In this document: in pieces, positions 1 through 64,000 of the stretch
Layout of the letters: every line of letters starts with the position of its first letter
Numbering within the stretch: position 1 is the first letter of the stretch
DNA from: Gammaproteobacteria bacterium
GTDB lineage: Bacteria > Pseudomonadota > Gammaproteobacteria > Burkholderiales > SG8-39
NCBI GenBank assembly: GCA_041496705.1
Contig: JBGQFD010000001.1
Location: forward strand, 39,127 to 103,126
Reading direction: 5' to 3'
DNA length: 64,000 nt
Made by a program: the position numbers and the translations under genes
The notes under the pieces: generated by a model
What the model saw: the letters and a program-made list of their open reading frames with translations, nothing else
Told to the model about the DNA's origin: nothing
Database searches by the model: none

Positions 1-57
1 GCCCGAGGCGGGACGGCGGGTCTTGCTCGAACGTTGCGGCATGACGGTTCCTCCTGG

Positions 58-759
58 TTATCGCAGTCCTTCGATCCAGCGGTCGTAGAGGCGGTCGGCG
101 ACCTCATGGAGCGAGCGCACGCGCTCGCCGAGCCTTTCATGCATTTGCTCCGGCGTCTGCACCGAGGCGCTCACCGTTGGCACCCGCTCCTTTTCCCAAT
201 CCGCGCACCAGGCGCTGATCAGCTCGGGGGTCATCTCGACGTGGCACTGCATGCCCAGGTGCTTACCGAGCGCGAACGCCTGGTTGGCGCAATAGGGACT
301 GGCGGCGAGCCGGGTCGAGCCGGGGGGAGGGGTAAAGGTCTCGCCGTGCCAGTGGAAGCCGGAGAACTCCCGGGTCGGCCCGAACCATTCGCGTGCCACG
401 GGGTGGTCCTCGATGCTCACCAGGCCCCAGCCGATTTCCTCCACCGGGTTGCGCGTCACCTGGCCGCCCAGCGCCTTGGAAATGAGCTGCCCCCCCAGGC
501 AGTGCCCGAGCACCGGAATATCCGCGTCGACCGCCTTGTTTACCAGCGCGAGCACGCGGGGGATCCACGGGAGCTCGTCATTGACGCTCATCGGCCCGCC
601 CATGAACGCCAGTCCCGAGAAATCGCCGGGGTCCGCCGGCACCGCCTCGCCGGCGTCCACCTTGACGATCGTCCAGGGAATACGGCGCGAATCCAGAAAG
701 ATGGCAAAATAGCCCGGCCCTTCGGTGCTGCTGTGGCGGAATATAGCGACGGGCTTCAT
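58..759 (-). CDS. class I (type 1) glutamine amidotransferase-like protein
   Basis: 233-aa ORF with the GATase1 nucleophile elbow GHCLGGQL and downstream His/Glu (CHVEM). N-terminus MKPVAIFRH is typical of the family. Confidence 0.85.
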   Translation of the reverse strand: MKPVAIFRHSSTEGPGYFAIFLDSRRIPWTIVKVDAGEAVPADPGDFSGLAFMGGPMSVNDELPWIPRVLALVNKAVDADIPVLGHCLGGQLISKALGGQVTRNPVEEIGWGLVSIEDHPVAREWFGPTREFSGFHWHGETFTPPPGSTRLAASPYCANQAFALGKHLGMQCHVEMTPELISAWCADWEKERVPTVSASVQTPEQMHERLGERVRSLHEVADRLYDRWIEGLR

Positions 760-771
760 TGGGGAGGTTCG

Positions 772-1425
772 ATGTCCACCTTGCGCCTGGTTATTGTTAT
801 TGTAATCGCGCCGCTTGCCCTGTTCTCAGCGCGTGCCTTCGGCGCCGACGTCAATGTCATCGGGCTCTTTCCCGGCAAGGCGGTGGTGACGATCGACGGC
901 GGGGCCCCGCGCGTACTCTCGGCCGGCCAGAAGACTGCCGAGGGCATCGTCCTGCTCTCGACCGACCGCGAATCGGCGACCTTCCTCATCAACGATCGGA
1001 AGAAAACACTCGCCATCGGCCAGCACCATTCCGGTCCGGCACCCGCGTCTTCCTCCCAGAGCGTCACCCTCACGGCGGATCCCCGCGGCCACTTCTTCGT
1101 CGAGGGCCAGATCAACGGCGGGCCGGTGCGCTTCCTGGTCGACACGGGCGCCACCTCGATCGCCTTGTCCGCAGCGGACGCACGACGGCTCGGCATCGAC
1201 TACCACAGCGGCCAGCCCGGCCTGATGGGAACGGCAAACGGGACCGCGACCGCCTACCGCGTGCGGCTCGACAACGTTCGCGTCGGCGAGATCGTAGTGA
1301 ACAACGTCGAGGGTGCGGTCCTGGAGGGCAGCCAGATGCCGGTGGCGCTGCTCGGCATGAGCTTCCTCAACCGCATGGAGATGAGGCGCGAGGGGCAGTT
1401 CATGGTGCTTACGCGGCGATTCTAA
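772..1425 (+). CDS. retropepsin-like (clan AA) aspartic protease with signal peptide
   Basis: Internal Met (aa 247) of ORF 34..1425. Signal-like N-terminus MSTLRLVIVIVIAPLALFSARAFG and catalytic motif FLVDTGATSIALS (D-T-G). The upstream part of the ORF is antisense to the GATase gene and Arg/His-rich. Confidence 0.8.
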   Translation: MSTLRLVIVIVIAPLALFSARAFGADVNVIGLFPGKAVVTIDGGAPRVLSAGQKTAEGIVLLSTDRESATFLINDRKKTLAIGQHHSGPAPASSSQSVTLTADPRGHFFVEGQINGGPVRFLVDTGATSIALSAADARRLGIDYHSGQPGLMGTANGTATAYRVRLDNVRVGEIVVNNVEGAVLEGSQMPVALLGMSFLNRMEMRREGQFMVLTRRF

Positions 1426-1545
1426 GGACGAGCCGGTTCCGACCGGTCGGAGTTCCACCGCTCGTAACGGGGAAGCCGAGGCGTCAGCCGAGGTCGGGGC
1501 CCTGAATCAGGCCGCGCGAGCTTGATGTGCGGCCGGTCGTTGAGA

Positions 1546-2349
1546 CTACTTCTCGGTCTTGTCTTTCTCGATCAGCGCGTAGGCGGAGTGGTTGTGGATG
1601 GACTCGAAGTTCTCCGACTCCACGACGTACGACTCGATGCGCTTGTCCCGGTTCAGGTCGGCGGCGATGTCGCGCACCAAGTCCTCGACGAACCTGGGAT
1701 TGTCGTAGGCACGCTCGGTTACGAATTTCTCGTCTGGGCGCTTGAGCAGGCCGTACAGCTCGCTGGAGGCGTGCTTTTCGGCGTAGCCGACCAGCTCCTC
1801 GATCCATACGAATCCCTTGGTACGCGCGGTGATGGTCACGTGCGAGCGCTGGTTGTGCGCGCCGTAGTCGGAAATGCGCTTCGAGCACGGGCACAGGCTC
1901 GTGACCGGCACCACGACTTTCATCCTGAAGCACTTCTCACCCTTGGCGATCTCGCCGGCGAAGGTCACTTCGTAGTCCATCAGGCTCTTCACCTTCGATA
2001 CCGGCGCGGCCTTGTTGATGAAATACGGGAAGGCCATTTCGATGCGTCCCGACTGCGCCTCGAGCCGCTCGACCATTTCGTCGAGCATGACCTGGAAGGT
2101 GTCGACCGAGATCTCGCGCTCGTGCGCGTTGAGTATCTCGACGAAGCGCGACATGTGCGTGCCCTTGAACTGGTGCGGCAGGCCCACGTACATGTTGAAC
2201 GTGGCGATGGTGTGCTGGGTGCCGCCGGAACGCTCCGCAACGCGGATCGGGTGGCGGATGGCCTTGATGCCGACCTGATCGATCGCCAGCTTTCGCCGGT
2301 CCTCGGAACTCTGCACGTCGGGGATGGCGAGCGGATCGCGGGTGTTCAT
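1546..2349 (-). CDS. folE2: GTP cyclohydrolase IB (FolE2)
   Basis: 267 aa, full-length resemblance to FolE2, including [19 protein letters not shown] and the C-terminal [10 protein letters not shown]. Confidence 0.9.
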
Positions 2350-2455
2350 CGAGAGTCTTTCTCGGGAGATGGCTCAGAATTGGACGATTCTAACATGCGT
2401 GCCGTTCCCGCCTTTTCAAGTGTCTCCCCCTGGCGTGGGAGCTTTCGCCCGCTTC

Positions 2456-4393
2456 CTAACCCAGCCGCGCGCGAATCGCCGCGACGATGCCCGACTTGTC
2501 GAGGCCGACCGACGCCAGCAATTGCGCCTGGTCGCCGTGATCGACGAAGCGGTCGGGAAGCCCCAGCTGCAGCAGCGGGGTGAAGATCGAGCGGGCGGCG
2601 AGCGCCTCGGCCACCGCGCTCCCGGCGCCGCCCATGATCGCGTTCTCCTCGAGGGTGACGAGAAGCCCGTGCGTTGCAGCCAGCTGTGCCGCGAGGTCCG
2701 CGTCCACGGGCTTCACGAAGCGCATGTCGGCGACGGTCGCACCCAGTTCCTCGCCCGCATCGAGCGCGGGGTGCAGCACGGGGCCAAAAGCGAGAATGGC
2801 GACGCCTCGTTTGCCGCCGGCCCCGCGCCGCAGCACTTCGCCCTTTCCGATCGGCAGCGCGCGCATCTCCGCCTTCACGTCCGCGCCTGGGCCGCTGCCG
2901 CGCGGATAGCGGACTGCCGCCGGCTGCTCGAGTGCGAACGCGGTGAACAGCATCTGCCGACACTGGTTCTCGTCGCTCGGCGTCATCACGACCATGTTGG
3001 GAACGCAGCGCAGGAAACTCAGATCGAAAGCGCCGTTGTGCGTGGCGCCGTCGCCGCCGACCAGCCCGGCGCGATCCAGCGCGAACACGATCGGCAGCTT
3101 CTGGATGCAGACATCGTGGATCAGCTGGTCGTAGCCGCGCTGGAGAAAAGTCGAGTAGATCGCGAGCACCGGCTTCAGGCCCTCGCAGGCGAGGCCCGCG
3201 GCGAATGTCACCGCGTGCTGCTCGGCAATGCCGACATCGAAGTAGCGCTCCGGAAATTCCGCTGCGAAGCGGACCATCCCGGAGCCCTCGCGCATCGCCG
3301 GCGTGATGCCGACCAGGCGCGAATCGAGAGTCGCCATGTCGCAAAGCCACTGGCCGAACACCTGCGTATAGGTCGGCTTTCCGCTGCTAGCCTTCTTGAT
3401 TCCCTCGGCGGGATCGAACTTGCCCGGCCCGTGATAGAGCACCGGGTCCGCCTCGGCGAGCTTGTAGCCCTGCCCCTTTTTGGTAACCACGTGCAGGAAC
3501 TGCGGTCCTTTCAGCGCCTTGATGTTCTTCAGCGTCGGAATCAGCGAATTCAGGTCGTGGCCGTCGATCGGCCCGACGTAGTTGAAGCCGAACTCCTCGA
3601 ACAGCGTCGACGGAACGACCAGCCCCTTGGCATGCTCCTCGACTTTCTTGGCGAGCTCTAGGAGCGGCGGGACACCCCCGAGGACCTTCTCGCCGGCCCG
3701 CTTGGCCGCCGCGTAAAAGCCGCCCGACATCAGCCGCGCCAGATAACGATTGAGCGCTCCGACCGCGGGCGAGATCGACATGTCGTTGTCGTTGAGGATA
3801 ACGAGCAGATCGGTGTCCATGACGCCTGCGTTGTTGAGGGCCTCGAAGGCCATGCCGGCCGACATCGCGCCGTCTCCGATCACCGCGATCACGTGGCGCC
3901 GCTTGTGGCCGGTTTCGCCTTTCAGCCTCGAAGCCTGGGCCATGCCGAGTGCCGCGCTTATCGAGGTACTCGAATGCGCGGTTCCGAACGTGTCGTACTC
4001 GCTTTCGCTTCTGCGCGGGAATCCCGAGATCCCGCCCTGCATGCGCAGCCGCGCCATGGCCTCGCGGCGGCCGGTGAGGATCTTGTGCGCGTAGGTCTGG
4101 TGCCCGACATCCCACACGATGCGGTCCCGAGGCGTATCGAACACGTAGTGGAGCGCGATGGTCAGCTCGACCGTGCCCAGGTTCGAGGACAGGTGGCCGC
4201 CCGTCTGGCTGACCGACGTCAGAACGTAGGCGCGCAACTCTTCCGCCAGCCGCTGCAATCCCGCGCGGTCCAGACTGCGCAGCGCCGCCGGATCGTCGAT
4301 GGTCTTCAGCAGCTCGTAGCGGGTCGGTTCGCATGCAGGCGAACCGGATTCCGGGCGCGTTCCGGGAAGATCCGCCTGTCCGATGGCGCTCAT
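2456..4393 (-). CDS. dxs: 1-deoxy-D-xylulose-5-phosphate synthase
   Basis: 645 aa with [38 protein letters not shown] and the TPP motif [16 protein letters not shown]. Downstream of ispA and xseB as in the classical operon. Confidence 0.95.
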
Positions 4394-4510
4394 GGCCCGG
4401 GATTATGCGGCAATTCCCCGCGGACCGCCGGATCCTCCGGCCGCGTTCGTGCAAAAGCCATGCAAGGCGGCCGCATCGCCTCCAGGCCAGGCCCTGCCGG
4501 AGGAGCCCGC

Positions 4511-5422
4511 TCAGAACTTTCGCAGAACGATGAAATCCGCCAATTCGGAAAGACGGCGCGTCCCCGCGCCCCGCCCGGAAAGCGCGGCCTGCGCCTGTTG
4601 GCGCAGTTCCTCGGCGAGCGCTCTTGCGCGCGCCAGACCGAGCACCGAAACGTAGGTCGGCTTGTGATTGGCGGCGTCCTTGCCGGCGGTCTTGCCCAGG
4701 GTCGCCGTGGAGGATTCTTGGTCGAGGATGTCATCCACCACTTGAAAGGCCAGGCCGATGCAATTCGCGTAACGATCGTAACGCGCCAGCTGCTCGGGCC
4801 CGGGCGCCTTCGAGCAGCGCGCGCCGAGCGCGACCGACGCCCGGATCAGCGCGCCGGTCTTGTGGATGTGCATATGCTCGAGCTCGGGCAGGCTCAGCAC
4901 CTGCCCCACGCTAGCGAGATCGATCGCCTGGCCGCCCGCCATGCCGCGGCTGCCGCAGGCTGCCGCGAATATCTTGATCATCTCGATCTGCGTGGCGGGA
5001 TCGTCGGCTAGACGCTGCTCGGTGAGCAGCTGAAACGCCAGCGCCTGCAGGCTGTCGCCTGCCAGCAGGGCGGTGGCCTCGTCGAACTCGACGTGGCACG
5101 TGGGTTTCCCGCGGCGAAGCACGTCGTTGTCCATGCAAGGGAGGTCATCGTGGACGAGCGAATAGGCATGAACGCACTCGACGGCGCAGGCCACGACTTC
5201 GAACCGCAGCGGATCGCCACCGGGATCGCCTGCGACCGCTTCGCCCGCGGCAAACACCAGCAGCGGGCGCACGCGCTTGCCCCCGCCCAGGACCGCGTAA
5301 CGCATCGCCTCGTGCAGGCGCTGCGGGGCAATTCTCTCCGAGGGAAGAAAACGTGCCAGAGCAGCTTCGACACGCGCCTGGACGTTTGCCATCCAGGCGG
5401 TAAAGTCATTGTTGGTCGTCAC
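4511..5422 (-). CDS. ispA: (2E,6E)-farnesyl diphosphate synthase
   Basis: 303 aa with both Asp-rich motifs (LVHDDLPCMDND and FQVVDDILD). The listed start appears to be GTG and overlaps the xseB stop. An ATG 10 codons downstream (MANVQ) is an alternative start. Confidence 0.9.
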   Translation of the reverse strand: MTTNNDFTAWMANVQARVEAALARFLPSERIAPQRLHEAMRYAVLGGGKRVRPLLVFAAGEAVAGDPGGDPLRFEVVACAVECVHAYSLVHDDLPCMDNDVLRRGKPTCHVEFDEATALLAGDSLQALAFQLLTEQRLADDPATQIEMIKIFAAACGSRGMAGGQAIDLASVGQVLSLPELEHMHIHKTGALIRASVALGARCSKAPGPEQLARYDRYANCIGLAFQVVDDILDQESSTATLGKTAGKDAANHKPTYVSVLGLARARALAEELRQQAQAALSGRGAGTRRLSELADFIVLRKF

Positions 5423-5645
5423 CGGGGAAGTTTTTCAAGGTGTTTTCTTCGAGCACCTTGACTTGCTGTTGCGCGCGGGCGAGGACTCCCTGGCAGTGCT
5501 GGGCCAGCTCCAGGCCGCGCTTGTGGGCGGCGAGGGACTGCTCGAGCGTGAGCTTCCCCGACTCCATGCTGGCAACGATCTTCTCCAGTTCGGCAAGAGC
5601 GGCCTCAAAGCTCTCGGGCTGTTCGGGCTTGGCAGGTTTGGACAT
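5406..5645 (-). CDS. xseB: exodeoxyribonuclease VII small subunit
   Basis: 79 aa starting at the internal Met of ORF 5406..5693 (MSKPAKPEQPESFEAALAELEKIV..LEQSL). Sits in the xseB-ispA-dxs order. Confidence 0.85.
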   Translation of the reverse strand: MSKPAKPEQPESFEAALAELEKIVASMESGKLTLEQSLAAHKRGLELAQHCQGVLARAQQQVKVLEENTLKNFPGDDQQ

Positions 5646-5834
5646 GGGTCGCGACGCTGCCCACTCGGGACACGCCGTTCTGGAAAAGGGCAAAAATAGC
5701 CTATGGGGGAGGCAGGGTCAAATTGATCTCTGAAAAAAGCTCTTCCTGAAAGGAAAAATCGCTGGAAGGCGAGGGGAAAAGGGGCTAGAATCGCGCGCAT
5801 TTTAATTGATTGCCATCGGGAGTTCTCACCCAAT

Positions 5835-6938
5835 ATGTCCGACCTGCCCAGTTCACGGAAGCTGAATCCAAATACCTCACAGCTTCCCGTGTCGTGGTAT
5901 CTGGAGCCACGCGTCTTCGAACTGGAGCAAGAGCTGCTGTTCGCCACCGGCCCCGGCTACGTCGGCCACGAGCTGATGGTGCCCAACCCGGGCGACTACC
6001 ACGTGCTTGACTGGATGAATCGCGGCAAGGTGCTGGTGCGCAACACCAACGGCATCGAACTCCTCTCGAACGTCTGCCGGCACCGGCAGTCGACGTTGCT
6101 GCAGGGGCGCGGTAACGCGACCAATATCGTATGCCCGCTGCATCGCTGGACCTACGACATGCAGGGCGAGCTCCTCGGCGCCCCGCATTTCCCCGACAAT
6201 CCCTGCCTGAATCTGGGTAGCAGCAAGCTGCAGAACTGGCGCGGTCTGCTGTTCTCCGGTAAGCGCGACGTCGGCCGCGACCTCGCCGGGCTTTCGCTCG
6301 CCGACCAGTTCGATTTCTCCGGCTACCTGCTGGACCATGTCGAAACGATGGAACTCGATCAGAACTGGAAGACCTTCATCGAGGTGTATCTCGAGGACTA
6401 CCACGTCGTGCCGTTCCATCCCGGGCTCGGAAATTTTGTCACCTGCGACGATCTCAAGTGGGAACTGAACGACGCCTGGTCGGCGCAGACGGTGGGCGTC
6501 AAGGACGGCTTCGCCAAGCCCGGCACCCCCGCGTACGCCAAGTGGCACCAGGCGCTGATGCGATTCCTCGATGGCCGTGTGCCCAGGCAGGGCGCCATCT
6601 GGTTCCTCTACTACCCCAACGTGATGATCGAGTGGTACCCGCATGTGCTCGTCGTCAGCACCCTGTTGCCGCGCTCGCCGGCGCTCACCACCAACGTCGT
6701 CGAGTTCTACTACCCCGAGGAGATCGTGCACTTCGAGCGGGAATTCATCGAGGCCGAGCGCACCGCCTACATGGAAACCGCGATCGAAGACGACGAGATC
6801 GCCAAGCTCATGGATCGCGGTCGCCGCGCGCTCTACGAGCGTGGGGACAACGAAGTCGGGCCGTACCAGTCGCCCATGGAAGACGGCATGATGCATTTCC
6901 ACGAGTACATCCGCCGGGGCCTCGCCGGAAACGCGTAG
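5835..6938 (+). CDS. Rieske [2Fe-2S] non-heme iron oxygenase, alpha-subunit-like
   Basis: 367 aa with Rieske motif CRHRQ...CPLHRW and mononuclear-iron motif EDYHVVPFH. No reductase or ferredoxin partner is adjacent. Confidence 0.8.
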   Translation: MSDLPSSRKLNPNTSQLPVSWYLEPRVFELEQELLFATGPGYVGHELMVPNPGDYHVLDWMNRGKVLVRNTNGIELLSNVCRHRQSTLLQGRGNATNIVCPLHRWTYDMQGELLGAPHFPDNPCLNLGSSKLQNWRGLLFSGKRDVGRDLAGLSLADQFDFSGYLLDHVETMELDQNWKTFIEVYLEDYHVVPFHPGLGNFVTCDDLKWELNDAWSAQTVGVKDGFAKPGTPAYAKWHQALMRFLDGRVPRQGAIWFLYYPNVMIEWYPHVLVVSTLLPRSPALTTNVVEFYYPEEIVHFEREFIEAERTAYMETAIEDDEIAKLMDRGRRALYERGDNEVGPYQSPMEDGMMHFHEYIRRGLAGNA

Positions 6939-6987
6939 GAAGCGGCCGTCCTTCCGGACCCGCCTGTCCCGCGGTTAAGATAGCGCC

Positions 6988-7845
6988 ATGATCCTGATGG
7001 CGCTCGCCGAAACCGAGATCCTCGCGCAACACTTGGACGATCCCGACTGGGTGGTGTTCGATTGCCGCCACGACCTTGCCGATCCGGGTCGCGGGCGCGC
7101 CGACTTCCTGAAATCGCACGTCCCGGGAGCGCGCTTCGCGCACTTGGACGACGACCTGTCCGGGCCCCGCAACGGGAAAAACGGACGCCATCCCCTCCCC
7201 AATCCCTCCGTGCTTGCGGAAAGACTCGGGCGGGCGGGCGTCGATTCGGGCAAGCAGGTCGTCGCTTACGATGCGCAAGGGGGCCTGTTCGCGGCCAAGT
7301 TATGGTGGCTGCTGCGCTGGCTCGGGCACCTTCCGGTCGCGGTGCTCGACGGCGGCTGGAACCAGTGGACTGCCGAAGGGCGTCCGCAGACCGCGGACGT
7401 GTCTGCGCCGCGGGCGGCGCAGTTTTCCGGGCAAGCCGACGATAGCTGGGTGGACGCGCAATTCGTGCTTGGCAGCCTCGGCGAGCCCGGCAGCGTGCTT
7501 CTCGATGCCCGAGCGCCCGACCGCTTCCGCGGCGAGAACGAAACACTCGACCCGGTGGGCGGGCGCATTCCGGGTGCGCGCAACCGCTTTTTCCGGGACA
7601 ACCTGGATGCGAAGGGTTGTTTCAAGCCTCCGCAGATGCTCGCGGCAGAACTCTCCGCGGCGCTCGGGGGTGCGCGCCCGGAGCGCAGCGTGCACTATTG
7701 CGGCTCGGGCGTTTCGGCCGCGCACAATCTCCTGGCGATGGAAATCGCCGGCTTGCGCGGCGCCCGCCTCTACCCGGGCTCCTGGAGCGAATGGTGCGCC
7801 GACTCTTCGCGACCCGTGGCGGCGGGTGAGCCGCAACCGGGCTGA
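6988..7845 (+). CDS. tandem-rhodanese sulfurtransferase (thiosulfate/3-mercaptopyruvate type)
   Basis: 285 aa with two rhodanese-like halves. Active-site loop YCGSGVSAAH followed by YPGSWSEW. Confidence 0.85.
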   Translation: MILMALAETEILAQHLDDPDWVVFDCRHDLADPGRGRADFLKSHVPGARFAHLDDDLSGPRNGKNGRHPLPNPSVLAERLGRAGVDSGKQVVAYDAQGGLFAAKLWWLLRWLGHLPVAVLDGGWNQWTAEGRPQTADVSAPRAAQFSGQADDSWVDAQFVLGSLGEPGSVLLDARAPDRFRGENETLDPVGGRIPGARNRFFRDNLDAKGCFKPPQMLAAELSAALGGARPERSVHYCGSGVSAAHNLLAMEIAGLRGARLYPGSWSEWCADSSRPVAAGEPQPG

Positions 7846-7855
7846 TGAGTCACCC

Positions 7856-8242
7856 ATGGCGCTCGGATGGCTTGCCGACTCGATCCTCGTCCTTCACGTC
7901 TTGTTCGTGTTGTTCGTCGTGGGTGGCCTTGCCTTGATTCTCGCCGGGGCGCGACGCTGGAGCTGGATCCGCAACCGGGCGTTCCGCACGCTGCATCTTA
8001 CGGCGATCGCCTTCGTCGCGATCGAAGCTCTCCTCGGCATCACCTGCCCGCTGACGCGCTGGGAAGACCTGCTGCGAGCCACCCGACCCGAAGAGCGCAG
8101 TTTCATCGGAAGGTGGCTTGCGCGCTTTCTCTACTACGATTTCCCGGAATGGGTCTTTGCCTCGGCCTATTTCGCCTTCGCTCTAACGGTCGCCTGGGCC
8201 TGGCGCGCGATTCCGCCGCATTCAAGGCGGGCGCCACCATGA
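7856..8242 (+). CDS. DUF2784-like small membrane protein
   Basis: 128 aa starting at the internal Met of ORF 7214..8242. Three or four hydrophobic helices and a CPLTRWE motif. Family assignment is from memory. Confidence 0.6.
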   Translation: MALGWLADSILVLHVLFVLFVVGGLALILAGARRWSWIRNRAFRTLHLTAIAFVAIEALLGITCPLTRWEDLLRATRPEERSFIGRWLARFLYYDFPEWVFASAYFAFALTVAWAWRAIPPHSRRAPP

Positions 8243-8264
8243 ACGCTGAATTGCACGGACTACG

Positions 8265-9059
8265 ATGAAGCAGTACCTGGATCTCATGCGCCACGTGCTG
8301 GAGCACGGGGCGAAAAAGACCGATCGCACCGGGACCGGTACGTTGTCCACGTTCGGCTGGCAGATGCGCTTCGACCTGCGGCAGGGTTTTCCTCTGCTCA
8401 CCACCAAGAAAATCCACCTCAAGTCGATCGTCTACGAGCTGCTTTGGTTCCTGCGGGGCGACACCAACGTGCGCTGGCTGCAGGAGCGCGGCGTAAGCAT
8501 CTGGGACGAGTGGGCAGACGAGCGCGGCGAACTCGGCCCCGTGTACGGCTCGCAGTGGCGCAGCTGGCCGTCAGCCGGCGGCGGCTCGATCGACCAGATC
8601 GCGCAGGTCTTGAAATCGATCCGCGAGCGCCCCGACTCGCGCCGCCATGTCGTCACCGCCTGGAATCCGGCCGAGATCGACCGCATGAAGCTGCCGCCGT
8701 GCCACGCGCTCTTCCAGTTCTACGTCGCCGAGGGCGAGCTCTCCTGCCAGCTCTATCAGCGCAGCGCCGATATCTTCCTCGGCGTGCCGTTCAACATCGC
8801 CTCGTACGCGCTGCTTACCCTGATGACCGCGCGGGTCACGGGCTTGAAAGCCGGCGAATTCGTCCACGTCCTGGGCGACGCGCATCTGTACCTCAACCAT
8901 CTCGACCAGGCGAAGGAGCAGCTGTCGCGCACACCCAGGCCGCTGCCGCGCATGCGGCTCGACCCGGCTGCGACCGACATCTTCGGCTTTCGCTACGAGG
9001 ATTTCACCCTGGAAGGCTACGATCCGCACCCGGCGATCAAGGCACCGATCGCAGTCTAG
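8265..9059 (+). CDS. thyA: thymidylate synthase
   Basis: 264 aa with [37 protein letters not shown] and the catalytic [11 protein letters not shown]. Confidence 0.97.
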
Positions 9060-10045
9060 CCGGCTCGAGCCGCGTCGGCGGCGGGGCGGCGCAGTAAGGC
9101 CGCAGGCGCAACCGGCATGCCTGCCTGAGGAATGCCGGCCGGCCCGGACGCACCATCGATCGGAACGCCGAGCAAGACCCGGTGCGTTTCCTTTCCGGCG
9201 GCATCGCGGTAGACCAGCTCATTCGTGTCGAACTCGTATTCCGGATGTCGCTGGTCGTTCCACTCGTTCAGGAAGTACGTGTAGAAGGGCACGAACAGTC
9301 CGTTGCGTGGCTCGCGGTGCTGGAGCGCGAAGACGTACTCGGGCTGTTGGCTGACCTGGAATCCGCTGTGGCAGTGCTGCACCCAGACGTGGTCGCCGAG
9401 CACGACCACCTTCCAGAAAGGCTCCTCCTCGTAGAACTTGAGTTTCACCTGCTTTCCCAGCCTGCGCAGCCCGGAGAGGTACGCGATGCTCGCCTCGATC
9501 TCGGTTTGCAGGGTGAGCACGGTGATGTCCGGCGGCAGGGAGTCAGCACGCCGGCGCATGTGCATCCCCACCGGGCTGAGCAGCATCACCCTTACTTCGT
9601 AGGCTTTCTCCAACGTTCCACGCAGCAGACTTTCGTCCGAGACGAAGGTGTCGTAGCCGGTCAGCGTCAGGACGAACGCGTCACGTGCTGCCGGAAGCTG
9701 CTTCACCAGGACGCGCTCACGCCAGCGCGTCAGCCATCCGCGTCCGCCGTTCCGTGCGTAGACGAGGGATGCAAGCCGCGCGATCCGCACTTTCTGCCGG
9801 CCGTCCCAGGCGATCTTGGCGAGATTGAAGAGCAGCGCGAGTATTGAGGCAAGGCCGATCTCGCTGGCGAGCAGAAAACTGGCGTTGCTTTCGACCTTCG
9901 GCCACCACTGATTCAGGATGTAGCTTGCGCCTTGCGGCAGCGAGAAGGCGACGGCAACCGCAAGCAGGGTCATGAGGCCGTGCGAGAGGATCTGTTTCAG
10001 GCTGACCCACAGGCTGTGCGCCTGTATTCCCTGGTGCATCTGCAT
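9056..10045 (-). CDS. membrane protein of unknown function (N-terminal TM helices plus soluble domain)
   Basis: I prefer the ATG at 10045 (MQMHQG...), which forms a TGATG stop/start overlap with the upstream peptidase gene. I recognise no family. Its stop overlaps the thyA stop in convergent orientation. Confidence 0.6.
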
Positions 10046-11034
10046 CAACGCTGCCACGCCCGTTCGGTCCTGCCCGCACGCGCGGCAACCGCGTGCAGGG
10101 TGCGAGTCGCCGTATCCTCGAGCGGCCCGCCGAGACTCACGGCTATTTGTGCTTCTGCCAGTGCCTCCTCATAGCGATCGAGGTCGGCGAGCGTCTGCGC
10201 AAGGTTATTGTGCGCGGCGGCCGACCGGGGGTGAGTGAGGGTCGCCCGGCGGAAAGCCCGCTCTGCAGTCTCGAAGTCGCCCTGGACGTAAGCGGTGTTT
10301 CCCAGACCGAGGAGCGCCACGAGGTTTTCCGGCGCGCGTCTCAAGACGCTGTCGTAAGCGGTCCGCGCGGGCTCCGGCTGACCGCCTTTTTCGAGCTTCA
10401 TGACGGCGCCCAGATAATCCGGAACGGCTAGGCTGGCTGGCAAGCGCTGCGGAGGCAGCGCGAGCATCGCCCAGCGACCGCCGCCCTTCCACGTGCGTTC
10501 GAAGGAATCGAACGTCATCTCGACCCTGCGCTTGCTCCCCGAGCGCAGCACGATGCGCCCGGCGTCCAAGTCATAGCCGACCGCCACTGCGTAGTGCCAG
10601 GCGGGTTTCCAGTCGAAAGCGAGGTTCTGCAGGACGACAACCGGGGTGCCGGCCGCGATCTCGGCGAGCAAGTCCGGGAGGTTCGGTTTCAACTCGACTG
10701 CAACGAAGCCGTTGCGGCGCGCTGCGGCGAGCATTTCCACCTGGAGGCTGCCGTGTCTGCCTGGAACATAGACCTGCGGCCGCAACGTCTCCGGCTCGAC
10801 CGGATTGCCGCCGGCACCGAGCACCATCGCCAAGGCGGCCGGGCCGCACTGGTACTCGTCCTGCGCGTAGAACGGAACGCCGTCGAGTTCGACGCGTTGC
10901 GGAATTTGCTCGAGCCCGTCTTGCGCGACCGCCTGGAGCCGCGGTGCGGCGCAGCCTGCAAGCGATATCAGCACGAAGCCCAGCGCCAGAAAGCGGCGGG
11001 CGCTACGCCGGCACGGCGAGGAGCGATCGCTCAC
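10045..11034 (-). CDS. PA2778-family C39-like cysteine peptidase lipoprotein with C-terminal TPR repeats
   Basis: 329 aa with lipobox LISLAGC, papain/C39-like catalytic motifs YQCGPAALAMVL and WHYAVAVGYD, and a TPR-like C-terminus. GTGA start/stop overlap with the upstream gene. Confidence 0.8.
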   Translation of the reverse strand: MSDRSSPCRRSARRFLALGFVLISLAGCAAPRLQAVAQDGLEQIPQRVELDGVPFYAQDEYQCGPAALAMVLGAGGNPVEPETLRPQVYVPGRHGSLQVEMLAAARRNGFVAVELKPNLPDLLAEIAAGTPVVVLQNLAFDWKPAWHYAVAVGYDLDAGRIVLRSGSKRRVEMTFDSFERTWKGGGRWAMLALPPQRLPASLAVPDYLGAVMKLEKGGQPEPARTAYDSVLRRAPENLVALLGLGNTAYVQGDFETAERAFRRATLTHPRSAAAHNNLAQTLADLDRYEEALAEAQIAVSLGGPLEDTATRTLHAVAARAGRTERAWQR

Positions 11035-11438
11035 TTGGCCGTGCGGGTGAAGCTAAACACTTTGGTGAACCCCAGTATGTCGGTCACCAGGAGAATGACG
11101 AACGCCAGGAACCCGACCAAGAGGGCGGCCGAGATCGCATCGCCGCCTGCGGGAAGCGCGTCCAGGCGCGCGGCAACGCGCTCGATTTCGTCATCGCTCA
11201 GGGCGTCCACCCGGGCCTTCGCGTCCGAGGCGCTGACGCCATGGCGCTCCAGCCCGGCACGGACGTCGTCGCGCGCGAGAAGGGTCGCAATTCGTTCGCG
11301 CGCGCTGGCGCGCAGCGGCTGTACGGTGTCCGCCTCATCGGTCGCGACCAGTTCCGCGTGAGCCACCGGAACCGGCAGGCCGAAGCAGAACATGCTGACG
11401 ACGAGCACGCGCGCGACGCTCCTGTAGACGCTCTTCAT
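11031..11438 (-). CDS. PA2779-family protein (signal peptide, helical periplasmic region, C-terminal TM anchor)
   Basis: 135 aa with signal peptide ending VAHA, the SDDEIERVAARLDALPAGGD segment and the hydrophobic tail AISAALLVGFLAFVILLVTDILGF. GGAGAG Shine-Dalgarno upstream. Usual partner of PA2778-family peptidases. Confidence 0.7.
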   Translation of the reverse strand: MKSVYRSVARVLVVSMFCFGLPVPVAHAELVATDEADTVQPLRASARERIATLLARDDVRAGLERHGVSASDAKARVDALSDDEIERVAARLDALPAGGDAISAALLVGFLAFVILLVTDILGFTKVFSFTRTAK

Positions 11439-11480
11439 GTTGTTCTCTCCTGGGTTGAATCGTTCGTGGGTAGCGGAATC

Positions 11481-11963
11481 TTACCCCCGCACGAGCTTTC
11501 CCTCGACCACGCGCACCTTGTCGCCGACGGCGAACGCGGGAGGGCTTGAGAGCGACACGGTGCGAAACGACCCGTCGTCCATGCGCACCGTAACGCGGTA
11601 GGCGTGGCGCTTCTTCACCCCCGGCTCGCCCGTGGCAAAGGCACCCCCAGCGAAACCCAGGATCGTCGTGGAGCGACCCGCCTCCGCATCACCGCGCCGT
11701 CCGCCGGCTTGCAGTCCTGCGGGAGCCCCGGCATCGGCGCCGTTTTCTGCAGACTCGTCTCGAACTTCGAGAATCCGGATCGATACAACCCCGCCACAAA
11801 TCGCGCAACTACCGGCCCGAGCCGTCACGGCCGCCGGCGCTACCGCCCCCGGCCGAACCCCGGGGTGTCCGCTGAGCATCTCGATCGCCAAGCCGAGCAG
11901 GGCTGCGCCGGCCGCGATTGCTGCCAGCGGGCCGATCCAGGCCCAGGACGTTCTAGCGCTCAT
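11481..11963 (-). CDS. small membrane-anchored protein, related to glycine-zipper / 17-kDa-antigen-like proteins
   Basis: 160 aa starting at the internal Met of ORF 11481..12047. GGGAGAAG Shine-Dalgarno 6 nt upstream. N-terminal TM helix, CAICGGVVSI motif, and C-terminal YRVTVRMDDGSFRTV...GDKVRVVEGKLV. Confidence 0.55.
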   Translation of the reverse strand: MSARTSWAWIGPLAAIAAGAALLGLAIEMLSGHPGVRPGAVAPAAVTARAGSCAICGGVVSIRILEVRDESAENGADAGAPAGLQAGGRRGDAEAGRSTTILGFAGGAFATGEPGVKKRHAYRVTVRMDDGSFRTVSLSSPPAFAVGDKVRVVEGKLVRG

Positions 11964-12043
11964 GAATAGCTTCTCCCTCGGGACGCGTACGCGCCTGGAC
12001 GAGTTTCCGGCGCGACAGAATCGTGCAATTCCGGCAGGACACG

Positions 12044-12058
12044 GCAAGCACCGTGCCA
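12044..12058 (-). promoter_or_regulatory. sigma-54 (-24/-12) promoter
   Basis: The minus strand reads TGGCACGGTGCTTGC, matching the TGGCACG-N4-TTGC consensus at every fixed position. It lies about 80 nt upstream of the 11963 start codon and directly downstream of a sigma-54 activator gene. Confidence 0.65.
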
Positions 12059-12123
12059 GAGAGTACTTGAACAGTCGCTTCAGATAGTTATGCGGGAAAT
12101 CGAGACGCGCACCGAGCCCGAAG

Positions 12124-12141
12124 TGTCACCTGAGGACGACG
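12124..12141. promoter_or_regulatory. second, imperfect TGTC-N10-GACG site
   Basis: TGTCACCTGAGGACGACG, matching 7 of 8 half-site positions, about 70-85 bp upstream of the -24 element. Confidence 0.3.
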
Positions 12142-12190
12142 CCCGCTTGAGCGCAACCGAGAATCAAGCTGAATCGAAAAGGATTTGCCC

Positions 12191-12208
12191 TGTCGCCCCG
12201 GGGCGACA
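12191..12208. promoter_or_regulatory. candidate enhancer-binding (GlrR/QseF-type) site TGTC-N10-GACA
   Basis: Perfect palindrome TGTCGCCCCGGGGCGACA about 135-150 bp upstream of the sigma-54 promoter. It has the same half-site and spacing pattern reported for E. coli GlrR. Confidence 0.45.
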
Positions 12209-12222
12209 CGGGGCACGCGCGT

Positions 12223-13563
12223 TCAGCTCTTTTCGAGCTTGAACATCTTGGATTCGAGCTGGTGGCGCTCCAGGAGCTTGTAGAACTCGGTGCGGTTGCG
12301 CTGCGCAAGCTTCGCCGCCTGGGTTACGTTGCCCCCGGTCATACGCAGAATGCGAACCAGATAGTCGCGCTCGAATGCGCCGCGGGCCTGTTCGAGCGAA
12401 GCGAGCGGCATCGGCTGCTCCTTGAGCGCTTGCTGCGCCAGGGAGGCCGGTACTACGCCGGAGGGGCACAGTGCCACCATCTGTTCCACCGCGTTGACCA
12501 GCTGGCGCACGTTTCCGGGCCACGCCGCTGCGAGGAGCAGCTCAAGCGCCTCTGGCGCAAAAGCGCTCACATCCTTCTTGTAGCGCTCGGCGGTGCTCTT
12601 GAGGTAGTGCATGGCGATGGGAGCGATGTCCTCGCGCCGCTCGGCGAGAGGCGGCAACGCCAGGGAAACGACGTTCAGGCGGTAATACAAGTCTTCCCGG
12701 AAGCGCCCTGCTTTCATCTGGGCGTCGAGGTCCCGGTGCGTGGCGGAGATGACGCGCACGTCCACCGGCATGCCCTGCGTGGCTCCGACCGGCCGCACCT
12801 CGTGGTCCTGCAGCACGCGAAGCAGCTTCGCTTGGAGAGACAACGGCATGTCGCCGATCTCGTCCAGGAAAAGCGTGCCGCCGTCGGCCGCAGGCACCAA
12901 CCCCTTGTGATCGTACATCGCACCGGTAAAAGACCCCTTTCGATGGCCGAACAACTCCGATTCGAGCAGGTTTTCGGGAATCGCGGCGCAGTTCACGGCC
13001 ACGAAGGGCCCGTCGGCGCGGCGGCTGGCACGGTGGATAGCCCGAGCGAGGAGTTCCTTTCCGGTGCCGCTGGCACCCTGGATGAATACGCTCGCATCCG
13101 ATTGAGCGACCAGCCGCGCCTGGTGGAGCACGTTCTCCATCTTGGGGCTCTGCGTCACGAACTCGCGCCGCCAGTCCTCCTCGATTGTCCCCGGCCCGGA
13201 TCCAGAGAGCCGCAGCGCCTGCTCGACCTGCTCGAGCAACTGTTTTCCGTCGAACGGCTTGGGCTGAAAACCGAATACACCGCGCCGGGTGGCGGAAACG
13301 GCGTCGGGGATCGTGCCATGCGCGGTCAGGATGATGACGGGGAGCATCGGCGCCTGCTTGCGCACCTCCTCGAAAAGAGACATGCCGTCCATCCCGCCCA
13401 TTTTGAGGTCGGTGATGATCAGGTCGGGCCGGGATGCTGCGAGCGCGGCGAGCGCCCTTTCGCCGCTGTCCACAGCCTGAACGCGGTAGCCCGCGGCGCT
13501 CAAACGCAATGACAACAGCTTGAGGATGTCAGCGTCGTCGTCGACGAGAAGAATCGTGCTCAT
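12223..13563 (-). CDS. sigma-54-dependent response regulator (NtrC family, GlrR/QseF-like)
   Basis: 446 aa with a receiver domain (LLVDDDADILK...ITDLKMGGMDG), AAA+ motifs GASGTGKE, ESELFGHRKGSFTGA and GTLFLDEIG, and a C-terminal Fis-type HTH (GNVTQAAKLAQRNRTEFYKLL). Confidence 0.9.
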   Translation of the reverse strand: MSTILLVDDDADILKLLSLRLSAAGYRVQAVDSGERALAALAASRPDLIITDLKMGGMDGMSLFEEVRKQAPMLPVIILTAHGTIPDAVSATRRGVFGFQPKPFDGKQLLEQVEQALRLSGSGPGTIEEDWRREFVTQSPKMENVLHQARLVAQSDASVFIQGASGTGKELLARAIHRASRRADGPFVAVNCAAIPENLLESELFGHRKGSFTGAMYDHKGLVPAADGGTLFLDEIGDMPLSLQAKLLRVLQDHEVRPVGATQGMPVDVRVISATHRDLDAQMKAGRFREDLYYRLNVVSLALPPLAERREDIAPIAMHYLKSTAERYKKDVSAFAPEALELLLAAAWPGNVRQLVNAVEQMVALCPSGVVPASLAQQALKEQPMPLASLEQARGAFERDYLVRILRMTGGNVTQAAKLAQRNRTEFYKLLERHQLESKMFKLEKS

Positions 13564-14066
13564 TTTGGTCGTGCCTTTTCGCGCTCGATGATCCCGCGTT
13601 CGATGGCTTTCAAAGCGTCGAGTTGTTCCCGCAACTGCGCCGAGCGACGCTGCTCCCGGGTGCGCTCGCTGATCTGCGCGTACAGCAGCCCTGCAAACTG
13701 CTGCAGCGACCCCTTCGGCAGCTCGAGGGCGGCGGACTCGGCGAGCGGCTCGAGCAAGCCGGCCGCGCGAGTGTCGTCGTTGAAAGCGGTTCCGGGCAGG
13801 GCGAGCAGCAGTGCCAGCCTGACCCGCCCATAGACGCCCCGGCCCTTGGAAAACATCTGGGTCGAAACGTTCAACTCACGCCGCTGCTCGTCAGCATGCA
13901 TGGCCGCGACTCGCTGAACGTAACCGACGAGTTCCGCGACCACGCGGGCTTCTTCGGCCTCGCGTGTCTGCACTACGGCGGGCGAGTTCCCGCCCGCGAA
14001 CGGAAAAGCCGCGCAGCCGGCCAGTACCGAAGCCCACGTTGCCATTATCGCCAGACTAAGACGCAC
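13560..14066 (-). CDS. helical lipoprotein, positional equivalent of QseG/YfhG
   Basis: A GTG start at 14066 gives the signal peptide (M)RLSLAIMATWASVLAGC with a lipobox. The ATG at 14045 is the alternative start. It overlaps the kinase stop and the regulator start, so all three are tightly coupled. Confidence 0.55.
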   Translation of the reverse strand: MRLSLAIMATWASVLAGCAAFPFAGGNSPAVVQTREAEEARVVAELVGYVQRVAAMHADEQRRELNVSTQMFSKGRGVYGRVRLALLLALPGTAFNDDTRAAGLLEPLAESAALELPKGSLQQFAGLLYAQISERTREQRRSAQLREQLDALKAIERGIIEREKARPK

Positions 14067-15531
14067 GGCCCCGGGACGCAGCGGCGACGAGCGGAATCGA
14101 GACGCGGAAATGCGCACCGCCGGCCTGGTTGTCCACGACCTCGACCCTCCCCGCATGAGCAACAACGAACTCCCTGACGATGGCGAGCCCCAGGCCGCTG
14201 CCCTGCACCCGACCGTGATGCTGGTACTCGCCCTGATAGAACCAGTCGAAAATCCTCTCCCCATCCTCGGGCGGTATACCCGGGCCCGCGTCCCCGACGT
14301 CCAAAATCACGTTATCTCCCTCGCGTCGCAGCGCCAAGGAAATAATACCCCCATCGGGGGAGTATTTGATCGCGTTTGAAACTAGGTTGGCCACCACCGC
14401 GCGCAGCTTGTCCGCGTCCGCCTCGAGAGCGACAGGCTGCAGTTGCAGTTCCGCGCGAATGCCCCTGGCCCGGGCCGCAAGCCGATGATCCTCGATGACC
14501 TGGTCCACGATGCGATCGAGTCGCAGCATCGACATGTCCAGTCGCCCGACACTCTCCTGGGCGCGGTGGTAACTGAGCAGGTCTTCGATCAGAGCCTGCA
14601 GCTGCACGCTCTTCTGCTGCAAGATGGCGACGATCTCCCGTTGCGGAGCGGCGAGCGGTCCGGCCGTTCCTTCCATCAAGAGTTCCGAGCCTTCCCGCAA
14701 CGCCGTGAGCGGCGTCTTCAGCTCATGCGAGACGTGGCGCAGGAAGAATCGCTTTTGCTGTTCCAGCTCGATCAGCCGCTGGCGCAGCCACTCTAGGCGC
14801 CCCCCGAGATACTTCAGGTCGGCCGGCCCGCCGACGCGAATGCCGGCATCGAACTCACCCGCACCCAGCCGCCGGATCGCCTGGTCGAGTTGCCGGATCG
14901 GCCTGGCGATGAGCAGCGTAACCCCGACGGCCAGGAATATTCCCAGCGGAATCGTGGCCGCCAGCTGTAACCAGAGCGTTTTCTGCGCGCGCTCGGCCGT
15001 GCGACGCATTGAGTCGATCTCCCGATCGATCAGGGCGTTGCTCGTGTTCAGCACTTCACGAGCCAGCTCCGACAGCGAGACATAGCCTTCTATGAGGGCC
15101 GTCTTCTCCGCGCGAACCGACGGACGGCGCAGCAAGGTTTCGTACAATCCCTGTTCCTTGTCGATCGTGGCGTTGAGGCCGCGCAATTGCAGTTCGTCCA
15201 GCGGCTGCAGGGACAGTTCGCTCGTGTTGGATTTGAAGTTCCCTCTCAACCTGGCGTAGTCGTTGAGGAGCTCCGCGTCATCGAGGATCAGGTACTGGCG
15301 CGCCACCCGCTCGAGCGCCGTCGTCTGCTCGACCAGCAAGCGGCTGCCGCGCGAAGCCTGGGCTGCCTGCGAGACTGCGGTCTGACTTTGCCCCGCAAGC
15401 TCCTCGACGTACACTGCCGCGTTGTAGAACGCCACGATCAACGGCGCGGCCACCAGTGCGAACGCGAGCAGCAGCAGGCTGAGGAACGATCTGGGGTAGT
15501 AGCGACGGGGAAAGTCGAGCCCGATTTTCAT
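14056..15531 (-). CDS. sensor histidine kinase (two TM helices, periplasmic domain, HAMP, HisKA, HATPase)
   Basis: 491 aa with H-box RHVSHELKTPLTAL, N-box NLVSNAIKYSP and G-boxes DVGDAGPGI and GSGLGLAIV. Confidence 0.9.
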   Translation of the reverse strand: MKIGLDFPRRYYPRSFLSLLLLAFALVAAPLIVAFYNAAVYVEELAGQSQTAVSQAAQASRGSRLLVEQTTALERVARQYLILDDAELLNDYARLRGNFKSNTSELSLQPLDELQLRGLNATIDKEQGLYETLLRRPSVRAEKTALIEGYVSLSELAREVLNTSNALIDREIDSMRRTAERAQKTLWLQLAATIPLGIFLAVGVTLLIARPIRQLDQAIRRLGAGEFDAGIRVGGPADLKYLGGRLEWLRQRLIELEQQKRFFLRHVSHELKTPLTALREGSELLMEGTAGPLAAPQREIVAILQQKSVQLQALIEDLLSYHRAQESVGRLDMSMLRLDRIVDQVIEDHRLAARARGIRAELQLQPVALEADADKLRAVVANLVSNAIKYSPDGGIISLALRREGDNVILDVGDAGPGIPPEDGERIFDWFYQGEYQHHGRVQGSGLGLAIVREFVVAHAGRVEVVDNQAGGAHFRVSIPLVAAASRGRAS

Positions 15532-15623
15532 CGACGCTATAATGCCGGAGTTTTCGACCGGACGCGCCGCGCCGAAACCGCGCAGAGCCCGGCAACAGAC
15601 ATTTCAGCCGGTTACCAATAACC

Positions 15624-16121
15624 ATGAGCCTCGCCCGATCCGTCTCTATCATCGCCGCGGTGGGCGGCAACAGGGTCATAGGTCGCGGCGGCCGCTTGCC
15701 GTGGCACCTTCCGAACGATCTGAAGCATTTCAAGCAGGTGACCCTTGGCCACACCGTGATCATGGGACGCAAGACCTTCGAGGCCATCGGCAAACCTCTG
15801 GCGAGGCGCAGCAACGTCGTCGTGACGCGATCGCGCGAGTGGAATCACCTGGGCTGCAGAACCGCTGCATCACTCGAGGCGGCTCTGGAAACTCTAGGGC
15901 CGGCGGAGGCCCCTTTCGTAATCGGCGGCGCGGAAATCTACGCACTCGCCCTGCCCATCGCGGGACGCCTCTGCCTGACGGAAATCGAGCGCGATTTCGA
16001 CGGCGATACCTTCTTTCCCGAGTTCAACCGGGCCCAGTGGCACGAGGTATCACGCGAGTCGCAGGTGCTCGAAGGCGGCGACGGCTTCCGTTACGCCTTC
16101 GTCGAGTACCGGCGCGGCTAG
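15624..16121 (+). CDS. folA: dihydrofolate reductase
   Basis: 165 aa with IAAVGGNRVIGRGGRLPW, LKHFKQVTLGHTVIMGRKTFEAIG and VIGGAEIY. Confidence 0.95.
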   Translation: MSLARSVSIIAAVGGNRVIGRGGRLPWHLPNDLKHFKQVTLGHTVIMGRKTFEAIGKPLARRSNVVVTRSREWNHLGCRTAASLEAALETLGPAEAPFVIGGAEIYALALPIAGRLCLTEIERDFDGDTFFPEFNRAQWHEVSRESQVLEGGDGFRYAFVEYRRG

Positions 16122-16149
16122 AAGCCCGCGCCGTTCCTGCTGCAATCCG

Positions 16150-17367
16150 CTAGATCACCCGGACTTCCGGTAGCGGAAACCCGTTGAAGGTGCTCGCGTA
16201 GGCCGTCGTATACGCGCCGGCATTCTTGAGGTAGATGTAGTCGCCTTCCTGGAGGTCCGAAGGCAACGGCTCGTCGCGCATCACGACATCTATCGAATCG
16301 CAGGTCGGCCCGGCCACGTTCCACGGAATGTCAGGCCCGGAGCGGTCGGTGCGAATCTTGTACTTGAGCCCTTCGGCCGTTTCTATAATTCCGCCGAACA
16401 GACCCGCGTCGAGATGCATCCAGCGCTTGCCGGCGCGTAGCGCCGTACCCATGATGCGGCAGACGAAGTAGCCGGCATCGGAGACCAGGAACCGCCCAGG
16501 TTCGGCAATCACCCGTACCGAGGCCGGAAACGTTTCCAGCGAGCGGTTAACGACCTCGCCGATGACCTCGATGGCCGGAATCGGTTTTACGTGCCTGACC
16601 GGAAATCCCCCCCCGATGTTGAGGAGGCGCGGGTTGAGCCCGGCCTTGGCCATCTGATCGAAAACCGCGCGCGCCTTCTCGATGCCTACGCGCCAATTCT
16701 CGGGGTTGCGACATTGCGAACCCACGTGAAAGGCGATACCGGCCAGGTCGGCCTTGATTTTCGCGGAGGTGGCGATGATTTCGCGAATCTCGGAGGCGTG
16801 GGCGCCGAACTTGCCGGCAAGCGGCCAGTCGCTGCCGATGTTGGGCGTATCGATGCGCAGGTAAAGTTTGGCGTCGGCCTTGACCGAATGGATTTTCCTG
16901 ACCTCATCCACGCTGTCGACGACGAACCATTCCACGCCCTTGGCGGCCGCGTGCGCGACAAAATCGCGCGGCTTGATCGGATTCGAATAGTAGATTTCGC
17001 TCGCCGGTACGCCGAGGGACGTGAGCAAATCGACTTCGGCGGTCGAGGCAATCTCGAATCCGGCGCCCTCTTCGATCAGTACCCTGACGACGCGCGGGTC
17101 CGGATTGGCTTTGACCGCGTAGTGCGGATGCACGCGCGGCATGGCCGCAACGAAGCGCCGCGATTTTTCGCGAACGATGCTCGAATCTATCAGTAGGAAG
17201 GGCTTGCCGTAGCCGTCTTTGGCGGCTGCCCGGACCTTCTCGAAGTCCAGGCTCGACTCAGGGTGAGAGTCGAAAAGATGGGATTGTTCAAATGCCTGCT
17301 GTCGGATGGATCTGATGGTTTTTCTTGCTACGCCGGCGCGCATCTGCATCGGAAGGGTCTCCAGCAC
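16150..17367 (-). CDS. fold-III PLP-dependent decarboxylase (ornithine/lysine/DAP decarboxylase family)
   Basis: 405 aa with HYAVKANPDP (PLP lysine), FHVGSQ, IGGGFP, EPGRFLV and CDSIDV. The listed start appears to be GTG. ATG alternatives lie at 17349 and 17343. Confidence 0.85.
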   Translation of the reverse strand: MLETLPMQMRAGVARKTIRSIRQQAFEQSHLFDSHPESSLDFEKVRAAAKDGYGKPFLLIDSSIVREKSRRFVAAMPRVHPHYAVKANPDPRVVRVLIEEGAGFEIASTAEVDLLTSLGVPASEIYYSNPIKPRDFVAHAAAKGVEWFVVDSVDEVRKIHSVKADAKLYLRIDTPNIGSDWPLAGKFGAHASEIREIIATSAKIKADLAGIAFHVGSQCRNPENWRVGIEKARAVFDQMAKAGLNPRLLNIGGGFPVRHVKPIPAIEVIGEVVNRSLETFPASVRVIAEPGRFLVSDAGYFVCRIMGTALRAGKRWMHLDAGLFGGIIETAEGLKYKIRTDRSGPDIPWNVAGPTCDSIDVVMRDEPLPSDLQEGDYIYLKNAGAYTTAYASTFNGFPLPEVRVI

Positions 17368-17371
17368 GAAC

Positions 17372-17437
17372 CTACGTTACGGGAATGTCGAGTTCGGAAA
17401 AATCCTGCGAGCCGTAGCACTCCCTAGTGCTTGTCAT
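17372..17437 (-). CDS. candidate 21-codon upstream ORF (MTSTRECYGSQDFSELDIPVT)
   Basis: AAGGAGGT Shine-Dalgarno with a 4-nt spacer before the ATG. Its TAG stop lies 4 nt before the decarboxylase GTG. No homology is known to me and GC3 is only moderate. Confidence 0.25.
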   Translation of the reverse strand: MTSTRECYGSQDFSELDIPVT

Positions 17438-17550
17438 GATGACCTCCTTCTGTGCTGGTTCGCCACGCATGTCCAATTCCCCAAAAAACATCGGGCCCGG
17501 GTTTGACCGTCCGCATTGCAGACAACCGAACCGCAGCCCGTTTGCACACG

Positions 17551-17578
17551 ATTATAGGGACGGCTTTCTTGAAATCAA
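17551..17578 (-). promoter_or_regulatory. near-consensus sigma-70 promoter (TTGATT-N16-TATAAT)
   Basis: The minus strand reads TTGATTtcaagaaagccgtcccTATAAT. The nucleotides were cross-checked against the translation of overlapping track ORF 17427..17690. It lies about 180-200 nt upstream of the decarboxylase start. Confidence 0.5.
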
Positions 17579-17831
17579 GCGGGATATTTGGCATTTTCCG
17601 CACCTCCCCCACACGACCACGCTCGCCACGGTCCCAACCCGCACACAAGTAATGGTAGGGAAACCACCGCTGAAACGCAAGGGGCAGTAGTCCAAAGACC
17701 GCCCTGGCGCGCCGACGCCGGCCACGCCGCTGCCCCGCGTCCCCCTGCCTTGGGTTCGGGCGCGGCGGCGCGTTATCGCCCCGTCCCGCGGCCTCCCGCT
17801 CGGAGCCTGCCGATGCCGGAATCGACCAGCT

Positions 17832-19868
17832 TCAGGAACGCCCCGCCCGTTTCTTCGACTCTATGACCTGATAGCGCGTATACCAGTCGGCCAGAGCTGA
17901 GATAGCCCGTGCCCGCTCGCCCTGCTGCGCGAGCATCGGGGGGATCCCGGCGGCCTGCTTGAGTACCGACCCTGAATCGTCCCATTGGAACGCGGCCGGC
18001 CGGCCGACATAGGGAAGGAGCGCGCCGGCGCGACTAAACAGCAGCTGGTAACCCACAATGGCGAACGAGCGCCTCTCCGGAAGCGGAGCAAACAGGTCGT
18101 CGCCGAACGCCGGATAAGGCGCGTCCGAAAGCGCCAGGCGGTAGAGGGTGGGAAACATGTCGCGATGGCCGGCGTAACGATCCAGGTCCGGCGGGTTTTC
18201 GGGACGATACGCCCTGGGCACGTAGAAATACCCGGGCACGCTGTGAAAATCCTTGCTGTCGGCGGGCAACCGGTACTGAAACAGGGTGCGGAGATTGTGA
18301 TCTCCCGTGGCAGCGACGATGGTCTTCCTGCCGAGTGGCCCGGCCTCAATCCTGTCCAGGAAAAGACCGAACTGGTGGGTGGCGTACTGGTAGGTTTGGA
18401 GCTGCTTCTCGCTGCCCTGGACGTCCTTTGCAAGGTGCGCCCGCATGGACTTGAGATCGATGGGCAGGGGACGGTAGCTCTCCGGAACGCTGTGGGGGGG
18501 GTGGTTGGTCGTACTCACCAGGAAAATAAATGTCTTGCGCCGCCCGGTCTCCCCTTCCTGAAGGAGATCGTAGGCATAGCGAAACAGGTACTCGTCGTAC
18601 ACGCCCCATACCGTGCGCTGTGCGTCGGGGTAGCGCGCGAGGATATGGCCCATGTCGTTGACTTCGTCGAAATACTGGTTCTTGAGAGTTCGCCCCAGCG
18701 AGCGCCAAGCATTGCTGCCCCCATAGACAAATATCGTGCGATATCCCTGCTCCTTGAACGGGCGCGCAGCCGCCGCAGGGAAGCTGATGAGCCCGTATTG
18801 CCCCTGCGTGAGCGGGGTGAGCGGAGAGTTCAGCAGCAACGCCTCCAGCGTGGGGTGGGTACCATAATGTGCAGGGAAAAAATTCCAGAAGGTGATGTCG
18901 CCTTTCAGATGCTTGGCCATCGCCCCGGCGAGATTGTTTTCCGGCGAATCAAATTTCAGCGCGTGCGTTCCCCAGGACTCCTTCAGCGCGAACACGACGT
19001 GGGGGGGGCGATCCGCGAGGCGAGCGTTGCGCGGAGTGCGACGGAATACCGCTTTTTCAAGCTCGCTCGCAGTACCCTGCACGCCCAGCGTCTTCGCCAG
19101 ATCGTCCAGCGAGGCAAAGCCGTAGGCCGGAAGGCGAGCCGCCGCGTCATCGCTGATGGTGACCTGCGCGCGCCGATCCCTCGACGAATCGTAGAGCGTC
19201 TGCAGCGAGTTCCGTACGAGGTCGTTGACGAAGGGATCCGCGGAGACCGTGGCGTCCTGGTCGCGCAGCGGAAACGTGCCCAGGGTCCCGCGAGCGAGCA
19301 GTGCAAGAACCAGCACGGTCGAGATCCCCGCGGCCAATCTTTTCGCCGCTGACGGCCGGGCAGAGGGTAGCCCGGGGGCGAAGCGGACGACCAGCCAGGA
19401 CTGAAGCGCCGTAGCAACGATCACGCCCAACATCGCCGTGACCACGGGGAAGTCGCTCCAGATCGAAGCGATGATTCCCCACGTATCGTCCTCGTAGAGC
19501 CCGAAGACAATCGGCGTAAACGGCGTCTTGTAGAACCCGTAGTAAAAGTACTGGCAGGCCGCGCTGAAATTGACAACAAAGAAAATCGCCGCTACGGCAC
19601 CGCGCTGCAGCCAGGCACCGAGGCGACGCGTGAGTGTCGGCATTGCAACCAGGCTGGCCGGGCCTAGGAACACCAGCAGCATGACTGAGAGCGCCTTGAA
19701 GTCGAACCGTGCCCCCATCCAGAACGCGCGCGCAAGATCACCCATATGGCCGGTGATCAGCGCGGTATCCCCGTAGCGCAGCAGCTGCGTCAGACGAAAC
19801 GCAAGGAAGCCGAGCGCCCCGAGCGCAAGCACGGCCCAAACGGAGCGGTGAAATTGGAGCGGTCTCAT
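17832..19868 (-). CDS. LTA-synthase / phosphoglycerol-transferase-family membrane sulfatase-fold protein
   Basis: 678 aa with an N-terminal polytopic region and an alkaline-phosphatase-superfamily domain (VFALKESWG, TTNHPPHS, ATGDHN). Confidence 0.75.
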   Translation of the reverse strand: MRPLQFHRSVWAVLALGALGFLAFRLTQLLRYGDTALITGHMGDLARAFWMGARFDFKALSVMLLVFLGPASLVAMPTLTRRLGAWLQRGAVAAIFFVVNFSAACQYFYYGFYKTPFTPIVFGLYEDDTWGIIASIWSDFPVVTAMLGVIVATALQSWLVVRFAPGLPSARPSAAKRLAAGISTVLVLALLARGTLGTFPLRDQDATVSADPFVNDLVRNSLQTLYDSSRDRRAQVTISDDAAARLPAYGFASLDDLAKTLGVQGTASELEKAVFRRTPRNARLADRPPHVVFALKESWGTHALKFDSPENNLAGAMAKHLKGDITFWNFFPAHYGTHPTLEALLLNSPLTPLTQGQYGLISFPAAAARPFKEQGYRTIFVYGGSNAWRSLGRTLKNQYFDEVNDMGHILARYPDAQRTVWGVYDEYLFRYAYDLLQEGETGRRKTFIFLVSTTNHPPHSVPESYRPLPIDLKSMRAHLAKDVQGSEKQLQTYQYATHQFGLFLDRIEAGPLGRKTIVAATGDHNLRTLFQYRLPADSKDFHSVPGYFYVPRAYRPENPPDLDRYAGHRDMFPTLYRLALSDAPYPAFGDDLFAPLPERRSFAIVGYQLLFSRAGALLPYVGRPAAFQWDDSGSVLKQAAGIPPMLAQQGERARAISALADWYTRYQVIESKKRAGRS

Positions 19869-19946
19869 ACGTACACGTACGCTGTGGTCGCGCCGGGAGT
19901 CTGAAGTTCTGACACCGAACCAATCTCGCAGGCGCGGGGCCGGACC

Positions 19947-21047
19947 TCAGGTATTCTTGGAGACGACGATATTCGGGAACTTCGAGGTCATGTCCCGCGC
20001 CGATTCGGCGATCTTGATAGCGACGCGCCGCGCGATGGCGCGGTAAGCCTCGGCAGCTCGACCGTCGGGATCGGCCACCACCGTCGGCCTGCCCGAATCG
20101 GCCTGCTCGCGGATATTGATGTCGAGGGGCATCGCTCCCAGGAGCTCGGTGCCGTAGTCCTTGCACATGCGCTCGGCCCCGCCCTGGCCGAAGATGTGCT
20201 CCTCGTGGCCACAGTTGGAGCAGATGTGAGTGCTCATGTTCTCGACCACGCCGAGAATGGGAATACCGACTTTTTCGAACATCTTGAGCCCCTTGCGGGC
20301 GTCGATCAGGGCGATGTCCTGAGGCGTGGTGACGATCACCACCCCGGTCACGGGCACCTTCTGCGCAAGCGTTAGCTGAATGTCTCCGGTGCCGGGCGGC
20401 ATGTCGACGATCAGGTAGTCCACGTCGCGCCAGCGAGTGTCCTTGAGAAGCTGCTCCAGTGCCTGGGTCACCATCGGTCCGCGCCAGACCATGGGCGTGT
20501 CGCTATCGATCAGAAAACCGATCGAGATCGCCTGGATCCCGTGTCCGGTCATGGGCTCGAGGGTCTTGCCATCGCGCGACTCTGGCCTCCCGGTGATGCC
20601 GAGCATCATGGGTTGGGAAGGTCCGTAAATGTCGGCGTCCAGCACTCCGACACTGGCACCTTCGGCCGCCAGCCCGAGAGCCAGGTTCACCGCGGTCGTG
20701 GATTTGCCCACGCCCCCCTTGCCCGAGGCCACGGCGATGATGTTCTTGACGCCGGGAATGAGCTTCACCCCGCGCTGTACCGAGTGCGAAACGATCTTGC
20801 TCGTGACGCTGACCGATACGGTACCCAATCCGGGGATCGCGCGCAGCCTCGTCGATACGAGCCGGCGCAACGGATCGAACTGGGTTTTCGCGGGATAGCC
20901 GAGTTCGACCTCCAGCGTGACGGCGTCGCCGTCGATGCGCAGGTTCTTGACCGATTTCGTGGCAAGGAGATCCTTGCCAGTATTCGGGTCAAGAATTTCC
21001 TTGAGCGCGCCGTGAATTTGTTCCTGCGTGACTGGCATGGTGGACAT
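19947..21047 (-). CDS. apbC: iron-sulfur cluster carrier protein ApbC/Mrp
   Basis: 366 aa with an N-terminal MIP18/DUF59-like domain, a deviant Walker A (SGKGGVGKST) and a CSNCGH cluster-binding motif. Confidence 0.93.
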   Translation of the reverse strand: MSTMPVTQEQIHGALKEILDPNTGKDLLATKSVKNLRIDGDAVTLEVELGYPAKTQFDPLRRLVSTRLRAIPGLGTVSVSVTSKIVSHSVQRGVKLIPGVKNIIAVASGKGGVGKSTTAVNLALGLAAEGASVGVLDADIYGPSQPMMLGITGRPESRDGKTLEPMTGHGIQAISIGFLIDSDTPMVWRGPMVTQALEQLLKDTRWRDVDYLIVDMPPGTGDIQLTLAQKVPVTGVVIVTTPQDIALIDARKGLKMFEKVGIPILGVVENMSTHICSNCGHEEHIFGQGGAERMCKDYGTELLGAMPLDINIREQADSGRPTVVADPDGRAAEAYRAIARRVAIKIAESARDMTSKFPNIVVSKNT

Positions 21048-21210
21048 AGAGGGGCAGCATCCGGGGGTTACCGGCCGGCAATAGGTTGATATTCTAGCAA
21101 CTTTCGGATGCTCCCCGGGCGCCAGCGCGGTAGAATGCTGTCATACCGGGGGGACGGCCGCCGGCATCGCCGGCGGTTCGGACGCGGACCACTACGACTC
21201 TTACCAAGGC

Positions 21211-22545
21211 ATGCCGGACCCGACCAACAGAACCTTTATCTATAGCGTGCTGTTTCTCGACATTGTCGAGTATTCACAGTGCGTTGTCCCCAAACAGATC
21301 CGGCTCAAGGAGCGTTTCAACGCGGTTCTGACCGAGGCGATCGCCGGGGTGCCGGCGGACGATCGCATCATCCTCGATACTGGCGACGGGGCGGCAGTCT
21401 GTTTCCTGGGGGACCACGAAGACGCCATGTTCGTTGGCCTGGCCATGCGCGACGCGATCGCCTGCGAGGATCAGACCGGGGGCCGTGAGTTGGACATTCG
21501 CATCGGCATCAACCTCGGGCCTGTGAGGCTCGTCAAGGACATCAACGGCAACCCCAACATCATCGGCGACGGCATCAACGTGGCCCAGCGCGTCATGAGT
21601 TTCGCCGTGAAGGGCCAGATCCTGGTGCATCGCGATTACTACAACCTCATGGTGCGCATGTCCGAGGATTACGCCCAGCTGTTCCACTACGAAGGGGCGA
21701 TGACAGACAAGCACGTTCGCGAGCACGATGTTTATTCCATCATCAACGCCGCGCCCAGCACCCTCCGCCGGACCGCGCCCTTGCCTGTGCCCAGGCCGGT
21801 GATACGCCTGCCACGCCTCAGGCTTCCCAGCATCCACCTGTCCGACCTGCGGGTTCTCAGCGCACGCCTTCGGCCGATCGCTTCCAGGCTGGCGGTGAAC
21901 AGCAAGCTCCTTGTCGCCGCGCCGCTGGCGTTCATCCTGATCGTCAGTTCCGGCGTGATTGCGCGCAGCCACCGGAACTCCCCTGGAGAAGAAAAGAGCG
22001 GCGCACCCGTGTCGTCCGGCACGCCCAGGGCGGAGCAATCCCCCCTGAAGGTCGCAACGGCCGGAGCCGATCAGATCCAGCCGGACCAGGGGAGAACTGC
22101 CCCGGTGGAAAATCCGGCCACCCCTCCCAAGTCGGAGAATCCGACCGCTCCGGCCAAGTCGCAGCGGCCCATCGCCAACGCCAGGGCCCGGGATGCAGGT
22201 TCGACACGGGATGCCTTCCCGGCTGGCCGGAGGGCACCTGTGCAGACCGCCAGGGTCAAGGATGTCGCCGAAATGCTGGCCCTGCCCAAGGAGGCCGAAA
22301 CTCCTGTCGCGCCGCGTGGGCCCACCGCGGACACGGGGATCAACGTCGTGATCGTCGCGTTTCCCTGGGCCGAGGTCTACGTAGATGGGAACCGGCTGGG
22401 GGTCAGTCCGCCGCTCCGCTCGATCCCGCTCAAGCCGGGCAAGCACAAGGTAGAACTGCGCAATTCTTCTTTTCCCGCCCACGTCGAGACCGTCGAGGTC
22501 AAGAGCGGCGCTGAGATCAGCGTAAAGCACCGGTTCCGCCGCTGA
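21211..22545 (+). CDS. class III nucleotidyl cyclase-homology-domain protein with TM helix, Pro-rich linker and PEGA-like C-terminal domain
   Basis: 444 aa with CHD-like motifs VLFLDIVEYS, ILDTGDGAAVCF and IGDGINVAQRV, TM helix LLVAAPLAFILIVSSGVIA, and the C-terminal FPWAEVYVDGNRLGVSPP...KPGKHKVEL. Confidence 0.75.
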   Translation: MPDPTNRTFIYSVLFLDIVEYSQCVVPKQIRLKERFNAVLTEAIAGVPADDRIILDTGDGAAVCFLGDHEDAMFVGLAMRDAIACEDQTGGRELDIRIGINLGPVRLVKDINGNPNIIGDGINVAQRVMSFAVKGQILVHRDYYNLMVRMSEDYAQLFHYEGAMTDKHVREHDVYSIINAAPSTLRRTAPLPVPRPVIRLPRLRLPSIHLSDLRVLSARLRPIASRLAVNSKLLVAAPLAFILIVSSGVIARSHRNSPGEEKSGAPVSSGTPRAEQSPLKVATAGADQIQPDQGRTAPVENPATPPKSENPTAPAKSQRPIANARARDAGSTRDAFPAGRRAPVQTARVKDVAEMLALPKEAETPVAPRGPTADTGINVVIVAFPWAEVYVDGNRLGVSPPLRSIPLKPGKHKVELRNSSFPAHVETVEVKSGAEISVKHRFRR

Positions 22546-22551
22546 GGGACG

Positions 22552-22953
22552 ATGCCACGCTTCCGCTATCACGCGCTGTTGTTCGGATGCCTGGTGCTGA
22601 CCGGTTGCGCGTCGTTCAGGAACTTCAACGAGGACCTGGTCGGGATGTTCGCGGCGAAGGGTCAGAGGGAACTCGAAGTCGCCATCAAAGCCTACGAAGA
22701 CGGGGAGTACGCCTACTCGGCAAGGCTCCTGCAGGCAAGCCTGGATTCGGGCCTGCGCGGGGCGGCCAACCAGGTGCGAGCACACAAGTACCTCGCGTTT
22801 CTTCACTGCGCGGCCAGCCGCATACAACAGTGCCGCGACGAGTTCAGGAAGGCACTCGACATCGACCCTTCCTTCGATCTCCGGGACGACGAAGTCGGGC
22901 ACCCCGTGTGGGGTCCGGTTTTTCGCAGCCTGAGAACGACCTCCAGGAAATAA
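22552..22953 (+). CDS. small lipoprotein with TPR-like helical repeat
   Basis: 133 aa with lipobox LVLTGC. Only 6-nt gaps separate it from both neighbouring genes. Confidence 0.65.
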   Translation: MPRFRYHALLFGCLVLTGCASFRNFNEDLVGMFAAKGQRELEVAIKAYEDGEYAYSARLLQASLDSGLRGAANQVRAHKYLAFLHCAASRIQQCRDEFRKALDIDPSFDLRDDEVGHPVWGPVFRSLRTTSRK

Positions 22954-22959
22954 CCGGCC

Positions 22960-24150
22960 ATGACCGAACCGTGGCTGCTCGGCCGCTATGAAGTCGTTGC
23001 CGAACTCGGCAAAGGCGCCATGGGCGTCGTCTATCGGGCGAACGACCCGATGCTCAACCGCACGGTGGCCATCAAGACCATCAACATGGACGAGGCCGAG
23101 AACGAGGGTATGGCCGAGTACGAGGCGCGCTTCTACACCGAGGCCAAGGCGGCGGGCGGCCTGAATCACCCGAACATCATCATCATCTATGACATCGGCA
23201 AGAGCAGCCACCTAGTGTACATGGCGATGGAGTACATCGAGGGACGCGAGCTGCGCGAATTGCTCACCGAAGGGCAGCCGCTGCCCGTCGTACAGGGAAT
23301 CGACATCGCGGCGCAGATCGGGGAGGGATTGGCGTACGCCCACCAGCACCAGGTCGTGCATCGGGACATCAAACCTGCCAACATCCTCATCACCGGCGAA
23401 GGCCGCGCCAAGATCGCCGATTTCGGCATCGCGCGCATGCGCTCCAGCGAGACGCGTACGCAGACGGGCATCATTCTCGGCTCACCCAAGTACATCTCTC
23501 CCGAGCAGGTGGTCGGCAAGCGCGCCGACCATCGCTCCGATATCTTTTCCCTGGGCGTGATCCTCTACCAGTGCCTGACCGGCATGACCCCCTTCAACGG
23601 CGAAGGTCTGACCGCGCTCATGTACCAGATCACCAACTACGAGCCGCCGCCACCCAGTTCGACCAATCCCCAGGTACCGGTGATGCTCGACTACATCATC
23701 GCCAAGGTCCTCGCCAAGGCGCCGGAGGCGCGCTACCAGAGTGCGGCCGACCTGGCGAACGACCTGCGCGAGTGCAGATTGCAGATGGAAGGTGGCACGG
23801 CGGCCAGCCTATCGGCGACGGCGCCGATCCCCATCATGCCGGCCCTGGCGGCAGCCGCGCAGAAGCCTTCGGCGCTCCCGGCGCCCGATGCCACGGAGGA
23901 TCCTGCGGCGCTGCCACCTCCCACCAAGGGCATATCGCGCGCTTTCGACTCGCACGAAGCCACCTCGCGCCTGATGCGCCAGATCAGCGCCGACGGCACC
24001 GAGGAATTCGTGGTGTCGCCGTTTTCAACCAGCGCGCTGCGGTCTGGCAGGCGGTCCACGGAACATCCCTGGGGACCGCGCGAGAACGCCATCTTCGCTG
24101 CTACCGTAATCGCCGCGATGTTCATCGCTACCGCCATCGTCCTGCTGTGA
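22960..24150 (+). CDS. Hanks-type serine/threonine protein kinase, C-terminally tail-anchored
   Basis: 396 aa with GKGAMGVVY, VAIK, HRDIKPANIL, DFGIA and SPEQ. A single TM helix sits at the extreme C-terminus (IFAATVIAAMFIATAIVLL). Confidence 0.9.
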   Translation: MTEPWLLGRYEVVAELGKGAMGVVYRANDPMLNRTVAIKTINMDEAENEGMAEYEARFYTEAKAAGGLNHPNIIIIYDIGKSSHLVYMAMEYIEGRELRELLTEGQPLPVVQGIDIAAQIGEGLAYAHQHQVVHRDIKPANILITGEGRAKIADFGIARMRSSETRTQTGIILGSPKYISPEQVVGKRADHRSDIFSLGVILYQCLTGMTPFNGEGLTALMYQITNYEPPPPSSTNPQVPVMLDYIIAKVLAKAPEARYQSAADLANDLRECRLQMEGGTAASLSATAPIPIMPALAAAAQKPSALPAPDATEDPAALPPPTKGISRAFDSHEATSRLMRQISADGTEEFVVSPFSTSALRSGRRSTEHPWGPRENAIFAATVIAAMFIATAIVLL

Positions 24151-24211
24151 GCGCAGTGCCGCGCCGGAGACCGGCGCGTGGCGGTAAAATGACAGCTTTT
24201 TGAAAGTCAGC

Positions 24212-26299
24212 ATGTCTCGCCGGCTGTTCGTCACCACCGCCCTCCCTTACGCGAACGGCGCGTTTCACATCGGCCATATCATGGAGTACATCCAGGCCGA
24301 CATCTGGGTGCGGTTTCAGCGCATGCAGGGCCATGAAGTGCATTTCATCGGCGCCGACGACGCGCACGGCGCGCCCATCATGCTCGCGGCGGAGAAGGCC
24401 GGAAAATCGCCTGAGCAATTCATCGACGAAATCGCGAAGGGACGCAAGCAATACCTCGACGGCTTTCACATCGAATTCGACAACTGGCACTCGACTCATT
24501 CGAAAGAAAATACCGAGCTATCGCAAGACATATACCGCAAGCTCGTCAAGGCGGGGCTCGTCTACAAAGAAGCGATAGCGCAGTTCTTCGATCCAGTGAA
24601 AAGCATGTTCCTCGCCGACCGTTACATCAAGGGCGAATGCCCAAACTGCGGCGCGAAGGATCAGTACGGGGATGCGTGCGAGAACTGCAGCACCGTGTAT
24701 TCACCCACGCAGCTCAAGAACCCGTACTCGACCCTCTCCGGTGCGAAGCCAGAGCTCAAGTCGTCTGAGCACTACTTCTTCAGACTTTCCGATCCGAAGT
24801 GCACCGAGTTCCTGAAGAAATGGATCGCGGACGCAGGACGGCTCCAGCCGCAGGTCGCGAACAAGGCAAGAGAATGGCTCGAAGGCAAGGGCGAGAAGAC
24901 GCTCGCCGACTGGGACATCTCGCGCGACCCGCCGTATTTCGGCATCCGCATCCCCGACATCAAGGAAGAGAAATACCTCTACGTCTGGCTCGACGCGCCG
25001 ATCGGTTATCTCGCGAGCCTGAAGAACTACTGCTCGAAGAAGAAGCTCGACTTCGAAAAGCTCCTCGCCGACCCGAAAACCGAGCAGATTCACTTCATCG
25101 GAAAAGACATCATCTACTTCCATGCCCTGTTCTGGCCGGCGATGCTGAAATTCGCCGGCTACAAAATCCCGGACCACGTCTACGTGCACGGCTTCATCAC
25201 CGTGTCGGGCGACAAGATGTCGAAGAGCCGCGGAACAGGGATCGATCCTCTGCGATATCTAGAGCTTAGGATGAATCCGGAGTGGCTGCGCTACTACTTG
25301 GCGGCAAAGTTGAATGCAAACGTCGAGGACGTTGACTTCAACCCCGACGACTTCATAGCGCGAGTCAACAGCGATCTGGTGGGCAAGTATGTGAATATCG
25401 CGAGCCGTGCAGCAAAACTCCTCAGTGAGTATTTCCAAGGCCGCATTGATCCAATCAGGGGCCCCGCTCACTCACCTGCCTATTTGCTCGAGCACGCACG
25501 AGCTTCCGCCGATATGACCAAGGGCTACTACGAACGCAGAGAATACAGCCTCGCTCTTCGGGACGCGATGCACCTTGCAGATGAAGTAAACGAGTATTTC
25601 GATTCCAGGAAGCCCTGGGAATTGGCGAAGAAAGTCGCCTTGGAATCAGGGCAACATTTCAAAGAAGAACTCCACGAAGTATGTTCGGTCGCGCTAATTT
25701 GCTTCCGACGCTTGACGATCCAGTTGTCTCCTGTTTTGCCAGTCTTGAGTGAGACGGTGGCCAGAGAGCTTTTCGGAATGGATCGACCATTTACGTGGGC
25801 TGATCTCGAAGTAATACCCGAAAGAATCAATCCTTACCATCACCTAGTGACCCGTGTGGAAGAAAAGCAGCTCGATCAACTCTTCGACGTCCAGTCCGTG
25901 CCGCAGCCGGCGGCACCCCAGCGGCACGCCGAAAAGCAGCAACACGCAGCCAAGGAGCTATCCGTGGGCGACGGGACCATTTCAATCGACGACTTCAACA
26001 AAGTGGACCTGCGCATCGCGAAGATCGTCAAAGCCGAGCAAGTCGAAGGGGCGGACAAGCTCCTGAGGCTGACCCTCGACCTCGGCGGTGGAACGCGCAC
26101 GGTGTTCGCCGGGATAAAATCCGCCTACGACCCGGCGAAGCTCGAGGGCCGGCTCACTGTGATGGTCGTGAACCTCGCGCCGCGCAAGATGAAGTTCGGC
26201 GTTTCGGAGGGCATGGTGCTTGCCGCGAGCGGCGACGACCCGGGCCTTTACCTGCTCGCGCCGGACAACGGCGCCCGGCCGGGCATGAAGGTCAAATAG
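24212..26299 (+). CDS. metG: methionine--tRNA ligase
   Basis: ATG at codon 5 of ORF 24200..26299. Motifs: [11 protein letters not shown] (HIGH), Zn knuckle CPNCGA...CENC, KMSKS, and a C-terminal EMAP/Trbp111-like domain. Confidence 0.97.
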
Positions 26300-26301
26300 G
26301 A

Positions 26302-28323
26302 ATGGACGTGGCGCCGCTTTCAGGTTCGCTGCTCGTCGCGGTTGCGTGGCTCGCGATTGCGGCGCTGGGGCTGGTACCCGCCGGCAACGCGTTCTTCGCC
26401 AGGCGGCTCGCGTTTCCGCTCGGGGCGCTCGCCGGTGTCGCGCTCGCGGCCTTCGGCCTACAGGCGGTGTGGCTGCCGGCGCAGTCCTTGACGCTGCCGC
26501 TCGGGCTGCCCGACCTGCCTTTCCATCTGCGCATCGACGCGCTCGCAGGATTCTTCCTGATGCTGCTCGGCTCGGTGTCGGCGGGCATCTCCGTGTACTC
26601 CGCGGGCTATTTCCGCGAAGAGTCCTCGGGGCGCCTCGCGCTCATCAGCCTTCAGTACCACGTGTTTCTTGCCAGCATGGCCTTCGTGCTGCTCGCCGAC
26701 GACGCCTATATGTTCATGGTGGCCTGGGAAACGATGGCGCTGTCCTCGTATTTTCTGGTCATCACCGACCACCGGCAGCCGGCGATACGCAGCGCCGGTT
26801 TCCTCTATCTGCTGATCGCGCATCTGGGAGCGATCGCGATCCTCTTGTGCTTCGGCGTGCTGCACGGCGGACGCGGCGATTACACGTTCGCCGCGCTGCG
26901 CGCCGCCCAGCTGCAGCCGGCGTGGGCGAGCGTGGCCTTCCTGCTCGCCTTCTTCGGCTTCGGCGCCAAGGCGGGGATGATCCCGCTTCACGCATGGCTG
27001 CCCGAGGCGCACCCGGCTGCGCCTTCCCCCGTCTCGGCACTGATGAGCGGCATCATGCTCAAGACCGCCATCTACGGCATGGTGCGGGTGATCTTCGACC
27101 TGATCGGAAACGTGCGCTGGGAATGGGGCATGGTGGTGCTCGCGGTCGGTGCCGGCACGACGCTCTTCGGCGTGCTCTACGCCCTCATGCAGCACGATCT
27201 GAAACGCCTGCTCGCCTATCACTCGGTCGAGAACATCGGGATCATCCTGCTCGGCCTCGGTATGTCGATGGTGTTCATCGGCTTCGGCCATCCGGCGGCA
27301 GGTGCGCTGGGCCTGATCGCCGGGCTCTACCACACCCTCAACCACGCCGTGTTCAAGGGACTCCTCTTCCTCGGCGCGGGCTCGATCCTGCACTCGACGG
27401 GCCTGCGCAACCTGAACGACATGGGCGGCCTGATCCACAGCATGCCGAGGACCGCGTTCTACTTCCTCATCGGCGCGCTCGCGATCTCCGCGCTGCCGCC
27501 CTTGAACGGATTCGTATCCGAGTGGCTGACTTTCCAGACTGCCCTGCAAGCACCCCTCCTTCTCCAGAACAGCATCGTGCGCAGCCTGCTGCCGCTTTTC
27601 GCGGCGACTCTGGCCCTCGCCGGCGCGCTCACCGCGATGTGCTTCGTCAAGGTCTACGGCATCGCCTTTCTCGGCCGGCCGCGCGAGCCCGCGCATCCTT
27701 CGCCTCTGCCCCACGCGGGGGACGCGGGCCTCATGGAACGCTTTGGCATGGCCTGGCTTGCGGCCGGCTGCTTCGTGCTCGGGCTATTCCCGAGCTCGTT
27801 TCTATTGATCCTGAACCGAGTCGGCGTTTCGCTGACCGGCCAGGGCTTGTCCGAGCAGGCGCTTGCCGGTTCGGGCTGGCTGTGGCTCGTGCCCACCGCG
27901 CCGGAGCAGGCCAGCTACTCGCCCGTCATCTTTCTGGTGGTGATTGTCGCCGTGACGCTGCTTGCGTTCCTGCTGGTGCGCCGCTTCTACCACGGCCGCA
28001 TGCGCTTCGCCGATCCCTGGGACTGCGGCTACCCCGAGCAGACCCCGCGCATGCAGGACACGGCGGACGCTTTCGGCCAGCCGATCCGCCACGTCTTTGG
28101 CCCGATCTACCGCATGGACCGCAGGCTCCCCGGTCCCGACGACGCCGCGCCGAGATACGTGCTCAAAGTCGAAGACCGCCATTGGTATTGGCTCTACCTG
28201 CCCGTGGCGCGTGCGGCCGAATTCGTCTCGTCGAAGATCGCCCTGCTGCAGCAAGGCCGGATCAGCATTTACCTGCTCTACAGCTTCATCACCCTGATCG
28301 CGCTGCTGGTGTTCGTGAGATGA
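26302..28323 (+). CDS. HyfB-like antiporter-type membrane subunit (NuoL/M/N family)
   Basis: 673 aa, polytopic, same length class as E. coli HyfB. Motifs WETMALSSYFLV and LPEAHPAAPSPVSALMSG. The start lies 2 nt after the metG stop. Confidence 0.85.
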   Translation: MDVAPLSGSLLVAVAWLAIAALGLVPAGNAFFARRLAFPLGALAGVALAAFGLQAVWLPAQSLTLPLGLPDLPFHLRIDALAGFFLMLLGSVSAGISVYSAGYFREESSGRLALISLQYHVFLASMAFVLLADDAYMFMVAWETMALSSYFLVITDHRQPAIRSAGFLYLLIAHLGAIAILLCFGVLHGGRGDYTFAALRAAQLQPAWASVAFLLAFFGFGAKAGMIPLHAWLPEAHPAAPSPVSALMSGIMLKTAIYGMVRVIFDLIGNVRWEWGMVVLAVGAGTTLFGVLYALMQHDLKRLLAYHSVENIGIILLGLGMSMVFIGFGHPAAGALGLIAGLYHTLNHAVFKGLLFLGAGSILHSTGLRNLNDMGGLIHSMPRTAFYFLIGALAISALPPLNGFVSEWLTFQTALQAPLLLQNSIVRSLLPLFAATLALAGALTAMCFVKVYGIAFLGRPREPAHPSPLPHAGDAGLMERFGMAWLAAGCFVLGLFPSSFLLILNRVGVSLTGQGLSEQALAGSGWLWLVPTAPEQASYSPVIFLVVIVAVTLLAFLLVRRFYHGRMRFADPWDCGYPEQTPRMQDTADAFGQPIRHVFGPIYRMDRRLPGPDDAAPRYVLKVEDRHWYWLYLPVARAAEFVSSKIALLQQGRISIYLLYSFITLIALLVFVR

Positions 28324-28333
28324 GCTGCGCAAG

Positions 28334-29284
28334 ATGAACTACGGGGCTGCAAGCGCGTTCCAGATCCTGCAGTCGGTGTTCGTGGTGCTCGCCGCGCCGC
28401 TGCTCATGGGCTGGGTCAATCAGTGCCGCGCCTGGCTGCAGAACCGATCGGCGCCGAGCCTGCTGCTGCCGTACTGGACGCTGGCGAAGCTGTTCCACAA
28501 GGACGCCGTGTTCGCACGCAACGCCTCGCCGATTTTTCGATGGACGCCCTACATTCTGTTCGGCTGCATGTGGCTCGCCGCGGGCATCGTGCCGGTACTG
28601 GCGACCGGCCTGCCCTTCGCGCCCGCCGCGGACATCATCGCGCTCGTCGGAGTGTTCGCGCTCGCGCGAGTGTTCTCCGCGCTCGCCGCCATGGACATCG
28701 GCACCTCGTTCGGCGGACTGGGCGCCCGGCGCGAAATGCTGATCGGTTTTCTCGCCGAGCCGGCGATGCTGATGACGCTGTTCACCGCGGCCTTCATTTC
28801 CGGCTCCACCCAGCTCACTACCATCGTGGACACGCTCGGACACCGCGAGTTCGCGCTCCACCCGAGCCTCGCCTTCGCGGCGGTCGCCTTCCTCATGGTG
28901 CTGCTCGCCGAGAACGCGCGCATCCCGATTGACAATCCGACTACTCACCTCGAGCTCACCATGGTGCACGAGGCGCTGATTCTCGAGTACTCGGCGCGGC
29001 ATCTTGCGCTGATCGAATGGGCGGTCGCGATCAAGCTCTTCGCCTACATCACCATCGGCATTGCGCTCTTCGTCCCCTGGGGCATCGCCGAGGCCGGCGA
29101 CTGGATGGCGCTGCCGCTGGCGGTCGCGGCGCTCCTGATCAAGCTCGCCCTGGCCGGCGCCGGGCTGGCACTGATCGAAGCAGTGCTCGCCAAGCTGCGG
29201 CTCTTCCTCGCCCCCGAGTTCCTGTCCACCGCGTTCCTGCTGGCGGTGCTGGGCATGCTCACGCACTTTCTGGTTCAAGGCTGA
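28334..29284 (+). CDS. HyfC/HycD-like (NuoH-family) membrane subunit
   Basis: 316 aa, polytopic, with FDIPTAE-equivalent region RIPIDNPTTHLELTMVHEALILEYS. Confidence 0.85.
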   Translation: MNYGAASAFQILQSVFVVLAAPLLMGWVNQCRAWLQNRSAPSLLLPYWTLAKLFHKDAVFARNASPIFRWTPYILFGCMWLAAGIVPVLATGLPFAPAADIIALVGVFALARVFSALAAMDIGTSFGGLGARREMLIGFLAEPAMLMTLFTAAFISGSTQLTTIVDTLGHREFALHPSLAFAAVAFLMVLLAENARIPIDNPTTHLELTMVHEALILEYSARHLALIEWAVAIKLFAYITIGIALFVPWGIAEAGDWMALPLAVAALLIKLALAGAGLALIEAVLAKLRLFLAPEFLSTAFLLAVLGMLTHFLVQG

Positions 29285-29289
29285 AAGAG

Positions 29290-29946
29290 ATGCCGCTCCT
29301 CGCCCAGCTCGTCAACGTTCTCGCGGCATTTCTGCTGCTGCTCGCGTTCGCCATGCTTTCCCAGCGCCGCGTCCTCACTCTGATCAAGCTCTTCGCCTGG
29401 CAGGGCGCGGCGCTCGCGTTGTCGACCGGAATCGTCGCCTGGTCGACCGGTCAGACGCACCTCTACTGGTCGGCGCTGCTGACGGTGCTGCTCAAGGTGA
29501 TCCTCATCCCCTGGGTCCTGCACCGACTGATCGACCGACTGTACGTGCGCTGGGACATCGAGACCCTGATCAACATTCCGACCACGATGCTGATCGGCAT
29601 CGGGCTGGTGATCTTCGCCTTCGCTCTTGCCGCCCCGATCTCGCAGATGGCGAGCACACTCACGCGCTCCACCCTGGGGATCGCGATGGCGAGCATTCTG
29701 CTCTCCTTCCTCATGATGATCGTGCGCAGAAAGGCGGTGCCGCAGGTGATCGGCTTTCTCGCGATGGAAAACGGCCTGTTCTTCGCCGCTACCAGCGCGA
29801 CCTACGGAATGCCGCTTGTGGTGGAGCTCGGCGTGGCGCTCGACGTGCTGGTGGGCACCTTCATCTTCGGCATCTTCTTCTTCCATATCCGCGAGCAGTT
29901 CGACTCCCTCGACATCCGGCATATGGAAAAGCTGAAGGAAGACTGA
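29290..29946 (+). CDS. HyfE-like small membrane subunit
   Basis: 218 aa starting at the internal Met of ORF 29017..29946. About six TM helices. Position and size match HyfE. Confidence 0.75.
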   Translation: MPLLAQLVNVLAAFLLLLAFAMLSQRRVLTLIKLFAWQGAALALSTGIVAWSTGQTHLYWSALLTVLLKVILIPWVLHRLIDRLYVRWDIETLINIPTTMLIGIGLVIFAFALAAPISQMASTLTRSTLGIAMASILLSFLMMIVRRKAVPQVIGFLAMENGLFFAATSATYGMPLVVELGVALDVLVGTFIFGIFFFHIREQFDSLDIRHMEKLKED

Positions 29947-29947
29947 G

Positions 29948-31396
29948 ATGGAAATCGCGCTTGTCCTCGGCGTCCCGCTACTCGGCGGGCTGCTACTCGC
30001 GCTCGTCGGCCACAAGCGCTGGGCGCCGGAGCTGAATGCTTTAATGAGCCTCATCGCCCTTGTCGCCGCGGCAGCGCTGACCCGTCGCGTCATCACCGAC
30101 GGCCCGATGACGGCGCTGCAGGAGCAGTTCTTCGTCGATCCGTTCAACGTGTTCCTGGTGGCGCTGACGGCCTTCGTCGCCTTCACCACCGCGCTGTTCT
30201 CCCGGCCCTACATGCGCATCGAGGAGCACCACGGGCGCCTGAACGCGGCACGCTTGCGCCTCTACCACAGCATGTATCAGTTGTTTTCCTTCACCATGGT
30301 GTTGTGCCTGCTATCGAACAATGTCGGCATCCTGTGGGTGGCACTGGAGGGCGCGACGCTCTCGACCGTGCTGCTGGTGAGCCTGTACCGCACGCCAGCG
30401 AGCCTCGAGGCGGCGTGGAAGTATTTCATTCTCTGCTCGGTCGGCATCGCGCAGGCATTGTTCGGCGTGATTTTGCTCTATTTCGCCGCGGAAAAAGTTC
30501 TCGGCCCGGGAGGGACTTCACTCCTGTGGACGCACCTGTACGCAGTGCGCGAACAGCTCGAACCGACGGTGCTGTCGCTCGCGTTCGTGTTCCTGCTTGT
30601 CGGCTTTGGCACCAAAGTGGGCCTGGTGCCGTTGCACAACTGGCTGCCCGACGCGCACGCCGAAGGCCCGACCCCGGTATCGGCGGTGCTCTCGGGGCTG
30701 CTCCTCAACGTTGCGCTATACGCCGTGGTGCGCAGCAAGGTCCTGGTGGACGGCGCGCTCGGGCGCAATTTCTCCGGCGGACTGATGATGGGCTTCGGCC
30801 TGCTCTCGGTCGTCGTTGCGGCGTTCTTCCTCTCCCGGCAGCGCGACATCAAACGCATGTTCGCCTATTCGTCGGTCGAGCACATGGGCATCATGACTTT
30901 CGCCTTCGGCATGGGCGGACCGGTGGCGGCGTTCGCAGGACTCCTGCACATGACGGTGCACTCGCTCACCAAGAGCGCGATCTTCTTCACCGTCGGCCAC
31001 GCCTCGCAGAAGACCGGCACGCAGAACATGGCGGACATCCGCGGGCTCATCGAGCAGAGCCCCGCGATCGGTTGGGGCCTGGTGCTCGGCAGCCTCGCCA
31101 TCCTCGGCATGCCGCCCTTCGGCGTGTTCACGAGCGAGTTCATGGTGCTCACCACCGCGATGCACGAGCACCCCTGGGCGACGCCTTTCCTGCTGGTGGC
31201 GCTCGGCGTGGCGTTCGCCGCGATTTTCGGCAAGGTGCAGCCGATGGTATTCGGCGAAACCAATGCGCGCCGGCTGCCGCACGCGCCGGCGCTCATCCCG
31301 GTTTTCGTCCACCTGGGGATCGTATTGATGCTCGGACTCTACATTCCGCCCTATCTCGTCGGCTGGTATCGCCAGGCGGCGGCGCTGATCGGGTGA
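29948..31396 (+). CDS. HyfF-like antiporter-type membrane subunit (NuoM/N family)
   Basis: 482 aa with LHNWLPDAHAEGPTPVSAVLSG and YSSVEHMG. Confidence 0.85.
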   Translation: MEIALVLGVPLLGGLLLALVGHKRWAPELNALMSLIALVAAAALTRRVITDGPMTALQEQFFVDPFNVFLVALTAFVAFTTALFSRPYMRIEEHHGRLNAARLRLYHSMYQLFSFTMVLCLLSNNVGILWVALEGATLSTVLLVSLYRTPASLEAAWKYFILCSVGIAQALFGVILLYFAAEKVLGPGGTSLLWTHLYAVREQLEPTVLSLAFVFLLVGFGTKVGLVPLHNWLPDAHAEGPTPVSAVLSGLLLNVALYAVVRSKVLVDGALGRNFSGGLMMGFGLLSVVVAAFFLSRQRDIKRMFAYSSVEHMGIMTFAFGMGGPVAAFAGLLHMTVHSLTKSAIFFTVGHASQKTGTQNMADIRGLIEQSPAIGWGLVLGSLAILGMPPFGVFTSEFMVLTTAMHEHPWATPFLLVALGVAFAAIFGKVQPMVFGETNARRLPHAPALIPVFVHLGIVLMLGLYIPPYLVGWYRQAAALIG

Positions 31397-32952
31397 TCGT
31401 GAACGAGACATTCAAAGAGCTGGGATTGAACGCCGCAGCGCTTCCTGGGGCGATGCCGGTGTTCTGCGCCTCGATCCCGGCCGGCGAGTTGCGCGGCATC
31501 TGCGAGCAGGCGCGCGCGCGCAAGGCGCGCCTCGTGGCGCTGTGGGGCAGCGACGAGACGCAGCGCCATGCGGGTTTCGCGCTGCACTTCGCGTTGGCCT
31601 TCCCCGCGGGTCTCCTCTGGCTCAGCGTGCCGCTATCGCGAGAGGACCCGCGCTATCCCGGCATCGCCGACATCTATCCGAGCGCGAACCGCATGCAGCG
31701 CGCCACCGCCGACCTGCTCGGTATCCGTCCGGATGAGGGCGCCGATCCACGCAAGTGGCTGCGCCACGGCGCCTGGCCCGAGGACACCTTTCCGCTGCGC
31801 AAGAGCGTCGGTGCGGGCGCCCGCTTCCCCCAGGCGCCGGACCGCTATCCATTTGTCTCCGTCGAAGGCGAAGGCGTGCACGAGATCCCGGTCGGCCCGG
31901 TCCATGCGGGCACGATCGAGCCCGGGCATTTTCGCTTTTCCATCGTCGGCGAGAAAATCCTGCGGCTGGAGGAGCGGCTCGGCTACAAGCACAAGGGCAT
32001 CGAGAAGCTCTTCGAGTCGATGACGCTCGAAGAGGGCGCGAAGCTCTCGGGCAGGGTGAGCGGCGATTCTACGGTCGCCTATGCCTGGGCCTACGCCATG
32101 GCGGTCGAAGGGGCCACGGGAACCGCGCCGCCGAGCCGGGCGCTCGCGCTGCGCGGCGTCTTCCTCGAGCTCGAGCGCATCGCCAACCACCTCGGCGACC
32201 TCGGTTACCTCGGCAACGACGTCGCGCTGTCCTTCGGCTTTTTTCAGTTCTGGCGGCTGAAGGAAGATCTGCTGCGGACGAACGCGCGCCTGTTCGGCCA
32301 CCGCTACCTGATGGACGCCGTCGTTCCCGGCGGCGTCGCGAAGGACCTGCCGCGCCCCGAGGCCGAATTCCTCACCGGCCACCTGGACAAGATCGAGCGC
32401 GAGGTCGTGACGCTCAAGGCAATCTACGACGAGCACGCGGGCGCGCAGGACCGCTTCATCATGACAGGACAGGTGCCCCCGGAACTCGCCGAGCGCATGG
32501 GCCTCACCGGGATCGCCGGCCGCGCGAGCGGGATGACGCGCGATCTGCGCAGCGATCATCCGATTCCGCCCTACCAGCAGATCGACCCCCGCATCGCTTC
32601 GCACACGCGCGGGGACGTCGCGGCGCGCGTATCGGTGCGCTTCGACGAGGTCTTCGAATCGATGCGCCTGGTACGCGCGCTCGTGCAGCAGCTGCCGCCC
32701 GGCGCGATCCGCACGGCGGTCGCGGCGGCCGAAGCGGGCGGGCGCGGCCTCGGCTGGGTCGAGGGCTGGCGCGGCGAAGTGCTGATCGCGCTCGAGACCG
32801 CCGGGGCAAACCGCATCCACCGCCTGCATCCGCACGATCCTTCCTGGCAGAACTGGCCGCTCCTCGAGCACGCGGTGCACGGCAATATCGTTCCAGACTT
32901 TCCGCTCATCAACAAGTCGTTCAATCTGAGTTACAGCGGAGCAGACCTCTGA
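31393..32952 (+). CDS. HyfG/HycE-like NuoC-NuoD fusion subunit lacking the [NiFe] cysteine ligands
   Basis: 519 aa from a GTG that overlaps the hyfF-like stop (GTGA). Motifs GPVHAGTIEPGHFRF, LGYKHKGIEK and ERIANHLGDLG. The ligand motifs read RVSGDSTVAY and NLSYSGADL-stop in place of RxCGxCxxxH and DPCxxCxxR/H. Confidence 0.85.
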   Translation: MIVNETFKELGLNAAALPGAMPVFCASIPAGELRGICEQARARKARLVALWGSDETQRHAGFALHFALAFPAGLLWLSVPLSREDPRYPGIADIYPSANRMQRATADLLGIRPDEGADPRKWLRHGAWPEDTFPLRKSVGAGARFPQAPDRYPFVSVEGEGVHEIPVGPVHAGTIEPGHFRFSIVGEKILRLEERLGYKHKGIEKLFESMTLEEGAKLSGRVSGDSTVAYAWAYAMAVEGATGTAPPSRALALRGVFLELERIANHLGDLGYLGNDVALSFGFFQFWRLKEDLLRTNARLFGHRYLMDAVVPGGVAKDLPRPEAEFLTGHLDKIEREVVTLKAIYDEHAGAQDRFIMTGQVPPELAERMGLTGIAGRASGMTRDLRSDHPIPPYQQIDPRIASHTRGDVAARVSVRFDEVFESMRLVRALVQQLPPGAIRTAVAAAEAGGRGLGWVEGWRGEVLIALETAGANRIHRLHPHDPSWQNWPLLEHAVHGNIVPDFPLINKSFNLSYSGADL

Positions 32953-33470
32953 TGTATCAACTCCTGAAACAGATCGCAAAGACCGGCATCGTCACCGAGC
33001 CCGCGCCGCTCCCGGATGCGGCACTGCGCGAAACCGAGCAGCGGCTGGGCGAGGTGATCCTGCGGCACTTCGGGCGCGCGCTGGCGATCCGCCACGTAGA
33101 CGCCGGATCGTGCAACGGCTGCGAACTCGAGATCCATGCGATGAACAGCCCCTACTACAACCTCGAGCGGCTCGGCATCAAGTTCGTCGCCAGCCCGCGC
33201 CATGCCGACCTGCTGCTGGTGACCGGGCCGGTGTCGCGCCATATGGAGGTCGCGCTCAAGCGCACCTACGACGCCACACCCGATCCCAAGCTGGTCGTGG
33301 CGATCGGCGACTGTGGCTGCACGGGGGGAGTGTTTGGCGAGAGCTACGCGAGCTGCGGACGCGTGGCTAACGTGATCCCGGTGGACATCGCCGTGCCCGG
33401 CTGTCCGCCCGAACCGCTAGCGATCATGCGCGGCATCCTCACCGCGATCACCCCCGGAAAACGGCGCTAG
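32952..33470 (+). CDS. HyfI/HycG-like NuoB-family [4Fe-4S] subunit
   Basis: 172 aa, with the ATG overlapping the upstream TGA. Cluster cysteines are retained (GSCNGCELE, IGDCGCTGG, PGCPP). Confidence 0.85.
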   Translation: MYQLLKQIAKTGIVTEPAPLPDAALRETEQRLGEVILRHFGRALAIRHVDAGSCNGCELEIHAMNSPYYNLERLGIKFVASPRHADLLLVTGPVSRHMEVALKRTYDATPDPKLVVAIGDCGCTGGVFGESYASCGRVANVIPVDIAVPGCPPEPLAIMRGILTAITPGKRR

Positions 33471-33475
33471 CGTCG

Positions 33476-33913
33476 ATGGAACTCTCACTCGCCTTCATCG
33501 GCTGGTTCTTCACGCTGACCTCGGCCGGCGCCGTGCTCCTTTCAGTGATCCTCATCGCCACGCTGTTCAACGCCGGCGAGCTGTCGCGGCGTTACCTCAG
33601 CTACAGCTTCTGGAACGACCTGATGCTGGGTGCAATCTGGGTGCTCGGGCTCGCGGGGGGAATCGGCGTGATCCGCCTGCAGCCCTGGGGCCGCTATCTG
33701 CTGGAGCTTTTCTGCTGGGCGCTGATCGTGCTGATGCTGCTCTCGGCCGCGAGTCGCCTGTACGCGCTGCGCCGGTCCGGGCCGGGCGACCCGCCGGTCA
33801 ACTGGCTCGGTGCGATCTCCGGGGTGACGCTGATAGTCGTCCCGCTCCTCGCCATCTGCGCCGCTACGATCGTGACGCTGCGCAGCCCCGAGGCACTGAA
33901 AGCATTCTCCTAG
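33476..33913 (+). CDS. four-TM membrane protein of unknown function, last gene of the hyf-like operon
   Basis: 145 aa, starting 5 nt after the NuoB-like gene ends. Four hydrophobic helices. I recognise no family. Confidence 0.55.
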   Translation: MELSLAFIGWFFTLTSAGAVLLSVILIATLFNAGELSRRYLSYSFWNDLMLGAIWVLGLAGGIGVIRLQPWGRYLLELFCWALIVLMLLSAASRLYALRRSGPGDPPVNWLGAISGVTLIVVPLLAICAATIVTLRSPEALKAFS

Positions 33914-34056
33914 GGCTTGAGGTAAGCGTAACCCTCCTTTGGCTGCAGGTGCGTGGCCTGCACCACACCGGAGGGCACGAACTCGACACCAAGGATGAAC
34001 TGCTCCTTCTTCAGCTTGCGGTTGCGCAGCGTGATCTCGCAGAGCTGGAACTTCAC
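33910..34056 (-). CDS. candidate 48-aa small protein ([48 protein letters not shown])
   Basis: Below the ORF-track size cutoff; found by reading the minus strand. Third-codon positions are G/C in about 42 of 48 codons, typical of real genes here. GTG start preceded by an in-frame TAA. No clear Shine-Dalgarno and no family recognised. Confidence 0.3.
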
Positions 34057-34105
34057 GAAACGCCGATCACTTTACGCGAACCGCCCAAGATTGGAAAATC
34101 CACCC

Positions 34106-34375
34106 ATGGCCAAACAGCTGAGAATTTCCGGCCACGTCCAAGGTGTGGGCTTCCGCTACTCGTTGATGGAGGAAGCCGAACGGCTGGGCGTCACCGGCTG
34201 GGTGAGGAACCGCCGCGACAGCACGGTGGAAGCCGTGGTGGATGGTACGCCCGATACGGTCGAGGCGATGCTCGCCTGGGCGCGCCGCGGGCCTCGCGGT
34301 GCGCGCGTGACCGACGTCGAAGTCACCGAAGTTCCGGGAAGCTTCGAGCGCTTCGAGATGCGTCCGACCGAATAG
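34106..34375 (+). CDS. acyP: acylphosphatase
   Basis: 89 aa with HVQGVGFRY and [12 protein letters not shown] signatures. Confidence 0.9.
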
Positions 34376-34407
34376 CGCGCACCCCCGACACCGACCGTTG
34401 CGCGAAT

Positions 34408-34647
34408 TCAGCTGCGCTGCCCCTCGCAAGCCTCCGAGTCGCGCTGGCAGGCTTCCTGGCAGGCCTGCGCGGCCGGAGCCTCGGTGGTCGTGCGCCGGCA
34501 GATCTTCATGCACGTGTCGAATGCGCCGCGGCACGTGGGGGCGCCGTCGGGCCCGGAGATGCCCCTGTAGGCGTAGTAGCCGACCGCCACGGCAATGGCG
34601 ATCACGACCAGAAGACCGAACGAGCTCAGGCCCTGCTGCGAATTCAT
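34408..34647 (-). CDS. small membrane-anchored cysteine-rich protein
   Basis: 79 aa with TM helix LSSFGLLVVIAIAVAVGYYAY followed by C-x6-C-x3-C-x12-C-x3-C-x6-C. ATGA overlap with the upstream lipoprotein gene. Confidence 0.6.
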   Translation of the reverse strand: MNSQQGLSSFGLLVVIAIAVAVGYYAYRGISGPDGAPTCRGAFDTCMKICRRTTTEAPAAQACQEACQRDSEACEGQRS

Positions 34648-35906
34648 CTTGACACCGCGTTCGCGCCAAAGGCGCCCACCGCGACGTACATCCCCGGCGT
34701 GAAGATGACGGCGCTAAGATCGGCGGCACCCGCCGAGGCCGTGCTCCAGTTCAGCCCGTCGTCGCTGTAGGCGACGGCGCCGCCCTGACCGACGGCAAGG
34801 AAGCGCGAGCCAAAGACGACGCCGCGGAGATTCTGCGAGAGCGGCGGAGCGACCGGGCTCCAGGAGAGCGTATCGCTGCTTGTCACGATCGTGCCCGCGT
34901 CGCCGACCGCCACGTAGCGGCCTGCGCCCGCGACCAGTCCGAACGCAGCGCCGCGCAAGGCGTTCGCGGTACCGGAGTTCGGCGCGGTCCAACTGCTCCC
35001 GTCCAGGCTCGTCAGCAGCGTTCCGTTCGCGCCGGTCGCGATGAAGCTCCCGTTCACGAATGTCACGCCGTTGAGATCATTCGGGGTGACCGGTGCGACT
35101 TGCGTCCAGGTAGTCCCGCTGTCGCTGCTCGTGAAGATGCTGCCACCGCTTCCCACGGCGACGAACAGCTGGAAACCGACGAATCCCACGGTGATTCCAT
35201 TCATTACCACAGGGCCGCTCGGGATGGCGTTGGCGGAAGTCCAGGTGAGGCCATCGCCGCTCGCCAGGACGGAACCGTCCCTGGCGAGCGCCATGAATGC
35301 GGCCCCGGTGAACACCATCGCGCCGAAGTCCTTGGCGGGGCCGGCCGGAACCGAGGTTGGCGTCGCCCAGGCTGTGACGCCGGGAGGATCATCGCTGGCG
35401 TAGTTGTAATCGCCCGCAAACAGCGCGCCGGCATCGCCGACCGCCACCAGCCGCGTGCCGCTGAAGGCAACCGCGTTGAGATTCTGGAGCGGCGCGCCGC
35501 CGAGCGGCAGCGGCGTGCCCGGTTTCCAAGTCGAGGTGGCTCCCGCGAGCCGAGGTATGATACCGGGGACCACCGGCGAGGCCGGCCCCGCCGGACTGTC
35601 CTGGTTGGTGGCGTTCATGACGAACGCGTACTCGGTTCCGTTTATCAGATTGGCGACGACGCGCGGCGATTGCGCAGTGCGAATGAGCGGCACGCCGGGC
35701 ACGGCCGGCACGACGGAGCTGCCGGCCCGATAGAAGATCCAGTAGGTCAGGTCGGGAAGCTGATCCCAGGAAACGAGCGCGACGCCGTCTCCCTCCTTGA
35801 CCTTCACGTTCCCCGGCGCGTCGCTGGGCGGATCCGCCTGCCGATGGCAGGCAGCGGCGCAAAGCAGCGTTACAACGGCGAGGAGGCGGAGCAGCAAGCG
35901 GTCCAA
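34644..35906 (-). CDS. putative lipoprotein with FN3-like domain and Ycf48/BNR-like beta-propeller repeats
   Basis: 420 aa with a TTG start. N-terminus LLAVVTLLCAAAC, FN3-like VKVKEGDGVALVSWD, and repeated S.D.G.TW blades (SGDGLTWTS, SSDSGTTWTQ, SLDGSSWTA, SSDTLSWSP, SDDGLNWST). Confidence 0.7.
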   Translation of the reverse strand: MDRLLLRLLAVVTLLCAAACHRQADPPSDAPGNVKVKEGDGVALVSWDQLPDLTYWIFYRAGSSVVPAVPGVPLIRTAQSPRVVANLINGTEYAFVMNATNQDSPAGPASPVVPGIIPRLAGATSTWKPGTPLPLGGAPLQNLNAVAFSGTRLVAVGDAGALFAGDYNYASDDPPGVTAWATPTSVPAGPAKDFGAMVFTGAAFMALARDGSVLASGDGLTWTSANAIPSGPVVMNGITVGFVGFQLFVAVGSGGSIFTSSDSGTTWTQVAPVTPNDLNGVTFVNGSFIATGANGTLLTSLDGSSWTAPNSGTANALRGAAFGLVAGAGRYVAVGDAGTIVTSSDTLSWSPVAPPLSQNLRGVVFGSRFLAVGQGGAVAYSDDGLNWSTASAGAADLSAVIFTPGMYVAVGAFGANAVSR

Positions 35907-36184
35907 TCGCGGAGTCCCTTCGTTTCGCGGCGGTCGAGACCTAATAGCGAAGCCCGACTCGCGCAGTGTATCAAACGGCGACCGGCATCACTCCCGGCTG
36001 ACGCCGCAGCGCGACCCTGCCCGCACTGCAACAAGCCTGCGCCGCGGACCCGGGACCGCCGCGATTGCCCGGCGCCTGCGAAGTGACTACCATCTCGCCT
36101 TCCAGAACGGCGGCGCCGATTTCACCATGCGGGACCGCACGATCCGCGCCGGTTCCACTGTCGAACAACAGGAGGAGTAGATTC

Positions 36185-37255
36185 ATGGGCAGCAAATACA
36201 AAATTCTCATCATGGGCGCCTCGTACGGTTCGCTTCTCGCAACCAAGCTGGCGCTCGCCGGGCACGCGACGCATCTCATCTGCCTGCCGGCCGAAGCCGA
36301 GCTGATCAACAAGGAAGGCGCAATCGTTCGCATGCCGGTAAAGGGGCGCGAGGGGCTGGTCGAGATCAACTCCAGGAACCTGCCGGGCAAGATATCCGCC
36401 GGCGGCACCACGGGCGTCAATCCTTCCGATTACGATCTGGTGGCACTCGCCATGCAGGAACCGCAGTACCGTTCGCCGGGCGTGCGCGAGCTGCTCGCCG
36501 CGGTCGCCAAGTCCAGGGTGCCGTGCATGTCGATCATGAACATGCCGCCGCTGACGTATCTCAAGCGCATTCCGGGCGTCGACGTCGAGGCCTGCCGCAG
36601 CTGCTACACCGACGCCAGCGTCTGGGATACGTTCGACCCCAAGGTCATGACGCTGTGCAGCCCGGACCCGCAGGCGTTCCGCCCGCCGGAGGAAAAGGTG
36701 AACGTCCTGCAGGTGAGGCTGCCGACCAACTTCAAGTCGGCGCGCTTCGATTCGGAAGCGCACACGGCGATCCTGCGCCAGATCGAGTCGGACATCGAAG
36801 CCTCGCGCTTCGACACGGGTACTGGAAAGATCGAGTTGCCCGTCAAGCTCAAGGTCCACGACTCGGTGTTCGTGCCGCTCGCCAAGTGGGCGATGCTCGT
36901 CGCCGGAAACTACCGCTGCGTGCTGAAGGACAGCGTGCGCCCCATCAAAGACGCCGTGCACAGCGACCTCGAAGCCTCGCGCTCCGTCTACAACTGGGTG
37001 GTCAAGCTGTGCGTGAGGCTGGGAGCGAACGAGAAAGACCTGGTGCCGTTCGAGAAATACGCCAACGCGGCCTTGTCGCTGGGCAGCCCGTCCTCCGCGG
37101 CACGGGCGCTCGCCGCCGGCGCACCTAACATCGAGCGTGTCGACCGGCTGGTGAAGACTATAGCGGCACAGAAAGGCATGCACTCCGAAGTCCTCGATCA
37201 GACCGTTGCGCTGGTCGATGGCTGGCTGGAGAAAAACCGCAGAAAGGCCGCCTGA
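36185..37255 (+). CDS. ketopantoate-reductase-family-like NAD(P)-binding oxidoreductase, function unknown
   Basis: 356 aa starting at an internal Met with AGGAGG upstream. Rossmann N-terminus KILIMGASYGSLLATKLA. Overall ApbA/PanE-like architecture judged by eye. Confidence 0.6.
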   Translation: MGSKYKILIMGASYGSLLATKLALAGHATHLICLPAEAELINKEGAIVRMPVKGREGLVEINSRNLPGKISAGGTTGVNPSDYDLVALAMQEPQYRSPGVRELLAAVAKSRVPCMSIMNMPPLTYLKRIPGVDVEACRSCYTDASVWDTFDPKVMTLCSPDPQAFRPPEEKVNVLQVRLPTNFKSARFDSEAHTAILRQIESDIEASRFDTGTGKIELPVKLKVHDSVFVPLAKWAMLVAGNYRCVLKDSVRPIKDAVHSDLEASRSVYNWVVKLCVRLGANEKDLVPFEKYANAALSLGSPSSAARALAAGAPNIERVDRLVKTIAAQKGMHSEVLDQTVALVDGWLEKNRRKAA

Positions 37256-39794
37256 TTCAGGCGCTGATTCTCCTATCACTGCCGCGGTTGCCCGTGATAG
37301 CCTTTTCACGGAGAGGGACCGCGCAGTCGTGCTCGAAAGAATAGGCAAGTACGAGATCCGCCTGCAGATCGGACGCGGTGCGATGGGCATCGTGTACGAA
37401 GGTTTCGACCCGGCGATCGGCCGGCGCGTGGCGATCAAGACGCTGCGCACCGAAATGTTCGAGCCGAGCCAGCTCCCCAGCGTGCTTGCCCGCTTCAAGC
37501 GCGAAGCGCAGTCGGCGGGGCGCCTCTCGCATCCCCACATCGTCACCATCCACGATTACGGCGAAGAACAAGGCACGCCGTACATCGTGATGGAGTACAT
37601 CTCCGGCGACGAGCTGGGCCGCCAGCTCGAACGCGGCTCTCGGCTTAAGCCCGACCAAGTGGTGCGCATCATGACCGCGCTCCTCGCGGCGCTCGCGCAC
37701 GCGCACGAACACGGGGTCATTCACCGCGACCTCAAGCCCTCGAACATGTTCGTACTGAACGACGGCTCGCTCAAGGTCGTGGACTTCGGCATCGCGCGGG
37801 TCGAGGCCTCCGACCTCACCGACACCGGCACGACGCTCGGCACCCCCGCCTACATGTCTCCGGAGCAGTTCCTCGCACTTCCGGTGGATGCGCGCAGCGA
37901 CCTCTACTCGGCGGGCGTCATCCTCTACCAGCTCCTTACCGGCGACAAGCCGTTCACCGGCTCGATCACCGCCATCATGCAGAAGGTGCTGCACCAGCAG
38001 CCGATCGAGCCCTCGGTCCTGAACCCGACGCTCTCGAATGTCTGGGACGCCGTGGTGCTGCGGGCGATGGCGAAAAAGCCCGAGGCGCGCTACCAGAGCG
38101 CGCGGGAATTCCTCGAGGCGGTGAAGGCGGCACAGGCGGCGGAGCGCGGGGAACCGGTCGCCACCCCAGCGCACGCGGCCGCGCCGCAGGGCGGGCGCGA
38201 GGACGAACGTACGATCCGCGTGCGGCCGGGACCGGATCCCGAGGCGACATTGCCCTCGCTGCCGGCAGCGGAAGGCAGCCGGGCGGGCGAAGCACCGCGC
38301 TCGCGCAAGGGGCTCGCCATCGCCGCGGGGCTCATCGCCCTCCTCGGACTCGGCGCAGGGCTCGTCTATCTGCGCAACGACTCCGACCGCACGTCGATCG
38401 AGCGCGCGCGCCAGGCAGCGGAGCGCCGCGCCGCCGACGCGGAAGAGCGCGCGAGGAAGGAATCCGAGCGCGCGAACCAGGAAGCGCTAGCGCGGGCGAA
38501 GACCGAAGCGGCGCGCAGCGAAGACCAGCGACGCGAGGCCGAGGCGGCCAAGGCGCGTGCCCGCAAGGAGGCGGAACGGGCGAAGCAAGAGACCGACGCG
38601 AGGGCCAAAGCCGAGGCCGATCGCAGGGAAGAGGAGCTTCGCCGCGAGGCGGACGCGGCCAAGGCGCGCGCCGCGGAAATCGCGCGCAAGGAAGCAGAAG
38701 AAAAGACGAGGCTGGCGGCGCTGCGGGCGGACGAGGCAAAGCGCAAAGCCGCCTCCGCGGCACTGGCGAAAAAGGAGGCCGATGACAGAGCAAGGGATGC
38801 CGCAAGGAAGGCGGACGCGGCGAGAAAGGCCGAGGAAGCCCGCAAGGCGGAAAAAGCGCGCGCCGAGCAGGCCCTGCGCGACAAGTACAAGGCGGGAAGC
38901 GGACTCCGCGACTGCATCGACTGCCCGCAAATGGTGGTGATTCCCGCCGGCGAATTCACGATGGGTTCGCCGGCGTCGGAGGCCGGGCGCTTCGACCATG
39001 AGAGCCCGCAGCACGCCGTGCGGATCGCACAGACGTTTGCGCTGGGGCAGAGCGAAGTCACGTTTGCCCAGTTCGAACGATTCGTAACGGAGGCCGGATA
39101 CAAGACCGAGGCTGAGCGCGACGTCGGCAAGGCGGGATGCCTCGGGTTCAACTTTTCCGATCGAACGGCTACCAAGGACGACTGGCTGGCGGGAAGGAGC
39201 TGGCGCAACCCCGGATTCGAGCAGACCTCCGACCGCGACCCGGTGGTCTGCGTGAGTTGGAACGACGCGAAAGCGTACGTTCGCTGGCTATCGACAAAAA
39301 CCGGGAAGACCTATAGATTGCCGACCGAGGCGGAATGGGAGTATGCCGCGCGCGCCGGGACGAAAACCGCGCGCTACTGGGGCGACGATCCCAATCAAGC
39401 GTGCCTCTATGCGAACGTAGCCGATCAGAGCACCTACAGGACAGGGGTGGGGCCGAGCGCGAAGACCTGGTCGCGCTCGAGCGCGCGCAGGCACGAATGC
39501 AACGACGGCAGATACTTCACCGCACCGGTCGGCTCGTACCGGGCGAACGGCTTCGGGCTGTACGACGTGCTGGGGAACGCGTGGGAATGGACCGAGGATT
39601 GCTGGAACGCAAGCTATACGGGTGCTCCGGCCGACGGCACGGCCTGGCTGACCGGAGATTGTTCCCGACGCGTGCTCCGCGGCAATTCCTGGGTCCAGGA
39701 ACCGCGCTACGCACGCTCGGCGAACCGCGACCGGGGCCCTTCCGATTTGCGGCGCACCGGTAGCGGTTTCCGTGTTGCCAGAACGCTCGAATGA
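37206..39794 (+). CDS. Hanks-type Ser/Thr kinase - TM - charged coiled coil - FGE-sulfatase (SUMF1-like) domain fusion
   Basis: Kinase motifs GRGAMGIVY, VAIK, HRDLKPSNM, DFGIA and SPEQ. TM helix LAIAAGLIALLGLGAGLVYL. FGE-domain motifs include WEYAARAG, GNAWEWTEDCW and RGNSW. The true start may be the GTG at 37329 (VLERIGKYEI), which would remove the 50-nt overlap with the previous gene. Confidence 0.85.
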   Translation: MRWSMAGWRKTAERPPDSGADSPITAAVARDSLFTERDRAVVLERIGKYEIRLQIGRGAMGIVYEGFDPAIGRRVAIKTLRTEMFEPSQLPSVLARFKREAQSAGRLSHPHIVTIHDYGEEQGTPYIVMEYISGDELGRQLERGSRLKPDQVVRIMTALLAALAHAHEHGVIHRDLKPSNMFVLNDGSLKVVDFGIARVEASDLTDTGTTLGTPAYMSPEQFLALPVDARSDLYSAGVILYQLLTGDKPFTGSITAIMQKVLHQQPIEPSVLNPTLSNVWDAVVLRAMAKKPEARYQSAREFLEAVKAAQAAERGEPVATPAHAAAPQGGREDERTIRVRPGPDPEATLPSLPAAEGSRAGEAPRSRKGLAIAAGLIALLGLGAGLVYLRNDSDRTSIERARQAAERRAADAEERARKESERANQEALARAKTEAARSEDQRREAEAAKARARKEAERAKQETDARAKAEADRREEELRREADAAKARAAEIARKEAEEKTRLAALRADEAKRKAASAALAKKEADDRARDAARKADAARKAEEARKAEKARAEQALRDKYKAGSGLRDCIDCPQMVVIPAGEFTMGSPASEAGRFDHESPQHAVRIAQTFALGQSEVTFAQFERFVTEAGYKTEAERDVGKAGCLGFNFSDRTATKDDWLAGRSWRNPGFEQTSDRDPVVCVSWNDAKAYVRWLSTKTGKTYRLPTEAEWEYAARAGTKTARYWGDDPNQACLYANVADQSTYRTGVGPSAKTWSRSSARRHECNDGRYFTAPVGSYRANGFGLYDVLGNAWEWTEDCWNASYTGAPADGTAWLTGDCSRRVLRGNSWVQEPRYARSANRDRGPSDLRRTGSGFRVARTLE
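38390..38900 (+). repeat. low-complexity K/E/A/R-rich coding region (TolA-like charged helix)
   Basis: About 170 codons of AERRAADAEERARKESERANQEALARAKTEAA... with degenerate internal periodicity, inside the kinase-FGE gene. Confidence 0.7.
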
Positions 39795-39819
39795 CTCTTA
39801 TTTTTCCGTTCCCCAAGAG

Positions 39820-40479
39820 TCAGCCGAACACCATCACCGTGATCGACGGCATGCGCGAAACCTGCAAATTGACGTCGAAAAAGTAGTACTGCAGGTACGC
39901 CAGCACCAGGGCGAGCAGCATGAACGCCTGCCTCGCAATCATTCGCCGGCTGGCCGCGTTCGCGGTCCCGAGTTTTCCCGCGAGAAAGCCATGGAGAAAC
40001 CGGCGAATCGTCTGCCCCGGCCGTTTCGCTGACGGCGCTTCCGTCACCACGCCCTGAATCGACGTGCCGGTCCCCTCGGTCGGCGTGACCGGCTTCGGCG
40101 GCGGTTCGGCGCGGATCAGCTCGACGAGCGAGTCGTGCAGGTGGCGGCATACGGCGCGCGCCCTCTCAAGCTTGGCGTCCGACTCGGCCACCTTGGCGTG
40201 CGCCTCGGCCCGGTCGGTGACCGCCTGGGCGAGGTCGGCCTTCGCCCTGGCGAGCGCGCCTTCAACATCCTGCCGCTTGCCCATGAGCCCTCGTTTCGTC
40301 TGCCGCGGCCGTTTCGCGCGTGCCTTCTCGAGCTTGGCGTCCGCCTCGGCCACGTTGGCGTGCGCCTTGGCTCGGTCGGTGACCGCCTGGGCGAGGTCGG
40401 CCTCCGCCCTGGCGAGCGCGCTTTCAACATCCTGCCGTTTCCCCATGAGTCCTCTTTGCAAGAGCCGTACATATACCAC
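39820..40479 (-). CDS. tail-anchored coiled-coil protein of unknown function
   Basis: 219 aa with two tandem 54-aa helical repeats and a single C-terminal TM helix (FMLLALVLAYLQYYFF). An alternative start is Met12 (MGKRQD). Confidence 0.55.
   Translation of the reverse strand: MVYVRLLQRGLMGKRQDVESALARAEADLAQAVTDRAKAHANVAEADAKLEKARAKRPRQTKRGLMGKRQDVEGALARAKADLAQAVTDRAEAHAKVAESDAKLERARAVCRHLHDSLVELIRAEPPPKPVTPTEGTGTSIQGVVTEAPSAKRPGQTIRRFLHGFLAGKLGTANAASRRMIARQAFMLLALVLAYLQYYFFDVNLQVSRMPSITVMVFG
40155..40449 (-). repeat. intragenic tandem duplication, 2 x 162 bp
   Basis: Copies at about 40155-40287 and 40315-40449. I counted 8 mismatches over the ~119-bp core. They encode GLMGKRQDVE[S/G]ALARA[E/K]ADLAQAVTDRA[K/E]AHA[N/K]VAE[A/S]DAKLE[K/R]ARA. 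Confidence 0.85.
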
Positions 40480-40739
40480 AGCGTCATATGCGAATGTTAC
40501 AGCCCCTCTAGAATTCCTGTCGGGTTAACCCTGATACTCTTTGTCGGGTTATCCCGGATGGCGTGGCGCGGACGGACATCGCAAAATGAGTGTCGGCAAA
40601 TCGCGGCTCGTGGGGTCCGCAATGACCGGGGAAAGCGCGAGGCTCCTGGCGGCATTCACCGCATCTTCCACGCCTTCGACCGTCATTCCGTTGTTTCACC
40701 GTGGAAACCTGCGATCCGCTCATAGACACGAGGACGCTG

Positions 40740-42800
40740 ATGACCTATGAAGAGCGGTTGACTCGTTTGGCCCACCACTGGCGGATGTTCGTCTATGTAG
40801 TCAACGTCTGCCAGTTCAGCCTGCTGGTGCTGATCGCCGGCGCGGCGCTTCTGTTTGCAGGCCAGGGGCAAGACCTGCTGCTCAGCACTGCGGAGGATGA
40901 AAAGTACCTCGTGCTGGTGCTCAGCCTCCTGATGTGGGCCTTCAGCATCTGGCTGTGGACGCGCACCTTGCTGGAGATTCGTTTTCCCTCGACCCCGGCA
41001 GATGAGCCGGTGCTGCTCGCCAAGTACCGCAGCCGGACGCCGCGTGTGCTCGGATTGCTGCCCTTTGTTTTTGGCGCCTGGGCATTGTTCTCCGCCGGTG
41101 ATCCGGCCTCGCGCTACGTGTGGCTGACGCTGCTCGTAGGCGTCTTGTTCGCCGTGTTCGTGGTGTTCCGGCGCTGGGCCGGGCGCAAGGTGGCGGGCAT
41201 CGTTTCGCGTGCGCAGCCGCAGAAGAGCAGGTTGTGGGTGGACGAGATGGGGCAGGAACCCGTGCGAGAGAGCCTTTGGACGGGGTTGGGGACGTTGGAC
41301 TTTGCGGCGCTGTTGCTCCTGGTAGCAGGTATGGTGATGTTTCTCTGGGGCATGATCGATCCGCTCAGCATGGGCAATTACTTCAACGCGCTCGTCCTGC
41401 TCATGGCCTGGGGCGCCACCTTCCTGCCTCTCGGCAGTTTCATCAGCTACTACGCGAACCTCTGGCGGTTGCCGTTCGTGACGCTGCTCGTGGTGCTGGC
41501 GTTGGCGTCGAGCACGTGGAACGACAACCATGCGATCCGCCCGCTTGCCGGCGATGCGGCGGACAAGCGCATCACCGCCAGGGAAGCGCTCGACGCCTGG
41601 GCCAAGAAGCATTGCCCGCCCGAGGGCCCGGGCAAGGACTGCGGCGCTCTCGTCGTCGTGGCGACCGCCGGCGGCGGCATCCGCGCCGCGTACTGGACCG
41701 GCACCGTGCTCGGACATCTCGAGGAAAGGCTTGCGTCGTTTCACGACCGCGTGTTTGCGATCAGCGGCGTCTCCGGGGGCTCCGTCGGCGCGAGCGTCTA
41801 CCGTGCCGTCGTGGCAGGGGCGGATGCCAAGGGCTGCAAAGACACCGTACTCAAGTGCAGCAACGACGTGCTGTCGCGCGACTATCTCTCGCCGCTATCC
41901 GCCAATCTGCTCTATCGTGACCTGTTGCAGCGGTTCATCCCGGTGTCGCTACTGCCGGACCGGGCGCAGACGCTGGAGACCGCGTGGGAACGCGGTTTTG
42001 CGGAGGTCACCGGCACTCAAACGTTCAGCGAGTCGTTCGCTTCGCTCGGCCTGCCCGGCAAGACACCTTGGCCGGCGCTGTTTCTGAATGCCACCCGGTC
42101 GGAGAACGGCCGACGCATTATCGCTTCGACGGTGCGCATCGACAATGAACCCGCTTTCAAGCTCGCCAAAGACCAGCTGGACGTGCTCGGCTATGACGTT
42201 CGTCTTTCCAGCGCAGCGCACAACAGCGCGCGCTTTCCATTCGTGAGCCCAGCCGGCAGCTGGCACGAAGGCAAGGGTGAGGATAGGACTGCGGGAAAGA
42301 TACTCGGGCGCGTGCAGGACGGGGGCCTCTTCGAGAACTACGGTGCCGTCACGGCGCTCGAGATCCTCCAGCTCGCCGAGCAGCGACTCGCCAAGCGATA
42401 TACCCCGGTTGTGATACAGATCAGCAGCGATCCGACCTTGCCGGCCGATCTCGCCCCGAGCCCCGAGGGCCCTGTAAAGAACTTTGCGTACGAGGCCTTG
42501 ACCACGCTTCGTACGTTGTTCAATACCCGCGTCAGCCATGGCGAGGAAGCCGCAGTACAGCTGAAGGAGTGGGCCGAACGCAGGGGACGCTACGTGCACT
42601 TCCGCATGTGCGATCACACGCGCGAGAACCTCGATCCGCCTCTTGGCTGGGCGTTGTCGAAACACGCCGAGAAGACGATCGAGAGTTACCTGCTTGATAC
42701 CCTGGACGGCGACAAGCCGCCAAGCTGCCGTCCGGAAAACCAGGAAAACGTGCGGCAGCTGTGCACCTTGCTGGGTGCGAAGGCGGGGACATGTCGATGA
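40740..42800 (+). CDS. patatin-like phospholipase with N-terminal seven-TM domain
   Basis: 686 aa from the ATG (a GTG lies at 40701). Seven hydrophobic helices are followed by the oxyanion motif TAGGGIRAAYW, nucleophile elbow ISGVSGGS and catalytic Asp motif VQDGGLFENYG. Confidence 0.8.
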   Translation: MTYEERLTRLAHHWRMFVYVVNVCQFSLLVLIAGAALLFAGQGQDLLLSTAEDEKYLVLVLSLLMWAFSIWLWTRTLLEIRFPSTPADEPVLLAKYRSRTPRVLGLLPFVFGAWALFSAGDPASRYVWLTLLVGVLFAVFVVFRRWAGRKVAGIVSRAQPQKSRLWVDEMGQEPVRESLWTGLGTLDFAALLLLVAGMVMFLWGMIDPLSMGNYFNALVLLMAWGATFLPLGSFISYYANLWRLPFVTLLVVLALASSTWNDNHAIRPLAGDAADKRITAREALDAWAKKHCPPEGPGKDCGALVVVATAGGGIRAAYWTGTVLGHLEERLASFHDRVFAISGVSGGSVGASVYRAVVAGADAKGCKDTVLKCSNDVLSRDYLSPLSANLLYRDLLQRFIPVSLLPDRAQTLETAWERGFAEVTGTQTFSESFASLGLPGKTPWPALFLNATRSENGRRIIASTVRIDNEPAFKLAKDQLDVLGYDVRLSSAAHNSARFPFVSPAGSWHEGKGEDRTAGKILGRVQDGGLFENYGAVTALEILQLAEQRLAKRYTPVVIQISSDPTLPADLAPSPEGPVKNFAYEALTTLRTLFNTRVSHGEEAAVQLKEWAERRGRYVHFRMCDHTRENLDPPLGWALSKHAEKTIESYLLDTLDGDKPPSCRPENQENVRQLCTLLGAKAGTCR

Positions 42801-42895
42801 CGAGCGAAAGGAATACCGAAGGAGGACACAACGCGAGCAGACGCTGGAACGCGATTGCCACGGTGCCGTTAATGGATGCCTTAGAGCTCTGCCCC

Positions 42896-45800
42896 CTACG
42901 GATACAGCACCTCCACATTCTCCGGCCTCAACCACTCGTTCAGCGACTTCAGCAGCGCATCGTCCAGATTGACCCGCCAGCTCTCCCCTAGCTGCATCTC
43001 CACGCTAGCGCCGCCGTTGCGGTAGCACACCGCGACGGGACAGGGGCCATTCCGATACGGCTCCAGCAAGCTACGAAGTTTCGCCGATGCCGCCGCCCCC
43101 CCGGCAGAGGCCTCGCCGTTCATCGACAGCCGCACGCCCCGCGCGAACCGACTTCGTGCACCGGCCAAATCGTAGATCCTCTCCGCCGCGATGCGCATAA
43201 ACACGCTCTCGCCCTCCTCGCCCACCGAACGCCGCACGTTCCTCACTTTCGCCTCGATCACCACCAGCGCGTCCTCCTTCACCAGGTCGCGGTACTGGTC
43301 GAATACCTCGTTGTATACAGTCACCTCCTGGGTCGCGGTGCCGTCTGACAAATTGACGACGATCATGCGGCCGCCTTGCGTCTTCTGGAAGCGCAGCGAC
43401 TCGACGATGCCGGCGATGAGCTGGGTGTGCACGCCGCCGGCGCCCTCGACGGACGGTGCGAGGCTCTTCAGGCTGGTGCGCACGAAGCGGGAAACTTCCC
43501 CGCGCACCGCAGCGAACGGGTGCCCCGAAAGATAGAAGCCCAGGCTCGTCTTCTCCTCGCGCAGGCGCCGCGTCTCGTCCCAGCGTTCCGCGGCGACGAG
43601 CGCGATGCGCTGCTGCGATTCGCCGTCGGCCGCGCCGAACAGGTTCGTCTGCTGCGCGTGGCGCTCGGCCTGCTCGGCCGCCTCCATCGCCACGCCCACC
43701 GAGGCCAGCAGGCTCGCGCGGTGGTCGTTCAGCGAATCGAACGCACCGGCGCGCACCAGCGCCTCGACCGTGCGCCGGTTGACGGCGCGCTTGTCCACGC
43801 GCTCGCAGAAATCGAAGAGGTCGAGGAACGGACTGTCCTTCCTCGCCGCGAGAACCGCCGCGATCGCCGACTCGCCCGTGCCTTTCACCGCGCCCAGTCC
43901 ATAGCGTATCGTCTTTGCGTCCACCGGAACGAAGCGGTATTCCCCTGAGTTGATGTCGGGCGCGAGCACCTTCAGGCCGTTCCCGAGCGCGTCCTCGTGG
44001 AACTGGTGCACCTTGTCGGTGTCGTCCATCACCGCCGAGAGGTTGGCCGCCATGAACGCAGCGGAATAGTGCGCCTTTAGGAACGCGGTCTGGTAGGCGA
44101 TGAGCGCGTAGGCGGCGGCGTGCGACTTGTTGAAGCCGTAGCCGGCGAACTTCTCCATCAGGTCGAACAGAAGGATGGCTTTCGCGCGCGGCAGACGGTT
44201 CTTCTCCGCGCCGGCGACGAAGACATCCCGTTGCTGCGCCATTTCCTTCGCGTCCTTCTTGCCCATCGCGCGGCGCAAGAGGTCCGCGCCGCCGAGCGAA
44301 TAACCGCCCATCACTTGCGCGATCTGCATCACCTGCTCCTGGTACACCATGATCCCGTAAGTGGGTTTCAGGATGGGCTCCAGGCGCGGATCGAGATATT
44401 CGACGCGCTTGCCGTTCTTGCGTTCGACGAATTCTGGAATGAGCTCCATCGGCCCGGGCCGGTACAGGGCGACGAGCGCGATGATGTCCTCGAAGCGGTC
44501 GGGCCGGGCCCGCTTGACGAGGTCGCGCATGCCGCGCGATTCGAACTGGAATATCGCGGTGGTGTTGGCATTGGCGAACACCGCATACGCGCGAGGATCG
44601 TCGAGCGGGATCTTCTCCAGCGCGAACTCGGGTGAGCCCATCGCGCGAATGGACTGCACCGCCCAGTCGAGAATGGTGAGCGTGGTGAGACCGAGGAAGT
44701 CGAACTTCACCAGACCGATCCTCTCGACGTCCTTCATGTCGAACTGCGAGATCGTGCTCTCGGTCCCTTGAGCCGCGTACAACGGGCAGAAGTCGGTGAG
44801 CTTCCCCGGCGCGATCAGGACGCCGCCCGCGTGCATGCCGACGTTGCGGGTCAACCCCTCGAGCTGCCCGGCGAGTGCAAGCAGCGCGCGCGTCTCCTCC
44901 TCGGTCTTCTCGCGCTCGGCCAGGCGCGGTTCCATCTCGCGTGCGTCCTGCAGAGTGATGCGCTTGCCGGGCTGGAAGGGAATGAGCTTCGCCAACTCGT
45001 CGGTACGCGCGTAGCTCCATTCCATCACGCGGCCGACGTCGCGCACCACGGCGCGCGCGGCCATGGTGCCGAACGTGGCGATCTGCGAGACCGACTGCGC
45101 GCCGTACTTCTGCCTGACGTACTCGATCACGCGGTCGCGGCCGCGCTCGCAGAAGTCGATGTCGAAGTCCGGCATCGACACGCGCTCGGGGTTGAGGAAA
45201 CGCTCGAATAGGAGGTCGTACCGAAGGGGATCGAGATCGGTGATCCCGAGCGAATAGGCGACCAGCGACCCCGCGCCAGAGCCGCGCCCCGGGCCCACAG
45301 GCACGCCGTTCGACTTCGCCCAGTTGATGAAATCGGCGACGATGAGGAAGTAGCCGGCGAAGCCCATCTGCACGATGGTTTTCGTCTCGAGATCGAGACG
45401 CTGCCGGTAGCGCGGTTCCTCTTTCGCGCACCGTTCCGCGTCCGGGTAGAGCGCGGCGAGCCGCCGCTCGAGGCCCTGCCCGGCCGTATGCGCCAGATAA
45501 TCCTCCAGGCTCGCCCCACCGGGCGTGGGAAACTTCGGCAGCCGGCTCTTGCCCAAATCGAGGGACAGATTGCAGCGGCGCGCGATCTCCACTGAATTCG
45601 CGAGCGCCTCGGGCAGATCGGCGAAGCGCTCCGCCATCTGCGCCTGCGACAGGAAATAGCTGTCGCGCGTAAAGGCCCGCGGGCGGCGCTGGTCGCCGAG
45701 CACGTGCCCTTCGGCGATGCACACCCGCGCCTCGTGCGCGGTGAAGTCCTCGGGCTTCAGGAACTGCACCGGGTGGGTGGCGACCACGGGGAGTGAGCAC

Positions 45801-46372
45801 GCCCCGGCGAGACCCACCGCGGCATCGACGTAGCTCTCCGCCTGCGGGCTGCCCGGGCGCTGCAACTCGAGGTAAAACCGTCCGGGAAAGAGCCCTGCCC
45901 ACTCCTGCGCCAGCCGCTCGGCCTGCGCGCGGTTGTCCTGGAGCAGCGCCGCGCCGATGTCACCGTACATCGCGCCGGAGAGCGCGATCAGACCCTCGGT
46001 GCCCGCTGCGAACCAGTTCTTCTTCATCTCGGCGCGACCGCGATGCTGATTCTCCAGCCACGCCCGCGTCAGCAGCTCCGACAATTTCAGATAACCCTGC
46101 CGCGACTGCACCAACAGGACCATCCGGTGCGGCTTGTCGCGCTCGGATTCGTTGGTCATCCAGAGGTCGCAGCCGATGACCGGCTTGACACCGGCGGCGC
46201 GCGCCGCCTTGTAGAACTTGACCATGCCGAACACGTTGGCGAGGTCGGTGATGGCGAGCGCCGGCATGCCGTCGGCGGCGGCCCGGGCGACGCCTTCGTC
46301 GATGCGCACGATGCCGTCGCTGACGGAGAATTCGCTGTGCAGCCGCAGATGGACGAAGGCGGGGGTTGGCAT
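42896..46372 (-). CDS. dnaE: DNA polymerase III subunit alpha
   Basis: 1158 aa with PHP N-terminus FVHLRLHSEFS, GPGRGSGAGSLVAY, and an OB fold at the C-terminus. Confidence 0.98.
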   Translation of the reverse strand: MPTPAFVHLRLHSEFSVSDGIVRIDEGVARAAADGMPALAITDLANVFGMVKFYKAARAAGVKPVIGCDLWMTNESERDKPHRMVLLVQSRQGYLKLSELLTRAWLENQHRGRAEMKKNWFAAGTEGLIALSGAMYGDIGAALLQDNRAQAERLAQEWAGLFPGRFYLELQRPGSPQAESYVDAAVGLAGACSLPVVATHPVQFLKPEDFTAHEARVCIAEGHVLGDQRRPRAFTRDSYFLSQAQMAERFADLPEALANSVEIARRCNLSLDLGKSRLPKFPTPGGASLEDYLAHTAGQGLERRLAALYPDAERCAKEEPRYRQRLDLETKTIVQMGFAGYFLIVADFINWAKSNGVPVGPGRGSGAGSLVAYSLGITDLDPLRYDLLFERFLNPERVSMPDFDIDFCERGRDRVIEYVRQKYGAQSVSQIATFGTMAARAVVRDVGRVMEWSYARTDELAKLIPFQPGKRITLQDAREMEPRLAEREKTEEETRALLALAGQLEGLTRNVGMHAGGVLIAPGKLTDFCPLYAAQGTESTISQFDMKDVERIGLVKFDFLGLTTLTILDWAVQSIRAMGSPEFALEKIPLDDPRAYAVFANANTTAIFQFESRGMRDLVKRARPDRFEDIIALVALYRPGPMELIPEFVERKNGKRVEYLDPRLEPILKPTYGIMVYQEQVMQIAQVMGGYSLGGADLLRRAMGKKDAKEMAQQRDVFVAGAEKNRLPRAKAILLFDLMEKFAGYGFNKSHAAAYALIAYQTAFLKAHYSAAFMAANLSAVMDDTDKVHQFHEDALGNGLKVLAPDINSGEYRFVPVDAKTIRYGLGAVKGTGESAIAAVLAARKDSPFLDLFDFCERVDKRAVNRRTVEALVRAGAFDSLNDHRASLLASVGVAMEAAEQAERHAQQTNLFGAADGESQQRIALVAAERWDETRRLREEKTSLGFYLSGHPFAAVRGEVSRFVRTSLKSLAPSVEGAGGVHTQLIAGIVESLRFQKTQGGRMIVVNLSDGTATQEVTVYNEVFDQYRDLVKEDALVVIEAKVRNVRRSVGEEGESVFMRIAAERIYDLAGARSRFARGVRLSMNGEASAGGAAASAKLRSLLEPYRNGPCPVAVCYRNGGASVEMQLGESWRVNLDDALLKSLNEWLRPENVEVLYP

Positions 46373-46484
46373 CGAATCGCGGGGACGACGGGAAAATTCC
46401 CGCGCAGAAATTTTACACCGGGGTTTCCGCGCGGGGGCCGATCGCCGTCAAAACTCCCGGCGGGTTCCAGGGTCCAACAACATC

Positions 46485-46988
46485 ATGCAGCACGCAAATA
46501 TGCGATTCCTCACCGCGATCAAGGGCCTAGTCGCGTTGACCGCGGCGCTTGCGCCGCTCGCCTGCAACGCGGACACCGTATACAAGTACCAGTATCCGGA
46601 CGGCAAGGTCGTTTACTCGGACTCGCCGGTCCGCGGAGCGCGGCTGATCGGCCGCTATCTGCTGCTTCCGCAACCGGCCGGCGAAAGCAAGGCAAAGGCG
46701 GTGCCCGGCGGCGCGGATCCCGAAGAACGCGCGCGCCGGCGCTCACAGGCGCTCGACGCGTCCGACGCCGCGATCAAGGCCGCAGAGCTCGCACTGAAGA
46801 GCGCGCAGGAGCGCCAGAAGGCTGGCGTCGAGTCGCTTCCCGGCGAGCGCATCGGCAACGCTTCCGGACGCGGCTCGCGGCTGCGTCCGGAATACTTCGT
46901 GCGCCAGCGGCAGCTGATAGACGACCTCGAGCAGGCTCAGGGTCGGCTCGACGAGGCATGGCGGGCGCACAACGAACTGCGCGATTGA
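46485..46988 (+). CDS. DUF4124-domain periplasmic protein
   Basis: 167 aa (or a start at 46500, MRFLTAIKG...). Signal peptide followed by VYKYQYPDGKVVYSDSP, typical of DUF4124. Confidence 0.75.
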   Translation: MQHANMRFLTAIKGLVALTAALAPLACNADTVYKYQYPDGKVVYSDSPVRGARLIGRYLLLPQPAGESKAKAVPGGADPEERARRRSQALDASDAAIKAAELALKSAQERQKAGVESLPGERIGNASGRGSRLRPEYFVRQRQLIDDLEQAQGRLDEAWRAHNELRD

Positions 46989-47034
46989 CGCCCGTTCCCT
47001 TTCTGCGGTCTGGCCCCGCCCTGAACCGGTCGCA

Positions 47035-48072
47035 TCAGGCGATCGAGACCTGCGGCTCGGCGGCATTGCGCGCCTCGACGCGGCCGATTCGGAAGACCGT
47101 TTCCCCGGCGCCCGCGAGCGAGCGCGCCGCACGATCGGCGTCCTTCGCGTCCAACACGACAACCATGCCGATGCCGCAGTTGAATACACGGTGCATCTCG
47201 GCGTCGGCGACTCCGCCTTCGCGCTGCAGCCACTGGAACAGCGGCGGCAGCGGCCAGGACGCGCGCACGATCGCCGCTTTCACGGACTCGGGCAGGATGC
47301 GCGGGAGGTTTTCCAGCAGACCCCCGCCCGTGATGTGCGCCATGCCCTTCACCTTGACCTCGCGCAGCAGCGCGAGCAGCGACTTCACGTAGATGCGCGT
47401 CGGCTCGAGCAGCACGTCCCCGAGCGGTCTGCCGTGAAAATCAGCGTGGAGATCGGGCTTCGCCCGCTCGACGATCCGGCGCACCAGGGAATACCCATTC
47501 GAATGCGCGCCGCTAGCCGCGAGCCCGAGCAGCACGTCGCCGGCCGCGATGTCCCGGCCGTCGACGATCGCGCTTTTCTCGACCACACCGACCGCGAACC
47601 CGGCGAGATCGTACTCGCCTTCGGCGTACATGCCGGGCATCTCGGCGGTCTCCCCGCCGATGAGCGCGCAGCCGGCAAGTTCACAGCCGCGCGCAATGCC
47701 CTTGACCACGTCGGTGGCGACCGCCACGTCGAGCCTGCCGCAGGCGAAGTAGTCGAGGAAGAATAGCGGCTCGGCGCCTTGCACCAGGATGTCGTTGACG
47801 CTCATCGCCACGAGGTCGATGCCGACGGTGTCGTGCCTGCCGAGCTGGAAGGCGAGCTTGAGCTTGGTGCCGACGCCGTCGGTGCCGGAGACGAGCACGG
47901 GCTCGCGGTATTTTTTCGAGACCTCGAACAGGGCGCCGAATCCGCCGATCCCGGCGAGCACTTCTGGGCGCAGCGTCCTCTTCGCGAAGGGCTTGATCGC
48001 CTCGACCAGCGCGTTGCCGGCGTCGATGTCCACCCCCGCGTCGCGGTAAGTGAGAGGAGTGCGGTTGGCCAA
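47035..48072 (-). CDS. purM: phosphoribosylformylglycinamidine cyclo-ligase
   Basis: 345 aa with [23 protein letters not shown] and GGETAEMPG. Confidence 0.97.
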
Positions 48073-48181
48073 GGTGGAAGCGACTATGAGGATTCTAAAG
48101 ACGAGGGATATGCAAGGGAGCGCGCCCCCTTTTTCGACACCCTGATAGAGTTACGCGTTTAGCGCTGGAATTTTAATCGAA

Positions 48182-49246
48182 ATGCCCCCTGTCCGCCTTA
48201 CCGATCCGGAGAAATGGTGGTGGCCCGCGCTTGCGCTGGCGGTGCTGGTGCTGTTCTACTTTCTCTCGCCGATCCTCGCGCCCTTCCTGCTCGGCGGCAT
48301 CCTCGCCTACATCTGCGATCCGCTGGTCGACTGGCTGGAGCGCAGGCGCGTGCCCCGCACGATCGCGGTGCTCCTGGTGATGCTGCTGCTGGTCGCGCTC
48401 CTCGTGCTGCTCGCGGTGATCTTGGTGCCGCTGTTCTACAAGGAAGTGAAGCTGCTCTCCGAGCGCCTGCCCGGATACCTCGACCAGGTGAACGTCCATC
48501 TCGTGCCGTGGCTCAAGGATCGCTTCGGCATCCAGATCCAGGTCGACGCGGCGAGCATCCGCCAGCTGGTGACGGACAGCCTGCAGGGCACCGAAGGCAT
48601 CGGGCTGAAGCTGCTCGAATCGCTCAAGATCGGGGGCCTCACGGTGATCGGCTACCTCGTCAACCTCCTGCTCGTGCCGGTGGTGCTGTTCTACATGTTG
48701 CGCGACTGGAAGGGGCTGCTCGCGCGCCTCGACCGACTGGTGCCGCGGCGCTGGCACACCAAGGCCCGCGGGCTGGTCGCCGAGATCGACGCCGTGCTCG
48801 CCGAATTCCTGCGCGGCCAGGTCACGGTGATCCTCGCCATGAGCGCCTTCTACACGCTCGGCCTTTGGCTCACCGGGCTGGAGTTCTTCCTCCCCGTCGG
48901 CGTGATCACCGGCGTCCTGGTTTTCATTCCCTACGTCGGCATGCTCACCGGGCTGGTGCTCGCCACGCTCTCGGCGCTGATGCAGTTCGGCGCGACCTCG
49001 GGCCTCGTGTGGGTGGGCGTGGTGTTCGCCGCCGGCCAGGCGCTCGAGGGCTTCGTCATCACCCCGGCGCTCGTCGGGCAGCGCGTCGGCCTGCACCCGG
49101 TCGCGGTGATCTTCGCGCTGCTTGCCTTCGGCCAGATCTTCGGGTTCTTCGGCGTGCTGCTGGCGCTGCCGGCGAGCGCGGCACTGCTGGTCGGCCTGCG
49201 TCACCTGCGCACCCGCTACTACGCGAGCTCGTTCTACAAGAATTGA
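48182..49246 (+). CDS. AI-2E family transporter (PerM-like permease)
   Basis: 354 aa, polytopic, with IPYVG and ITPALVG motifs. Divergent from purM. Confidence 0.85.
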   Translation: MPPVRLTDPEKWWWPALALAVLVLFYFLSPILAPFLLGGILAYICDPLVDWLERRRVPRTIAVLLVMLLLVALLVLLAVILVPLFYKEVKLLSERLPGYLDQVNVHLVPWLKDRFGIQIQVDAASIRQLVTDSLQGTEGIGLKLLESLKIGGLTVIGYLVNLLLVPVVLFYMLRDWKGLLARLDRLVPRRWHTKARGLVAEIDAVLAEFLRGQVTVILAMSAFYTLGLWLTGLEFFLPVGVITGVLVFIPYVGMLTGLVLATLSALMQFGATSGLVWVGVVFAAGQALEGFVITPALVGQRVGLHPVAVIFALLAFGQIFGFFGVLLALPASAALLVGLRHLRTRYYASSFYKN

Positions 49247-49911
49247 TGCAACAACTGCTCCTCGAACTCTCTCCTCCACCGTCGCCGACGCTGGAGAATT
49301 TCTTCCCGGGGCAAAACGGCGCGGCGCTCGGCGCGCTGCGCGCGGCGCTCGCCGGCGGCGAGGCCTTCGTCTACCTGTGGGGCGCCGCCGGCAGCGGCAA
49401 GACGCATCTGCTGCGCGCCTTTGCCCGGGCGGCAGGTGCCGACGCGGCCTACCACGAGATGGCGCGTGCCGACTGGAAGGGCCTGGAAACTCTCAAGACC
49501 GTCGCAATCGACGACGTTTCCCGGCTCGACGAACCCGGGCAGATCACCGCCTTCGATCTGTGCAACCGGCTGCGCGCGTCGGGCGGTGTGCTGGTCGCGA
49601 GCGGCACGGTGCCGCCCGCGGAGCTCGCTTTGCGTGCGGACCTGCGCTCGCGCCTTGCCTCGGGAATCGTTCTGCAACTGCACCCGCTGGGCGACGCGGA
49701 AAAATCCCAGGTGCTGCGCGAACACGCCGCCGCGCGCGGACTGGCGATCGACGAGGCTCTCATCGACTACCTGCTCACCCACTTCGAGCGGGACATGGGA
49801 ACGCAGATCGCGCTCCTCGATGCGCTCGACCGCTACTCCCTGCAGCGCCAGCGCGGCATCACGCTGCCGCTGTTGAAGGAAGTGCTGCAGCAGCTGCGTC
49901 CGGTGCAGTGA
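49246..49911 (+). CDS. hda: DnaA regulatory inactivator Hda
   Basis: 221 aa with an ATGA overlap with the upstream gene. Walker A GAAGSGKTHLL. Truncated DnaA-domain-III architecture. Confidence 0.85.
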   Translation: MQQLLLELSPPPSPTLENFFPGQNGAALGALRAALAGGEAFVYLWGAAGSGKTHLLRAFARAAGADAAYHEMARADWKGLETLKTVAIDDVSRLDEPGQITAFDLCNRLRASGGVLVASGTVPPAELALRADLRSRLASGIVLQLHPLGDAEKSQVLREHAAARGLAIDEALIDYLLTHFERDMGTQIALLDALDRYSLQRQRGITLPLLKEVLQQLRPVQ

Positions 49912-49916
49912 GCGCC

Positions 49917-50597
49917 ATGGGAAACCGCTTGGAACTGGCGCTTTTCGATCTGGACAATACGCTGCTCTCCGGGGACAGCGATTACGAGTGGGCGCAGTTC
50001 CTCATCGAGCGCGGCGTGCTCGAGCGCGCGCACTACGAGGCGAGGAACGAGCATTTTTTCTCGCAGTACAAGGAAGGGCGCCTGGACATCCACGAGTTCC
50101 TCGACTTCCAGCTCGCGCCGCTGGCGCGCCACCCGCGCGAACAGCTCGAAGCCTGGCACGCCGAATTCATGCGCGTGAAGGTGAAGCCGATGATCCGCAA
50201 GAAGGGGCTGGCGCTGGTGCGCGCTCACCTGGCGCAGGCGCACCTGTGCGCGATCGTCACCTCGACCAACGCCTTCATCACCGAACCGATCGCGCGCGAA
50301 TTCGGCGTCGAGCACCTGCTCGCGACCGAGCTCGAAGTCCGCGACGGGCGCTTCACCGGCAAGCCCCGCGGCACGCCCGCGTTCCGGCAGGGCAAGGTGA
50401 CGCGCCTCGCCGAATGGCTGGGCGGGCGGAGCGAGACGCTCGCGTCCTTCAGCGCGAGCTGGTTCTACAGCGATTCGCTGAACGACCTGCCGCTGCTCGA
50501 GCGCGTCACCCGGCCGGTCGCGGTCGACCCCGACGACACCCTGCGGCGGGAAGCGCTCGCGCGCGGCTGGCCGGTCGTCAGCCTCGGTGACGCGTGA
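49917..50597 (+). CDS. HAD-IB family hydrolase
   Basis: 226 aa with FDLDNTLL (motif I), VTSTN (motif II) and YSDSLNDLPLL (motif III/IV). Confidence 0.8.
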   Translation: MGNRLELALFDLDNTLLSGDSDYEWAQFLIERGVLERAHYEARNEHFFSQYKEGRLDIHEFLDFQLAPLARHPREQLEAWHAEFMRVKVKPMIRKKGLALVRAHLAQAHLCAIVTSTNAFITEPIAREFGVEHLLATELEVRDGRFTGKPRGTPAFRQGKVTRLAEWLGGRSETLASFSASWFYSDSLNDLPLLERVTRPVAVDPDDTLRREALARGWPVVSLGDA

Positions 50598-51553
50598 AGG
50601 CCGTTCCGGTCCTGGTGATCGCGCTGGTGCCGGCGAGCCTGGCGCTCGCCGTCGCGTTCGGCAGCGTCGATCTCGGCGCGGCGCGGCTCGCCGATGCGCT
50701 TCTTTTGCGCGGCGATGAGCTCGCGCGCGAGATCGTCTGGGGCGTGCGCGTGCCGCGTGCCCTCGCCGGGTTCGCCTGCGGCGGCCTGCTCGCACTCGCC
50801 GGCAGCCTGCTGCAAGTGCTACTGCGCAACCCGCTCGCCGATCCCTACATCCTCGGCGTTTCGGGCGGGGCCTCGGCGGGCGCGCTCGGGGCCATGCTGC
50901 TGGGAGCGTCGCTGGCTGGGCTCCACGTGTCCGCTTTCGCCGGCGCCGCGCTCGCCGCCGGAGCGGTCTGGGCGTTCTCGCTGGGACCCTCGGGCTGGAA
51001 TCCTTACCGGGTGCTGCTCGCGGGGGTGGCGCTGTCCTCTGGCTTCGGCGCCATCGTCGGCCTGCTCTTGTCGCTCGCGCCTTCGGCGCAACTGCAGGGC
51101 ATGCTCTTCTGGCTGCTCGGCGATCTGTCGCCCGCGGGCGATCCGACGCCCGCGCTCGTGGCGCTCGCGGCGTGCGCCGCGCTGGCCTTCCCGCAGTCGG
51201 CGGCCCTCGACGTTCTGGTCCTCGGCGAGGACAAGGCGCGCTCGCTCGGCGTCGCAGTGACCCGCGTGCAGTTGCTCGCCTTCGGCTGCGCCACGGTCGC
51301 AACGGTTGCCGCGGTCCTCCTCGGCGGTGCGATCGGCTTCGTCGGGCTGGTCGTGCCTCATATGCTCAGGCTCTGCGGTATCCACCGCCACGCCGCGCTC
51401 CTGCCCCTGGCCACGTGCCTCGGAGGCAGCCTCCTCGCCCTCGCCGATACGCTCTCGCGGAGCATCGCCGCCCCGACCGAGCTTCCCGTCGGCGTGGTCA
51501 CCGCCCTCATCGGGGTCCCGGTGCTGCTCGTCCTGCTCGCGAGGCTGCGCTGA
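50594..51553 (+). CDS. FecCD/BtuC-family ABC transporter permease
   Basis: 319 aa, polytopic, with RNPLADPYILGVSGGA and LPVGVVTALIGVP. Confidence 0.85.
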   Translation: MKAVPVLVIALVPASLALAVAFGSVDLGAARLADALLLRGDELAREIVWGVRVPRALAGFACGGLLALAGSLLQVLLRNPLADPYILGVSGGASAGALGAMLLGASLAGLHVSAFAGAALAAGAVWAFSLGPSGWNPYRVLLAGVALSSGFGAIVGLLLSLAPSAQLQGMLFWLLGDLSPAGDPTPALVALAACAALAFPQSAALDVLVLGEDKARSLGVAVTRVQLLAFGCATVATVAAVLLGGAIGFVGLVVPHMLRLCGIHRHAALLPLATCLGGSLLALADTLSRSIAAPTELPVGVVTALIGVPVLLVLLARLR

Positions 51554-52303
51554 ATGCTCAAGGCGAGGGACCTCACCCTGCACATCGGCGGCCGCGAGCT
51601 GGTGCGAAGTCTCGACATCGCGCTCGCGCCGGGTGAGTGCTGGGCGCTGCTGGGGCGCAACGGCGCGGGAAAGACGAGCCTCATCCTCGCGCTCACGGGC
51701 TTGCGCGCGGCAAACGCCGGTTCGATCGACCTGGAGGGCAGACCGCTCGCGTCCCTTGCGCGCCGGGAAGCGGCGCAGCGCATCGGCGTGCTGCTGCAGG
51801 ACGAGGATGCGGATTTCTGGGGCAACGTGATCGACTACGTCATGCTCGGGCGCCACGCGCGCACCCGCAGTGCCTGGGGCCGCGACGAAGAAGGCGCAGC
51901 GCTCGCGCGGCGCTGGCTCGGGGAACTCGACCTCGCCGGGCACGCCGCCCAGGCCTACCGCACGCTCTCGGGCGGGGAACGGCAGCGGGCGCGCATTGCG
52001 CAGCTCTTCGTGCAGGACCCGGATATCCTGCTGCTCGACGAGCCGCTGCAGCACCTCGACCTGCGCTACCAGGCGCTGGTGATGCGCACGCTCGCCGCGC
52101 ACGCCGCCGCCGGCAAGACGGTGCTCGCCGCACTGCACGAGCCCGCGCACGCCGCGCGATACTGCGGATTCTGCGTTTTACTGTATGATGCGGGCCGCGC
52201 GAGCCTGGGGCGCTCGGGCGACATGCTCACCCAAGCCAATCTCGAGGCGCTGTACCAGTGCCGGCTGGAAACCGCCGGCGCGCTGAGTTTTCATCCCATT
52301 TGA
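51554..52303 (+). CDS. ABC transporter ATP-binding protein (FecE/BtuD-like)
   Basis: 249 aa with Walker A GRNGAGKTS, signature LSGGERQR and Walker B ILLLDEP. Confidence 0.85.
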   Translation: MLKARDLTLHIGGRELVRSLDIALAPGECWALLGRNGAGKTSLILALTGLRAANAGSIDLEGRPLASLARREAAQRIGVLLQDEDADFWGNVIDYVMLGRHARTRSAWGRDEEGAALARRWLGELDLAGHAAQAYRTLSGGERQRARIAQLFVQDPDILLLDEPLQHLDLRYQALVMRTLAAHAAAGKTVLAALHEPAHAARYCGFCVLLYDAGRASLGRSGDMLTQANLEALYQCRLETAGALSFHPI

Positions 52304-53622
52304 TCAAGAAATTCATCCGGCGCGTTCTGCGGCTCGACGCAGCCGAGCCGCACCTCATCCCGCGCGAGCGGCACGGCATCGGCCGCGAGGCCATTTCGCC
52401 GGGCTCGCGCAAGGTCTGCGAGACGCTGCAAAGCCACGGCCATACCGCGTACGTGGTGGGCGGCGCGGTGCGCGACCTGCTCCTCGGCCTGCGCCCCAAG
52501 GATTTCGATGTCGCCACCGACGCCGATCCCGAGGACGTGCACCGGCTGTTCCGGCGCTCGCGCCTTATCGGCCGGCGCTTCAAGCTAGTGCACGTGATGT
52601 TCGGCGAGGAGACGGTAGAGGTGTCCACATTCCGCTCACGCACCGCCGCGGAGACCGACGAGCATGGACGTGTCCTTCGCGACAATATCTATGGCACGCG
52701 CGAGGACGATGCGATCCGGCGCGATTTCACGGTGAACGCCCTGTACTACGACCCGGCCACCGAGACCATCCTCGACTATCACAACGGGTTGAGGGACATG
52801 CGCCACAAGTCCGTGCGCGTCATCGGCGACGCCCGCGCGCGCTACCGCGAGGACCCGGTGCGCATGCTGCGCGCTGCCCGCTTCGCGGCGAAGCTCGGCT
52901 TCACCATCGACGAGCGCACGCGCAAGCCCATCCGCGAGATGGCCTCGTTGCTGGAAAACGTCCCCGCGTCGCGGGTCTACGAGGAAATACAAAAGCTGCT
53001 GCTCTCCGGCCACGCCGCCACCAGCCTGCGACAGCTGCGCAGCGAAGGCCTGCACCATGGCCTCTTGCCGCTGCTCGATGTCATCTTCGAGCAGCCGATG
53101 GGAGAACGCTTCGTGCAACTCGCGCTCGAGCAAACCGACGCGCGCGTGCGCTCGGGCAAGCCGGTGTCGCCGGCGTTCCTCTTCGCCGCGCTGCTCTGGC
53201 ACGAAGTGCTGGCGGCATGGAAGAAACTGGAGCATCAGGGCCAGCACCGGATTCCGGCGCTTTTTCGCGCGATGGACACGGTGCTCGACATCCAGACCGG
53301 GAAGCTCGCCATCCCGCGGCGCTTCACTGCGGTGATGAAGGAGATCTGGGCGATGCAGCCGCGCCTGGAGCAGCGCAGCGGCCGCCGCCCGTTCGCTGTG
53401 CTCGCGAACGACAAGTTCCGCGCCGGCTTCGATTTTCTGGTGCTGAGAGCACAAAGCGGTGAAGCCCCCGAGGAGCTCGCGCAATGGTGGCAGCGATTCC
53501 AGCGCTCGAGCGAGGCCGAACGCCAGGCGATGCTGCTCGAGCCGCAAGCCGGCGAACACCGGCGTCGGCGGCGCCGGCGGCGAAAGCATCCGTCCGCGCC
53601 ACCGGACGCGGCGCCGGTTTGA
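52300..53622 (+). CDS. pcnB: poly(A) polymerase I
   Basis: GHTAYVVGGAVRDLLLG, PKDFDVAT and RRDFTVNALYY. I prefer the TTG at 52300 (LIKKFIRR, with a TTGA overlap to the upstream stop) over the first listed start at 52258. Confidence 0.9.
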   Translation: MIKKFIRRVLRLDAAEPHLIPRERHGIGREAISPGSRKVCETLQSHGHTAYVVGGAVRDLLLGLRPKDFDVATDADPEDVHRLFRRSRLIGRRFKLVHVMFGEETVEVSTFRSRTAAETDEHGRVLRDNIYGTREDDAIRRDFTVNALYYDPATETILDYHNGLRDMRHKSVRVIGDARARYREDPVRMLRAARFAAKLGFTIDERTRKPIREMASLLENVPASRVYEEIQKLLLSGHAATSLRQLRSEGLHHGLLPLLDVIFEQPMGERFVQLALEQTDARVRSGKPVSPAFLFAALLWHEVLAAWKKLEHQGQHRIPALFRAMDTVLDIQTGKLAIPRRFTAVMKEIWAMQPRLEQRSGRRPFAVLANDKFRAGFDFLVLRAQSGEAPEELAQWWQRFQRSSEAERQAMLLEPQAGEHRRRRRRRRKHPSAPPDAAPV

Positions 53623-53658
53623 GCCGGAGCCGTATAATTTGAGCCTAACGCCCGAATC

Positions 53659-54576
53659 ATGAAACGCGTTCTGCTTGTGCATTTTTCGCAAACCGGGCAG
53701 CTCGCCCGCGTGGCTCGCCGCCTCACCTCGCCGCTCTCCGGCGCGGGCGACGTAGAGCTGGTGGAGGAAGTACTGCGTCCACGCCAGCCGTATCCCTTTC
53801 CGTGGCCGCTGTGGAAGTTCCTCGATACCATGCCGGAATCAGTGCTGCTCGATCCGCCCGCACTCGAACCTCTCTCGAGGCGCGTGGACGAGGATTTCGA
53901 TCTCATCATCCTCGCCTACCAGGTGTGGTATCTCGCGCCCGCCGGTCCGATGACTGCCTTCCTCAAGAGCCAGACCGCGACGCGCCTTCTGCGCGGGCGC
54001 CCGGTGGTCACGGTGATCGCCTGCCGCAACATGTGGTTGCTCGCCCAGGAAACCGTCAAACGCCTGATCGGCGAGGCGGGCGGAATTCTGCGCGACAACG
54101 TGGTCTTGACAGACCGCGGCAGCGCGCTGGAGACCTTCATCACCACGCCGCGCTGGCTGCTCACGGGGCAACGCGACGCGTTCTGCGGCCTGTCGGCGGC
54201 CGGAGTCTCGGAGGATGACATCGCGGGCGCCGACCGGTTCGGCCGCGCGCTTCTCGACGCGCTGCGCGCGCACCGCGAACGCGACACCGCACCGATGTTG
54301 GCGGGCCTGGGCGCAGTGCGCGTGGATCCGCGCCTGATCTTCAGCGAGCGCGCCGCGCGACGCGCGTTTTCGGTCTGGTCCCGCGTCATCCGGCTCGGCG
54401 GTCCCCAGGGATCGGTGGGCCGCCTGCCGCTGCTGGCGCTATTTTCCGTATATCTTGTCGCAATGATCTTGCTCGTCGTGCCCGCGAGTCTGCTGCTGCA
54501 GCGTCTGGCGCGGCCGCTGCTCACGCGACACCTGCAATCGCTGCAGACTTACTACGAACTTCCTTCGGGGCGCTGA
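53659..54576 (+). CDS. darA: DarA-like dialkylresorcinol-condensing-enzyme family protein (flavodoxin-like fold, C-terminal TM helix)
   Basis: 305 aa. N-terminus MKRVLLVHFSQTGQL and overall size match my memory of DarA. It sits immediately upstream of a KAS III-like gene, as in dar loci. Confidence 0.6.
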   Translation: MKRVLLVHFSQTGQLARVARRLTSPLSGAGDVELVEEVLRPRQPYPFPWPLWKFLDTMPESVLLDPPALEPLSRRVDEDFDLIILAYQVWYLAPAGPMTAFLKSQTATRLLRGRPVVTVIACRNMWLLAQETVKRLIGEAGGILRDNVVLTDRGSALETFITTPRWLLTGQRDAFCGLSAAGVSEDDIAGADRFGRALLDALRAHRERDTAPMLAGLGAVRVDPRLIFSERAARRAFSVWSRVIRLGGPQGSVGRLPLLALFSVYLVAMILLVVPASLLLQRLARPLLTRHLQSLQTYYELPSGR

Positions 54577-54612
54577 CGCGACCCGAAGAGCGAATCGACC
54601 GGGAAACCTCGA

Positions 54613-55770
54613 ATGGACCGCCGCACCGCCTACATCACGCGCAGCTCCATCTGCCTGCCCAACGCGCCGGTGGAGAATGACCAGGTAGAGGCGATCCTGG
54701 GCCAGGTCGGCGGGCGGCCTTCGAGGGCGCGACGCGTCGTGCAGCGCAGCAATGGAATCCGGCGGCGCTACTACGTCATCGATCCGGCCACCGGCCAGCC
54801 GAACTACACCAACGCCAGCCTCACCGCGAAGGCCGTCAAGGGTCTCGCAAGCAAGGGTTTTGCTCTCGATGACCTCGCGTGCCTGGTGTGCGGCACCTCG
54901 AACCCGGACCAGCTGATGCCCAATCACGCGGTCATGGTTCACGGCGAGCTCGGCTCTCCAGTCTGCGAGGTCGCTGCGACGGCCGGGGTATGCGTTTCCG
55001 GCGCCACGGCGCTGAAGTACGCATGGATGTCGGTGCTGTCCGGAAGCGCGCCCAACGCCGTCGCGACCGGTTCCGAGGTCGCGTCGCTGGGCCTGCGCGC
55101 GCAGAACTATCCTCCCGAGGGGCCGGACACCGCCGAGAATCTGGAAGCACATCCGGAGCTGGCGTTCGAAAAGGATTTCCTGCGCTGGATGCTGTCCGAC
55201 GGAGCCGGCGCGCTGCTCGTCGAACCCGCGCCCCGGCCCGGACTGAACCTGCGCATCGACTGGATTGACGTTTTCTCCTACGCGCACCTGCTGCCCGCCT
55301 GCATGTACGTCGGCGCCGAAAAGCAGCCCGACGGCGGGCTGCGCGGCTGGATGCTCTACTCTGCCCGCGAACGTGAATCGAATTCGGTGTTCGCCTTGAA
55401 GCAGGACGTGAGGCTGCTGAACGAAGAGGTCATCGAGCACACCCTGGTCAAGCCGCTGGCGCGCGTCATCGCGCAGCGCTCGCTCGCTGCGGCGGACGTC
55501 GACTGGTTTCTGCCACACTATTCGTCGGAATATTTCCGCAAACCGGTCGCCGACGGACTCGCCCGGGCCGGTCTGCCGATCCCGCAGGAGCGCTGGTTCA
55601 CCAATCTCGAACAGGTGGGCAACGTCGGATCGGCGTCGATTTACATCATGCTGGACGAACTGCTACAAAGCGGGCGCCTGAAGGACGGGCAGCGTCTCCT
55701 GTGCTGGGTGCCGGAGAGCGGACGATTCTCGAGCGCCTTCATCGGTCTCACCGCCGTAACGCATGCGTGA
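54613..55770 (+). CDS. darB: KAS III-like ketosynthase (DarB-like)
   Basis: 385 aa, FabH-like, with active-site region ATAGVCVSGATAL and a C-terminal GNVGSASIYIML. Confidence 0.7.
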   Translation: MDRRTAYITRSSICLPNAPVENDQVEAILGQVGGRPSRARRVVQRSNGIRRRYYVIDPATGQPNYTNASLTAKAVKGLASKGFALDDLACLVCGTSNPDQLMPNHAVMVHGELGSPVCEVAATAGVCVSGATALKYAWMSVLSGSAPNAVATGSEVASLGLRAQNYPPEGPDTAENLEAHPELAFEKDFLRWMLSDGAGALLVEPAPRPGLNLRIDWIDVFSYAHLLPACMYVGAEKQPDGGLRGWMLYSARERESNSVFALKQDVRLLNEEVIEHTLVKPLARVIAQRSLAAADVDWFLPHYSSEYFRKPVADGLARAGLPIPQERWFTNLEQVGNVGSASIYIMLDELLQSGRLKDGQRLLCWVPESGRFSSAFIGLTAVTHA

Positions 55771-56158
55771 GCGGGAAGTACCCCAGGAGGGTAACTCCAC
55801 CCTGGCGGGCCATCGCAAGGCAGTCTACGCGGCCGACGCGGACGGCAGGCTGCGGCTGGTGCCTTCGCGCGGCTGGGAGGTCGAGGAGATCGTCACGCGC
55901 CAGGCGGTGGACGACCTGGCGCGGCGCGCGGCGGATGCGCAAGCCCGGGCGCTTTCCGGGGAGTCTTCCCCGCTCGAATGCCACATGTACCGTGCGCGCA
56001 TGGACCTCGGTCTGCTCTCGCAAACCACCGGCATCTGGCGCTGGCGCGTGCGGCGTCACTTCAGGCCGCGCGTGTTTGCGCGCCTGCCGCTCGCGCTGAA
56101 GGCGCGTTACGCCGAGGCGCTCGGGATCACGGTCGACGCGCTCGAGAAGGTGGACTAG
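55763..56158 (+). CDS. hypothetical protein
   Basis: 131 aa with an ATG overlapping the darB-like end by 8 nt. I recognise no family. Confidence 0.45.
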   Translation: MREREVPQEGNSTLAGHRKAVYAADADGRLRLVPSRGWEVEEIVTRQAVDDLARRAADAQARALSGESSPLECHMYRARMDLGLLSQTTGIWRWRVRRHFRPRVFARLPLALKARYAEALGITVDALEKVD

Positions 56159-56160
56159 AA

Positions 56161-57168
56161 ATGCCCGACGCCTTCGTGCACGCGCACGCCTCACACTGCG
56201 AGTCCGGCGTCATGTCGTCGCTCCTGCGCCATCACGGCCTGCCCCTGTCCGAGGCGATGGCCTTCGGCTTGTCCTCCGCCTTGGCCTTCGCCTACCTGCC
56301 GTGCATCCGCATCAACGGGCTGCCGCTCATATCCTTCCGCATGCCGCCGCGAGCCATCGTCAAGGGCCTCCAGCGCCGGCTAGGCCTCGCGATGCACTTC
56401 GAGACTTTCCGCTCGCCCGCGGACGGAACGGCGCGGCTCGACGCGCTGCTCGACTCGGGGAAGCTCGTCGGCCTGCAGGCTTCGGTGTTCTGGCTGCCGT
56501 ATTTTCCGCCCGACCTGCGCTTTCATTTCAACGCGCACAACCTGCTCGTCTACGGCCGCGAGGGCGATGAATACCTGGTCAGCGATCCGGTCGGGGAAAC
56601 GCCGGTCCGCTGTGCGCGCAAGGATCTCGAAAAAGCGCGTTTTGCGAAGGGGGCGCTCGCGCCGAAGGGGCTGCTCTACTACCTGACCGCGCCGCCGCCG
56701 GCGCCGGACTGGTCGCTCCTCGGGCGGCGTGCGCTCGCGCGCACCGCACACATCATGCTGCACGCCCCAGTGCCCCTCGTCGGCGTGCGCGGCATCGAGA
56801 TCCTCGCGCGCCGCGTCGGGCGGCTGCCCCTCGCCGACGGCGGCGAGCGAGCGCGCCTGTACATCGGCAACATCGTGCGCATGCAGGAGGAGATCGGCAC
56901 GGGCGGCGGCGGCTTCCGCTTCCTCTACGCTTCGTTCCTTCAGGAGCTCTCGTCGGTGACGCGCTACGCTGCGCTGGAAGCACTGGCCGGGCGCCTGGTG
57001 GAGATCGGGGACCGCTGGCGCGAGTTCGCGCTCTCCGCGGCGCGCATGATCCGCGGGCGCGACGCACTCGCTCCGCCCAGACTCGCCGCGCTCCTGCGCG
57101 CGCTCGCCGGAGAAGAGAGGCTTTTTTTCCGAGACCTGCTACGCACAACACGCGCATGGGCACGCTGA
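56161..57168 (+). CDS. BtrH N-terminal-domain / DUF4872-like protein (papain-like fold)
   Basis: 335 aa starting at an internal Met. N-terminal HCESGVMSSLLRHHG resembles the BtrH_N catalytic-Cys region. Assignment is from memory. Confidence 0.6.
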   Translation: MPDAFVHAHASHCESGVMSSLLRHHGLPLSEAMAFGLSSALAFAYLPCIRINGLPLISFRMPPRAIVKGLQRRLGLAMHFETFRSPADGTARLDALLDSGKLVGLQASVFWLPYFPPDLRFHFNAHNLLVYGREGDEYLVSDPVGETPVRCARKDLEKARFAKGALAPKGLLYYLTAPPPAPDWSLLGRRALARTAHIMLHAPVPLVGVRGIEILARRVGRLPLADGGERARLYIGNIVRMQEEIGTGGGGFRFLYASFLQELSSVTRYAALEALAGRLVEIGDRWREFALSAARMIRGRDALAPPRLAALLRALAGEERLFFRDLLRTTRAWAR

Positions 57169-58085
57169 GCCTCGAGGGCGTGTCGTTCCGCTACCCCGGC
57201 CGCGTCGAAGCCGTGCTGGATGAGGTCACTCTCGACATTCCCGCGGGCGGCATCTTCGGCCTGCTCGGGCCGAACGGCGCCGGCAAGACCACGCTGATTG
57301 CGGTGGTCACCGGGCAGTTGCGCGGGGCGAGCGGGCGTATCTTCCTCGGGGGCGAACCGTTCGAGCGCGTGCGCCGCGCGCGGCCGCGCTGCCTGGGGCT
57401 GGTGCCGCAGGAGTACGCGTTCTACCCGATGCTGACTTGCCGGGAGAATCTTCGCTTCTTCGGCGCGGTGCAGGGCCTTGCCGGCGACGAGCTGCGGCGT
57501 CGCATCGCCGCGGTCGCGGTGTTCGCGCGCATCGAAGCCGTGCTCGCTCGCCGCGCCGGGCAGCTCTCCGGCGGCCTGAAACGCCGCCTGAATCTCGCCA
57601 TCGGCCTGCTCGCCGAGCCGCAGCTGCTGCTGCTCGATGAGCCCACGGTGGGCGTGGACCCGCAATCGCGCGCCTTCCTGCTCGAATCGATCCGCTCGCT
57701 CGCCGCGGACGGCCGCACCATCGTCTACACCAGCCATTACATGGAGGAAGTGCAGGCGATCTGCGACCGCGTGGCGATCGTCGACCGCGGCCGGGTGCTC
57801 GTGACCGGCGCGCTGTCGGATCTGCTGCAGGACCGTTCCGGCCTGCTGACGCTGCGTCTGCGCTCGCCGCTGCCGCCGGCGCTCGCCGAGGCGTGGCGCA
57901 CGCGCCACGCGCTGCAGGACGACGGCGAGGCGCGCTATCGCCTGCGGCTGCGCGCGGCCGACGAAGTTGCCGCGATCCTCGCGTCGGCGCACAGCGCGGG
58001 TTGCGAGCCGCTGGCGATCGCCTACGGGCGGCGCGACCTCGAGCAGCTTTTCATGCAGCTGACCGACCGGTCTCTGCGGGACTAG
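57156..58085 (+). CDS. ABC transporter ATP-binding protein (ABC-2 exporter type)
   Basis: 309 aa with Walker A GPNGAGKTT, signature LSGGLKRR and Walker B LLLLDEP. Confidence 0.85.
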   Translation: MGTLSLEGVSFRYPGRVEAVLDEVTLDIPAGGIFGLLGPNGAGKTTLIAVVTGQLRGASGRIFLGGEPFERVRRARPRCLGLVPQEYAFYPMLTCRENLRFFGAVQGLAGDELRRRIAAVAVFARIEAVLARRAGQLSGGLKRRLNLAIGLLAEPQLLLLDEPTVGVDPQSRAFLLESIRSLAADGRTIVYTSHYMEEVQAICDRVAIVDRGRVLVTGALSDLLQDRSGLLTLRLRSPLPPALAEAWRTRHALQDDGEARYRLRLRAADEVAAILASAHSAGCEPLAIAYGRRDLEQLFMQLTDRSLRD

Positions 58086-58097
58086 GGACAGCCCCTG

Positions 58098-59294
58098 ATG
58101 CGCCGCGTGCTCGCCTTGTGGGAAAAGGAATGGCTCGTCCTGGCGCGCGACGTGCACGGCCTGGCAGTGCTGTTCCTCATGCCGGCGGTGTTCATCGTGG
58201 TGATGTCGCTCGCGCTGAGCGACGCTTTCAAGGAAGACGGCGCGCGCCAGGCTGAATTCGCCGTGCTCGCCGCTGACGATGCGCCGCTCGCCCAGCGCTT
58301 CGCGCAAAGCCTGTCGGGCGACGGGTTCCGCGCGGTGAGCGCCCCGGCGAACGAGGCCGAGGCGCGGCGAAGCGTGCGCAACGGCAAGCCGGCTCTGGTG
58401 CTGGTCCTCCCGCGCGAACTCGCCCGCGGCCTGGCGGCACCTCCGGGCGGCCCGGCCCCGGCGTTGACGCTGCTCGCCGATCCGGCGCTGCCGTCGCTGC
58501 AGCTCGCTGCCTTCCAGCAACGCGTGCGCGGCGCGGTGCTCGAGCTGGGCGTTTCGGTGCTCCTCGCGCGTGCCGGCGCGCCCGCCGGCACCGGCCTGCC
58601 CGAACTGAGGCGCGCCGCGGCGCTCTCCGTCGAGGTGCTCGGCCAATCCCGGGTGCAGCGTCCCTCCTCGGTGCAGCAGAACGTTCCCGCCTGGCTGATC
58701 TTCGGCATGTTCTTCGTGGTGCTGCCGATCGCATCGCTCTTCATCGTCGAACGGCGCGACGGGACGCTCGCGCGCCTGGTGGCGCAGCAGGTGCCGTTCC
58801 CGCTGCTGCTGCTCGGGAAACTCGCGCCGTTCTTCGTGGTGAATCTCGGGCAGACGGCGCTGATGCTGCTCGCCGGGCGCATGCTGGTCCCCTGGTTCGG
58901 TGGCGAAACCCTGGCCCTGCCGGCGCGCTGGGATCTGCTCGCGGCGGTGGCCGCCAGCACCAGCTTCGCGGCGATCGCCTGGGGACTGCTGGTGGCGGTG
59001 TGCGCGCGCACGCTCGAGCAGGCGACGGTGATCGGCGGCGTCGGCAACATCCTCGCCGCCGCGGTGGGCGGCATCATGGTGCCGCGCTTCGTCATGCCGC
59101 AGGCGATGCAGACGCTGGCGGATTATTCGCCGATGGCCTGGGCGCTGGAGGGCTTCCACGCGGTACTCCTGCGCGAGGGGACCACCGCCAGCATCGCCGC
59201 ACCCTGCGCGAAGCTGCTCGCCCTGGCGGCCGCGCTGCTCGCGCTCGCGCTTTTCGTGCATAGTCGCCGCCGCGTCCTGCATTCCGCCCAATGA
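58098..59294 (+). CDS. ABC-2 type transporter permease
   Basis: 398 aa with an N-terminal TM helix, a large loop and a C-terminal five-TM bundle, typical of ABC-2 permeases. Confidence 0.8.
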   Translation: MRRVLALWEKEWLVLARDVHGLAVLFLMPAVFIVVMSLALSDAFKEDGARQAEFAVLAADDAPLAQRFAQSLSGDGFRAVSAPANEAEARRSVRNGKPALVLVLPRELARGLAAPPGGPAPALTLLADPALPSLQLAAFQQRVRGAVLELGVSVLLARAGAPAGTGLPELRRAAALSVEVLGQSRVQRPSSVQQNVPAWLIFGMFFVVLPIASLFIVERRDGTLARLVAQQVPFPLLLLGKLAPFFVVNLGQTALMLLAGRMLVPWFGGETLALPARWDLLAAVAASTSFAAIAWGLLVAVCARTLEQATVIGGVGNILAAAVGGIMVPRFVMPQAMQTLADYSPMAWALEGFHAVLLREGTTASIAAPCAKLLALAAALLALALFVHSRRRVLHSAQ

Positions 59295-59557
59295 GCCCGC
59301 GCGAATCGCTGGTGGCCGAGCTGACGGCGCTGGTACTCGAAGCGACGGAAAAATCCCTCGACGGCGCGCCGCTCGCCGCCGACGAGCCGATCTTCGGACC
59401 CGATTCGCGTCTCAAACTCGATTCCCTGGATGCCCTGCAGGTGTCCATGGCGCTCTTGAAGCGCTACGGCGTCCGACTCACCGACAGCAAGGAAACGCGG
59501 CGAATTCTTTCCTGTGTCGGCAACCTCGCCGACGCCCTGCTGCAGCGGCGCGCATGA
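59291..59557 (+). CDS. acyl carrier protein
   Basis: 88 aa with phosphopantetheine-attachment motif LKLDSLDALQV. Overlaps both neighbours by 4 nt. Confidence 0.75.
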   Translation: MSPRESLVAELTALVLEATEKSLDGAPLAADEPIFGPDSRLKLDSLDALQVSMALLKRYGVRLTDSKETRRILSCVGNLADALLQRRA

Positions 59558-60642
59558 TGCCCGTGTTCGTACGCGCGGCGGCGCTCGCATGCTCGCTCGG
59601 GCCGGACCTCGCGACCGCGGTGCAGCGCCTGTCGGGGAAGCCCCTCGCGCCGGATCGCGCTGCCGCGGCGGGCGCGGACTGGCCGTATTTTCCGATTCCC
59701 GTCGTCGCCGGAGACTGGACGCAGCGCGCCGGGGCCATCTCGCGCGCGGTCGCCGCCGACCTGCGGGGCCGCGCCGCGCTCAAGCCCGGGGACTGGGAGG
59801 CGCTGCCCTGCTTCGTCGGATCATCTTCGCTTTCGGCCGGCGCATGGGACGCGGGAGGCCGGGAGGCCTTGCGGCCGCCGCTGGAATTCTCCGCATCGCT
59901 CGCCACATGGTTCGGCGCGCGCGGCCCGGTGATCTCCGTCAACACCGCCTGCACTTCGGGACTTTCGGCATTCGACATCGCGGCGAATCTCGTCGCCGCG
60001 GGTGAGTGTGGCGACGCGCTGGTGCTTGGCGTGGAGTTCGCGAACCGAATGACGCTTTCCGGATTCGCCGGCATGGAGCTACTGTCGCGCACCGCTGCCC
60101 GCCCCTGCGACCGCGACCGCGACGGCTTGGTGCTCGGCGAGGCGCTGGGCGCCGTGCTCGTCTCCGCAACGCCAGGACCATGGCGCGTCGCCGCGCTCGC
60201 CTCGCAAATCGACGCGGCGAACGTCACCGGTCCGCCGCCCGGCGGCGAAGCGGCGGAAGCGACGATGCGCAGCGCCCTCGACGCCGCTGGCTGGCGAAGC
60301 GGCGCCGTCGACCTGGTCAAACTGCAGGCGGGCGGCGGGCCGATCGCCGATCTCGCCGAGGCGCGGGCGCTGCGGCGGGTGTTCGCGGCGCCGCCCGCGG
60401 TGGTTTCTCTCAAGGGCGCGCTCGGCCACACGCTGGGCGCGAGCGGCCCCGTAGAGCTCGCGCTGCTCCTCGAATGCCTCGCACAAGGGCGCGTGCCCGC
60501 GACCTGGGGATTCGAGACGCCCGACGAAGAGGTCGGCCTGGAGCCGGCGGGCGGCGACGCCGGCGGGGTGAAGCGCGTATTGTTCAACCTCTCCGGATTC
60601 GGCGGCAACGTCATGAGCCTGGCGCTCGAAAGGACCGGCTAG
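59554..60642 (+). CDS. beta-ketoacyl-ACP synthase (KAS I/II family)
   Basis: 362 aa with VNTACTSGLSA (active-site Cys) and LKGALGHTLGASG (second His). The first catalytic His position reads Q (KLQAGGGPIADLAE). Confidence 0.8.
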   Translation: MMPVFVRAAALACSLGPDLATAVQRLSGKPLAPDRAAAAGADWPYFPIPVVAGDWTQRAGAISRAVAADLRGRAALKPGDWEALPCFVGSSSLSAGAWDAGGREALRPPLEFSASLATWFGARGPVISVNTACTSGLSAFDIAANLVAAGECGDALVLGVEFANRMTLSGFAGMELLSRTAARPCDRDRDGLVLGEALGAVLVSATPGPWRVAALASQIDAANVTGPPPGGEAAEATMRSALDAAGWRSGAVDLVKLQAGGGPIADLAEARALRRVFAAPPAVVSLKGALGHTLGASGPVELALLLECLAQGRVPATWGFETPDEEVGLEPAGGDAGGVKRVLFNLSGFGGNVMSLALERTG

Positions 60643-61290
60643 GTGCAGCTGCTCGCGCCCACCACGCTGAGGATCGCTCCCGCAGAATTGCCGCCGCGGG
60701 TCCGCGCGCGCTTCGCCACCGAGCTGCGTCGCGCCGGGAGCTTCGCGCAGATCGGCATGCTCGGCGCGCAAGCGTGCCTCGACGCCGCCGGCGGCGAAGG
60801 GCGCCTGGGCGTGCTGTGGTCCTCGCGCCTCGGCGCGATGGGCGCCTTCCGCGCGGCGTTCGACGACGACCTGCGCCACGGCGCGCCGGTGATGCCTTTC
60901 ACCTTCATCGGCATGCAGCCCCACCTTGCGGCGGCGCTGCTCGCGCAGCGGCAAACGGTCGCGCGCAGCGCCCACCTGCATCTCGTCGCCGAGGCCTGGC
61001 CGTGGCTGCTGCGCGTCGCGCAGGGCTGGCTCGCCAGCTGCGAGCGGGTGCTGGTCGGCTGCGTCGAGGAGTCCGGCGGCGACGACGCCGCGCACCGCAG
61101 CGACTGGTGCCTGGTGCAGAATGCAGCCGCAGCCGGGTCGGTCCGCGCCGAACCCGCGCGCGACCCCATGGCGACCCGCGCAACGACCGCAGACTGGATC
61201 GGCCGGATCGGCGACTGGCGCGCCGGCGCGCGTACGCCCCTCGTCCTCGCCGGAGACGGCGAGGCGTGGAGCTTCGGAGTTCCGGACTGA
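60643..61290 (+). CDS. truncated ketosynthase-like / chain-length-factor-like protein
   Basis: 215 aa with a GTG start directly after the KS stop. Weak KS N-terminal-like region (SFAQIGMLGAQACLDAAG). No active-site Cys motif. Confidence 0.5.
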   Translation: MQLLAPTTLRIAPAELPPRVRARFATELRRAGSFAQIGMLGAQACLDAAGGEGRLGVLWSSRLGAMGAFRAAFDDDLRHGAPVMPFTFIGMQPHLAAALLAQRQTVARSAHLHLVAEAWPWLLRVAQGWLASCERVLVGCVEESGGDDAAHRSDWCLVQNAAAAGSVRAEPARDPMATRATTADWIGRIGDWRAGARTPLVLAGDGEAWSFGVPD

Positions 61291-61294
61291 TCCC

Positions 61295-61786
61295 ATGGCC
61301 GCGGTGAACGCCTTCGTCGGGCTGGGCGCCAACCTCGGCGAGCCGCGGGCGCAGCTGCGCGCCGCCGCGGTGGCGCTCGCGGAAATTCCGCGCACGCGGC
61401 TGATGGCGCTCTCGCCGCTGTACCGCAGCGCGCCGCTCGGCGTCACGGCGCAACCCGATTTCGTCAACGCCGTCGCCGCAATCGAGACCGGGCTCGCCCC
61501 CTGGGCCCTGCTCGAGGCGCTGCTCGCGCTCGAAGCCCGCTTCGGCCGCACCCGGGAAACCCCAGGCGAGGCCCGGAGCCTGGACCTCGACCTGCTGCTC
61601 TTCGCGGACCGCATCATCGACGAGCCTGGACTCATCGTCCCCCATCCGCGCATGCACCAGCGCGCCTTCGTGCTCGCGCCGCTCGCGCAGCTTGCGCCGG
61701 ACCTGGTGATCCCGGGCCGGGGCCCGGTTGCCGCGCTGCTCGCCGCGTGCAAGGATCAGACCATAGAACGACTAGGCGCAGTATGA
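61295..61786 (+). CDS. folK: 2-amino-4-hydroxy-6-hydroxymethyldihydropteridine diphosphokinase
   Basis: 163 aa starting at an internal Met, with VGLGANLG, SPLYRSAPLG, RSLDLDLL and IVPHPRMHQRAFVLAPL. Confidence 0.92.
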   Translation: MAAVNAFVGLGANLGEPRAQLRAAAVALAEIPRTRLMALSPLYRSAPLGVTAQPDFVNAVAAIETGLAPWALLEALLALEARFGRTRETPGEARSLDLDLLLFADRIIDEPGLIVPHPRMHQRAFVLAPLAQLAPDLVIPGRGPVAALLAACKDQTIERLGAV

Positions 61787-62787
61787 AATCTCCCCTCATG
61801 GCCCACGCCGTGCTGCTGCTCGCTCTGCTGCTTTCGTCCGTCCACGGGCTCGCCGCGGACGCGACCATGCTGCCACCGTGGTTCACCGAGACATTCCTCG
61901 ACATCCGCGAGGACGTCGCGGACGCCGCCAAGGACGGGAAACGGCTGATGCTCTTCTTCGAGCAGGACGGCTGTCCCTACTGCAAGCAACTGCTGCAGGT
62001 GAACTTCAGCCAGAAAGCCATCGCCGACAAGGCCCGCAGCCGCCTGACCAGCGTCGTGCTCAACATCTGGGGCGACCGCGAAGTCACCTGGACCGACGGC
62101 AGGAAATTCAGCGAGAAGCAGTTCGCCACATTTCTCAAGATACAGTTCACGCCGACCCTCGTCTTCTTCGACGAGCAGGGCAAGGTGGTCGCCCGCATCA
62201 ACGGCTACTACCCGCCGCACCGCTTCGAGGCGGTGCTCGACTGGGTCGCCGGCCGCATGGAAAACCGCATCGCGCTCGCCGAGCACCTGCGCAGCGCGGT
62301 GCGCGAGCCCGCGGGCGAGCAGCTGCACGACGAGCCCTTCTTCCTCAAGCCGCCGTACGATCTGCGGCGCGTCTCGAAGAAGCCGCTCGCGGTGCTGTTC
62401 GAGACGCCCTCGTGCGCAGCGTGCGACGAGCTGCACCGCGAGGCCTTGCGCCGCCCCGAGATCGCGGAGTCGCTGAAGCACTTCGACGTCGTGCGGTTCG
62501 GGCTCGGCGATCGCACGCCCGTGGTCACGCCGGGAGGCCAGCGGCTCGCGGCGGAGGACTGGGCGCGCTCGCTCGGCATCGCGTACACGCCCTCGGTGGT
62601 GTTCTTCGGCACCGACGGCACCGAGGCGCTCCGCATCGAAGCCTACCTGCGACCCTTCCACCTGTGGGGTTCACTCGAGTACGTCGCCAGCCGCGCCTAC
62701 CTGCGCGAGCCGAGCTTCCAGCGCTACCTGCAGGCGCGCGCCGAGCGCCTGCGCGAAGGAGGCCACGCCGTCGACCTGTGGCGCTAG
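61783..62787 (+). CDS. secreted tandem thioredoxin-fold protein
   Basis: 334 aa starting at Met13 of ORF 61747..62787 (ATGA overlap with the folK stop). Signal peptide and two CxxC motifs (GCPYCKQL, PSCAACDEL). Confidence 0.7.
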   Translation: MKSPLMAHAVLLLALLLSSVHGLAADATMLPPWFTETFLDIREDVADAAKDGKRLMLFFEQDGCPYCKQLLQVNFSQKAIADKARSRLTSVVLNIWGDREVTWTDGRKFSEKQFATFLKIQFTPTLVFFDEQGKVVARINGYYPPHRFEAVLDWVAGRMENRIALAEHLRSAVREPAGEQLHDEPFFLKPPYDLRRVSKKPLAVLFETPSCAACDELHREALRRPEIAESLKHFDVVRFGLGDRTPVVTPGGQRLAAEDWARSLGIAYTPSVVFFGTDGTEALRIEAYLRPFHLWGSLEYVASRAYLREPSFQRYLQARAERLREGGHAVDLWR

Positions 62788-62830
62788 GGAAAGTCTGTAT
62801 GATGGCGCCGTCGCGCGCCCGGCCCGTCTC

Positions 62831-63472
62831 GTGCTGCCCTCGAAATACCACTATGTCGTCATCGAAGGACCGATCGGGGTCGGCAAGACCACGCTCGCGA
62901 AGCGCCTCGCCGAGCGCGTGCAGGCGAGCCTGGTGCTCGAGCACCCCGAGCAGAATCCCTTCCTTGCGCGCTTCTACCAGGACATGGCGAGGTTCGCGCT
63001 GCCGACGCAGCTGTTCTTTCTCTTCCAGCGGATTGCGCAGTTGCGCGAGCTCGCGCAGATGGATCTGTTCAACCGGCTCACCGTCAGCGATTTCCTTCTC
63101 GAGAAAGATCCGCTCTTCGCGCGCCTGACGCTGTCCGGGGACGAGCTCGCCCTCTACCAGAAGATTTTCGACGCGCTCAAGCCCCAGGCCCCGCGGCCCG
63201 ACCTGGTGATCTACCTGCAGGCGGACCCGGCGATCCTGTACGAGCGCGTGCGCCGCCGCAGCGTAGAATTCGAGCGCCCGATCACCTCCGAGTATCTGGC
63301 CCTGCTCGCGGACAGCTACAATCGGTTTTTCTATCACTTCGGCGGGACGCCCGTGCTCATCGTGAATTCGGAGAGGCTCAACTTCGTCAGGCAGGATAGC
63401 GACCTCGATCTGCTCCTTGAGCGCATCGCCGCCATGCGCGGCAATCGCGAGTTCTTCAACTGGGGAGACTAG
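62831..63472 (+). CDS. deoxynucleoside kinase
   Basis: 213 aa with P-loop [11 protein letters not shown], and ERS/DRF-type and LID-region similarity to the dNK family. Confidence 0.85.
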
Positions 63473-63473
63473 C

Positions 63474-64000
63474 GTGACCCGACTGACCATCAAGGCCTTG
63501 CAGAAGCTGCGCGAGGACGGCGAGAGAATCGCCATGCTCACCTGCTACGACGCGAGCTTCGCGGCGATGCTCGACGCGGCGGGACTGGACAGCCTGCTCG
63601 TCGGAGACTCGCTGGGCATGGTGCTGCAAGGGCACGACACCACGCTGCCGGTGACGCTCGCCGACATGGCCTACCACACGCACTGCGTCGCGCGCGGCAG
63701 CAAGCGCGCCTTCCTGATCACCGACATGCCTTTCGGCACCTACCAGGAATCGCCGCAACAGGCATTCCGCAGCTCGGCCGCGCTCATGGCCGCGGGAGCG
63801 CAGATGGTCAAGCTCGAGGGCGGCGCAGAGCTCGCCGAAACCGTGCGCTTTCTCATCCAGCGCGGCGTCCCCGTCTGCGGGCACCTTGGCCTCACGCCGC
63901 AATCGGTGCACCAGTTCGGCGGCTATCGCGTGCAGGGCAAGGGCGAGGATGCGGAACAGAAACTGATAGCGGACGCCGTCGAACTCGAGACGGCCGGCGC
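63474..64000 (+). CDS. panB: 3-methyl-2-oxobutanoate hydroxymethyltransferase (5' partial, runs off the window)
   Basis: Read directly from the sequence; it is absent from the track because there is no stop in the window. GTG start. Motifs [34 protein letters not shown] and GHLGLTPQS. Confidence 0.9.

Follow-up and report, generated by a model that had tools for sequence, protein, structure and literature searches.

The locus examined here encodes a C39-like lipoprotein peptidase directly beside a small membrane-anchored protein, and the question that it raises is whether the first cuts the second. The peptidase/partner gene pair (the PA2778 and PA2779 families) is widespread yet unstudied: the initial annotation knew of no described function, and our literature search likewise gave no paper describing one for PA2778 or PA2779. 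In the window (the whole 64 kb stretch of DNA that was analysed) the pair lies in a stress-regulated envelope operon. Based on the sequences, we tentatively favour, at slightly short of an even chance, a reading in which the PA2778 peptidase cuts its PA2779-like partner at a small-residue motif near the membrane helix. If true, a peptidase of the bacteriocin type would here have been put to a new use in the envelope.

The peptidase and its genomic pairing

The operon had been described as four genes, numbered 1 to 4 here, and the GTGA overlap of genes 2 and 3 and the TGATG overlap of genes 3 and 4 were read directly as stated. The features of the central two genes are as follows.

11438-11031, minus strand: gene 2, PA2779/DUF6627 family, 135 aa, proposed substrate or partner
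11355..11438, minus strand: Sec signal peptide of gene 2, residues 1-28, predicted cleavage AHA|ELVATD
11142..11153, minus strand: P-A-G-G motif of gene 2, residues 96-99, candidate cleavage site from family conservation
11034..11141, minus strand: C-terminal hydrophobic helix and tail of gene 2, residues 100-135, conserved LLxTDILGFTKVFxFTR
11034-10045, minus strand: gene 3, PA2778-family C39 and TPR lipoprotein, 329 aa
10953-10951, minus strand: lipobox LAGC of gene 3, Cys28
10848-10846, minus strand: QCGPAAL in the C39 domain of gene 3, C63
10596-10594, minus strand: WHYAV in the C39 domain of gene 3, H147
10078-10425, minus strand: C-terminal TPR array of gene 3, about residues 204-319

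The PA2778-family assignment of gene 3 is borne out by its score against NF033920 (C39_PA2778_fam; 316.6 bits, cut-off 150), with further matches to Peptidase_C39_2, Peptidase_C39 and TPR models, and the annotated LAGC, QCGPAAL, WHYAV and TPR elements are all present. Its best non-TPR NCBIfam match is the NHLP-type bacteriocin peptidase/ABC transporter, and a Foldseek search with its AF2 model (pLDDT 84) retrieved the ComA peptidase domain (3k8u, TM 0.77), a C39-like protein (3erv) and PCAT1 (8vp5). Residues C28, Q58, C63, H147, N137 and D155 are kept in 63-64 of 64 homologues, the lipid Cys being present in 64/64 and the lipobox in 60/64. Judged by this conservation and by the modelled fold, the peptidase is probably catalytically competent family-wide. 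Because A/T/P occupy positions +2/+3/+4 after the lipid Cys, the E. coli sorting rule predicts an outer-membrane location, and the products of genes 2 and 3 both appear to face the periplasm.

The partner adjoins the peptidase in 76 of the 78 loci ascertained via the peptidase, and the peptidase adjoins the partner in 63 of the 75 ascertained via the partner. Pairing is thus near-obligate from the peptidase side, and an enzyme practically always partnered, with extra partners elsewhere, produces an asymmetry as in enzyme/substrate families. The two peptidases lacking a partner are in loci L138 and L154, and in L138 the peptidase is accompanied by the regulator and by a gene resembling gene 1. 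Nine partner genes are orphans, free of any peptidase gene for 1.1 kb or more around them, and these carry PAGG; in another locus (L039) an M48 lipoprotein peptidase takes the slot after gene 2. Across the loci compared no conserved neighbour was found besides the pair itself, and on the favoured reading the functional unit is the two-gene module of gene 2 and gene 3.

Conservation of the P-A-G-G motif

The PA2779-family assignment of gene 2 is upheld by its match to NF033919 (PA2779_fam; 103.6 bits, cut-off 40), to which DUF6627 (PF20332) adds a match of 75 bits; the signal peptide (AHA|E), the one C-terminal hydrophobic helix and the Gly pair of LDALPAGG (G98-G99, nt 11147-11142) were also found as annotated. 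The family comprises 1913 representatives at E<=1e-3, and motif counts were made on 150 diverse representatives at 50% identity. Within these, the A-x-A of the signal peptide is conserved (A26 in 117/150, A28 in 144/150), as are T33 (137/150) and, in the helix and tail, T119, D120, G123 and T125 (each in 143-145 of 150). Loss of Gly-Gly conservation had been named in the initial annotation as one result that would refute its cleavage idea, and the idea withstands the comparison with a correction: P96 (145/150), A97 (144/150) and G98 (145/150) are 96-97% conserved and rank with the best-kept features of the family, but G99 is found in only 112/150 (75%), with Ala, Gln, Glu and Ser occurring as well. 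Strict Gly-Gly occurs in only about 60-75% of family members, and position 99 also admits Arg and Lys. Since the second Gly is just 75% conserved, the conserved element is, by alignment, [P/A]-A-G-x and not strictly Gly-Gly, and the scissile bond could be at A-G|x.

Partners ascertained through the peptidase alone carry P-A-[G/A]-[G/A] in 67 of 70 cases, the natural variants in the family being GG, GA and AG (PAAG in 13/70), and substitutions at positions 97-98 are limited to small residues. A conserved amphipathic stretch (L80, V85, L88, L92, L95) directly precedes the motif, and the linker that follows it varies in composition and in length (9-15 residues to F113). P-A-G-G lies 0-5 residues from the predicted inner-membrane helix. 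In Azoarcus-type and Desulfobacterota-type members the helix and tail are swapped for unrelated helices and the motif is kept, i.e., it stands before three unrelated anchor types. Desulfobacterota-type loci and DUF6627-OmpA fusions tie the partner to OmpA-family peptidoglycan-binding domains, and the fusions put the assumed anchor topology in question. Leader-peptide HMMs gave no match to gene 2, even at E<=10; its motif flank is unlike that of a canonical double-glycine leader, with Pro at position -4, and the 'leader' would span 71 residues after the Sec signal.

A proposed model of partner cleavage

In the favoured model the partner would be exported by Sec, lose its signal peptide at A-x-A and stay membrane-held via its C-terminal hydrophobic helix, exposing a helical domain of ~70 residues in the periplasm. 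The gene 3 product would be a lipoprotein whose flexible tether bears an active C39 (papain-fold) domain and a TPR array, and it may dock on the partner through this array and the amphipathic helix (residues 80-95). A cut at P-A-G-G, at the helix-membrane junction and after either G99 or G98, would then part the soluble periplasmic domain from a membrane stub of ~36 residues. In this lineage the module would have been set behind a sigma-54 promoter driven by an adjacent GlrK/QseG/GlrR-like two-component system, sharing its operon with an orphan membrane protein and with a glycine-zipper protein of the SlyB/YcfJ kind; this two-component-driven setting, together with the SlyB/YcfJ-like protein, would make the processing step part of an envelope-stress response. 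We infer that the partner is the substrate, and likewise the position of the scissile bond, the active fragment and the physiological role.

The proposal that the peptidase cuts its partner thus fares well as regards the kept motif, the intact peptidase residues and the pairing, and less well as regards strict Gly-Gly, the non-canonical flank and the predicted outer-membrane peptidase, which would have to reach a motif beside an inner-membrane helix. Further observations lie on both sides of cleavage. The GA/AG variants agree with what C39 sites are known to accept (GG, at times GA; PMC5557850), PA2779 has a TraDIS phenotype in P. aeruginosa (logFC -5.69, q 0.0024), and the M48 peptidase occupying the slot after gene 2 is of the same tenor. 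On the other side are the orphan partners with PAGG, partners in L004 and L057 that are followed by gene 4 with no peptidase there, the unpartnered peptidases of L138 and L154, the DUF6627-OmpA fusions, and a main-subfamily helix and tail more conserved than a disposable anchor requires.

Alternative readings of the pair

The partner may instead act on the peptidase as its membrane tether, as an adaptor or as an inhibitor of the pseudo-substrate type, retaining it or keeping it inactive. The peptidase would then have its true targets among other envelope proteins, which could include the glycine-rich product of gene 1 or proteins associated with peptidoglycan. We consider this unlikely, though with an appreciable chance of being right. 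The very strong conservation of the helix and tail in the main subfamily, the occurrence of orphan partners, the partnerless arrangement in L138 and the link to OmpA-family domains would all suit it, TPR lipoproteins such as NlpI serve as protease adaptors (PMC5686067), and the depletion of PA2779 insertions would suit the loss of a protective inhibitor. A pure tether, however, has no need of a near-invariant P-A-G across three anchor types, direct evidence for other substrates is absent, and a pseudo-substrate would still occupy the active site, so that this reading overlaps with the cleavage model. A partner that is not proteolysed at all, with P-A-G-G as a mere helix-breaker or hinge and gene adjacency reflecting another shared role, is improbable. 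Helices at membrane interfaces quite generally end in Pro, Ala and Gly, the motif is retained in orphan partners and it is not a canonical C39 site, but generic hinges drift, whereas here three successive positions are 96-97% fixed beside a variable linker, only small residues are permitted at two of them, and the adjacent enzyme's family is specialised for small-residue sites.

We give very little credence to a sortase-like role, in which L-P-A-G-G, helix and basic tail would form a C-terminal sorting signal and the periplasmic domain would be transferred, through a thioacyl intermediate, to an envelope acceptor (peptidoglycan or another protein). The alignments do display a tripartite motif, helix and K/R tail with LPAGG resembling LPXTG, the enzyme is a membrane-tethered Cys/His peptidase, and in one lineage the partner is tied to peptidoglycan-binding OmpA domains; yet C39 enzymes are, to our knowledge, solely hydrolases, helix and tail in the main subfamily show a high conservation that sets them apart from sorting signals that are discarded, the basic tail is missing in Azoarcus-type members, and there is no known acceptor. 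Scarcely credible, finally, is a type VI secretion toxin-immunity pair with the peptidase as delivered toxin and the small protein as immunity factor. A T6SS role for PA2778 and its small neighbour was mentioned in passing in a P. aeruginosa TraDIS screen, in which PA2779 insertions were depleted in the H1-T6SS-active versus inactive library with the values given above (bioRxiv 10.1101/733030), and the small protein faces the periplasm like many immunity proteins. However, the conserved lipoprotein signal peptide, unlike T6SS cargo, means that the peptidase would be Sec-exported in the producer, the small gene usually lies upstream of the enzyme gene, the surroundings of the pair in the window contain no T6SS genes, nor do such genes recur as conserved neighbours across 160 loci, and the authors of the screen did not follow up the pair.

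Comparison with known peptidase systems

Gene 3 shares the papain-type fold and the oxyanion Gln, Cys and His with C39 double-glycine leader peptidases (ComA, PCAT1 and LahT-type, of bacteriocin/pheromone exporters), and the candidate site in gene 2 likewise consists of two small residues after an amphipathic helix. In contrast to these peptidases, gene 3 is neither fused to an ABC transporter nor cytoplasmic but a lipoprotein exported via Sec and Lol that bears a TPR array, while gene 2 has its own Sec signal, the long 'leader' noted above with a membrane helix as 'cargo', Pro instead of a hydrophobic residue at -4, and no leader-peptide model match. FapD of the Pseudomonas Fap amyloid system is a free-standing, Sec-exported, active periplasmic C39-like peptidase whose substrate lacks a canonical leader (PMC5557850). 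Gene 3 is likewise free-standing, Sec-exported and periplasmic, its activity being predicted; FapD differs in having a plain signal peptide without lipobox or TPR, and in belonging to the fapA-F operon, with a substrate still unclear and no DUF6627 partner.

LapG is a periplasmic Cys/His protease that frees the anchored adhesin LapA at a di-alanine motif, reported as (T/A/P)-A-A-(G/V), and the PAAG variant of the partners reads like this motif. LapG nevertheless belongs to the transglutaminase-like family and not to C39, is controlled by c-di-GMP through LapD and acts on a giant T1SS adhesin, all of which set it apart from the present pair. In NlpI-Prc a TPR lipoprotein adaptor, paired with a periplasmic protease, organises envelope-protein proteolysis (PMC5686067); gene 3 differs in combining TPR array and protease in one polypeptide and in being a cysteine rather than a serine peptidase.

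Clade-specific genes and regulation

The remaining genes and the upstream region contain the following features.

11963-11481, minus strand: gene 1, membrane-anchored, degenerate glycine zipper (SlyB/YcfJ-like), 160 aa
10045..9056, minus strand: gene 4, two predicted N-terminal TM helices and a soluble domain, 329 aa from ATG
12058-12044, minus strand: sigma-54 -24/-12 promoter TGGCACGGTGCTTGC, preceding the four co-oriented genes
12124..12141, minus strand: proximal upstream activator site CGTCGTCCTCAGGTGACA (operon strand), 1 mismatch to consensus
12191..12208, minus strand: distal upstream activator site TGTCGCCCCGGGGCGACA (TGTC-N10-GACA), single exact match in the window
12223..13563, minus strand: sigma-54-dependent response regulator, GlrR/QseF-like (Pfam Response_reg, Sigma54_activat, HTH_8)
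13560..14066, minus strand: small lipoprotein (LAGC), read from the ORF, between kinase and regulator in QseG's position
14056..15531, minus strand: sensor histidine kinase (Pfam HisKA, HATPase_c)

Gene 1, preceded by the ribosome-binding site GAGGGAGAA, combines a CxxCG motif with a C-terminal domain that is conserved, and one source names it SlyB. The window copy, in which the alignment shows a degenerate glycine zipper, has no match in Pfam or NCBIfam, but its orthologues match Glycine zipper 2TM (PF05433) and YcfJ-like PRK11280, so the earlier label 'glycine-zipper-like' is fair. Gene 4 is, as annotated, a 329-aa TM protein with no family match; its 721 homologues all come from Burkholderiales MAGs, a Pfam domain is present in 0/721, and its AF2 model has a pLDDT of 43.6. 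It is missing from loci L001, L003, L008 and L014, and in L004 and L057 it directly follows gene 2. The 'four-gene operon' framing gives genes 1 and 4 too much weight, because both are confined to the closest clade.

The sigma-54 promoter claimed upstream of the operon is present: TGGCACGGTGCTTGC is the only exact match to TGGCAC-N5-TTGC in the whole 64 kb (chance expectation 0.14). TGTC-N10-GACA is the GlrR site consensus reported in PMC3045617, and the positions of the TGGCACGGTGCTTGC-type promoter and of these sites are conserved across 14 related loci, the distal site lying at ~-148 from the -24 element with a variable spacer and a site at -83 being found in 7 of the related loci. The GlrR/QseF-like regulator is likely the activator of the operon, and it is a clade-specific addition outside the conserved gene pair. 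Compared with QseE/QseG/QseF (GlrK/YfhG/GlrR), the window regulator has GlrR as its best NCBIfam match at 608 bits, under the 763-bit equivalog cut-off, its small lipoprotein has no family match (Pfam, NCBIfam), its target is a protein operon rather than glmY or rpoE, and its link to the module is limited to the closest clade. Shared with that system are the gene order of kinase, small lipoprotein and sigma-54 regulator, a target with a sigma-54 promoter and TGTC-N10-GACA sites upstream, and a theme of envelope homeostasis (PMC6075780); the small lipoprotein is kept in the close clade.

Organization of the locus

The four genes lie co-oriented behind a sigma-54 promoter on the minus strand and are linked by GTGA and TGATG overlaps, and our reading of the sequence agrees on all these points with the initial annotation of this DNA. 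The features of the locus and its upstream region are listed below.

Features of the locus (window coordinates)
12191-12208, minus strand: TGTC-N10-GACA site, exact, in the 167-bp intergenic region
12124-12141, minus strand: TGTC-N10-GACA site with one mismatch, in the same 167-bp intergenic region
12058-12044, minus strand: sigma-54 element TGGCACGGTGCTTGC, perfect match
11963-11481, minus strand: gene 1, 160 aa, with GAGGGAGAA preceding its start
11438-11031, minus strand: gene 2 (the partner), 135 aa
11034-10045, minus strand: gene 3 (the peptidase), 329 aa, GTG start, GTGA overlap with the stop of gene 2
10045-9056, minus strand: gene 4, 329 aa, ATG start, TGATG overlap with the stop of gene 3

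The sigma-54 element is the sole exact match to TGGCAC-N5-TTGC in the window of 64 kb, where chance alone would give 0.14. At its far end gene 4 converges with thyA (plus strand, 8265-9059), the 3' ends overlapping by 4 nt (9056-9059); where a relative has no gene 4, 13-80 nt separate the end of the peptidase gene from thyA. The region 8800-12400 contains no predicted intrinsic terminator, and Rfam gave no match within 8800-16300.

A lipoprotein peptidase of the C39 type

Gene 3 scored 316.6 bits against NF033920 (C39_PA2778_fam; equivalog cut-off 150), and its Pfam matches were Peptidase_C39 (35.4 bits), Peptidase_C39_2 (43.6 bits) and many TPR models. The lipobox LAGC, the QCGPAAL and WHYAV motifs and the TPR region were all found, which bears out its description as a PA2778-family C39-like peptidase. 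Among 64 homologues from genome loci, the lipid-attachment Cys, Q58, C63, H147, N137 and D155 are each present in 63-64, with Q58, C63 and H147 in all 64. Inactive C39-like domains occur in some exporters; unlike these, the PA2778-family homologues are predicted to be active enzymes.

The AlphaFold (AF2) model of gene 3, built on 62 sequences (mean pLDDT 84), comprises a disordered tether (residues 24-39), an alpha/beta C39 domain and a TPR array of seven or eight helices. When the model was compared with the PDB by Foldseek, the best matches beyond TPR proteins were the C39-like structure 3erv, PCAT1 with substrate (8vp5) and the ComA peptidase domain (3k8u; TM 0.77 on target). A search of PDB sequences with gene 3 returned TPR proteins alone, and the best non-TPR match in NCBIfam was the NHLP-type bacteriocin peptidase/ABC transporter. 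Residues +2 to +4 past the lipid-bearing Cys are A, T and P in most homologues, and by the E. coli rule the peptidase is predicted to be sorted to the outer membrane. On plasmid pAZKH of Azoarcus sp. KH32C (L082:5365-6294; L numbers denote the related loci sampled), the annotated PA2778-family CDS (5548-6294) starts too late and is without the catalytic Cys; the full ORF from 5365 includes both the lipobox (LAAC) and QCGPAAL.

The partner family and its conserved motif

Gene 2 exceeds the curated cut-offs of both NF033919 (NCBIfam PA2779_fam; 103.6 bits, cut-off 40) and PF20332 (DUF6627; 75.2 bits, cut-off 27), and its placement in the PA2779 family is thereby upheld. Its sequence is that of a small protein that starts with a signal peptide and has a single hydrophobic helix at the C-terminus. 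The family comprises 1913 clusters at 50% identity in Beta- and Gammaproteobacteria and Desulfobacterota, P. aeruginosa PA2779 included. Both families were catalogued before, which makes the locus a member of known families, and a literature search found no function assigned to PA2778, PA2779 or DUF6627, in accordance with the earlier remark that the pairing is catalogued and has no described function.

The initial annotation had proposed that the peptidase cuts the partner at a Gly-Gly pair beside the helix. This pair, G98-G99, lies at nt 11147-11142, where it had been placed, and forms part of a P-A-G-G motif (residues 96-99). We aligned 150 representatives of the family, one per 50%-identity cluster and 36-58% identical to the window protein, a sample covering the closest part of the partner family alone. 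The A-x-A signal-peptide site and the helix are conserved across them. Within the motif, whose context is L-P-A-G-G, P96 is kept in 145 representatives, A97 in 144, G98 in 145 and G99 in 112, residue 99 being otherwise A (18), Q (11), E (4) or S (4). Comparable conservation is otherwise limited to R76, G67 and a few residues of the helix, and the linker that follows the motif is variable in both composition and length (9-15 residues to F113). The helix and tail of the main subfamily, LLxTDILGFTKVFPFTR, are strongly conserved, with a near-invariant Asp.

The first genome sample was fished with the anchor pattern TDILGFTK, derived from a 7-sequence alignment, and is biased to that anchor type. 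Because the partner samples covered close relatives or this anchor, a second sample was drawn from metagenome contigs with the peptidase patterns WHYAV[VA][VI]G and [YF]QCGPAALA. Its 70 upstream partners carry PAGG (43), PAAG (13), PAGA (10), PAGE (2), PAAA (1) and PSGG (1). In the partners of Azoarcus sp. KH32C and of metagenome locus L152, MPAGGNL or APAGGNL precedes a plain helix with no tail, and a Desulfobacterota-like group has LAAG[S/R/G] ahead of a third kind of helix. Distant partners thus retain the motif even where their anchor is unrelated. The initial annotation had named absence of the GG dipeptide across the family as a refuting result, and the proposal withstood this check with one correction: what is conserved is a motif of small residues but not a strict G-G, the second Gly being its least conserved position. 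The conserved core is [P/A]-A-G, with Q, E, R and K tolerated at position 99, and therefore the scissile bond could equally lie directly after A-G or directly after G-G.

The pair as the conserved unit

In the partner-ascertained sample of 80 genome loci, the peptidase directly follows the partner in 63 of the 75 with room, and in the peptidase-ascertained metagenome sample the partner is adjacent in 76 of 78 loci. Where the metagenome contigs leave room (79 loci), the partner is directly upstream in 71, directly downstream in 5, probably downstream in 1 on an incomplete contig, and absent in 2. PGAP annotation also shows the pair in Eleftheria terrae and Azoarcus. Clustering of all neighbours yielded no further conserved gene besides the pair, and genes 1 and 4 and the two-component system are restricted to the closest clade; the unit is therefore the gene 2/gene 3 pair. 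The four genes of the operon first described are all present in the window, but the operon is a local elaboration in which only the pair is conserved. Gene 4 is missing in four close-clade loci and directly follows gene 2, with the peptidase absent, in L004 and L057. The pair itself is common and includes PA2778/PA2779 of P. aeruginosa.

Nine orphan partners, with no peptidase gene adjacent, keep the motif. Four orphans (L028, L066, L077 and L068) lie between ilvD (dihydroxy-acid dehydratase) and a gene for a 664-668-aa thioredoxin-domain (YyaL-like) protein, with no peptidase nearby. In the Sideroxydans MAG WOFB26 the partner occurs at two distinct loci, L037 and L064, and a peptidase adjoins just one of them; two tandem partner genes, each with PAGG, stand at a contig end in L030:2687-3554. 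At the metagenome locus L138:1649-3355, a peptidase occurs together with a sigma-54 regulator and a gene-1-like gene but with no DUF6627 partner.

Proposed mechanism and alternatives

Cleavage of the partner by the peptidase at the P-A-G-G junction is, on these sequence comparisons, the most likely mechanism, and we advance it tentatively, giving it somewhat less than an even chance. The partner would be exported, trimmed at A-x-A and retained at the membrane, where the lipoprotein peptidase would dock on it and cut at P-A-G-G; the cut would free a helical domain of ~70 residues from a membrane stub of ~36 residues. Conservation of the motif lends the cleavage first proposed partial support, but the motif is P-A-G-x and not strictly G-G. 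It is conserved across anchor types, with substitutions limited to small residues, and is immediately preceded by an amphipathic pattern (L80-V85-L88-L92-L95). Cleavage is further favoured by the intact catalytic site, by a fold common to enzymes that cut after GG or GA, and by the asymmetry of the pairing, in which the enzyme is rarely without a partner and spare partners are found alone.

Several observations count against cleavage. Position -4 is Pro (97%), and the motif lies 0-5 residues from the presumed inner-membrane helix, whereas the peptidase is predicted to reside in the outer membrane. Leader-peptide family models gave no match to gene 2 even at E<=10. The orphan partners with the motif and the peptidase of L138 without a partner also weigh against it, as does the main-subfamily helix and tail, conserved beyond what is expected of a discarded anchor. 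It is possible, if rather unlikely, that the partner acts instead as a tether, an adaptor or a pseudo-substrate; that P-A-G-G is a mere hinge is improbable. In Desulfobacterales, an OmpA-family domain is fused directly after the partner helix in two protein clusters (partner-family representatives P0320 and P0372; 8 and 11 members), and four Desulfobacterales-like loci (L134, L142, L143 and L158) have the order peptidase, partner and a coiled-coil OmpA-family lipoprotein encoded by a separate gene. Such fusions and neighbours are hard to reconcile with a simple N-out/C-in partner helix.

The motif, hydrophobic helix and basic tail of the main partner subfamily have the layout of a C-terminal sorting signal, but the basic tail is absent in Azoarcus-type partners, the helix shows far stronger conservation than that of known sorting signals (LPXTG, PEP-CTERM, GlyGly-CTERM), and the adjoining enzyme is a C39 peptidase, not a sortase, exosortase or rhombosortase. 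Sortase-like transfer as such is very unlikely. Slightly less so, and still highly speculative, is the idea that the pair is a novel device for envelope processing or sorting, in which the tethered C39 enzyme would read a C-terminal [L]-P-A-G-G and act by transfer or as a ruler. By transfer, the periplasmic domain of the partner may be moved to an envelope acceptor, making the enzyme a Gram-negative "C39 sortase". As a ruler, the outer-membrane-anchored protease may reach a site close to the inner membrane only if the periplasm narrows or is damaged; if this were true, envelope geometry would be converted into a proteolytic signal, and the freed stub or soluble domain would feed back on stress signalling.

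The least probable reading, a T6SS toxin/immunity pair, was rejected. PA2778 is listed as a possible toxin in a preprint on a P. aeruginosa TraDIS screen (bioRxiv 10.1101/733030), but the conserved lipoprotein signal (lipobox) on the peptidase argues against a delivered toxin, and T6SS genes were found neither in the window context nor among the conserved neighbours. The screen, in strain PAK, compared H1-T6SS-active with inactive libraries, and insertions in PA2779 (PAKAF_02302, 399 nt) were strongly depleted in the active library (logFC -5.69, q 0.0024); the authors did not pursue the pair further (bioRxiv 10.1101/733030). This phenotype is the sole experimental datum on the family. Locus names clash within the same source, PAKAF_02301 being PA2778 in the main text, whereas the supplementary table has PAKAF_02301 as PA2780 and PAKAF_02302 as PA2779 (bioRxiv 10.1101/733030).

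Comparison with known systems

Classically, C39 peptidases are cytoplasmic leader-peptide cutters attached to bacteriocin exporters. Double-glycine leader processing is the nearest known system in working mode, and gene 3 has the C39 fold and catalytic residues in common with it; gene 3 differs, however, in carrying a lipoprotein signal, in having no transporter domain and in having no conserved ABC exporter neighbour. Classical leaders are short, end in GG, GA or GS and have hydrophobic residues at -4, -7, -12 and -15, whereas the gene 2 segment extends 71 residues after the Sec signal and has Pro at -4. A functional analogue from a different peptidase family would be LapG, which cuts LapA at (T/A/P)-A-A-(G/V). 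Among free C39 enzymes of the periplasm, FapD is the nearest precedent, and its substrate is likewise non-canonical (PMC5557850).

If it takes place as proposed, the cleavage would add a new variation on C39 processing. If true, a lipid-anchored, TPR-fused free C39 enzyme with a Sec-exported, anchored partner would represent a different use of the fold, and a processing step within the Gram-negative envelope.

Regulation

Ahead of the operon (12044-15531, minus strand) the gene order matches that of qseE-qseG-qseF: kinase, small lipoprotein, GlrR-like sigma-54 regulator. The regulator combines a receiver, a sigma-54-interaction and an HTH_8 domain. In NCBIfam it matches GlrR best, at 608 bits, which falls below the equivalog cut-off of 763 bits, and NtrC second (421 bits). 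The TGTC-N10-GACA sites upstream of the promoter agree with the GlrR consensus (PMC3045617). Among 14 related loci, the sigma-54 element and the site at about -148 hold their positions with varying spacers, and the site at -83 does likewise in 7. Shared with QseEGF/GlrKR are thus the gene order with a small lipoprotein in the qseG position, the sigma-54 promoter and the upstream sites. QseEF is an envelope-homeostasis system (PMC6075780). Both the sigma-54/GlrR-like control and the PA2779 phenotype in the T6SS TraDIS screen suggest envelope stress as a candidate condition.

Genes 1 and 4

Gene 1 had been called glycine-zipper-like, which is true of its orthologues and less so of the window copy. 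The orthologues match Glycine zipper 2TM and the YcfJ-like PRK11280, that of L061 reaching 35.8 bits for PF05433, but the window copy matched no family at all, PF05433 (Glycine zipper 2TM) included at E<=0.1. According to the alignment, its zipper is degenerate and is flanked by two conserved elements, a CxxCG motif and a C-terminal domain. One source calls the gene SlyB. The gene 1 proteins also have a variable region rich in A/P-G-G motifs; since the L138 peptidase stands without a partner beside a gene-1-like gene, gene 1 could be a second client of the peptidase.

No family match was obtained for the window copy of gene 4, nor did a profile search of PDB sequences give any hit. Its AF2 model, from 34 homologues that are 66-90% identical, has a pLDDT of 43.6. 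Pfam scans of the soluble domain in these 34 homologues gave sub-threshold matches only (LcrR 12, DUF5671 8, Cap15_TM 7, DUF5919 5), none usable. Gene 4 lies upstream of the kinase in L039. In this same locus, the slot of the C39 peptidase behind the gene 1-gene 2 unit is taken by an M48-family lipoprotein peptidase (7477-8376; 27.7 bits), and a second promoter of the sigma-54 type, accompanied by two GlrR-type sites (8567), stands ahead of a 739-aa ORF.

Follow-up and report, generated by a model that had tools for sequence, protein, structure and literature searches.

A sigma-54 promoter with paired GlrR-type sites probably connects a QseE/QseG/QseF-like module to a neighbouring gene cluster

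A near-consensus sigma-54 promoter (12043..12058, minus strand) and two TGTC-N10-GACA-type sites share a 259-bp intergenic gap in the 64,000-nucleotide stretch of DNA analysed here, which we call the window. The gap is flanked by a GlrR/QseF-like activator gene (12223-13563) and by a four-gene cluster on the minus strand. From comparisons of these sequences, we consider it likely that the sigma-54 promoter is functional and serves the QseE/QseG/QseF-type (GlrK/GlrR-type) signalling module encoded next to it. Computation shows that the elements are present, selectively conserved and constrained in spacing, and that they accompany GlrR-type genes in different lineages. To our knowledge, work on QseEF/GlrKR has dealt almost solely with enterobacteria, and the direct targets known there are glmY and rpoE. 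Activators of the sigma-54 class often control neighbouring genes, and the finding is an incremental extension of a known envelope-stress circuit.

The predicted sigma-54 promoter and its start

The minus strand at 12058-12044 reads TGGCACGGTGCTTGC. An earlier, sequence-only reading had proposed a near-consensus sigma-54 promoter at this position, and our searches agree: this is the sole exact TGGCAC-N5-TTGC within the 64-kb window. The full element, TGGCACGGTGCTTGCC, carries GG at 12057-12056 and GC at 12045-12044. Scored against the longer consensus TGGCACG-N4-TTGCW, it is the best among the seven matches of at least 10/12 in the window and agrees at 11 of 12 consensus positions, with the -24 GG and the -12 GC at consensus spacing and a final C instead of A/T in the -12 region. 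Shuffled sequences lead one to expect 0.14 exact TGGCAC-N5-TTGC matches per window, and a single match occurred in 14 of 100 shuffles.

The transcription start was estimated by calibration on GlmY control loci, in which the first nucleotide of Rfam GlmY falls 14-16 nt downstream of the C in the -12 GC. On this basis, transcription is predicted to start at ∼12030-12032 on the minus strand. The predicted 5′ UTR (11964..12032, minus strand) is ∼70 nt long and includes the Shine-Dalgarno sequence GGGAGA. RNA folding against shuffles gave no significant structure for it (z = -0.16), and its conservation does not extend to L169, L170, L172 and L173, which are more distant. A simple scan of 11000-13000 returned no sigma-70-like site; such a scan is weak here because the organism is 66% G+C. 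An extra housekeeping promoter, or read-through from the regulator gene, may operate beside the sigma-54 promoter. The 64-kb window does not encode rpoN; since the activator is intact, the presence of rpoN in the organism is assumed.

Two putative activator binding sites

Upstream of the promoter lie two putative activator binding sites, neither assigned to a strand. The distal site, ABS-A (12191..12208), is the perfect 18-bp palindrome TGTCGCCCCGGGGCGACA, which begins 15 nt past the regulator stop codon and is centred at ∼-167 from the predicted start. It is the sole exact TGTC-N10-GACA in the window, where 0.69 would be expected. The proximal site, ABS-B (12124..12141), reads TGTCACCTGAGGACGACG on the plus strand and CGTCGTCCTCAGGTGACA in promoter orientation; it is centred at ∼-100, lies 67 bp from ABS-A, and has one mismatch in the 8 core positions (CGTC for TGTC). 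Both the palindrome and its imperfect copy are found where the sequence-only reading had placed them, and the pattern it had given for E. coli GlrR, TGTC-N10-GACA, is the published GlrR site consensus (PMC3045617).

A single motif match is weak evidence, and when one mismatch is allowed, the counts equal chance. The case therefore leans on four further results: ranking by a position weight matrix, the shared 259-bp gap, invariant islands in six related loci, and recurrence in distant orthologous loci. With a matrix built from the sites of other loci, 12191-12208 tops the window at 16.2 bits (runner-up, 8.2), and ABS-B ranks sixth among ∼64,000 window positions.

Invariant islands in related loci

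Among six related loci with the same gene order, solely ABS-A, ABS-B, the -24/-12 element and two short blocks are invariant. The spacers and the 5′ UTR have diverged or contain insertions, over a range of loci (L165-L173) in which identity of the first-gene product falls to 48%. In the alignments, the promoter pattern TGGCA..G.G.TTGC is unchanged across 7 related loci, as is the TGTCG...CGACA of ABS-A. The centre of ABS-A varies (TGTCGT/GCGACA in L166, TGTCGC/ACGACA in L169), and its changes are not compensatory. The CGTCG-N6-GGYGAC of ABS-B is kept in all 7 related loci, its deviant first base included.

Of the two short blocks, one is an ATTCAGC between ABS-A and ABS-B (12168..12174, minus strand) that is unchanged in alignments A1 and A3, with TCAGC invariant; it is possibly the site of a DNA-bending protein. 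The other, TAACTATCTGAAGCGACTGTTCAAG (12066..12090, minus strand; ∼-59 to -35), is strongly conserved in the 6 closest loci, and distant loci keep only TAAC and a few bases of it. IHF is essential at E. coli glmY, where its site or sites flank the proximal activator site. The two blocks have the right positions for IHF sites flanking ABS-B, but compared by eye they are poor matches to the IHF consensus WATCARNNNNTTR as quoted in PMC3045617.

A QseE/QseG/QseF-type signalling module

The regulator gene (12223..13563, minus strand) encodes a 446-aa sigma-54 activator response regulator with Response_reg, Sigma54_activat and AAA_lid_14 domains and a weak, sub-threshold HTH_8 match (19.4 bits versus a cut-off of 22). 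Its best NCBIfam model is GlrR (NF011695) at 608.2 bits, with NtrC next at 421. This score is below the GlrR equivalog cut-off of 763 bits, and we read the protein as an orthologue-like relative outside the curated enterobacterial GlrR range. It is 56-57% identical to the GlrR of Xenorhabdus and Arsenophonus; the nearest regulator among species-representative genomes is 70% identical. Its sequence holds a predicted phospho-acceptor (D52), the Walker A motif GASGTGKE, a Walker B motif and a GSFTGA loop of the GAFTGA type, a variant also seen in 5 other regulator orthologues. The recognition helix RNRTEFYKLL matches that of enterobacterial GlrR (Xenorhabdus, Arsenophonus); the sequence reads GNVTQAAKLAQRNRTEFYKLL here versus GNVTHAARMAGRNRTEFYKLL in Xenorhabdus, and the neighbouring KYRADFY clade is clearly distinct.

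The regulator gene is preceded by genes for a kinase and a lipoprotein in the order of qseEGF, all on a single strand with their ends overlapping or abutting. The 491-aa QseE/GlrK-like sensor histidine kinase (14056..15531, minus strand; HAMP/HisKA/HATPase_c domains) aligns over its full length with kinases adjoining GlrR orthologues and is 33% identical to the Xenorhabdus kinase. Its sensor motif ERxxRQY (R75, R78) is conserved with enterobacterial kinases: its LERVARQY stretch lines up with MERSYRQY in those of Xenorhabdus and Arsenophonus. PMC12691602 reports two kinase arginines at the QseG interface, R70/R73 in Salmonella. R75/R78 appear to correspond to this pair.

The small lipoprotein (161 aa; 13560..14045, minus strand; alternative start possible at 14066) is QseG-like by position and carries the lipobox LAGC and the C-terminal helix L..LKAIER (L..L..IER). 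Its gene is called in public records, and homologues occupy the same position in L001, L002, L003, L009 and L011. No Pfam match was found at E<=5, and hhalign aligned its family with enterobacterial QseG at E=0.026 over 19 columns. With the GlrR model scoring best, the shared recognition helix and the qseEGF gene order, the description of the regulator as GlrR/QseF-like in the sequence-only reading holds. The regulator gene is the one activator gene visible in the window.

Recurrence of the promoter and site pair in distant loci

The scan was applied to enterobacterial loci as positive controls. For L010 and L096, it gives three sites and a promoter immediately before the Rfam GlmY; for L013, two perfect sites and a weaker -24/-12 (9/12) precede GlmY. 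The promoter in these controls lies upstream of the kinase gene, and GlmY follows at once. Since the scan lands on GlmY upstream of the kinase gene, the comparison with E. coli drawn in the sequence-only reading, namely an sRNA upstream of the kinase gene, is correct.

Among distant orthologous loci, the promoter recurs on the other side of the module. A -24/-12 element of at least 10/12 on the same strand, searched for 50-300 nt after the regulator stop, was found in 19 of 39 loci first taken as orthologous, at 92-293 nt, versus 1.45% expected. The corresponding binomial P of ∼6e-25 is optimistic because the compared loci are not phylogenetically independent. Five loci of 45-50% identity (L019, L102, L103, L104, L129), first counted as orthologues, were removed because their recognition helix differs. 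Of the 34 loci whose regulator has the GlrR-type recognition helix, 16 have the downstream promoter. Most of these promoters come with paired sites whose spacing is 56-68 bp, in most cases 64-68. The distances from the proximal site to the GG cluster at 74-78, 83-86, 95-100, 106-107 and 116-122 bp, with a periodicity of 10.5-11 bp (R ∼0.6, p ∼3e-4; the loci are not phylogenetically independent).

The site pair accompanies GlrR-type genes regardless of the target gene or of the side of the module on which the promoter lies. The predicted downstream targets vary by lineage and include exported EF-hand, BON, DUF1328 and OpgG/OpgGH genes, a 55-aa protein and candidate sRNAs. For a 57-aa small protein and the L001 lipoprotein, Pfam gave nothing usable at E<=5. 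These 16 loci, with their lineage-specific targets, lend computational support to the rewired regulon that the sequence-only reading had suggested. As an observation in its own right, the equivalent promoters of L005 and L099 are followed by ∼130-150 nt devoid of ORFs and then by a terminator, which makes these regions sRNA candidates; permissive Rfam scans of them gave terminator-hairpin noise only and no GlmY-like family.

The sigma-54 promoter could be real and yet respond to a different enhancer-binding protein encoded elsewhere, with the TGTC-N10-GACA-like sites incidental or serving another factor. Enhancer-binding proteins act in trans, and adjacency is no proof of a link; the window, in which a lone activator gene is visible, is part of a genome; and ABS-B is degenerate. 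However, the motif agrees with the consensus published for GlrR, the neighbouring regulator has retained the recognition helix of GlrR, and the site pair follows GlrR-type genes wherever the promoter lies and whatever it serves. We regard activation by an unlinked protein as improbable.

A second possibility is that the palindrome serves mainly as a hairpin or terminator of the kinase-lipoprotein-regulator operon, that an unrecognised sigma-70 promoter or read-through supplies the downstream genes, and that the -24/-12 match is fortuitous. Its position just past the stop codon would suit a terminator, a G+C-rich hairpin is possible (centroid -17.6 kcal/mol), and shuffles do yield single consensus matches in 64 kb at the rate given above. 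Yet there is no U-tract, the hairpin being followed by AGGGCAAAUCC, and a scan of 11000-13000 gave nothing at the palindrome, the sole terminator-like match falling inside the regulator gene. The palindrome region folds no better than shuffles (z = -0.65); a structured-RNA reading of this region and of the 5′ UTR was dropped because neither folds better than shuffles. The half-sites are invariant and the centre changes without compensation in L166 and L169, and ABS-B, which is not a palindrome, is conserved equally. The -24/-12 element, for its part, is invariant amid diverged flanks and recurs after the regulator gene in nearly half of the GlrR-type loci. Taken together, these results make a terminator very improbable.

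We give equally little credence to the idea that the sites autoregulate the signalling operon, for example as a roadblock or by 3′-end control of the regulator gene, rather than activating downstream genes. It draws on the position of the distal site, which in several orthologous loci reaches into the end of the regulator gene or lies next to it (-31, -12, +6 and +15 relative to the stop). However, the sites keep a phased distance from a sigma-54 promoter oriented away from the regulator gene, and where the promoter is upstream of or divergent from the kinase gene, they are found with it rather than at the 3′ end of the regulator gene.

The downstream gene cluster

The first gene of the cluster (11481..11963, minus strand; called in public records) encodes a 160-aa membrane-anchored protein that is distantly SlyB-like and has a CxxCG motif and a conserved C-terminal beta domain. 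Its N-terminus, MSARTSWAWIGPLAAIAAGAALLGLAIEML, lacks a lipobox and forms a predicted transmembrane anchor. We found 466 homologues, several of which are labelled SlyB or glycine-zipper by their sources, and the family profile matches E. coli SlyB (PDB 7ojf) at E=7.6e-4; Pfam gave no match, even at E<=5. The AF2 model has a mean pLDDT of 58.7, with low confidence outside the beta domain, and a Foldseek comparison of it with the PDB placed SlyB at rank 10 (E=1.2), with no significant match. Because the model is of low confidence and Foldseek found nothing significant, it is solely the weak profile match that points to SlyB.

The second gene (11031..11438, minus strand) encodes a 135-aa PA2779-family/DUF6627 protein (NCBIfam NF033919, 103.6 bits against a cut-off of 40; Pfam PF20332). 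The 42-nt gap between it and the 160-aa gene holds CAGGAGAG, read as a Shine-Dalgarno sequence, and shows no evident terminator hairpin or T-run. Overlapping this gene by 4 nt is one for a 329-aa PA2778-family C39-like cysteine peptidase with TPR repeats (10045..11034, minus strand; NCBIfam NF033920, 316.6 bits against a cut-off of 150; Pfam Peptidase_C39_2 and TPR). A 333-aa protein of no assigned family (9056..10057, minus strand; no NCBIfam match, and no Pfam match to E<=5) is encoded with a 13-nt overlap with the PA2778-family gene. It is present in L165 and L170, whereas L169, L172 and L173 lack it and have thyA immediately next; it is a possible last gene of the operon. The spacing within the cluster, with a 42-nt gap that has no evident terminator and overlaps of 4 and 13 nt, fits an operon.

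The sequence-only reading had the promoter pointing into a protein-coding envelope operon. Its orientation and its protein-coding target stand: the promoter lies downstream of the regulator gene, the predicted start is 70 nt before a gene that bears a Shine-Dalgarno sequence, and an Rfam scan of the 64-kb window found neither GlmY/GlmZ nor any other Rfam family. The word envelope is to be taken more loosely, as a tentative assignment drawn from signal-peptide or transmembrane predictions and weak homology. That the main product is instead a short regulatory RNA or leader, with the protein genes on a separate promoter, is hardly credible: the E. coli target is an sRNA and the L005 and L099 regions resemble one, but here an ATG preceded by a good Shine-Dalgarno sequence comes just ∼70 nt after the predicted start, with no terminator, significant structure or Rfam match in the interval.

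Proposed mechanism and significance

The sigma-54 promoter and its paired sites suggest a mechanism modelled on E. coli. The kinase would phosphorylate the regulator at D52, and the small lipoprotein would probably modulate the kinase. Regulator dimers would then occupy both TGTCG-N8-CGACA-type sites, whose centres lie ∼100 and 167 bp before the start, and form an active AAA+ oligomer on one helix face. DNA looping would bring this oligomer into contact with the closed complex of RNA polymerase and sigma-54 at TGGCAC-N5-TTGC, and ATP hydrolysis would drive open complex formation. Transcription would run from ∼12030-12032 into the SlyB-like gene, and the transcript would most likely take in the PA2779-family and PA2778-family genes as well, with the 333-aa gene as a possible further member. 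We infer binding, RpoN and regulator dependence, the exact start, the extent of the operon and the inducing signal.

If the promoter is real, it would be the first concrete direct target of QseEF/GlrKR in Betaproteobacteria. It would also assign to a defined envelope-sensing pathway an uncharacterised set of genes, namely those for the SlyB-like protein, the PA2779/DUF6627 protein and the PA2778 C39 peptidase. For other genomes, it would provide a simple rule for finding targets: two TGTCG-N8-CGACA sites spaced by ∼65 bp, the nearer of which precedes the -24 element by 75-120 bp and is in helical phase with it. The locus would be a case of a conserved sensor-enhancer-promoter cassette re-coupled to different output genes. 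Tentatively, and with close to even chances of being wrong or right, one may go further. In bacteria other than Enterobacterales, the QseE/QseG/QseF module may work as a local switch complete in itself, in which a conserved two-site phased enhancer and a sigma-54 promoter have repeatedly become coupled to an adjacent small envelope gene. GlmY control would then be one lineage-specific outcome, and the L005 and L099 sRNA candidates would be independent, non-homologous counterparts of GlmY.

Comparison with known systems

In the openly searchable literature, we found no GlrR/QseF target outside Enterobacterales and no account of cis-elements or targets like those of this locus. We weighed PehR of Ralstonia as a possible betaproteobacterial counterpart and rejected it; it is a longer regulator, merely aligned with PilR, GlrR, FleR and MtrA in its paper. 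PMC12691602 describes qseEGF clusters in Betaproteobacteria and Acidithiobacillia. These clusters share with ours the kinase-lipoprotein-regulator order in non-enteric Pseudomonadota, and the sensor arginine pair is kept here. In the passages searched, the paper covers distribution and the QseG-QseE interface and describes no promoters or targets outside Enterobacteriaceae.

SlyB (PDB 7ojf) is a stress-induced outer-membrane lipoprotein of E. coli and Salmonella. Apart from the profile match, the 160-aa family resembles it in the order of its elements: a beta strand, a Gly/Ala-rich segment and a C-terminal beta domain. In contrast to SlyB, our protein has a transmembrane anchor in place of a lipobox and no Pfam glycine-zipper match, and the invariant CxxCG of its family has no cysteine counterpart in the aligned SlyB stretch.

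The sigma-54 promoters of glmY (and glmZ) in E. coli, Yersinia and Salmonella are activated by GlrR (QseF) (PMC3045617). Both glmY and the present locus have a -24/-12 promoter with upstream TGTC-N10-GACA sites, and in both the activator is encoded in the same locus, within a kinase-lipoprotein-regulator module and with the same recognition helix. The distance between the two sites nearest the promoter is 63 bp in the enterobacterial controls and 67 bp here. However, glmY has three sites, at ∼-140, -203 and -235 (from L010), whereas two, at ∼-100 and -167, are seen here. The glmY promoter lies upstream of the kinase gene and ours downstream of the regulator gene. An overlapping sigma-70 promoter and IHF operate at glmY, whereas here no sigma-70 promoter was detected and no clear IHF site was seen by eye. 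Finally, the product there is the GlmY sRNA, whereas an mRNA encoding membrane or exported proteins is predicted here.

A protein-coding target has a precedent: according to work cited in PMC6075780, E. coli QseF already activates one, the sigma-54-dependent rpoE P2. This promoter resembles the one proposed here in being a QseF-dependent sigma-54 promoter of a protein-coding gene of cell-envelope homeostasis. The two differ in that rpoE is a sigma factor gene unlinked to qseEGF, whereas the predicted target here is an adjacent operon for structural or processing-type envelope proteins.

The GlrR-type regulator and the adjacent predicted operon

A Burkholderiales-like metagenome-assembled genome, GCA_041493875.1, matches the window. 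The signalling genes and the predicted operon beyond them lie on the minus strand. They begin with a kinase with HAMP/HisKA/HATPase domain matches (14056-15531), a small lipoprotein with an LAGC lipobox (13560-14045) and a response regulator (12223-13563) that combines receiver, sigma-54 AAA+ and AAA-lid domains and shows a weak match to HTH_8. Beyond a 259-bp gap (12223 to 11963) follow genes for a 160-aa membrane-anchored protein (11481-11963), a PA2779-family/DUF6627 protein (11031-11438) and a PA2778-family C39 peptidase with TPR repeats (10045-11034), both assigned by family match, and a 333-aa protein without assigned function (9056-10057). The 42 nt between the 160-aa and DUF6627 genes contain CAGGAGAG and no evident terminator; the DUF6627 and C39 genes overlap by 4 nt, and the C39 and 333-aa genes by 13 nt. 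Thymidylate/folate metabolism genes on the plus strand flank the locus: folA (15624-16121) past the kinase gene, and thyA (8265-9059), which is convergent with the cluster end, overlaps the stop of the 333-aa gene by 4 nt and is found at the same place in relatives L169, L170, L172 and L173.

The sequence-only reading took the regulator to be GlrR/QseF-like. Among NCBIfam models GlrR scores highest, with 608 bits (below its 763-bit cut-off), followed by NtrC at 421. The regulator shares 56-57% identity with those of Xenorhabdus and Arsenophonus, which are true GlrR because Rfam GlmY precedes the kinase gene at those loci, and its recognition helix is of the Xenorhabdus type (GNVTQAAKLAQRNRTEFYKLL versus GNVTHAARMAGRNRTEFYKLL). 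Its GAFTGA loop reads GSFTGA, as in five other orthologues. Five more distant loci were left out of the GlrR type, as they carry the helix KYRADFY instead. The kinase retains the ERxxRQY motif. The lipoprotein may be a QseG homologue; a profile comparison with enterobacterial QseG gave E=0.026 across 19 columns.

A predicted sigma-54 promoter with two phased sites

The best-supported reading of the locus is that a QseF/GlrR-type activator would bind two phased upstream sites and so turn on the sigma-54 promoter of the adjacent operon. The predicted promoter, read directly from the window sequence, is TGGCACGGTGCTTGC (minus strand, 12058-12044). Upstream lie a perfect 18-bp palindrome, TGTCGCCCCGGGGCGACA (minus strand, 12208-12191; ABS-A, the distal predicted site), and an imperfect copy, CGTCGTCCTCAGGTGACA (minus strand, 12141-12124; ABS-B, the proximal one), for which the plus-strand form had been given earlier. 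All three were found where they had been noted, within the gap. The promoter is the sole exact TGGCAC-N5-TTGC in 64 kb (0.14 expected) and the palindrome the sole exact TGTC-N10-GACA (0.69 expected). Once a single mismatch is tolerated, each pattern is about as common in the window as chance predicts, so single matches are weak evidence alone. Scored with a weight matrix built from sites of other loci, window sites excluded, ABS-A comes first among all window positions at 16.2 bits (runner-up 8.2) and ABS-B ranks sixth. The two are 67 bp apart, and the centre of the proximal site is 76 bp from the promoter GG. No convincing IHF site was seen, and no rpoN gene was found among the genes of the 64-kb window.

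Seven looked-up homologues of the 160-aa protein gave close-relative loci (L165-L174) with the order regulator, gap, 160-aa gene, DUF6627 and C39/TPR; kinase and lipoprotein are present wherever the contig extends that far. Alignments of the gap (A1, A3) show as invariant TGTCG-N8-CGACA (ABS-A), a TCAGC block, CGTCG-N6-GGYGAC (ABS-B, deviant first base included), TAAC and TGGCA..G.G.TTGC. Divergence falls in the spacers and 5′ UTR, with UTR insertions in L169 and L172. Substitutions inside ABS-A are non-compensatory in L166 and L169, a pattern that favours protein binding at this element over an RNA hairpin.

Four other explanations are contradicted, each by at least one of four results. These are that an sRNA or leader is the main product, that the sites serve autoregulation of the signalling operon, that a different activator acts at the promoter, or that a terminator hairpin stands beside a chance promoter match. 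Against them, the predicted start is 70 nt from a good ribosome-binding site with no terminator between; across loci the sites travel with the promoter, not with the regulator 3′ end; the half-sites and the non-palindromic ABS-B are conserved; and the hairpin is not followed by a U-tract.

Recurrence among distant orthologues

The comparison was extended to 39 non-redundant distant loci (45-70% identity), drawn from species-representative genomes and metagenomes. A -24/-12 match scoring at least 10/12 on the regulator strand, 50-300 nt past the regulator stop, occurs in 19 of the 39 against a background of 1.45% per locus (binomial P 6e-25, optimistic because the loci are phylogenetically non-independent). 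Upstream of most such promoters lies a TGTCG-N8-CGACA-like pair spaced 56-68 bp, mostly 64-68. For 23 promoters (L001-L101 and the window), distances from the proximal site centre to the -24 GG cluster at 74-78, 83-86, 95-100, 106-107 and 116-122 bp, with a period of 10.5-11 bp (R ~0.6, p ~3e-4; p = 0.0014 without near-duplicates; likewise optimistic). Five clusters about 10.5-11 bp apart put the predicted proximal site on one helix face in very different lineages, the face-of-helix constraint expected of an enhancer-binding activator.

Enterobacterial loci served as a positive control for the scan. In L010 and L096 it picks up a promoter ahead of the kinase gene together with three perfect sites, spaced 32-33 and 63 bp; L013 has two perfect sites with a weaker -24/-12 match (9/12). 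Rfam GlmY starts 14-16 nt past the -12 GC in all three, bearing out the E. coli layout noted earlier; calibrated on these controls, the start in the window is predicted at ~12030-12032. Other arrangements also occur. The cassette lies upstream of the kinase gene on the same strand in L006, L007 and L091, and a site pair and promoter lie there divergently, on the opposite strand, in L011, L016, L092 and L093. Predicted targets of the divergent cassette are bactofilin-like (L011, L016; read from sequence) or an exported EF-hand protein (L092). In L001, which is the nearest of the genome-derived relatives, two sigma-54 promoters stand in tandem past the regulator gene: the first (7478-7493) upstream of a 92-aa lipoprotein gene, the second (7948-7963), which has two perfect sites at 56-bp spacing, upstream of a homologue of the 160-aa gene.

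Predicted targets

Among the 34 loci with a GlrR-type helix, 16 have a -24/-12 match downstream of the regulator by the above criteria, which backs the earlier proposal of rewired targets as a sequence-based prediction. The predicted target set is lineage-specific, mainly small exported or membrane proteins. It comprises the 160-aa family (window clade; second L001 promoter), small exported EF-hand proteins (L003, L089 and L095 by Pfam; L092, L007 and L091 read from sequence), BON-domain proteins (L004, L101, L094), DUF1328 (L095), and MdoG/OpgG, behind which a second large ORF is read as opgH (L009). In L085, L002 (7572-7745), L086 and L087, whose regulators are 66-68% identical to that of the window (only L001 is closer, at 70%), the first ORF past the promoter encodes a conserved 53-57-aa protein with no Pfam family or signal peptide; it carries ..PEF..WL...ELAERVNAARSVV. 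At L005 (7452-7590) and L099 (2379-2530), a sigma-54 promoter and site pair precede ~130-150 nt that contain no plausible ORF and end in a clear intrinsic terminator. Both stretches are candidates for GlrR-dependent sRNAs outside the enteric bacteria, without similarity to GlmY or another Rfam family.

Proteins of the 160-aa family (466 homologue matches; alignment A2) are anchored by an N-terminal transmembrane segment and share a Gly/Ala-rich stretch and a C-terminal beta domain that is strongly conserved, with an invariant CxxCG immediately ahead of the first beta strand. The window protein has no lipobox or Pfam match, and a fold search gave no significant match. The family profile matches E. 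coli SlyB (7ojf; E=7.6e-4); 'distantly SlyB-like' is a lead rather than membership. The aligned SlyB stretch lacks the cysteines of CxxCG. Weak Foldseek matches include DUF35-type proteins, which are Zn-ribbon/OB-fold proteins; the family has a single Cys pair only. In the DUF6627 protein, which carries a signal peptide, a PAGG|D motif (G98-G99; 11142-11147) stands shortly before the C-terminal transmembrane helix. C39-type peptidases cleave after Gly-Gly, and this protein and the peptidase of the next gene may be a substrate-peptidase pair.

Comparison with known systems

The kind of system is already known, and the feature is real, its interpretation supported. GlrR sites with sigma-54 promoters are established at glmY and glmZ, and E. 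coli glmY requires IHF (PMC3045617); rpoE P2 is another established GlrR-linked sigma-54 promoter (PMC6075780). PMC12691602 reports betaproteobacterial qseEGF clusters, with no promoters or targets described for them in the passages searched; the two arginines of ERxxRQY probably correspond to those that it reports at the QseG interface. No description of the cassette position, two-site architecture or targets was found in the searchable literature. Relative to these systems, the new points are where the cassette sits, its phased two-site architecture beyond the enterobacteria, and its predicted targets.

Follow-up and report, generated by a model that had tools for sequence, protein, structure and literature searches.

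The 64,000-nucleotide stretch of DNA analysed here (hereafter, the window) carries a conserved three-gene module whose products combine a class III cyclase-homology domain (CHD), a small lipoprotein and a Hanks-type Ser/Thr kinase. The best explanation for this trio is an envelope-signalling operon, vertically inherited and self-contained within Betaproteobacteria, in which a periplasmic sensor pair would be linked to both a cyclase output and a kinase output; we give this explanation as a whole a probability of roughly 0.55.

All three genes lie on the plus strand, as do all of the features within them: P1 (21211-22545) encodes a 444-residue protein comprising the CHD, a transmembrane (TM) helix, a Pro/Ala-rich linker and a PEGA-like domain (from the open reading frame and Pfam); P2 (22552-22953) encodes a 133-residue TssQ-family lipoprotein (open reading frame, NCBIfam NF038027, family alignment and AF2 model); and P3 (22960-24150) encodes a 396-residue tail-anchored Hanks Ser/Thr kinase (open reading frame, Pfam Pkinase and motifs). 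The initial annotation had described three plus-strand genes with 6-nt gaps between divergent apbC and metG, and the open reading frames fall exactly there, with 6 nt between P1 and P2 and again between P2 and P3. Outside the module, the flanking context consists of apbC/mrp on the minus strand (19947-21047; Pfam ParA/NUBPL, 349.7 bits, with FeS_assembly_P) and metG on the plus strand (24200-26299; Pfam tRNA-synt_1g, 481 bits), for which the public gene call begins at the ATG equivalent to window position 24212. The 49-61 nt separating P3 from metG contain an imperfect hairpin, a terminator scan of this gap returned no canonical terminator, and the trio and metG may be co-transcribed. GC3 in the trio is 0.79-0.84 against a GC2 of 0.44-0.47, a pattern shared with neighbouring genes; the genes are therefore real and their composition is not foreign.

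Gene neighbourhoods were surveyed in the best 80 genome loci, 61 of which carry P1, P2 and P3 in this order. Hosts include Burkholderiales, Gallionellaceae and Nitrosomonadales, among others. Across loci, adjacent genes are separated, or overlap, by only a few nucleotides, and three unrelated neighbourhoods were found: apbC|trio|metG; apbC|metG-trio; and dnaX-ybaB-recR-rluB-trio-cptA...nadB/rpoE-rseB. Genome-specificity of the module is thereby ruled out, whilst its proposed position, wedged between apbC and metG, is true here but lineage-specific. The three parts, proposed earlier to be coupled, occur together in the 61 complete trios but not everywhere. Nine loci hold P1 and P2 without the kinase (at least six of them complete), and these keep every catalytic residue of the CHD, which points to P1-P2 as a functional core that has an output of its own. 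A further six loci hold P1 and P3 without P2, five of them Gallionella-type. Trp386 of P1 is present in every one of the 61 trio loci and in eight of the nine P1-P2 loci, the ninth having an alignment gap at this position and a P1 open reading frame split in two; it is replaced in all five Gallionella-type P2-less loci and kept in the other P2-less locus (L089). As the five loci share one lineage, this correlation between Trp386 and P2 may represent a single evolutionary event. The recurrent neighbours of the trio in the 80 loci include no cNMP receptor, Fha, PP2C phosphatase or obvious substrate for the kinase.

The CHD occupies the cytoplasmic residues 1-178 of P1 (21211-21744). By profile (Guanylate_cyc, PF00211, 28.4 bits; gathering score 21.9) and by predicted fold it is a class III cyclase, with putative cyclase activity: the AF2 model exceeds a pLDDT of 90 over residues 8-177, and its Foldseek matches (E ~1e-10) include the class III cyclases Rv1900c and Ma1120, at target TM-scores of 0.76-0.81, and CyaB, at 0.70-0.72. 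Residues were mapped through phmmer alignments to 3mr7 and 5oyh, and conservation was counted over 150 representatives of at most 50% mutual identity, drawn from a family that comprises 606 clusters (50% identity) at E<1e-30. The motifs LFLDIVEYS, DTGDGAAV and GDGINVAQR, singled out by the initial annotation for their metal-binding Asp residues and Asn/Arg pair, are all present in P1: D17 and D59 line up with the metal-binding Asp residues of 3mr7 and are kept in 147 and 139 of the 150 representatives, respectively, and the transition-state residues N123 and R127 line up with GDTVNTASR of 5oyh/3mr7 and are kept in 137 and 144. What that reading missed is that the residue pair governing substrate choice (Lys/Asp in ATP cyclases, Glu/Cys-type in GTP cyclases) is not canonical. 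In its place P1 has Leu55, opposite the Lys of 3mr7, and Asn116, opposite position 566 of RhGC in 5oyh; position 55 is L, I or V in 149/150 representatives and position 116 is N in 140/150. Near-invariant positions in the family comprise D17, D56, D59, N101, N116, N123, R127 and D166-K-H-x-R-E-H172, including the almost invariant KGK-equivalent Lys167, which indicates selection on the active site. With Lys replaced by Leu55 and Asp by Asn116, it is not certain that the domain cyclises ATP or GTP in the canonical way, and it could be a pseudo-enzyme. Non-canonical specificity pairs occur in cyclases that are nevertheless active, such as Rv0386 (Gln/Asn) and Rv1900c (Asn/Asp).

Beyond the CHD, P1 has the single TM helix and periplasmic PEGA-like beta domain that had been proposed for it. 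A hydropathy scan placed the only TM helix at residues 232-252 (21904-21966; an AF2 helix spans 231-253). It is followed by a disordered periplasmic linker at residues 253-376 (21967-22338; AF2 pLDDT about 45-58) that is weakly conserved, varies from 37 to 166 residues across the family (median 99), and earns its earlier description as a Pro-rich spacer only moderately, with 14% Pro and 32% Pro plus Ala over 125 residues. The protein ends in a PEGA-like beta-sandwich at residues 377-444 (22339-22542), which includes Trp386; PEGA (PF08308) scores 29.4 bits over residues 387-443 against a gathering score of 20.8, and the AF2 model has seven strands over residues 377-441 with pLDDT >90. Compared with Rv1900c of Mycobacterium tuberculosis, CyaB of Pseudomonas aeruginosa and Ma1120 of M. 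avium, the closest folds to its CHD, P1 shares with membrane-anchored class III cyclases the metal Asp pair, the transition-state Asn/Arg and a dimeric active-site logic. It differs from them in its Leu/Asn specificity pair and in an inverted domain order, in which an N-terminal CHD precedes the TM helix and the periplasmic domain, connected through disordered linkers only.

P2 was correctly anticipated to be a small TPR-like lipoprotein, having a lipobox (L16-T17-G18-C19 in the translation, with the lipobox Cys19 at 22606-22608) and an all-helical, TPR-like fold in its AF2 model, to which membership of the TssQ family can now be added. Against NCBIfam NF038027 ('TssQ family T6SS-associated lipoprotein') it scores 106.3 bits, where the cut-off is 65, and it shares 46% identity with TssQ of Burkholderia thailandensis. 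Within the TssQ domain (residues 35-129), C86, C94 and the E-x-GHP-x-WG motif are invariant in the family alignment. P2 is probably anchored in the outer membrane, the sole basis for this placement being the E. coli +2 rule (Ala20). A type VI secretion system (T6SS) cluster, the context that the family name implies, is absent from the 64-kb window and does not recur near the 80 loci.

P3 scores 181.5 bits against Pkinase (PF00069), its kinase domain spans residues 10-260, and it possesses the VAIK Lys (K39), HRD (H134-R-D136), N141, DFG (D154-F-G156) and an APE-like motif (S180-P-E182), all conserved in 66 orthologues; with its catalytic motifs intact, it is predicted to be an active-type kinase. 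The hydropathy scan supports the earlier view of a kinase with no sensor of its own, its only TM helix being a C-terminal anchor at residues 377-396 of 396 (24088-24147) that runs to the last residue and leaves no extracytoplasmic residues. Between kinase domain and anchor, an otherwise variable linker contains the motif G-[IL]-S-x-x-F-D-S-x-x-A-T-x-R-L (residues 323-338; 23926-23973), in which FDS and AT are kept in at least 90% of the 66 orthologues and which is also visible in a pairwise alignment with locus L008. P3 matches TIGR03903 (TOMM system kinase/cyclase fusion) at 151.6 bits in the kinase part only, well short of the family cut-off of 705. Such TOMM fusions likewise bring a Hanks kinase together with a class III CHD for signalling, but do so within one soluble multidomain polypeptide that also has AAA/TPR modules, whereas the trio consists of two separate membrane proteins and a lipoprotein.

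Joint periplasmic sensing by the P1 domain and P2, as first proposed from the architecture, gains independent support from T6SS clusters in Burkholderia, in which PEGA-like and TssQ domains also travel together. In the clusters of B. arboris, Paraburkholderia PGU19 and a third assembly (L095), the TssQ gene lies between tssJ and fha, adjoining fha and divergent from tssJKLM; TagF and Fha are also encoded, as is PP2C in one assembly (L095). The kinase in these clusters is laid out as kinase-linker-TM-Pro/Ala linker-PEGA-like, and a profile HMM of the P1 PEGA domain matches all three T6SS kinases with a checkable C-terminus; B. thailandensis (L094) has the same gene order, the locus sequence ending before the kinase C-terminus. 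The TssQ domains share 43-46% identity with P2, along with its Cys pair and GHPxWGP motif, and the C-terminus of the B. arboris kinase shares 38% identity (E 6e-14) with P1 residues 368-442, in both cases on a long Pro/Ala linker after one TM helix. The systems differ in that the PEGA-like domain is fused to the kinase in Burkholderia T6SS clusters and to the CHD in the trio, where P3 is separate, and in the T6SS/Fha context, which the trio lacks. Co-occurrence in two systems makes PEGA plus TssQ look like a portable periplasmic sensor pair. Derivation of the trio by simple fission of the T6SS kinase-PEGA protein was rejected, as the P3 kinase domain matches the T6SS kinase at only 68 bits, a generic similarity. 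A 2026 review of T6SS accessory genes makes no mention of the Burkholderia TssQ/kinase-TM-PEGA cluster, and the Burkholderia/Paraburkholderia module appears to be uncharacterised.

In the envelope-signalling explanation, P1 would be a single-pass inner-membrane protein whose PEGA-like domain, held on its long flexible linker, pairs with P2 to form a sensor across the periplasm. Activity in class III cyclases requires dimerisation, and only disordered linkers join the CHD of P1 to the membrane, so the signal would most likely pass through a change in P1 self-association which, under the control of P2, would activate or silence the cytoplasmic CHD. Any nucleotide product would be of non-standard specificity, given Leu55/Asn116. 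Clustered P1 would most likely recruit or activate P3, which is sensor-less and lies in the same membrane, and the conserved FDSxxATxRL motif of P3 may mediate this step; P3 would then phosphorylate targets encoded outside the operon. The sensor pair is homologous to that of a Burkholderia T6SS threonine-phosphorylation switch, in which PEGA is fused directly to a PpkA-type kinase. Contact between P2 and PEGA, dimerisation control, cyclase activity and kinase coupling are all inferred; for dimerisation control, a parallel is offered by the TagQRST-PpkA/TagE-Fha1-PppA pathway of the P. aeruginosa H1-T6SS, in which TagQ, an outer-membrane lipoprotein, acts upstream of a kinase that dimerises in response to envelope perturbation and is activated by this dimerisation and by autophosphorylation (PMC13584744). 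Both systems place a lipoprotein upstream of a membrane Hanks kinase. The differences are considerable: TagQ is taken to be a different protein from TssQ; PpkA has its own periplasmic domain, whereas P3 ends inside its TM helix; TagR, TagST, an Fha target, a PP2C phosphatase and T6SS genes are absent from the trio; and the H1-T6SS pathway has no cyclase domain.

Other explanations divide the same parts differently. In one, the CHD would be catalytically silent and serve as a scaffold for dimerisation or nucleotide binding, P1 would act only as the receptor subunit of P3, and Ser/Thr phosphorylation would be the sole output. P1 and P3 would then correspond, as two polypeptides, to the kinase-TM-PEGA protein of the Burkholderia T6SS. 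Fusion of the PEGA-like domain straight to the kinase in that homologue would suit such a receptor, as would the want of extracytoplasmic residues in P3, the conserved Leu in place of the purine-binding Lys of canonical cyclases, and a Pfam cyclase score of just 28 bits. A dead enzyme is, however, hard to square with a metal Asp pair, Asn/Arg and Lys167 that are near-invariant in 150 representatives, or with the six or more complete kinase-less loci whose catalytic residues are intact, and this account is considered unlikely. A bolder extension of the sensor-pair idea, which we consider unlikely, treats PEGA/TssQ as a portable trans-envelope cassette, with the Leu55/Asn116 CHD providing non-canonical nucleotide signalling of outer-membrane/periplasmic integrity in hundreds of betaproteobacterial species. 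In the T6SS of Burkholderia the cassette would serve a kinase of PpkA type, in the trio a cyclase together with a separate tail-anchored kinase, and the signal might be, for example, a pyrimidine or mixed-specificity cNMP.

That P2 exceeds the NCBIfam TssQ cut-off, and that TssQ genes of T6SS clusters adjoin fha and a PEGA-bearing kinase, could instead mean that the trio is a remote input to the threonine-phosphorylation pathway of a T6SS encoded elsewhere, with P3 phosphorylating Fha or TssL. This is quite improbable. The 64-kb window is free of T6SS core genes, Fha and PP2C, and none of these recurs across the 80 loci at a distance of up to about 6-8 kb from the trio. Housekeeping genes surround the trio, small-genome lithotrophs (Gallionella, Sideroxydans) also possess it, and no T6SS regulatory role is known for any CHD. 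Scarcely credible is an anti-phage unit combining a PD-T4-6-like Ser/Thr kinase with a Pycsar-like cyclase. P3 does reach 350 bits on PADLOC PD-T4-6 models, but these cover its Hanks domain, a region common to many kinase models, and the match is probably generic; the PycC match of P1, at 16.7 bits, is marginal and at noise level. Synteny over an order-level clade, housekeeping flanks, native composition and an envelope/periplasmic topology all speak against defence, there is neither an effector gene nor a defence island, and no patchy, island-like distribution of the trio is seen in the present data.

Class III cyclases, Hanks kinases and TPR-like lipoproteins, the kinds of part from which the proposed envelope-signalling operon is built, are each familiar. 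What lacks a characterised precedent is the way they are combined here, together with the inverted order of CHD, TM helix and periplasmic domain, a tail-anchored kinase without a sensor, and the Leu/Asn specificity pair; literature searches agree with the initial annotation that no characterised example of the trio exists, the related T6SS sensor module being itself uncharacterised. The operon is core-genome-like in environmentally important Betaproteobacteria, encompassing soil Burkholderiales, iron-oxidising Gallionellaceae and Nitrosomonadales, and a major envelope-signalling route in this large group has therefore gone unstudied. The link to the Burkholderia T6SS kinase raises two ideas: that TssQ plus PEGA would feed periplasmic signals into the threonine-phosphorylation switches of T6SSs as a third kind of input, beside TagQRST and RtkS, and that a single sensor cassette can be wired to either cyclic-nucleotide or phospho-Ser/Thr output. 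For the T6SS version, cultured Burkholderia strains offer a genetic system.

Three plus-strand genes separated by 6-nt gaps occupy positions 21211-24150 of the window: P1 (21211-22545, 444 aa), a membrane protein with an N-terminal class III cyclase-homology domain (CHD) and a C-terminal PEGA domain; P2 (22552-22953, 133 aa), a TssQ-type lipoprotein; and P3 (22960-24150, 396 aa), a tail-anchored Hanks kinase. The initial annotation placed this trio between apbC and metG, and the open reading frames bear this out exactly, with apbC on the minus strand at 19947-21047 (Pfam NUBPL/ParA, 349.7 bits) and metG on the plus strand at 24200-26299 (Pfam, 481 bits). In E. coli, mrp (apbC) and metG are adjacent and divergent, and apbC also lies directly beside metG in some of the relatives fetched here (e.g. 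loci L008, L009 and L033). A recent horizontal insertion between the two genes is ruled out by native GC and GC3: the trio has a GC3 of 0.79-0.84 and a GC2 of 0.44-0.47, in line with the remainder of the window, along which base composition shows no discontinuity. Occurrence of the apbC/trio/metG arrangement in relatives as distant as ~51% identity likewise counts against it. The window sequence itself is found, identical, in contigs of GCA_041477765.1 and JGI 3300052992 (an uncultured Burkholderiales-type MAG). A gene-calling artefact or chance adjacency is likewise ruled out, by coding statistics, by HMM matches and by synteny across >60 loci.

The P1 family is large, with >7,000 matches in a 90%-identity database, 606 clusters at 50% identity (E<1e-30) and, in the GTDB species representatives, at least 444 loci. 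When gene content was scored by local HMMs in the best 80 of these genome loci, P1-P2-P3 stood in that order in 61, with P1-P2 only in nine, P1-P3 only in six and P1 alone in four, several of the incomplete loci ending at contig ends. The trio is therefore confined neither to this genome nor to a single neighbourhood: close relatives carry apbC/P1-P2-P3/metG-hyf, other Burkholderiales apbC/metG-P1-P2-P3, and Gallionellaceae and Nitrosomonadales dnaX-ybaB-recR-rluB-P1-P2-P3-cptA, followed by nadB and rpoE-rseB. Staying together while the neighbourhood changes between lineages is a hallmark of functional units, and we put the probability that the trio is a conserved functional module at about 0.9. 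Clustering of all open reading frames up to 6 kb away from the trio across the 80 loci yielded no further conserved partner genes beyond lineage-specific housekeeping neighbours (metG, apbC, hyf-like genes, dnaX, ybaB, recR, rluB, cptA, nadB, rpoE and rseB); no PP2C/phosphatase, FHA, cNMP-binding or type VI secretion system (T6SS) gene recurred among them.

A promoter and terminator scan of 20800-24500 returned neither a sigma-70-like site nor a convincing terminator. As the inverted repeat in the P3-metG gap (24150-24212; GCGCCGG-AGA-CCGGCGC) lacks an adjoining T-run and was not called as a terminator, the trio may be co-transcribed with metG; in relatives ordered metG-P1, the gap between these genes is only ~9 nt. 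Directly 3' of metG, the plus strand encodes a hyf/Mrp-like membrane complex (26302-31396; Proton_antipo_M, NADHdh and a second Proton_antipo_M), which in relatives goes on with Complex1_30kDa/49kDa and Oxidored_q6 and which shows conserved synteny with metG and the trio across many Burkholderiales MAGs.

P1 scores above the Pfam gathering thresholds for both Guanylate_cyc (28.4 versus 21.9 bits) and PEGA (29.4 versus 20.8 bits). An AlphaFold2 model built from a 40-sequence alignment resolves a CHD at residues 8-177 (pLDDT >90), a disordered cytoplasmic linker, a single TM helix at residues 231-253, a disordered periplasmic linker of ~125 residues (14% Pro, 32% Pro+Ala) and a confident C-terminal seven-strand beta-sandwich at residues 377-441. 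The closest folds to the CHD by Foldseek (E ~1e-10) are Rv1900c, CyaB, Ma1120, RhGC and mammalian AC domains, with target-normalised TM-scores of up to 0.76-0.81 for Rv1900c and Ma1120. Assignment of catalytic residues from phmmer alignments to PDB cyclases gave D17 and D59 as the metal-binding Asp pair and N123 and R127 as the transition-state Asn/Arg, whilst Leu55 occupies the purine-specifying Lys position and Asn116 the Asp/Cys position. All six are strongly conserved across 150 representatives of the 50%-identity clusters, as are D56, Q29, R52, N101 and the stretch D166-K-H-x-R-E-H172. Retention of the catalytic residues, as proposed in the initial annotation, thus holds family-wide, but the non-canonical specificity pair Leu55/Asn116 had been omitted: compared with class III cyclases, P1 has the fold, the metal site and the transition-state residues but not the canonical specificity pair. 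Judged by its sequence, P1 should be called a CHD protein with putative cyclase activity, and the chances that the domain is catalytically active appear evenly balanced. The literature search found no paper linking a PEGA domain with a cyclase.

P2 carries an LTGC lipobox (Cys19) and reaches 106.3 bits against the NCBIfam model NF038027, 'TssQ family T6SS-associated lipoprotein' (cut-off 65), with a weak match to TPR_2. Its family alignment defines a domain of ~95 residues with invariant C86 and C94 and the motif E-x-G-H-P-x-W-G, present as two tandem copies in longer homologues of 212-226 aa. The AlphaFold2 model is all-helical, and a Foldseek search with it returned generic TPR matches only (E 0.016 or worse) and no informative specific homologue. 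On these profile matches, P2 is a member of the TssQ family lacking a T6SS association; in the literature, 'TssQ' denotes an unrelated Bacteroidota TM protein or a Proteus gene name. P3 is a bona fide and complete Hanks kinase (Pkinase 181.5 bits; K39, HRD at 134-136, DFG at 154-156), and its sole hydrophobic helix, residues 377-396, ends the protein and so leaves no periplasmic residues, in agreement with the earlier description of a kinase devoid of its own sensor domain. Between kinase domain and tail anchor lies the motif G-[IL]-S-x-x-F-D-S-x-x-A-T-x-R-L (residues 323-338; window 23926-23973), which is kept in most of 66 orthologues whilst the rest of the linker varies and which could serve for docking or as a phospho-acceptor.

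Two kinds of variant locus are informative. At least six complete P1-P2 loci have no kinase (L022, L026, L046, L048, L071 and L083), most of them in MAGs that carry a Deltaproteobacteria or Syntrophus label and one in a Burkholderiales MAG, and the genes 3' of the pair are unrelated (MatE, DUF748/AsmA, DAHP synthase; MatE with DUF748/AsmA-like at two loci). P1 of these loci keeps every catalytic CHD residue; the P1-P2 pair is thus viable as a core by itself, and this speaks for a separate output of P1. Conversely, five loci from Gallionella, Gallionellaceae or Sideroxydans MAGs (L075, L082, L086, L090 and L091) lack P2, with P3 following P1 directly, and in exactly these five Trp386 of the PEGA domain has given way to Gly, Glu or Asp. 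This residue is present in 61/61 trio loci and in 8/9 P1-P2 loci, the ninth (L081) showing an alignment gap in a P1 reading frame split in two; it also occurs in the PEGA domains of T6SS kinases. Its loss in the five P2-less loci and retention in trio loci suggests that Trp386 contacts P2, with the caveats that the five losses may be one evolutionary event and that the Trp is kept in a sixth P2-less locus (L089).

The T6SS connection came from a tblastn search with P2, which matched large Burkholderia and Paraburkholderia replicons. Clusters with TssQ beside fha and a PpkA-type kinase were found in B. arboris NZ_CP101525.1 (L012, 1321-13762), L093, L094 and L095. In B. arboris, the P2 match is a tssQ gene (124.5 bits on NF038027), divergent from tssJ-tssK-tssL-tssM and directly upstream of the T6SS FHA gene, and at the cluster's other end are tssA and a 785-aa Hanks kinase composed of a kinase domain, long linker, TM helix, Pro/Ala linker and a C-terminal domain 38% identical to P1 residues 368-442 (E 6e-14). 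In Paraburkholderia sp. PGU19, the cluster kinase has a PEGA-like C-terminus and lies ~8 kb from TssQ. In L095, one strand carries tssA, kinase, tagF, tssM, tssL, tssK and tssJ, and the opposite strand continues with tssQ, fha and PP2C; the order is the same in B. thailandensis (L094), which has no PP2C gene beside fha and whose TssQ is P2-sized and 46% identical to P2, with the Cys pair and GHPxWGP kept. The P1 PEGA-like domain profile matched the C-terminus of all three T6SS kinases with a complete, testable C-terminus, the B. thailandensis kinase falling outside this test as its C-terminus lies beyond the locus end. TssQ lipoproteins and PEGA-like periplasmic domains borne on long flexible linkers thus co-occur in two otherwise different systems, the strongest window-independent indication that the P1 periplasmic domain and P2 act together; we consider their pairing probable.

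How a periplasmic event might reach the cytoplasm is constrained by architecture. P1 and the T6SS kinase alike have only disordered linkers to connect the cytoplasmic enzyme with the membrane and the periplasmic domain, making a conformational relay unlikely. Regulated self-association is, we infer, the natural mechanism, given that class III cyclases build their active sites at the interface of a dimer. Dimerisation is also what activates PpkA/TagE (PMC13584744). P2, whose Ala at +2 points to a probable outer-membrane anchor, would bind the P1 PEGA domain across the periplasm, the P1 periplasmic linker having a median length of 99 residues in the family; envelope changes would alter this contact and with it the clustering of P1, and so switch the CHD. 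P3, confined to the same membrane, would be co-activated by clustered P1, perhaps via its FDSxxATxRL motif, and would phosphorylate substrates encoded elsewhere. Coupling of P1 to P3 in this manner is a tentative proposal, and somewhat less likely than CHD activity.

The main rival to this scheme holds that the CHD is a silent scaffold and the trio a split receptor kinase, a reading favoured by Leu55 and by the PEGA-kinase fusion in T6SS clusters; it sits poorly with near-invariant catalytic residues and with P1-P2 loci that have no kinase. The name of the P2 family has also suggested a remote regulator of T6SS, against which stands the lack of T6SS, Fha or PP2C genes within the 64-kb window and of any such recurrent gene around the 80 loci. 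The trio resembles the TagQ-to-PpkA envelope-damage pathway in working logic, but is without its defining T6SS, Fha and PppA parts. An anti-phage role, prompted by PADLOC PD-T4-6 matches on the P3 kinase domain and a PycC match, was rejected: the former are probably generic Hanks-kinase matches, the latter is at noise level, and housekeeping synteny and native composition speak against such a system.

Elsewhere in the window, a second Hanks kinase (37206-39794, plus strand, 862 aa; Pkinase 173 bits) is fused to a C-terminal FGE-sulfatase/SUMF1-like domain (221.7 bits). In the Pseudomonas TagQRST-PpkA pathway, the periplasmic protein TagR is likewise FGE/SUMF1-like, and this kinase could be another envelope-sensing kinase of the same genome. 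Nearby are a 396-aa reading frame with no Pfam match (36065-37255), a patatin-like protein of 699 aa (40701-42800) and, on the minus strand, a DUF6242 protein (34644-35906). A minus-strand row of three genes (9056-11438), which adjoins a sigma54-dependent two-component system (12223-15531), encodes a DUF6627 protein (11031-11438), a Peptidase_C39-like and TPR protein (10045-11034) and a 333-aa product with no Pfam match (9056-10057).

The literature search found no paper on the trio architecture, consistent with the initial annotation's view that no characterised example existed, and nothing relevant joining PEGA, type VI secretion and kinase. The T6SS version also appears uncharacterised, since neither TssQ nor PEGA appears in a 2026 review of the accessory genes of T6SS, which names only TagQRST (Pseudomonas) and RtkS (Serratia) as known upstream activators of the T6SS kinase (PMC13584744). 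All three parts of the trio are of known kinds, and their uncharacterised combination is widespread; in the T6SS clusters, TssQ with a PEGA-ended kinase looks, from gene content and domain matches, like a third, uncharacterised way of feeding periplasmic signals into the T6SS threonine-phosphorylation switch.
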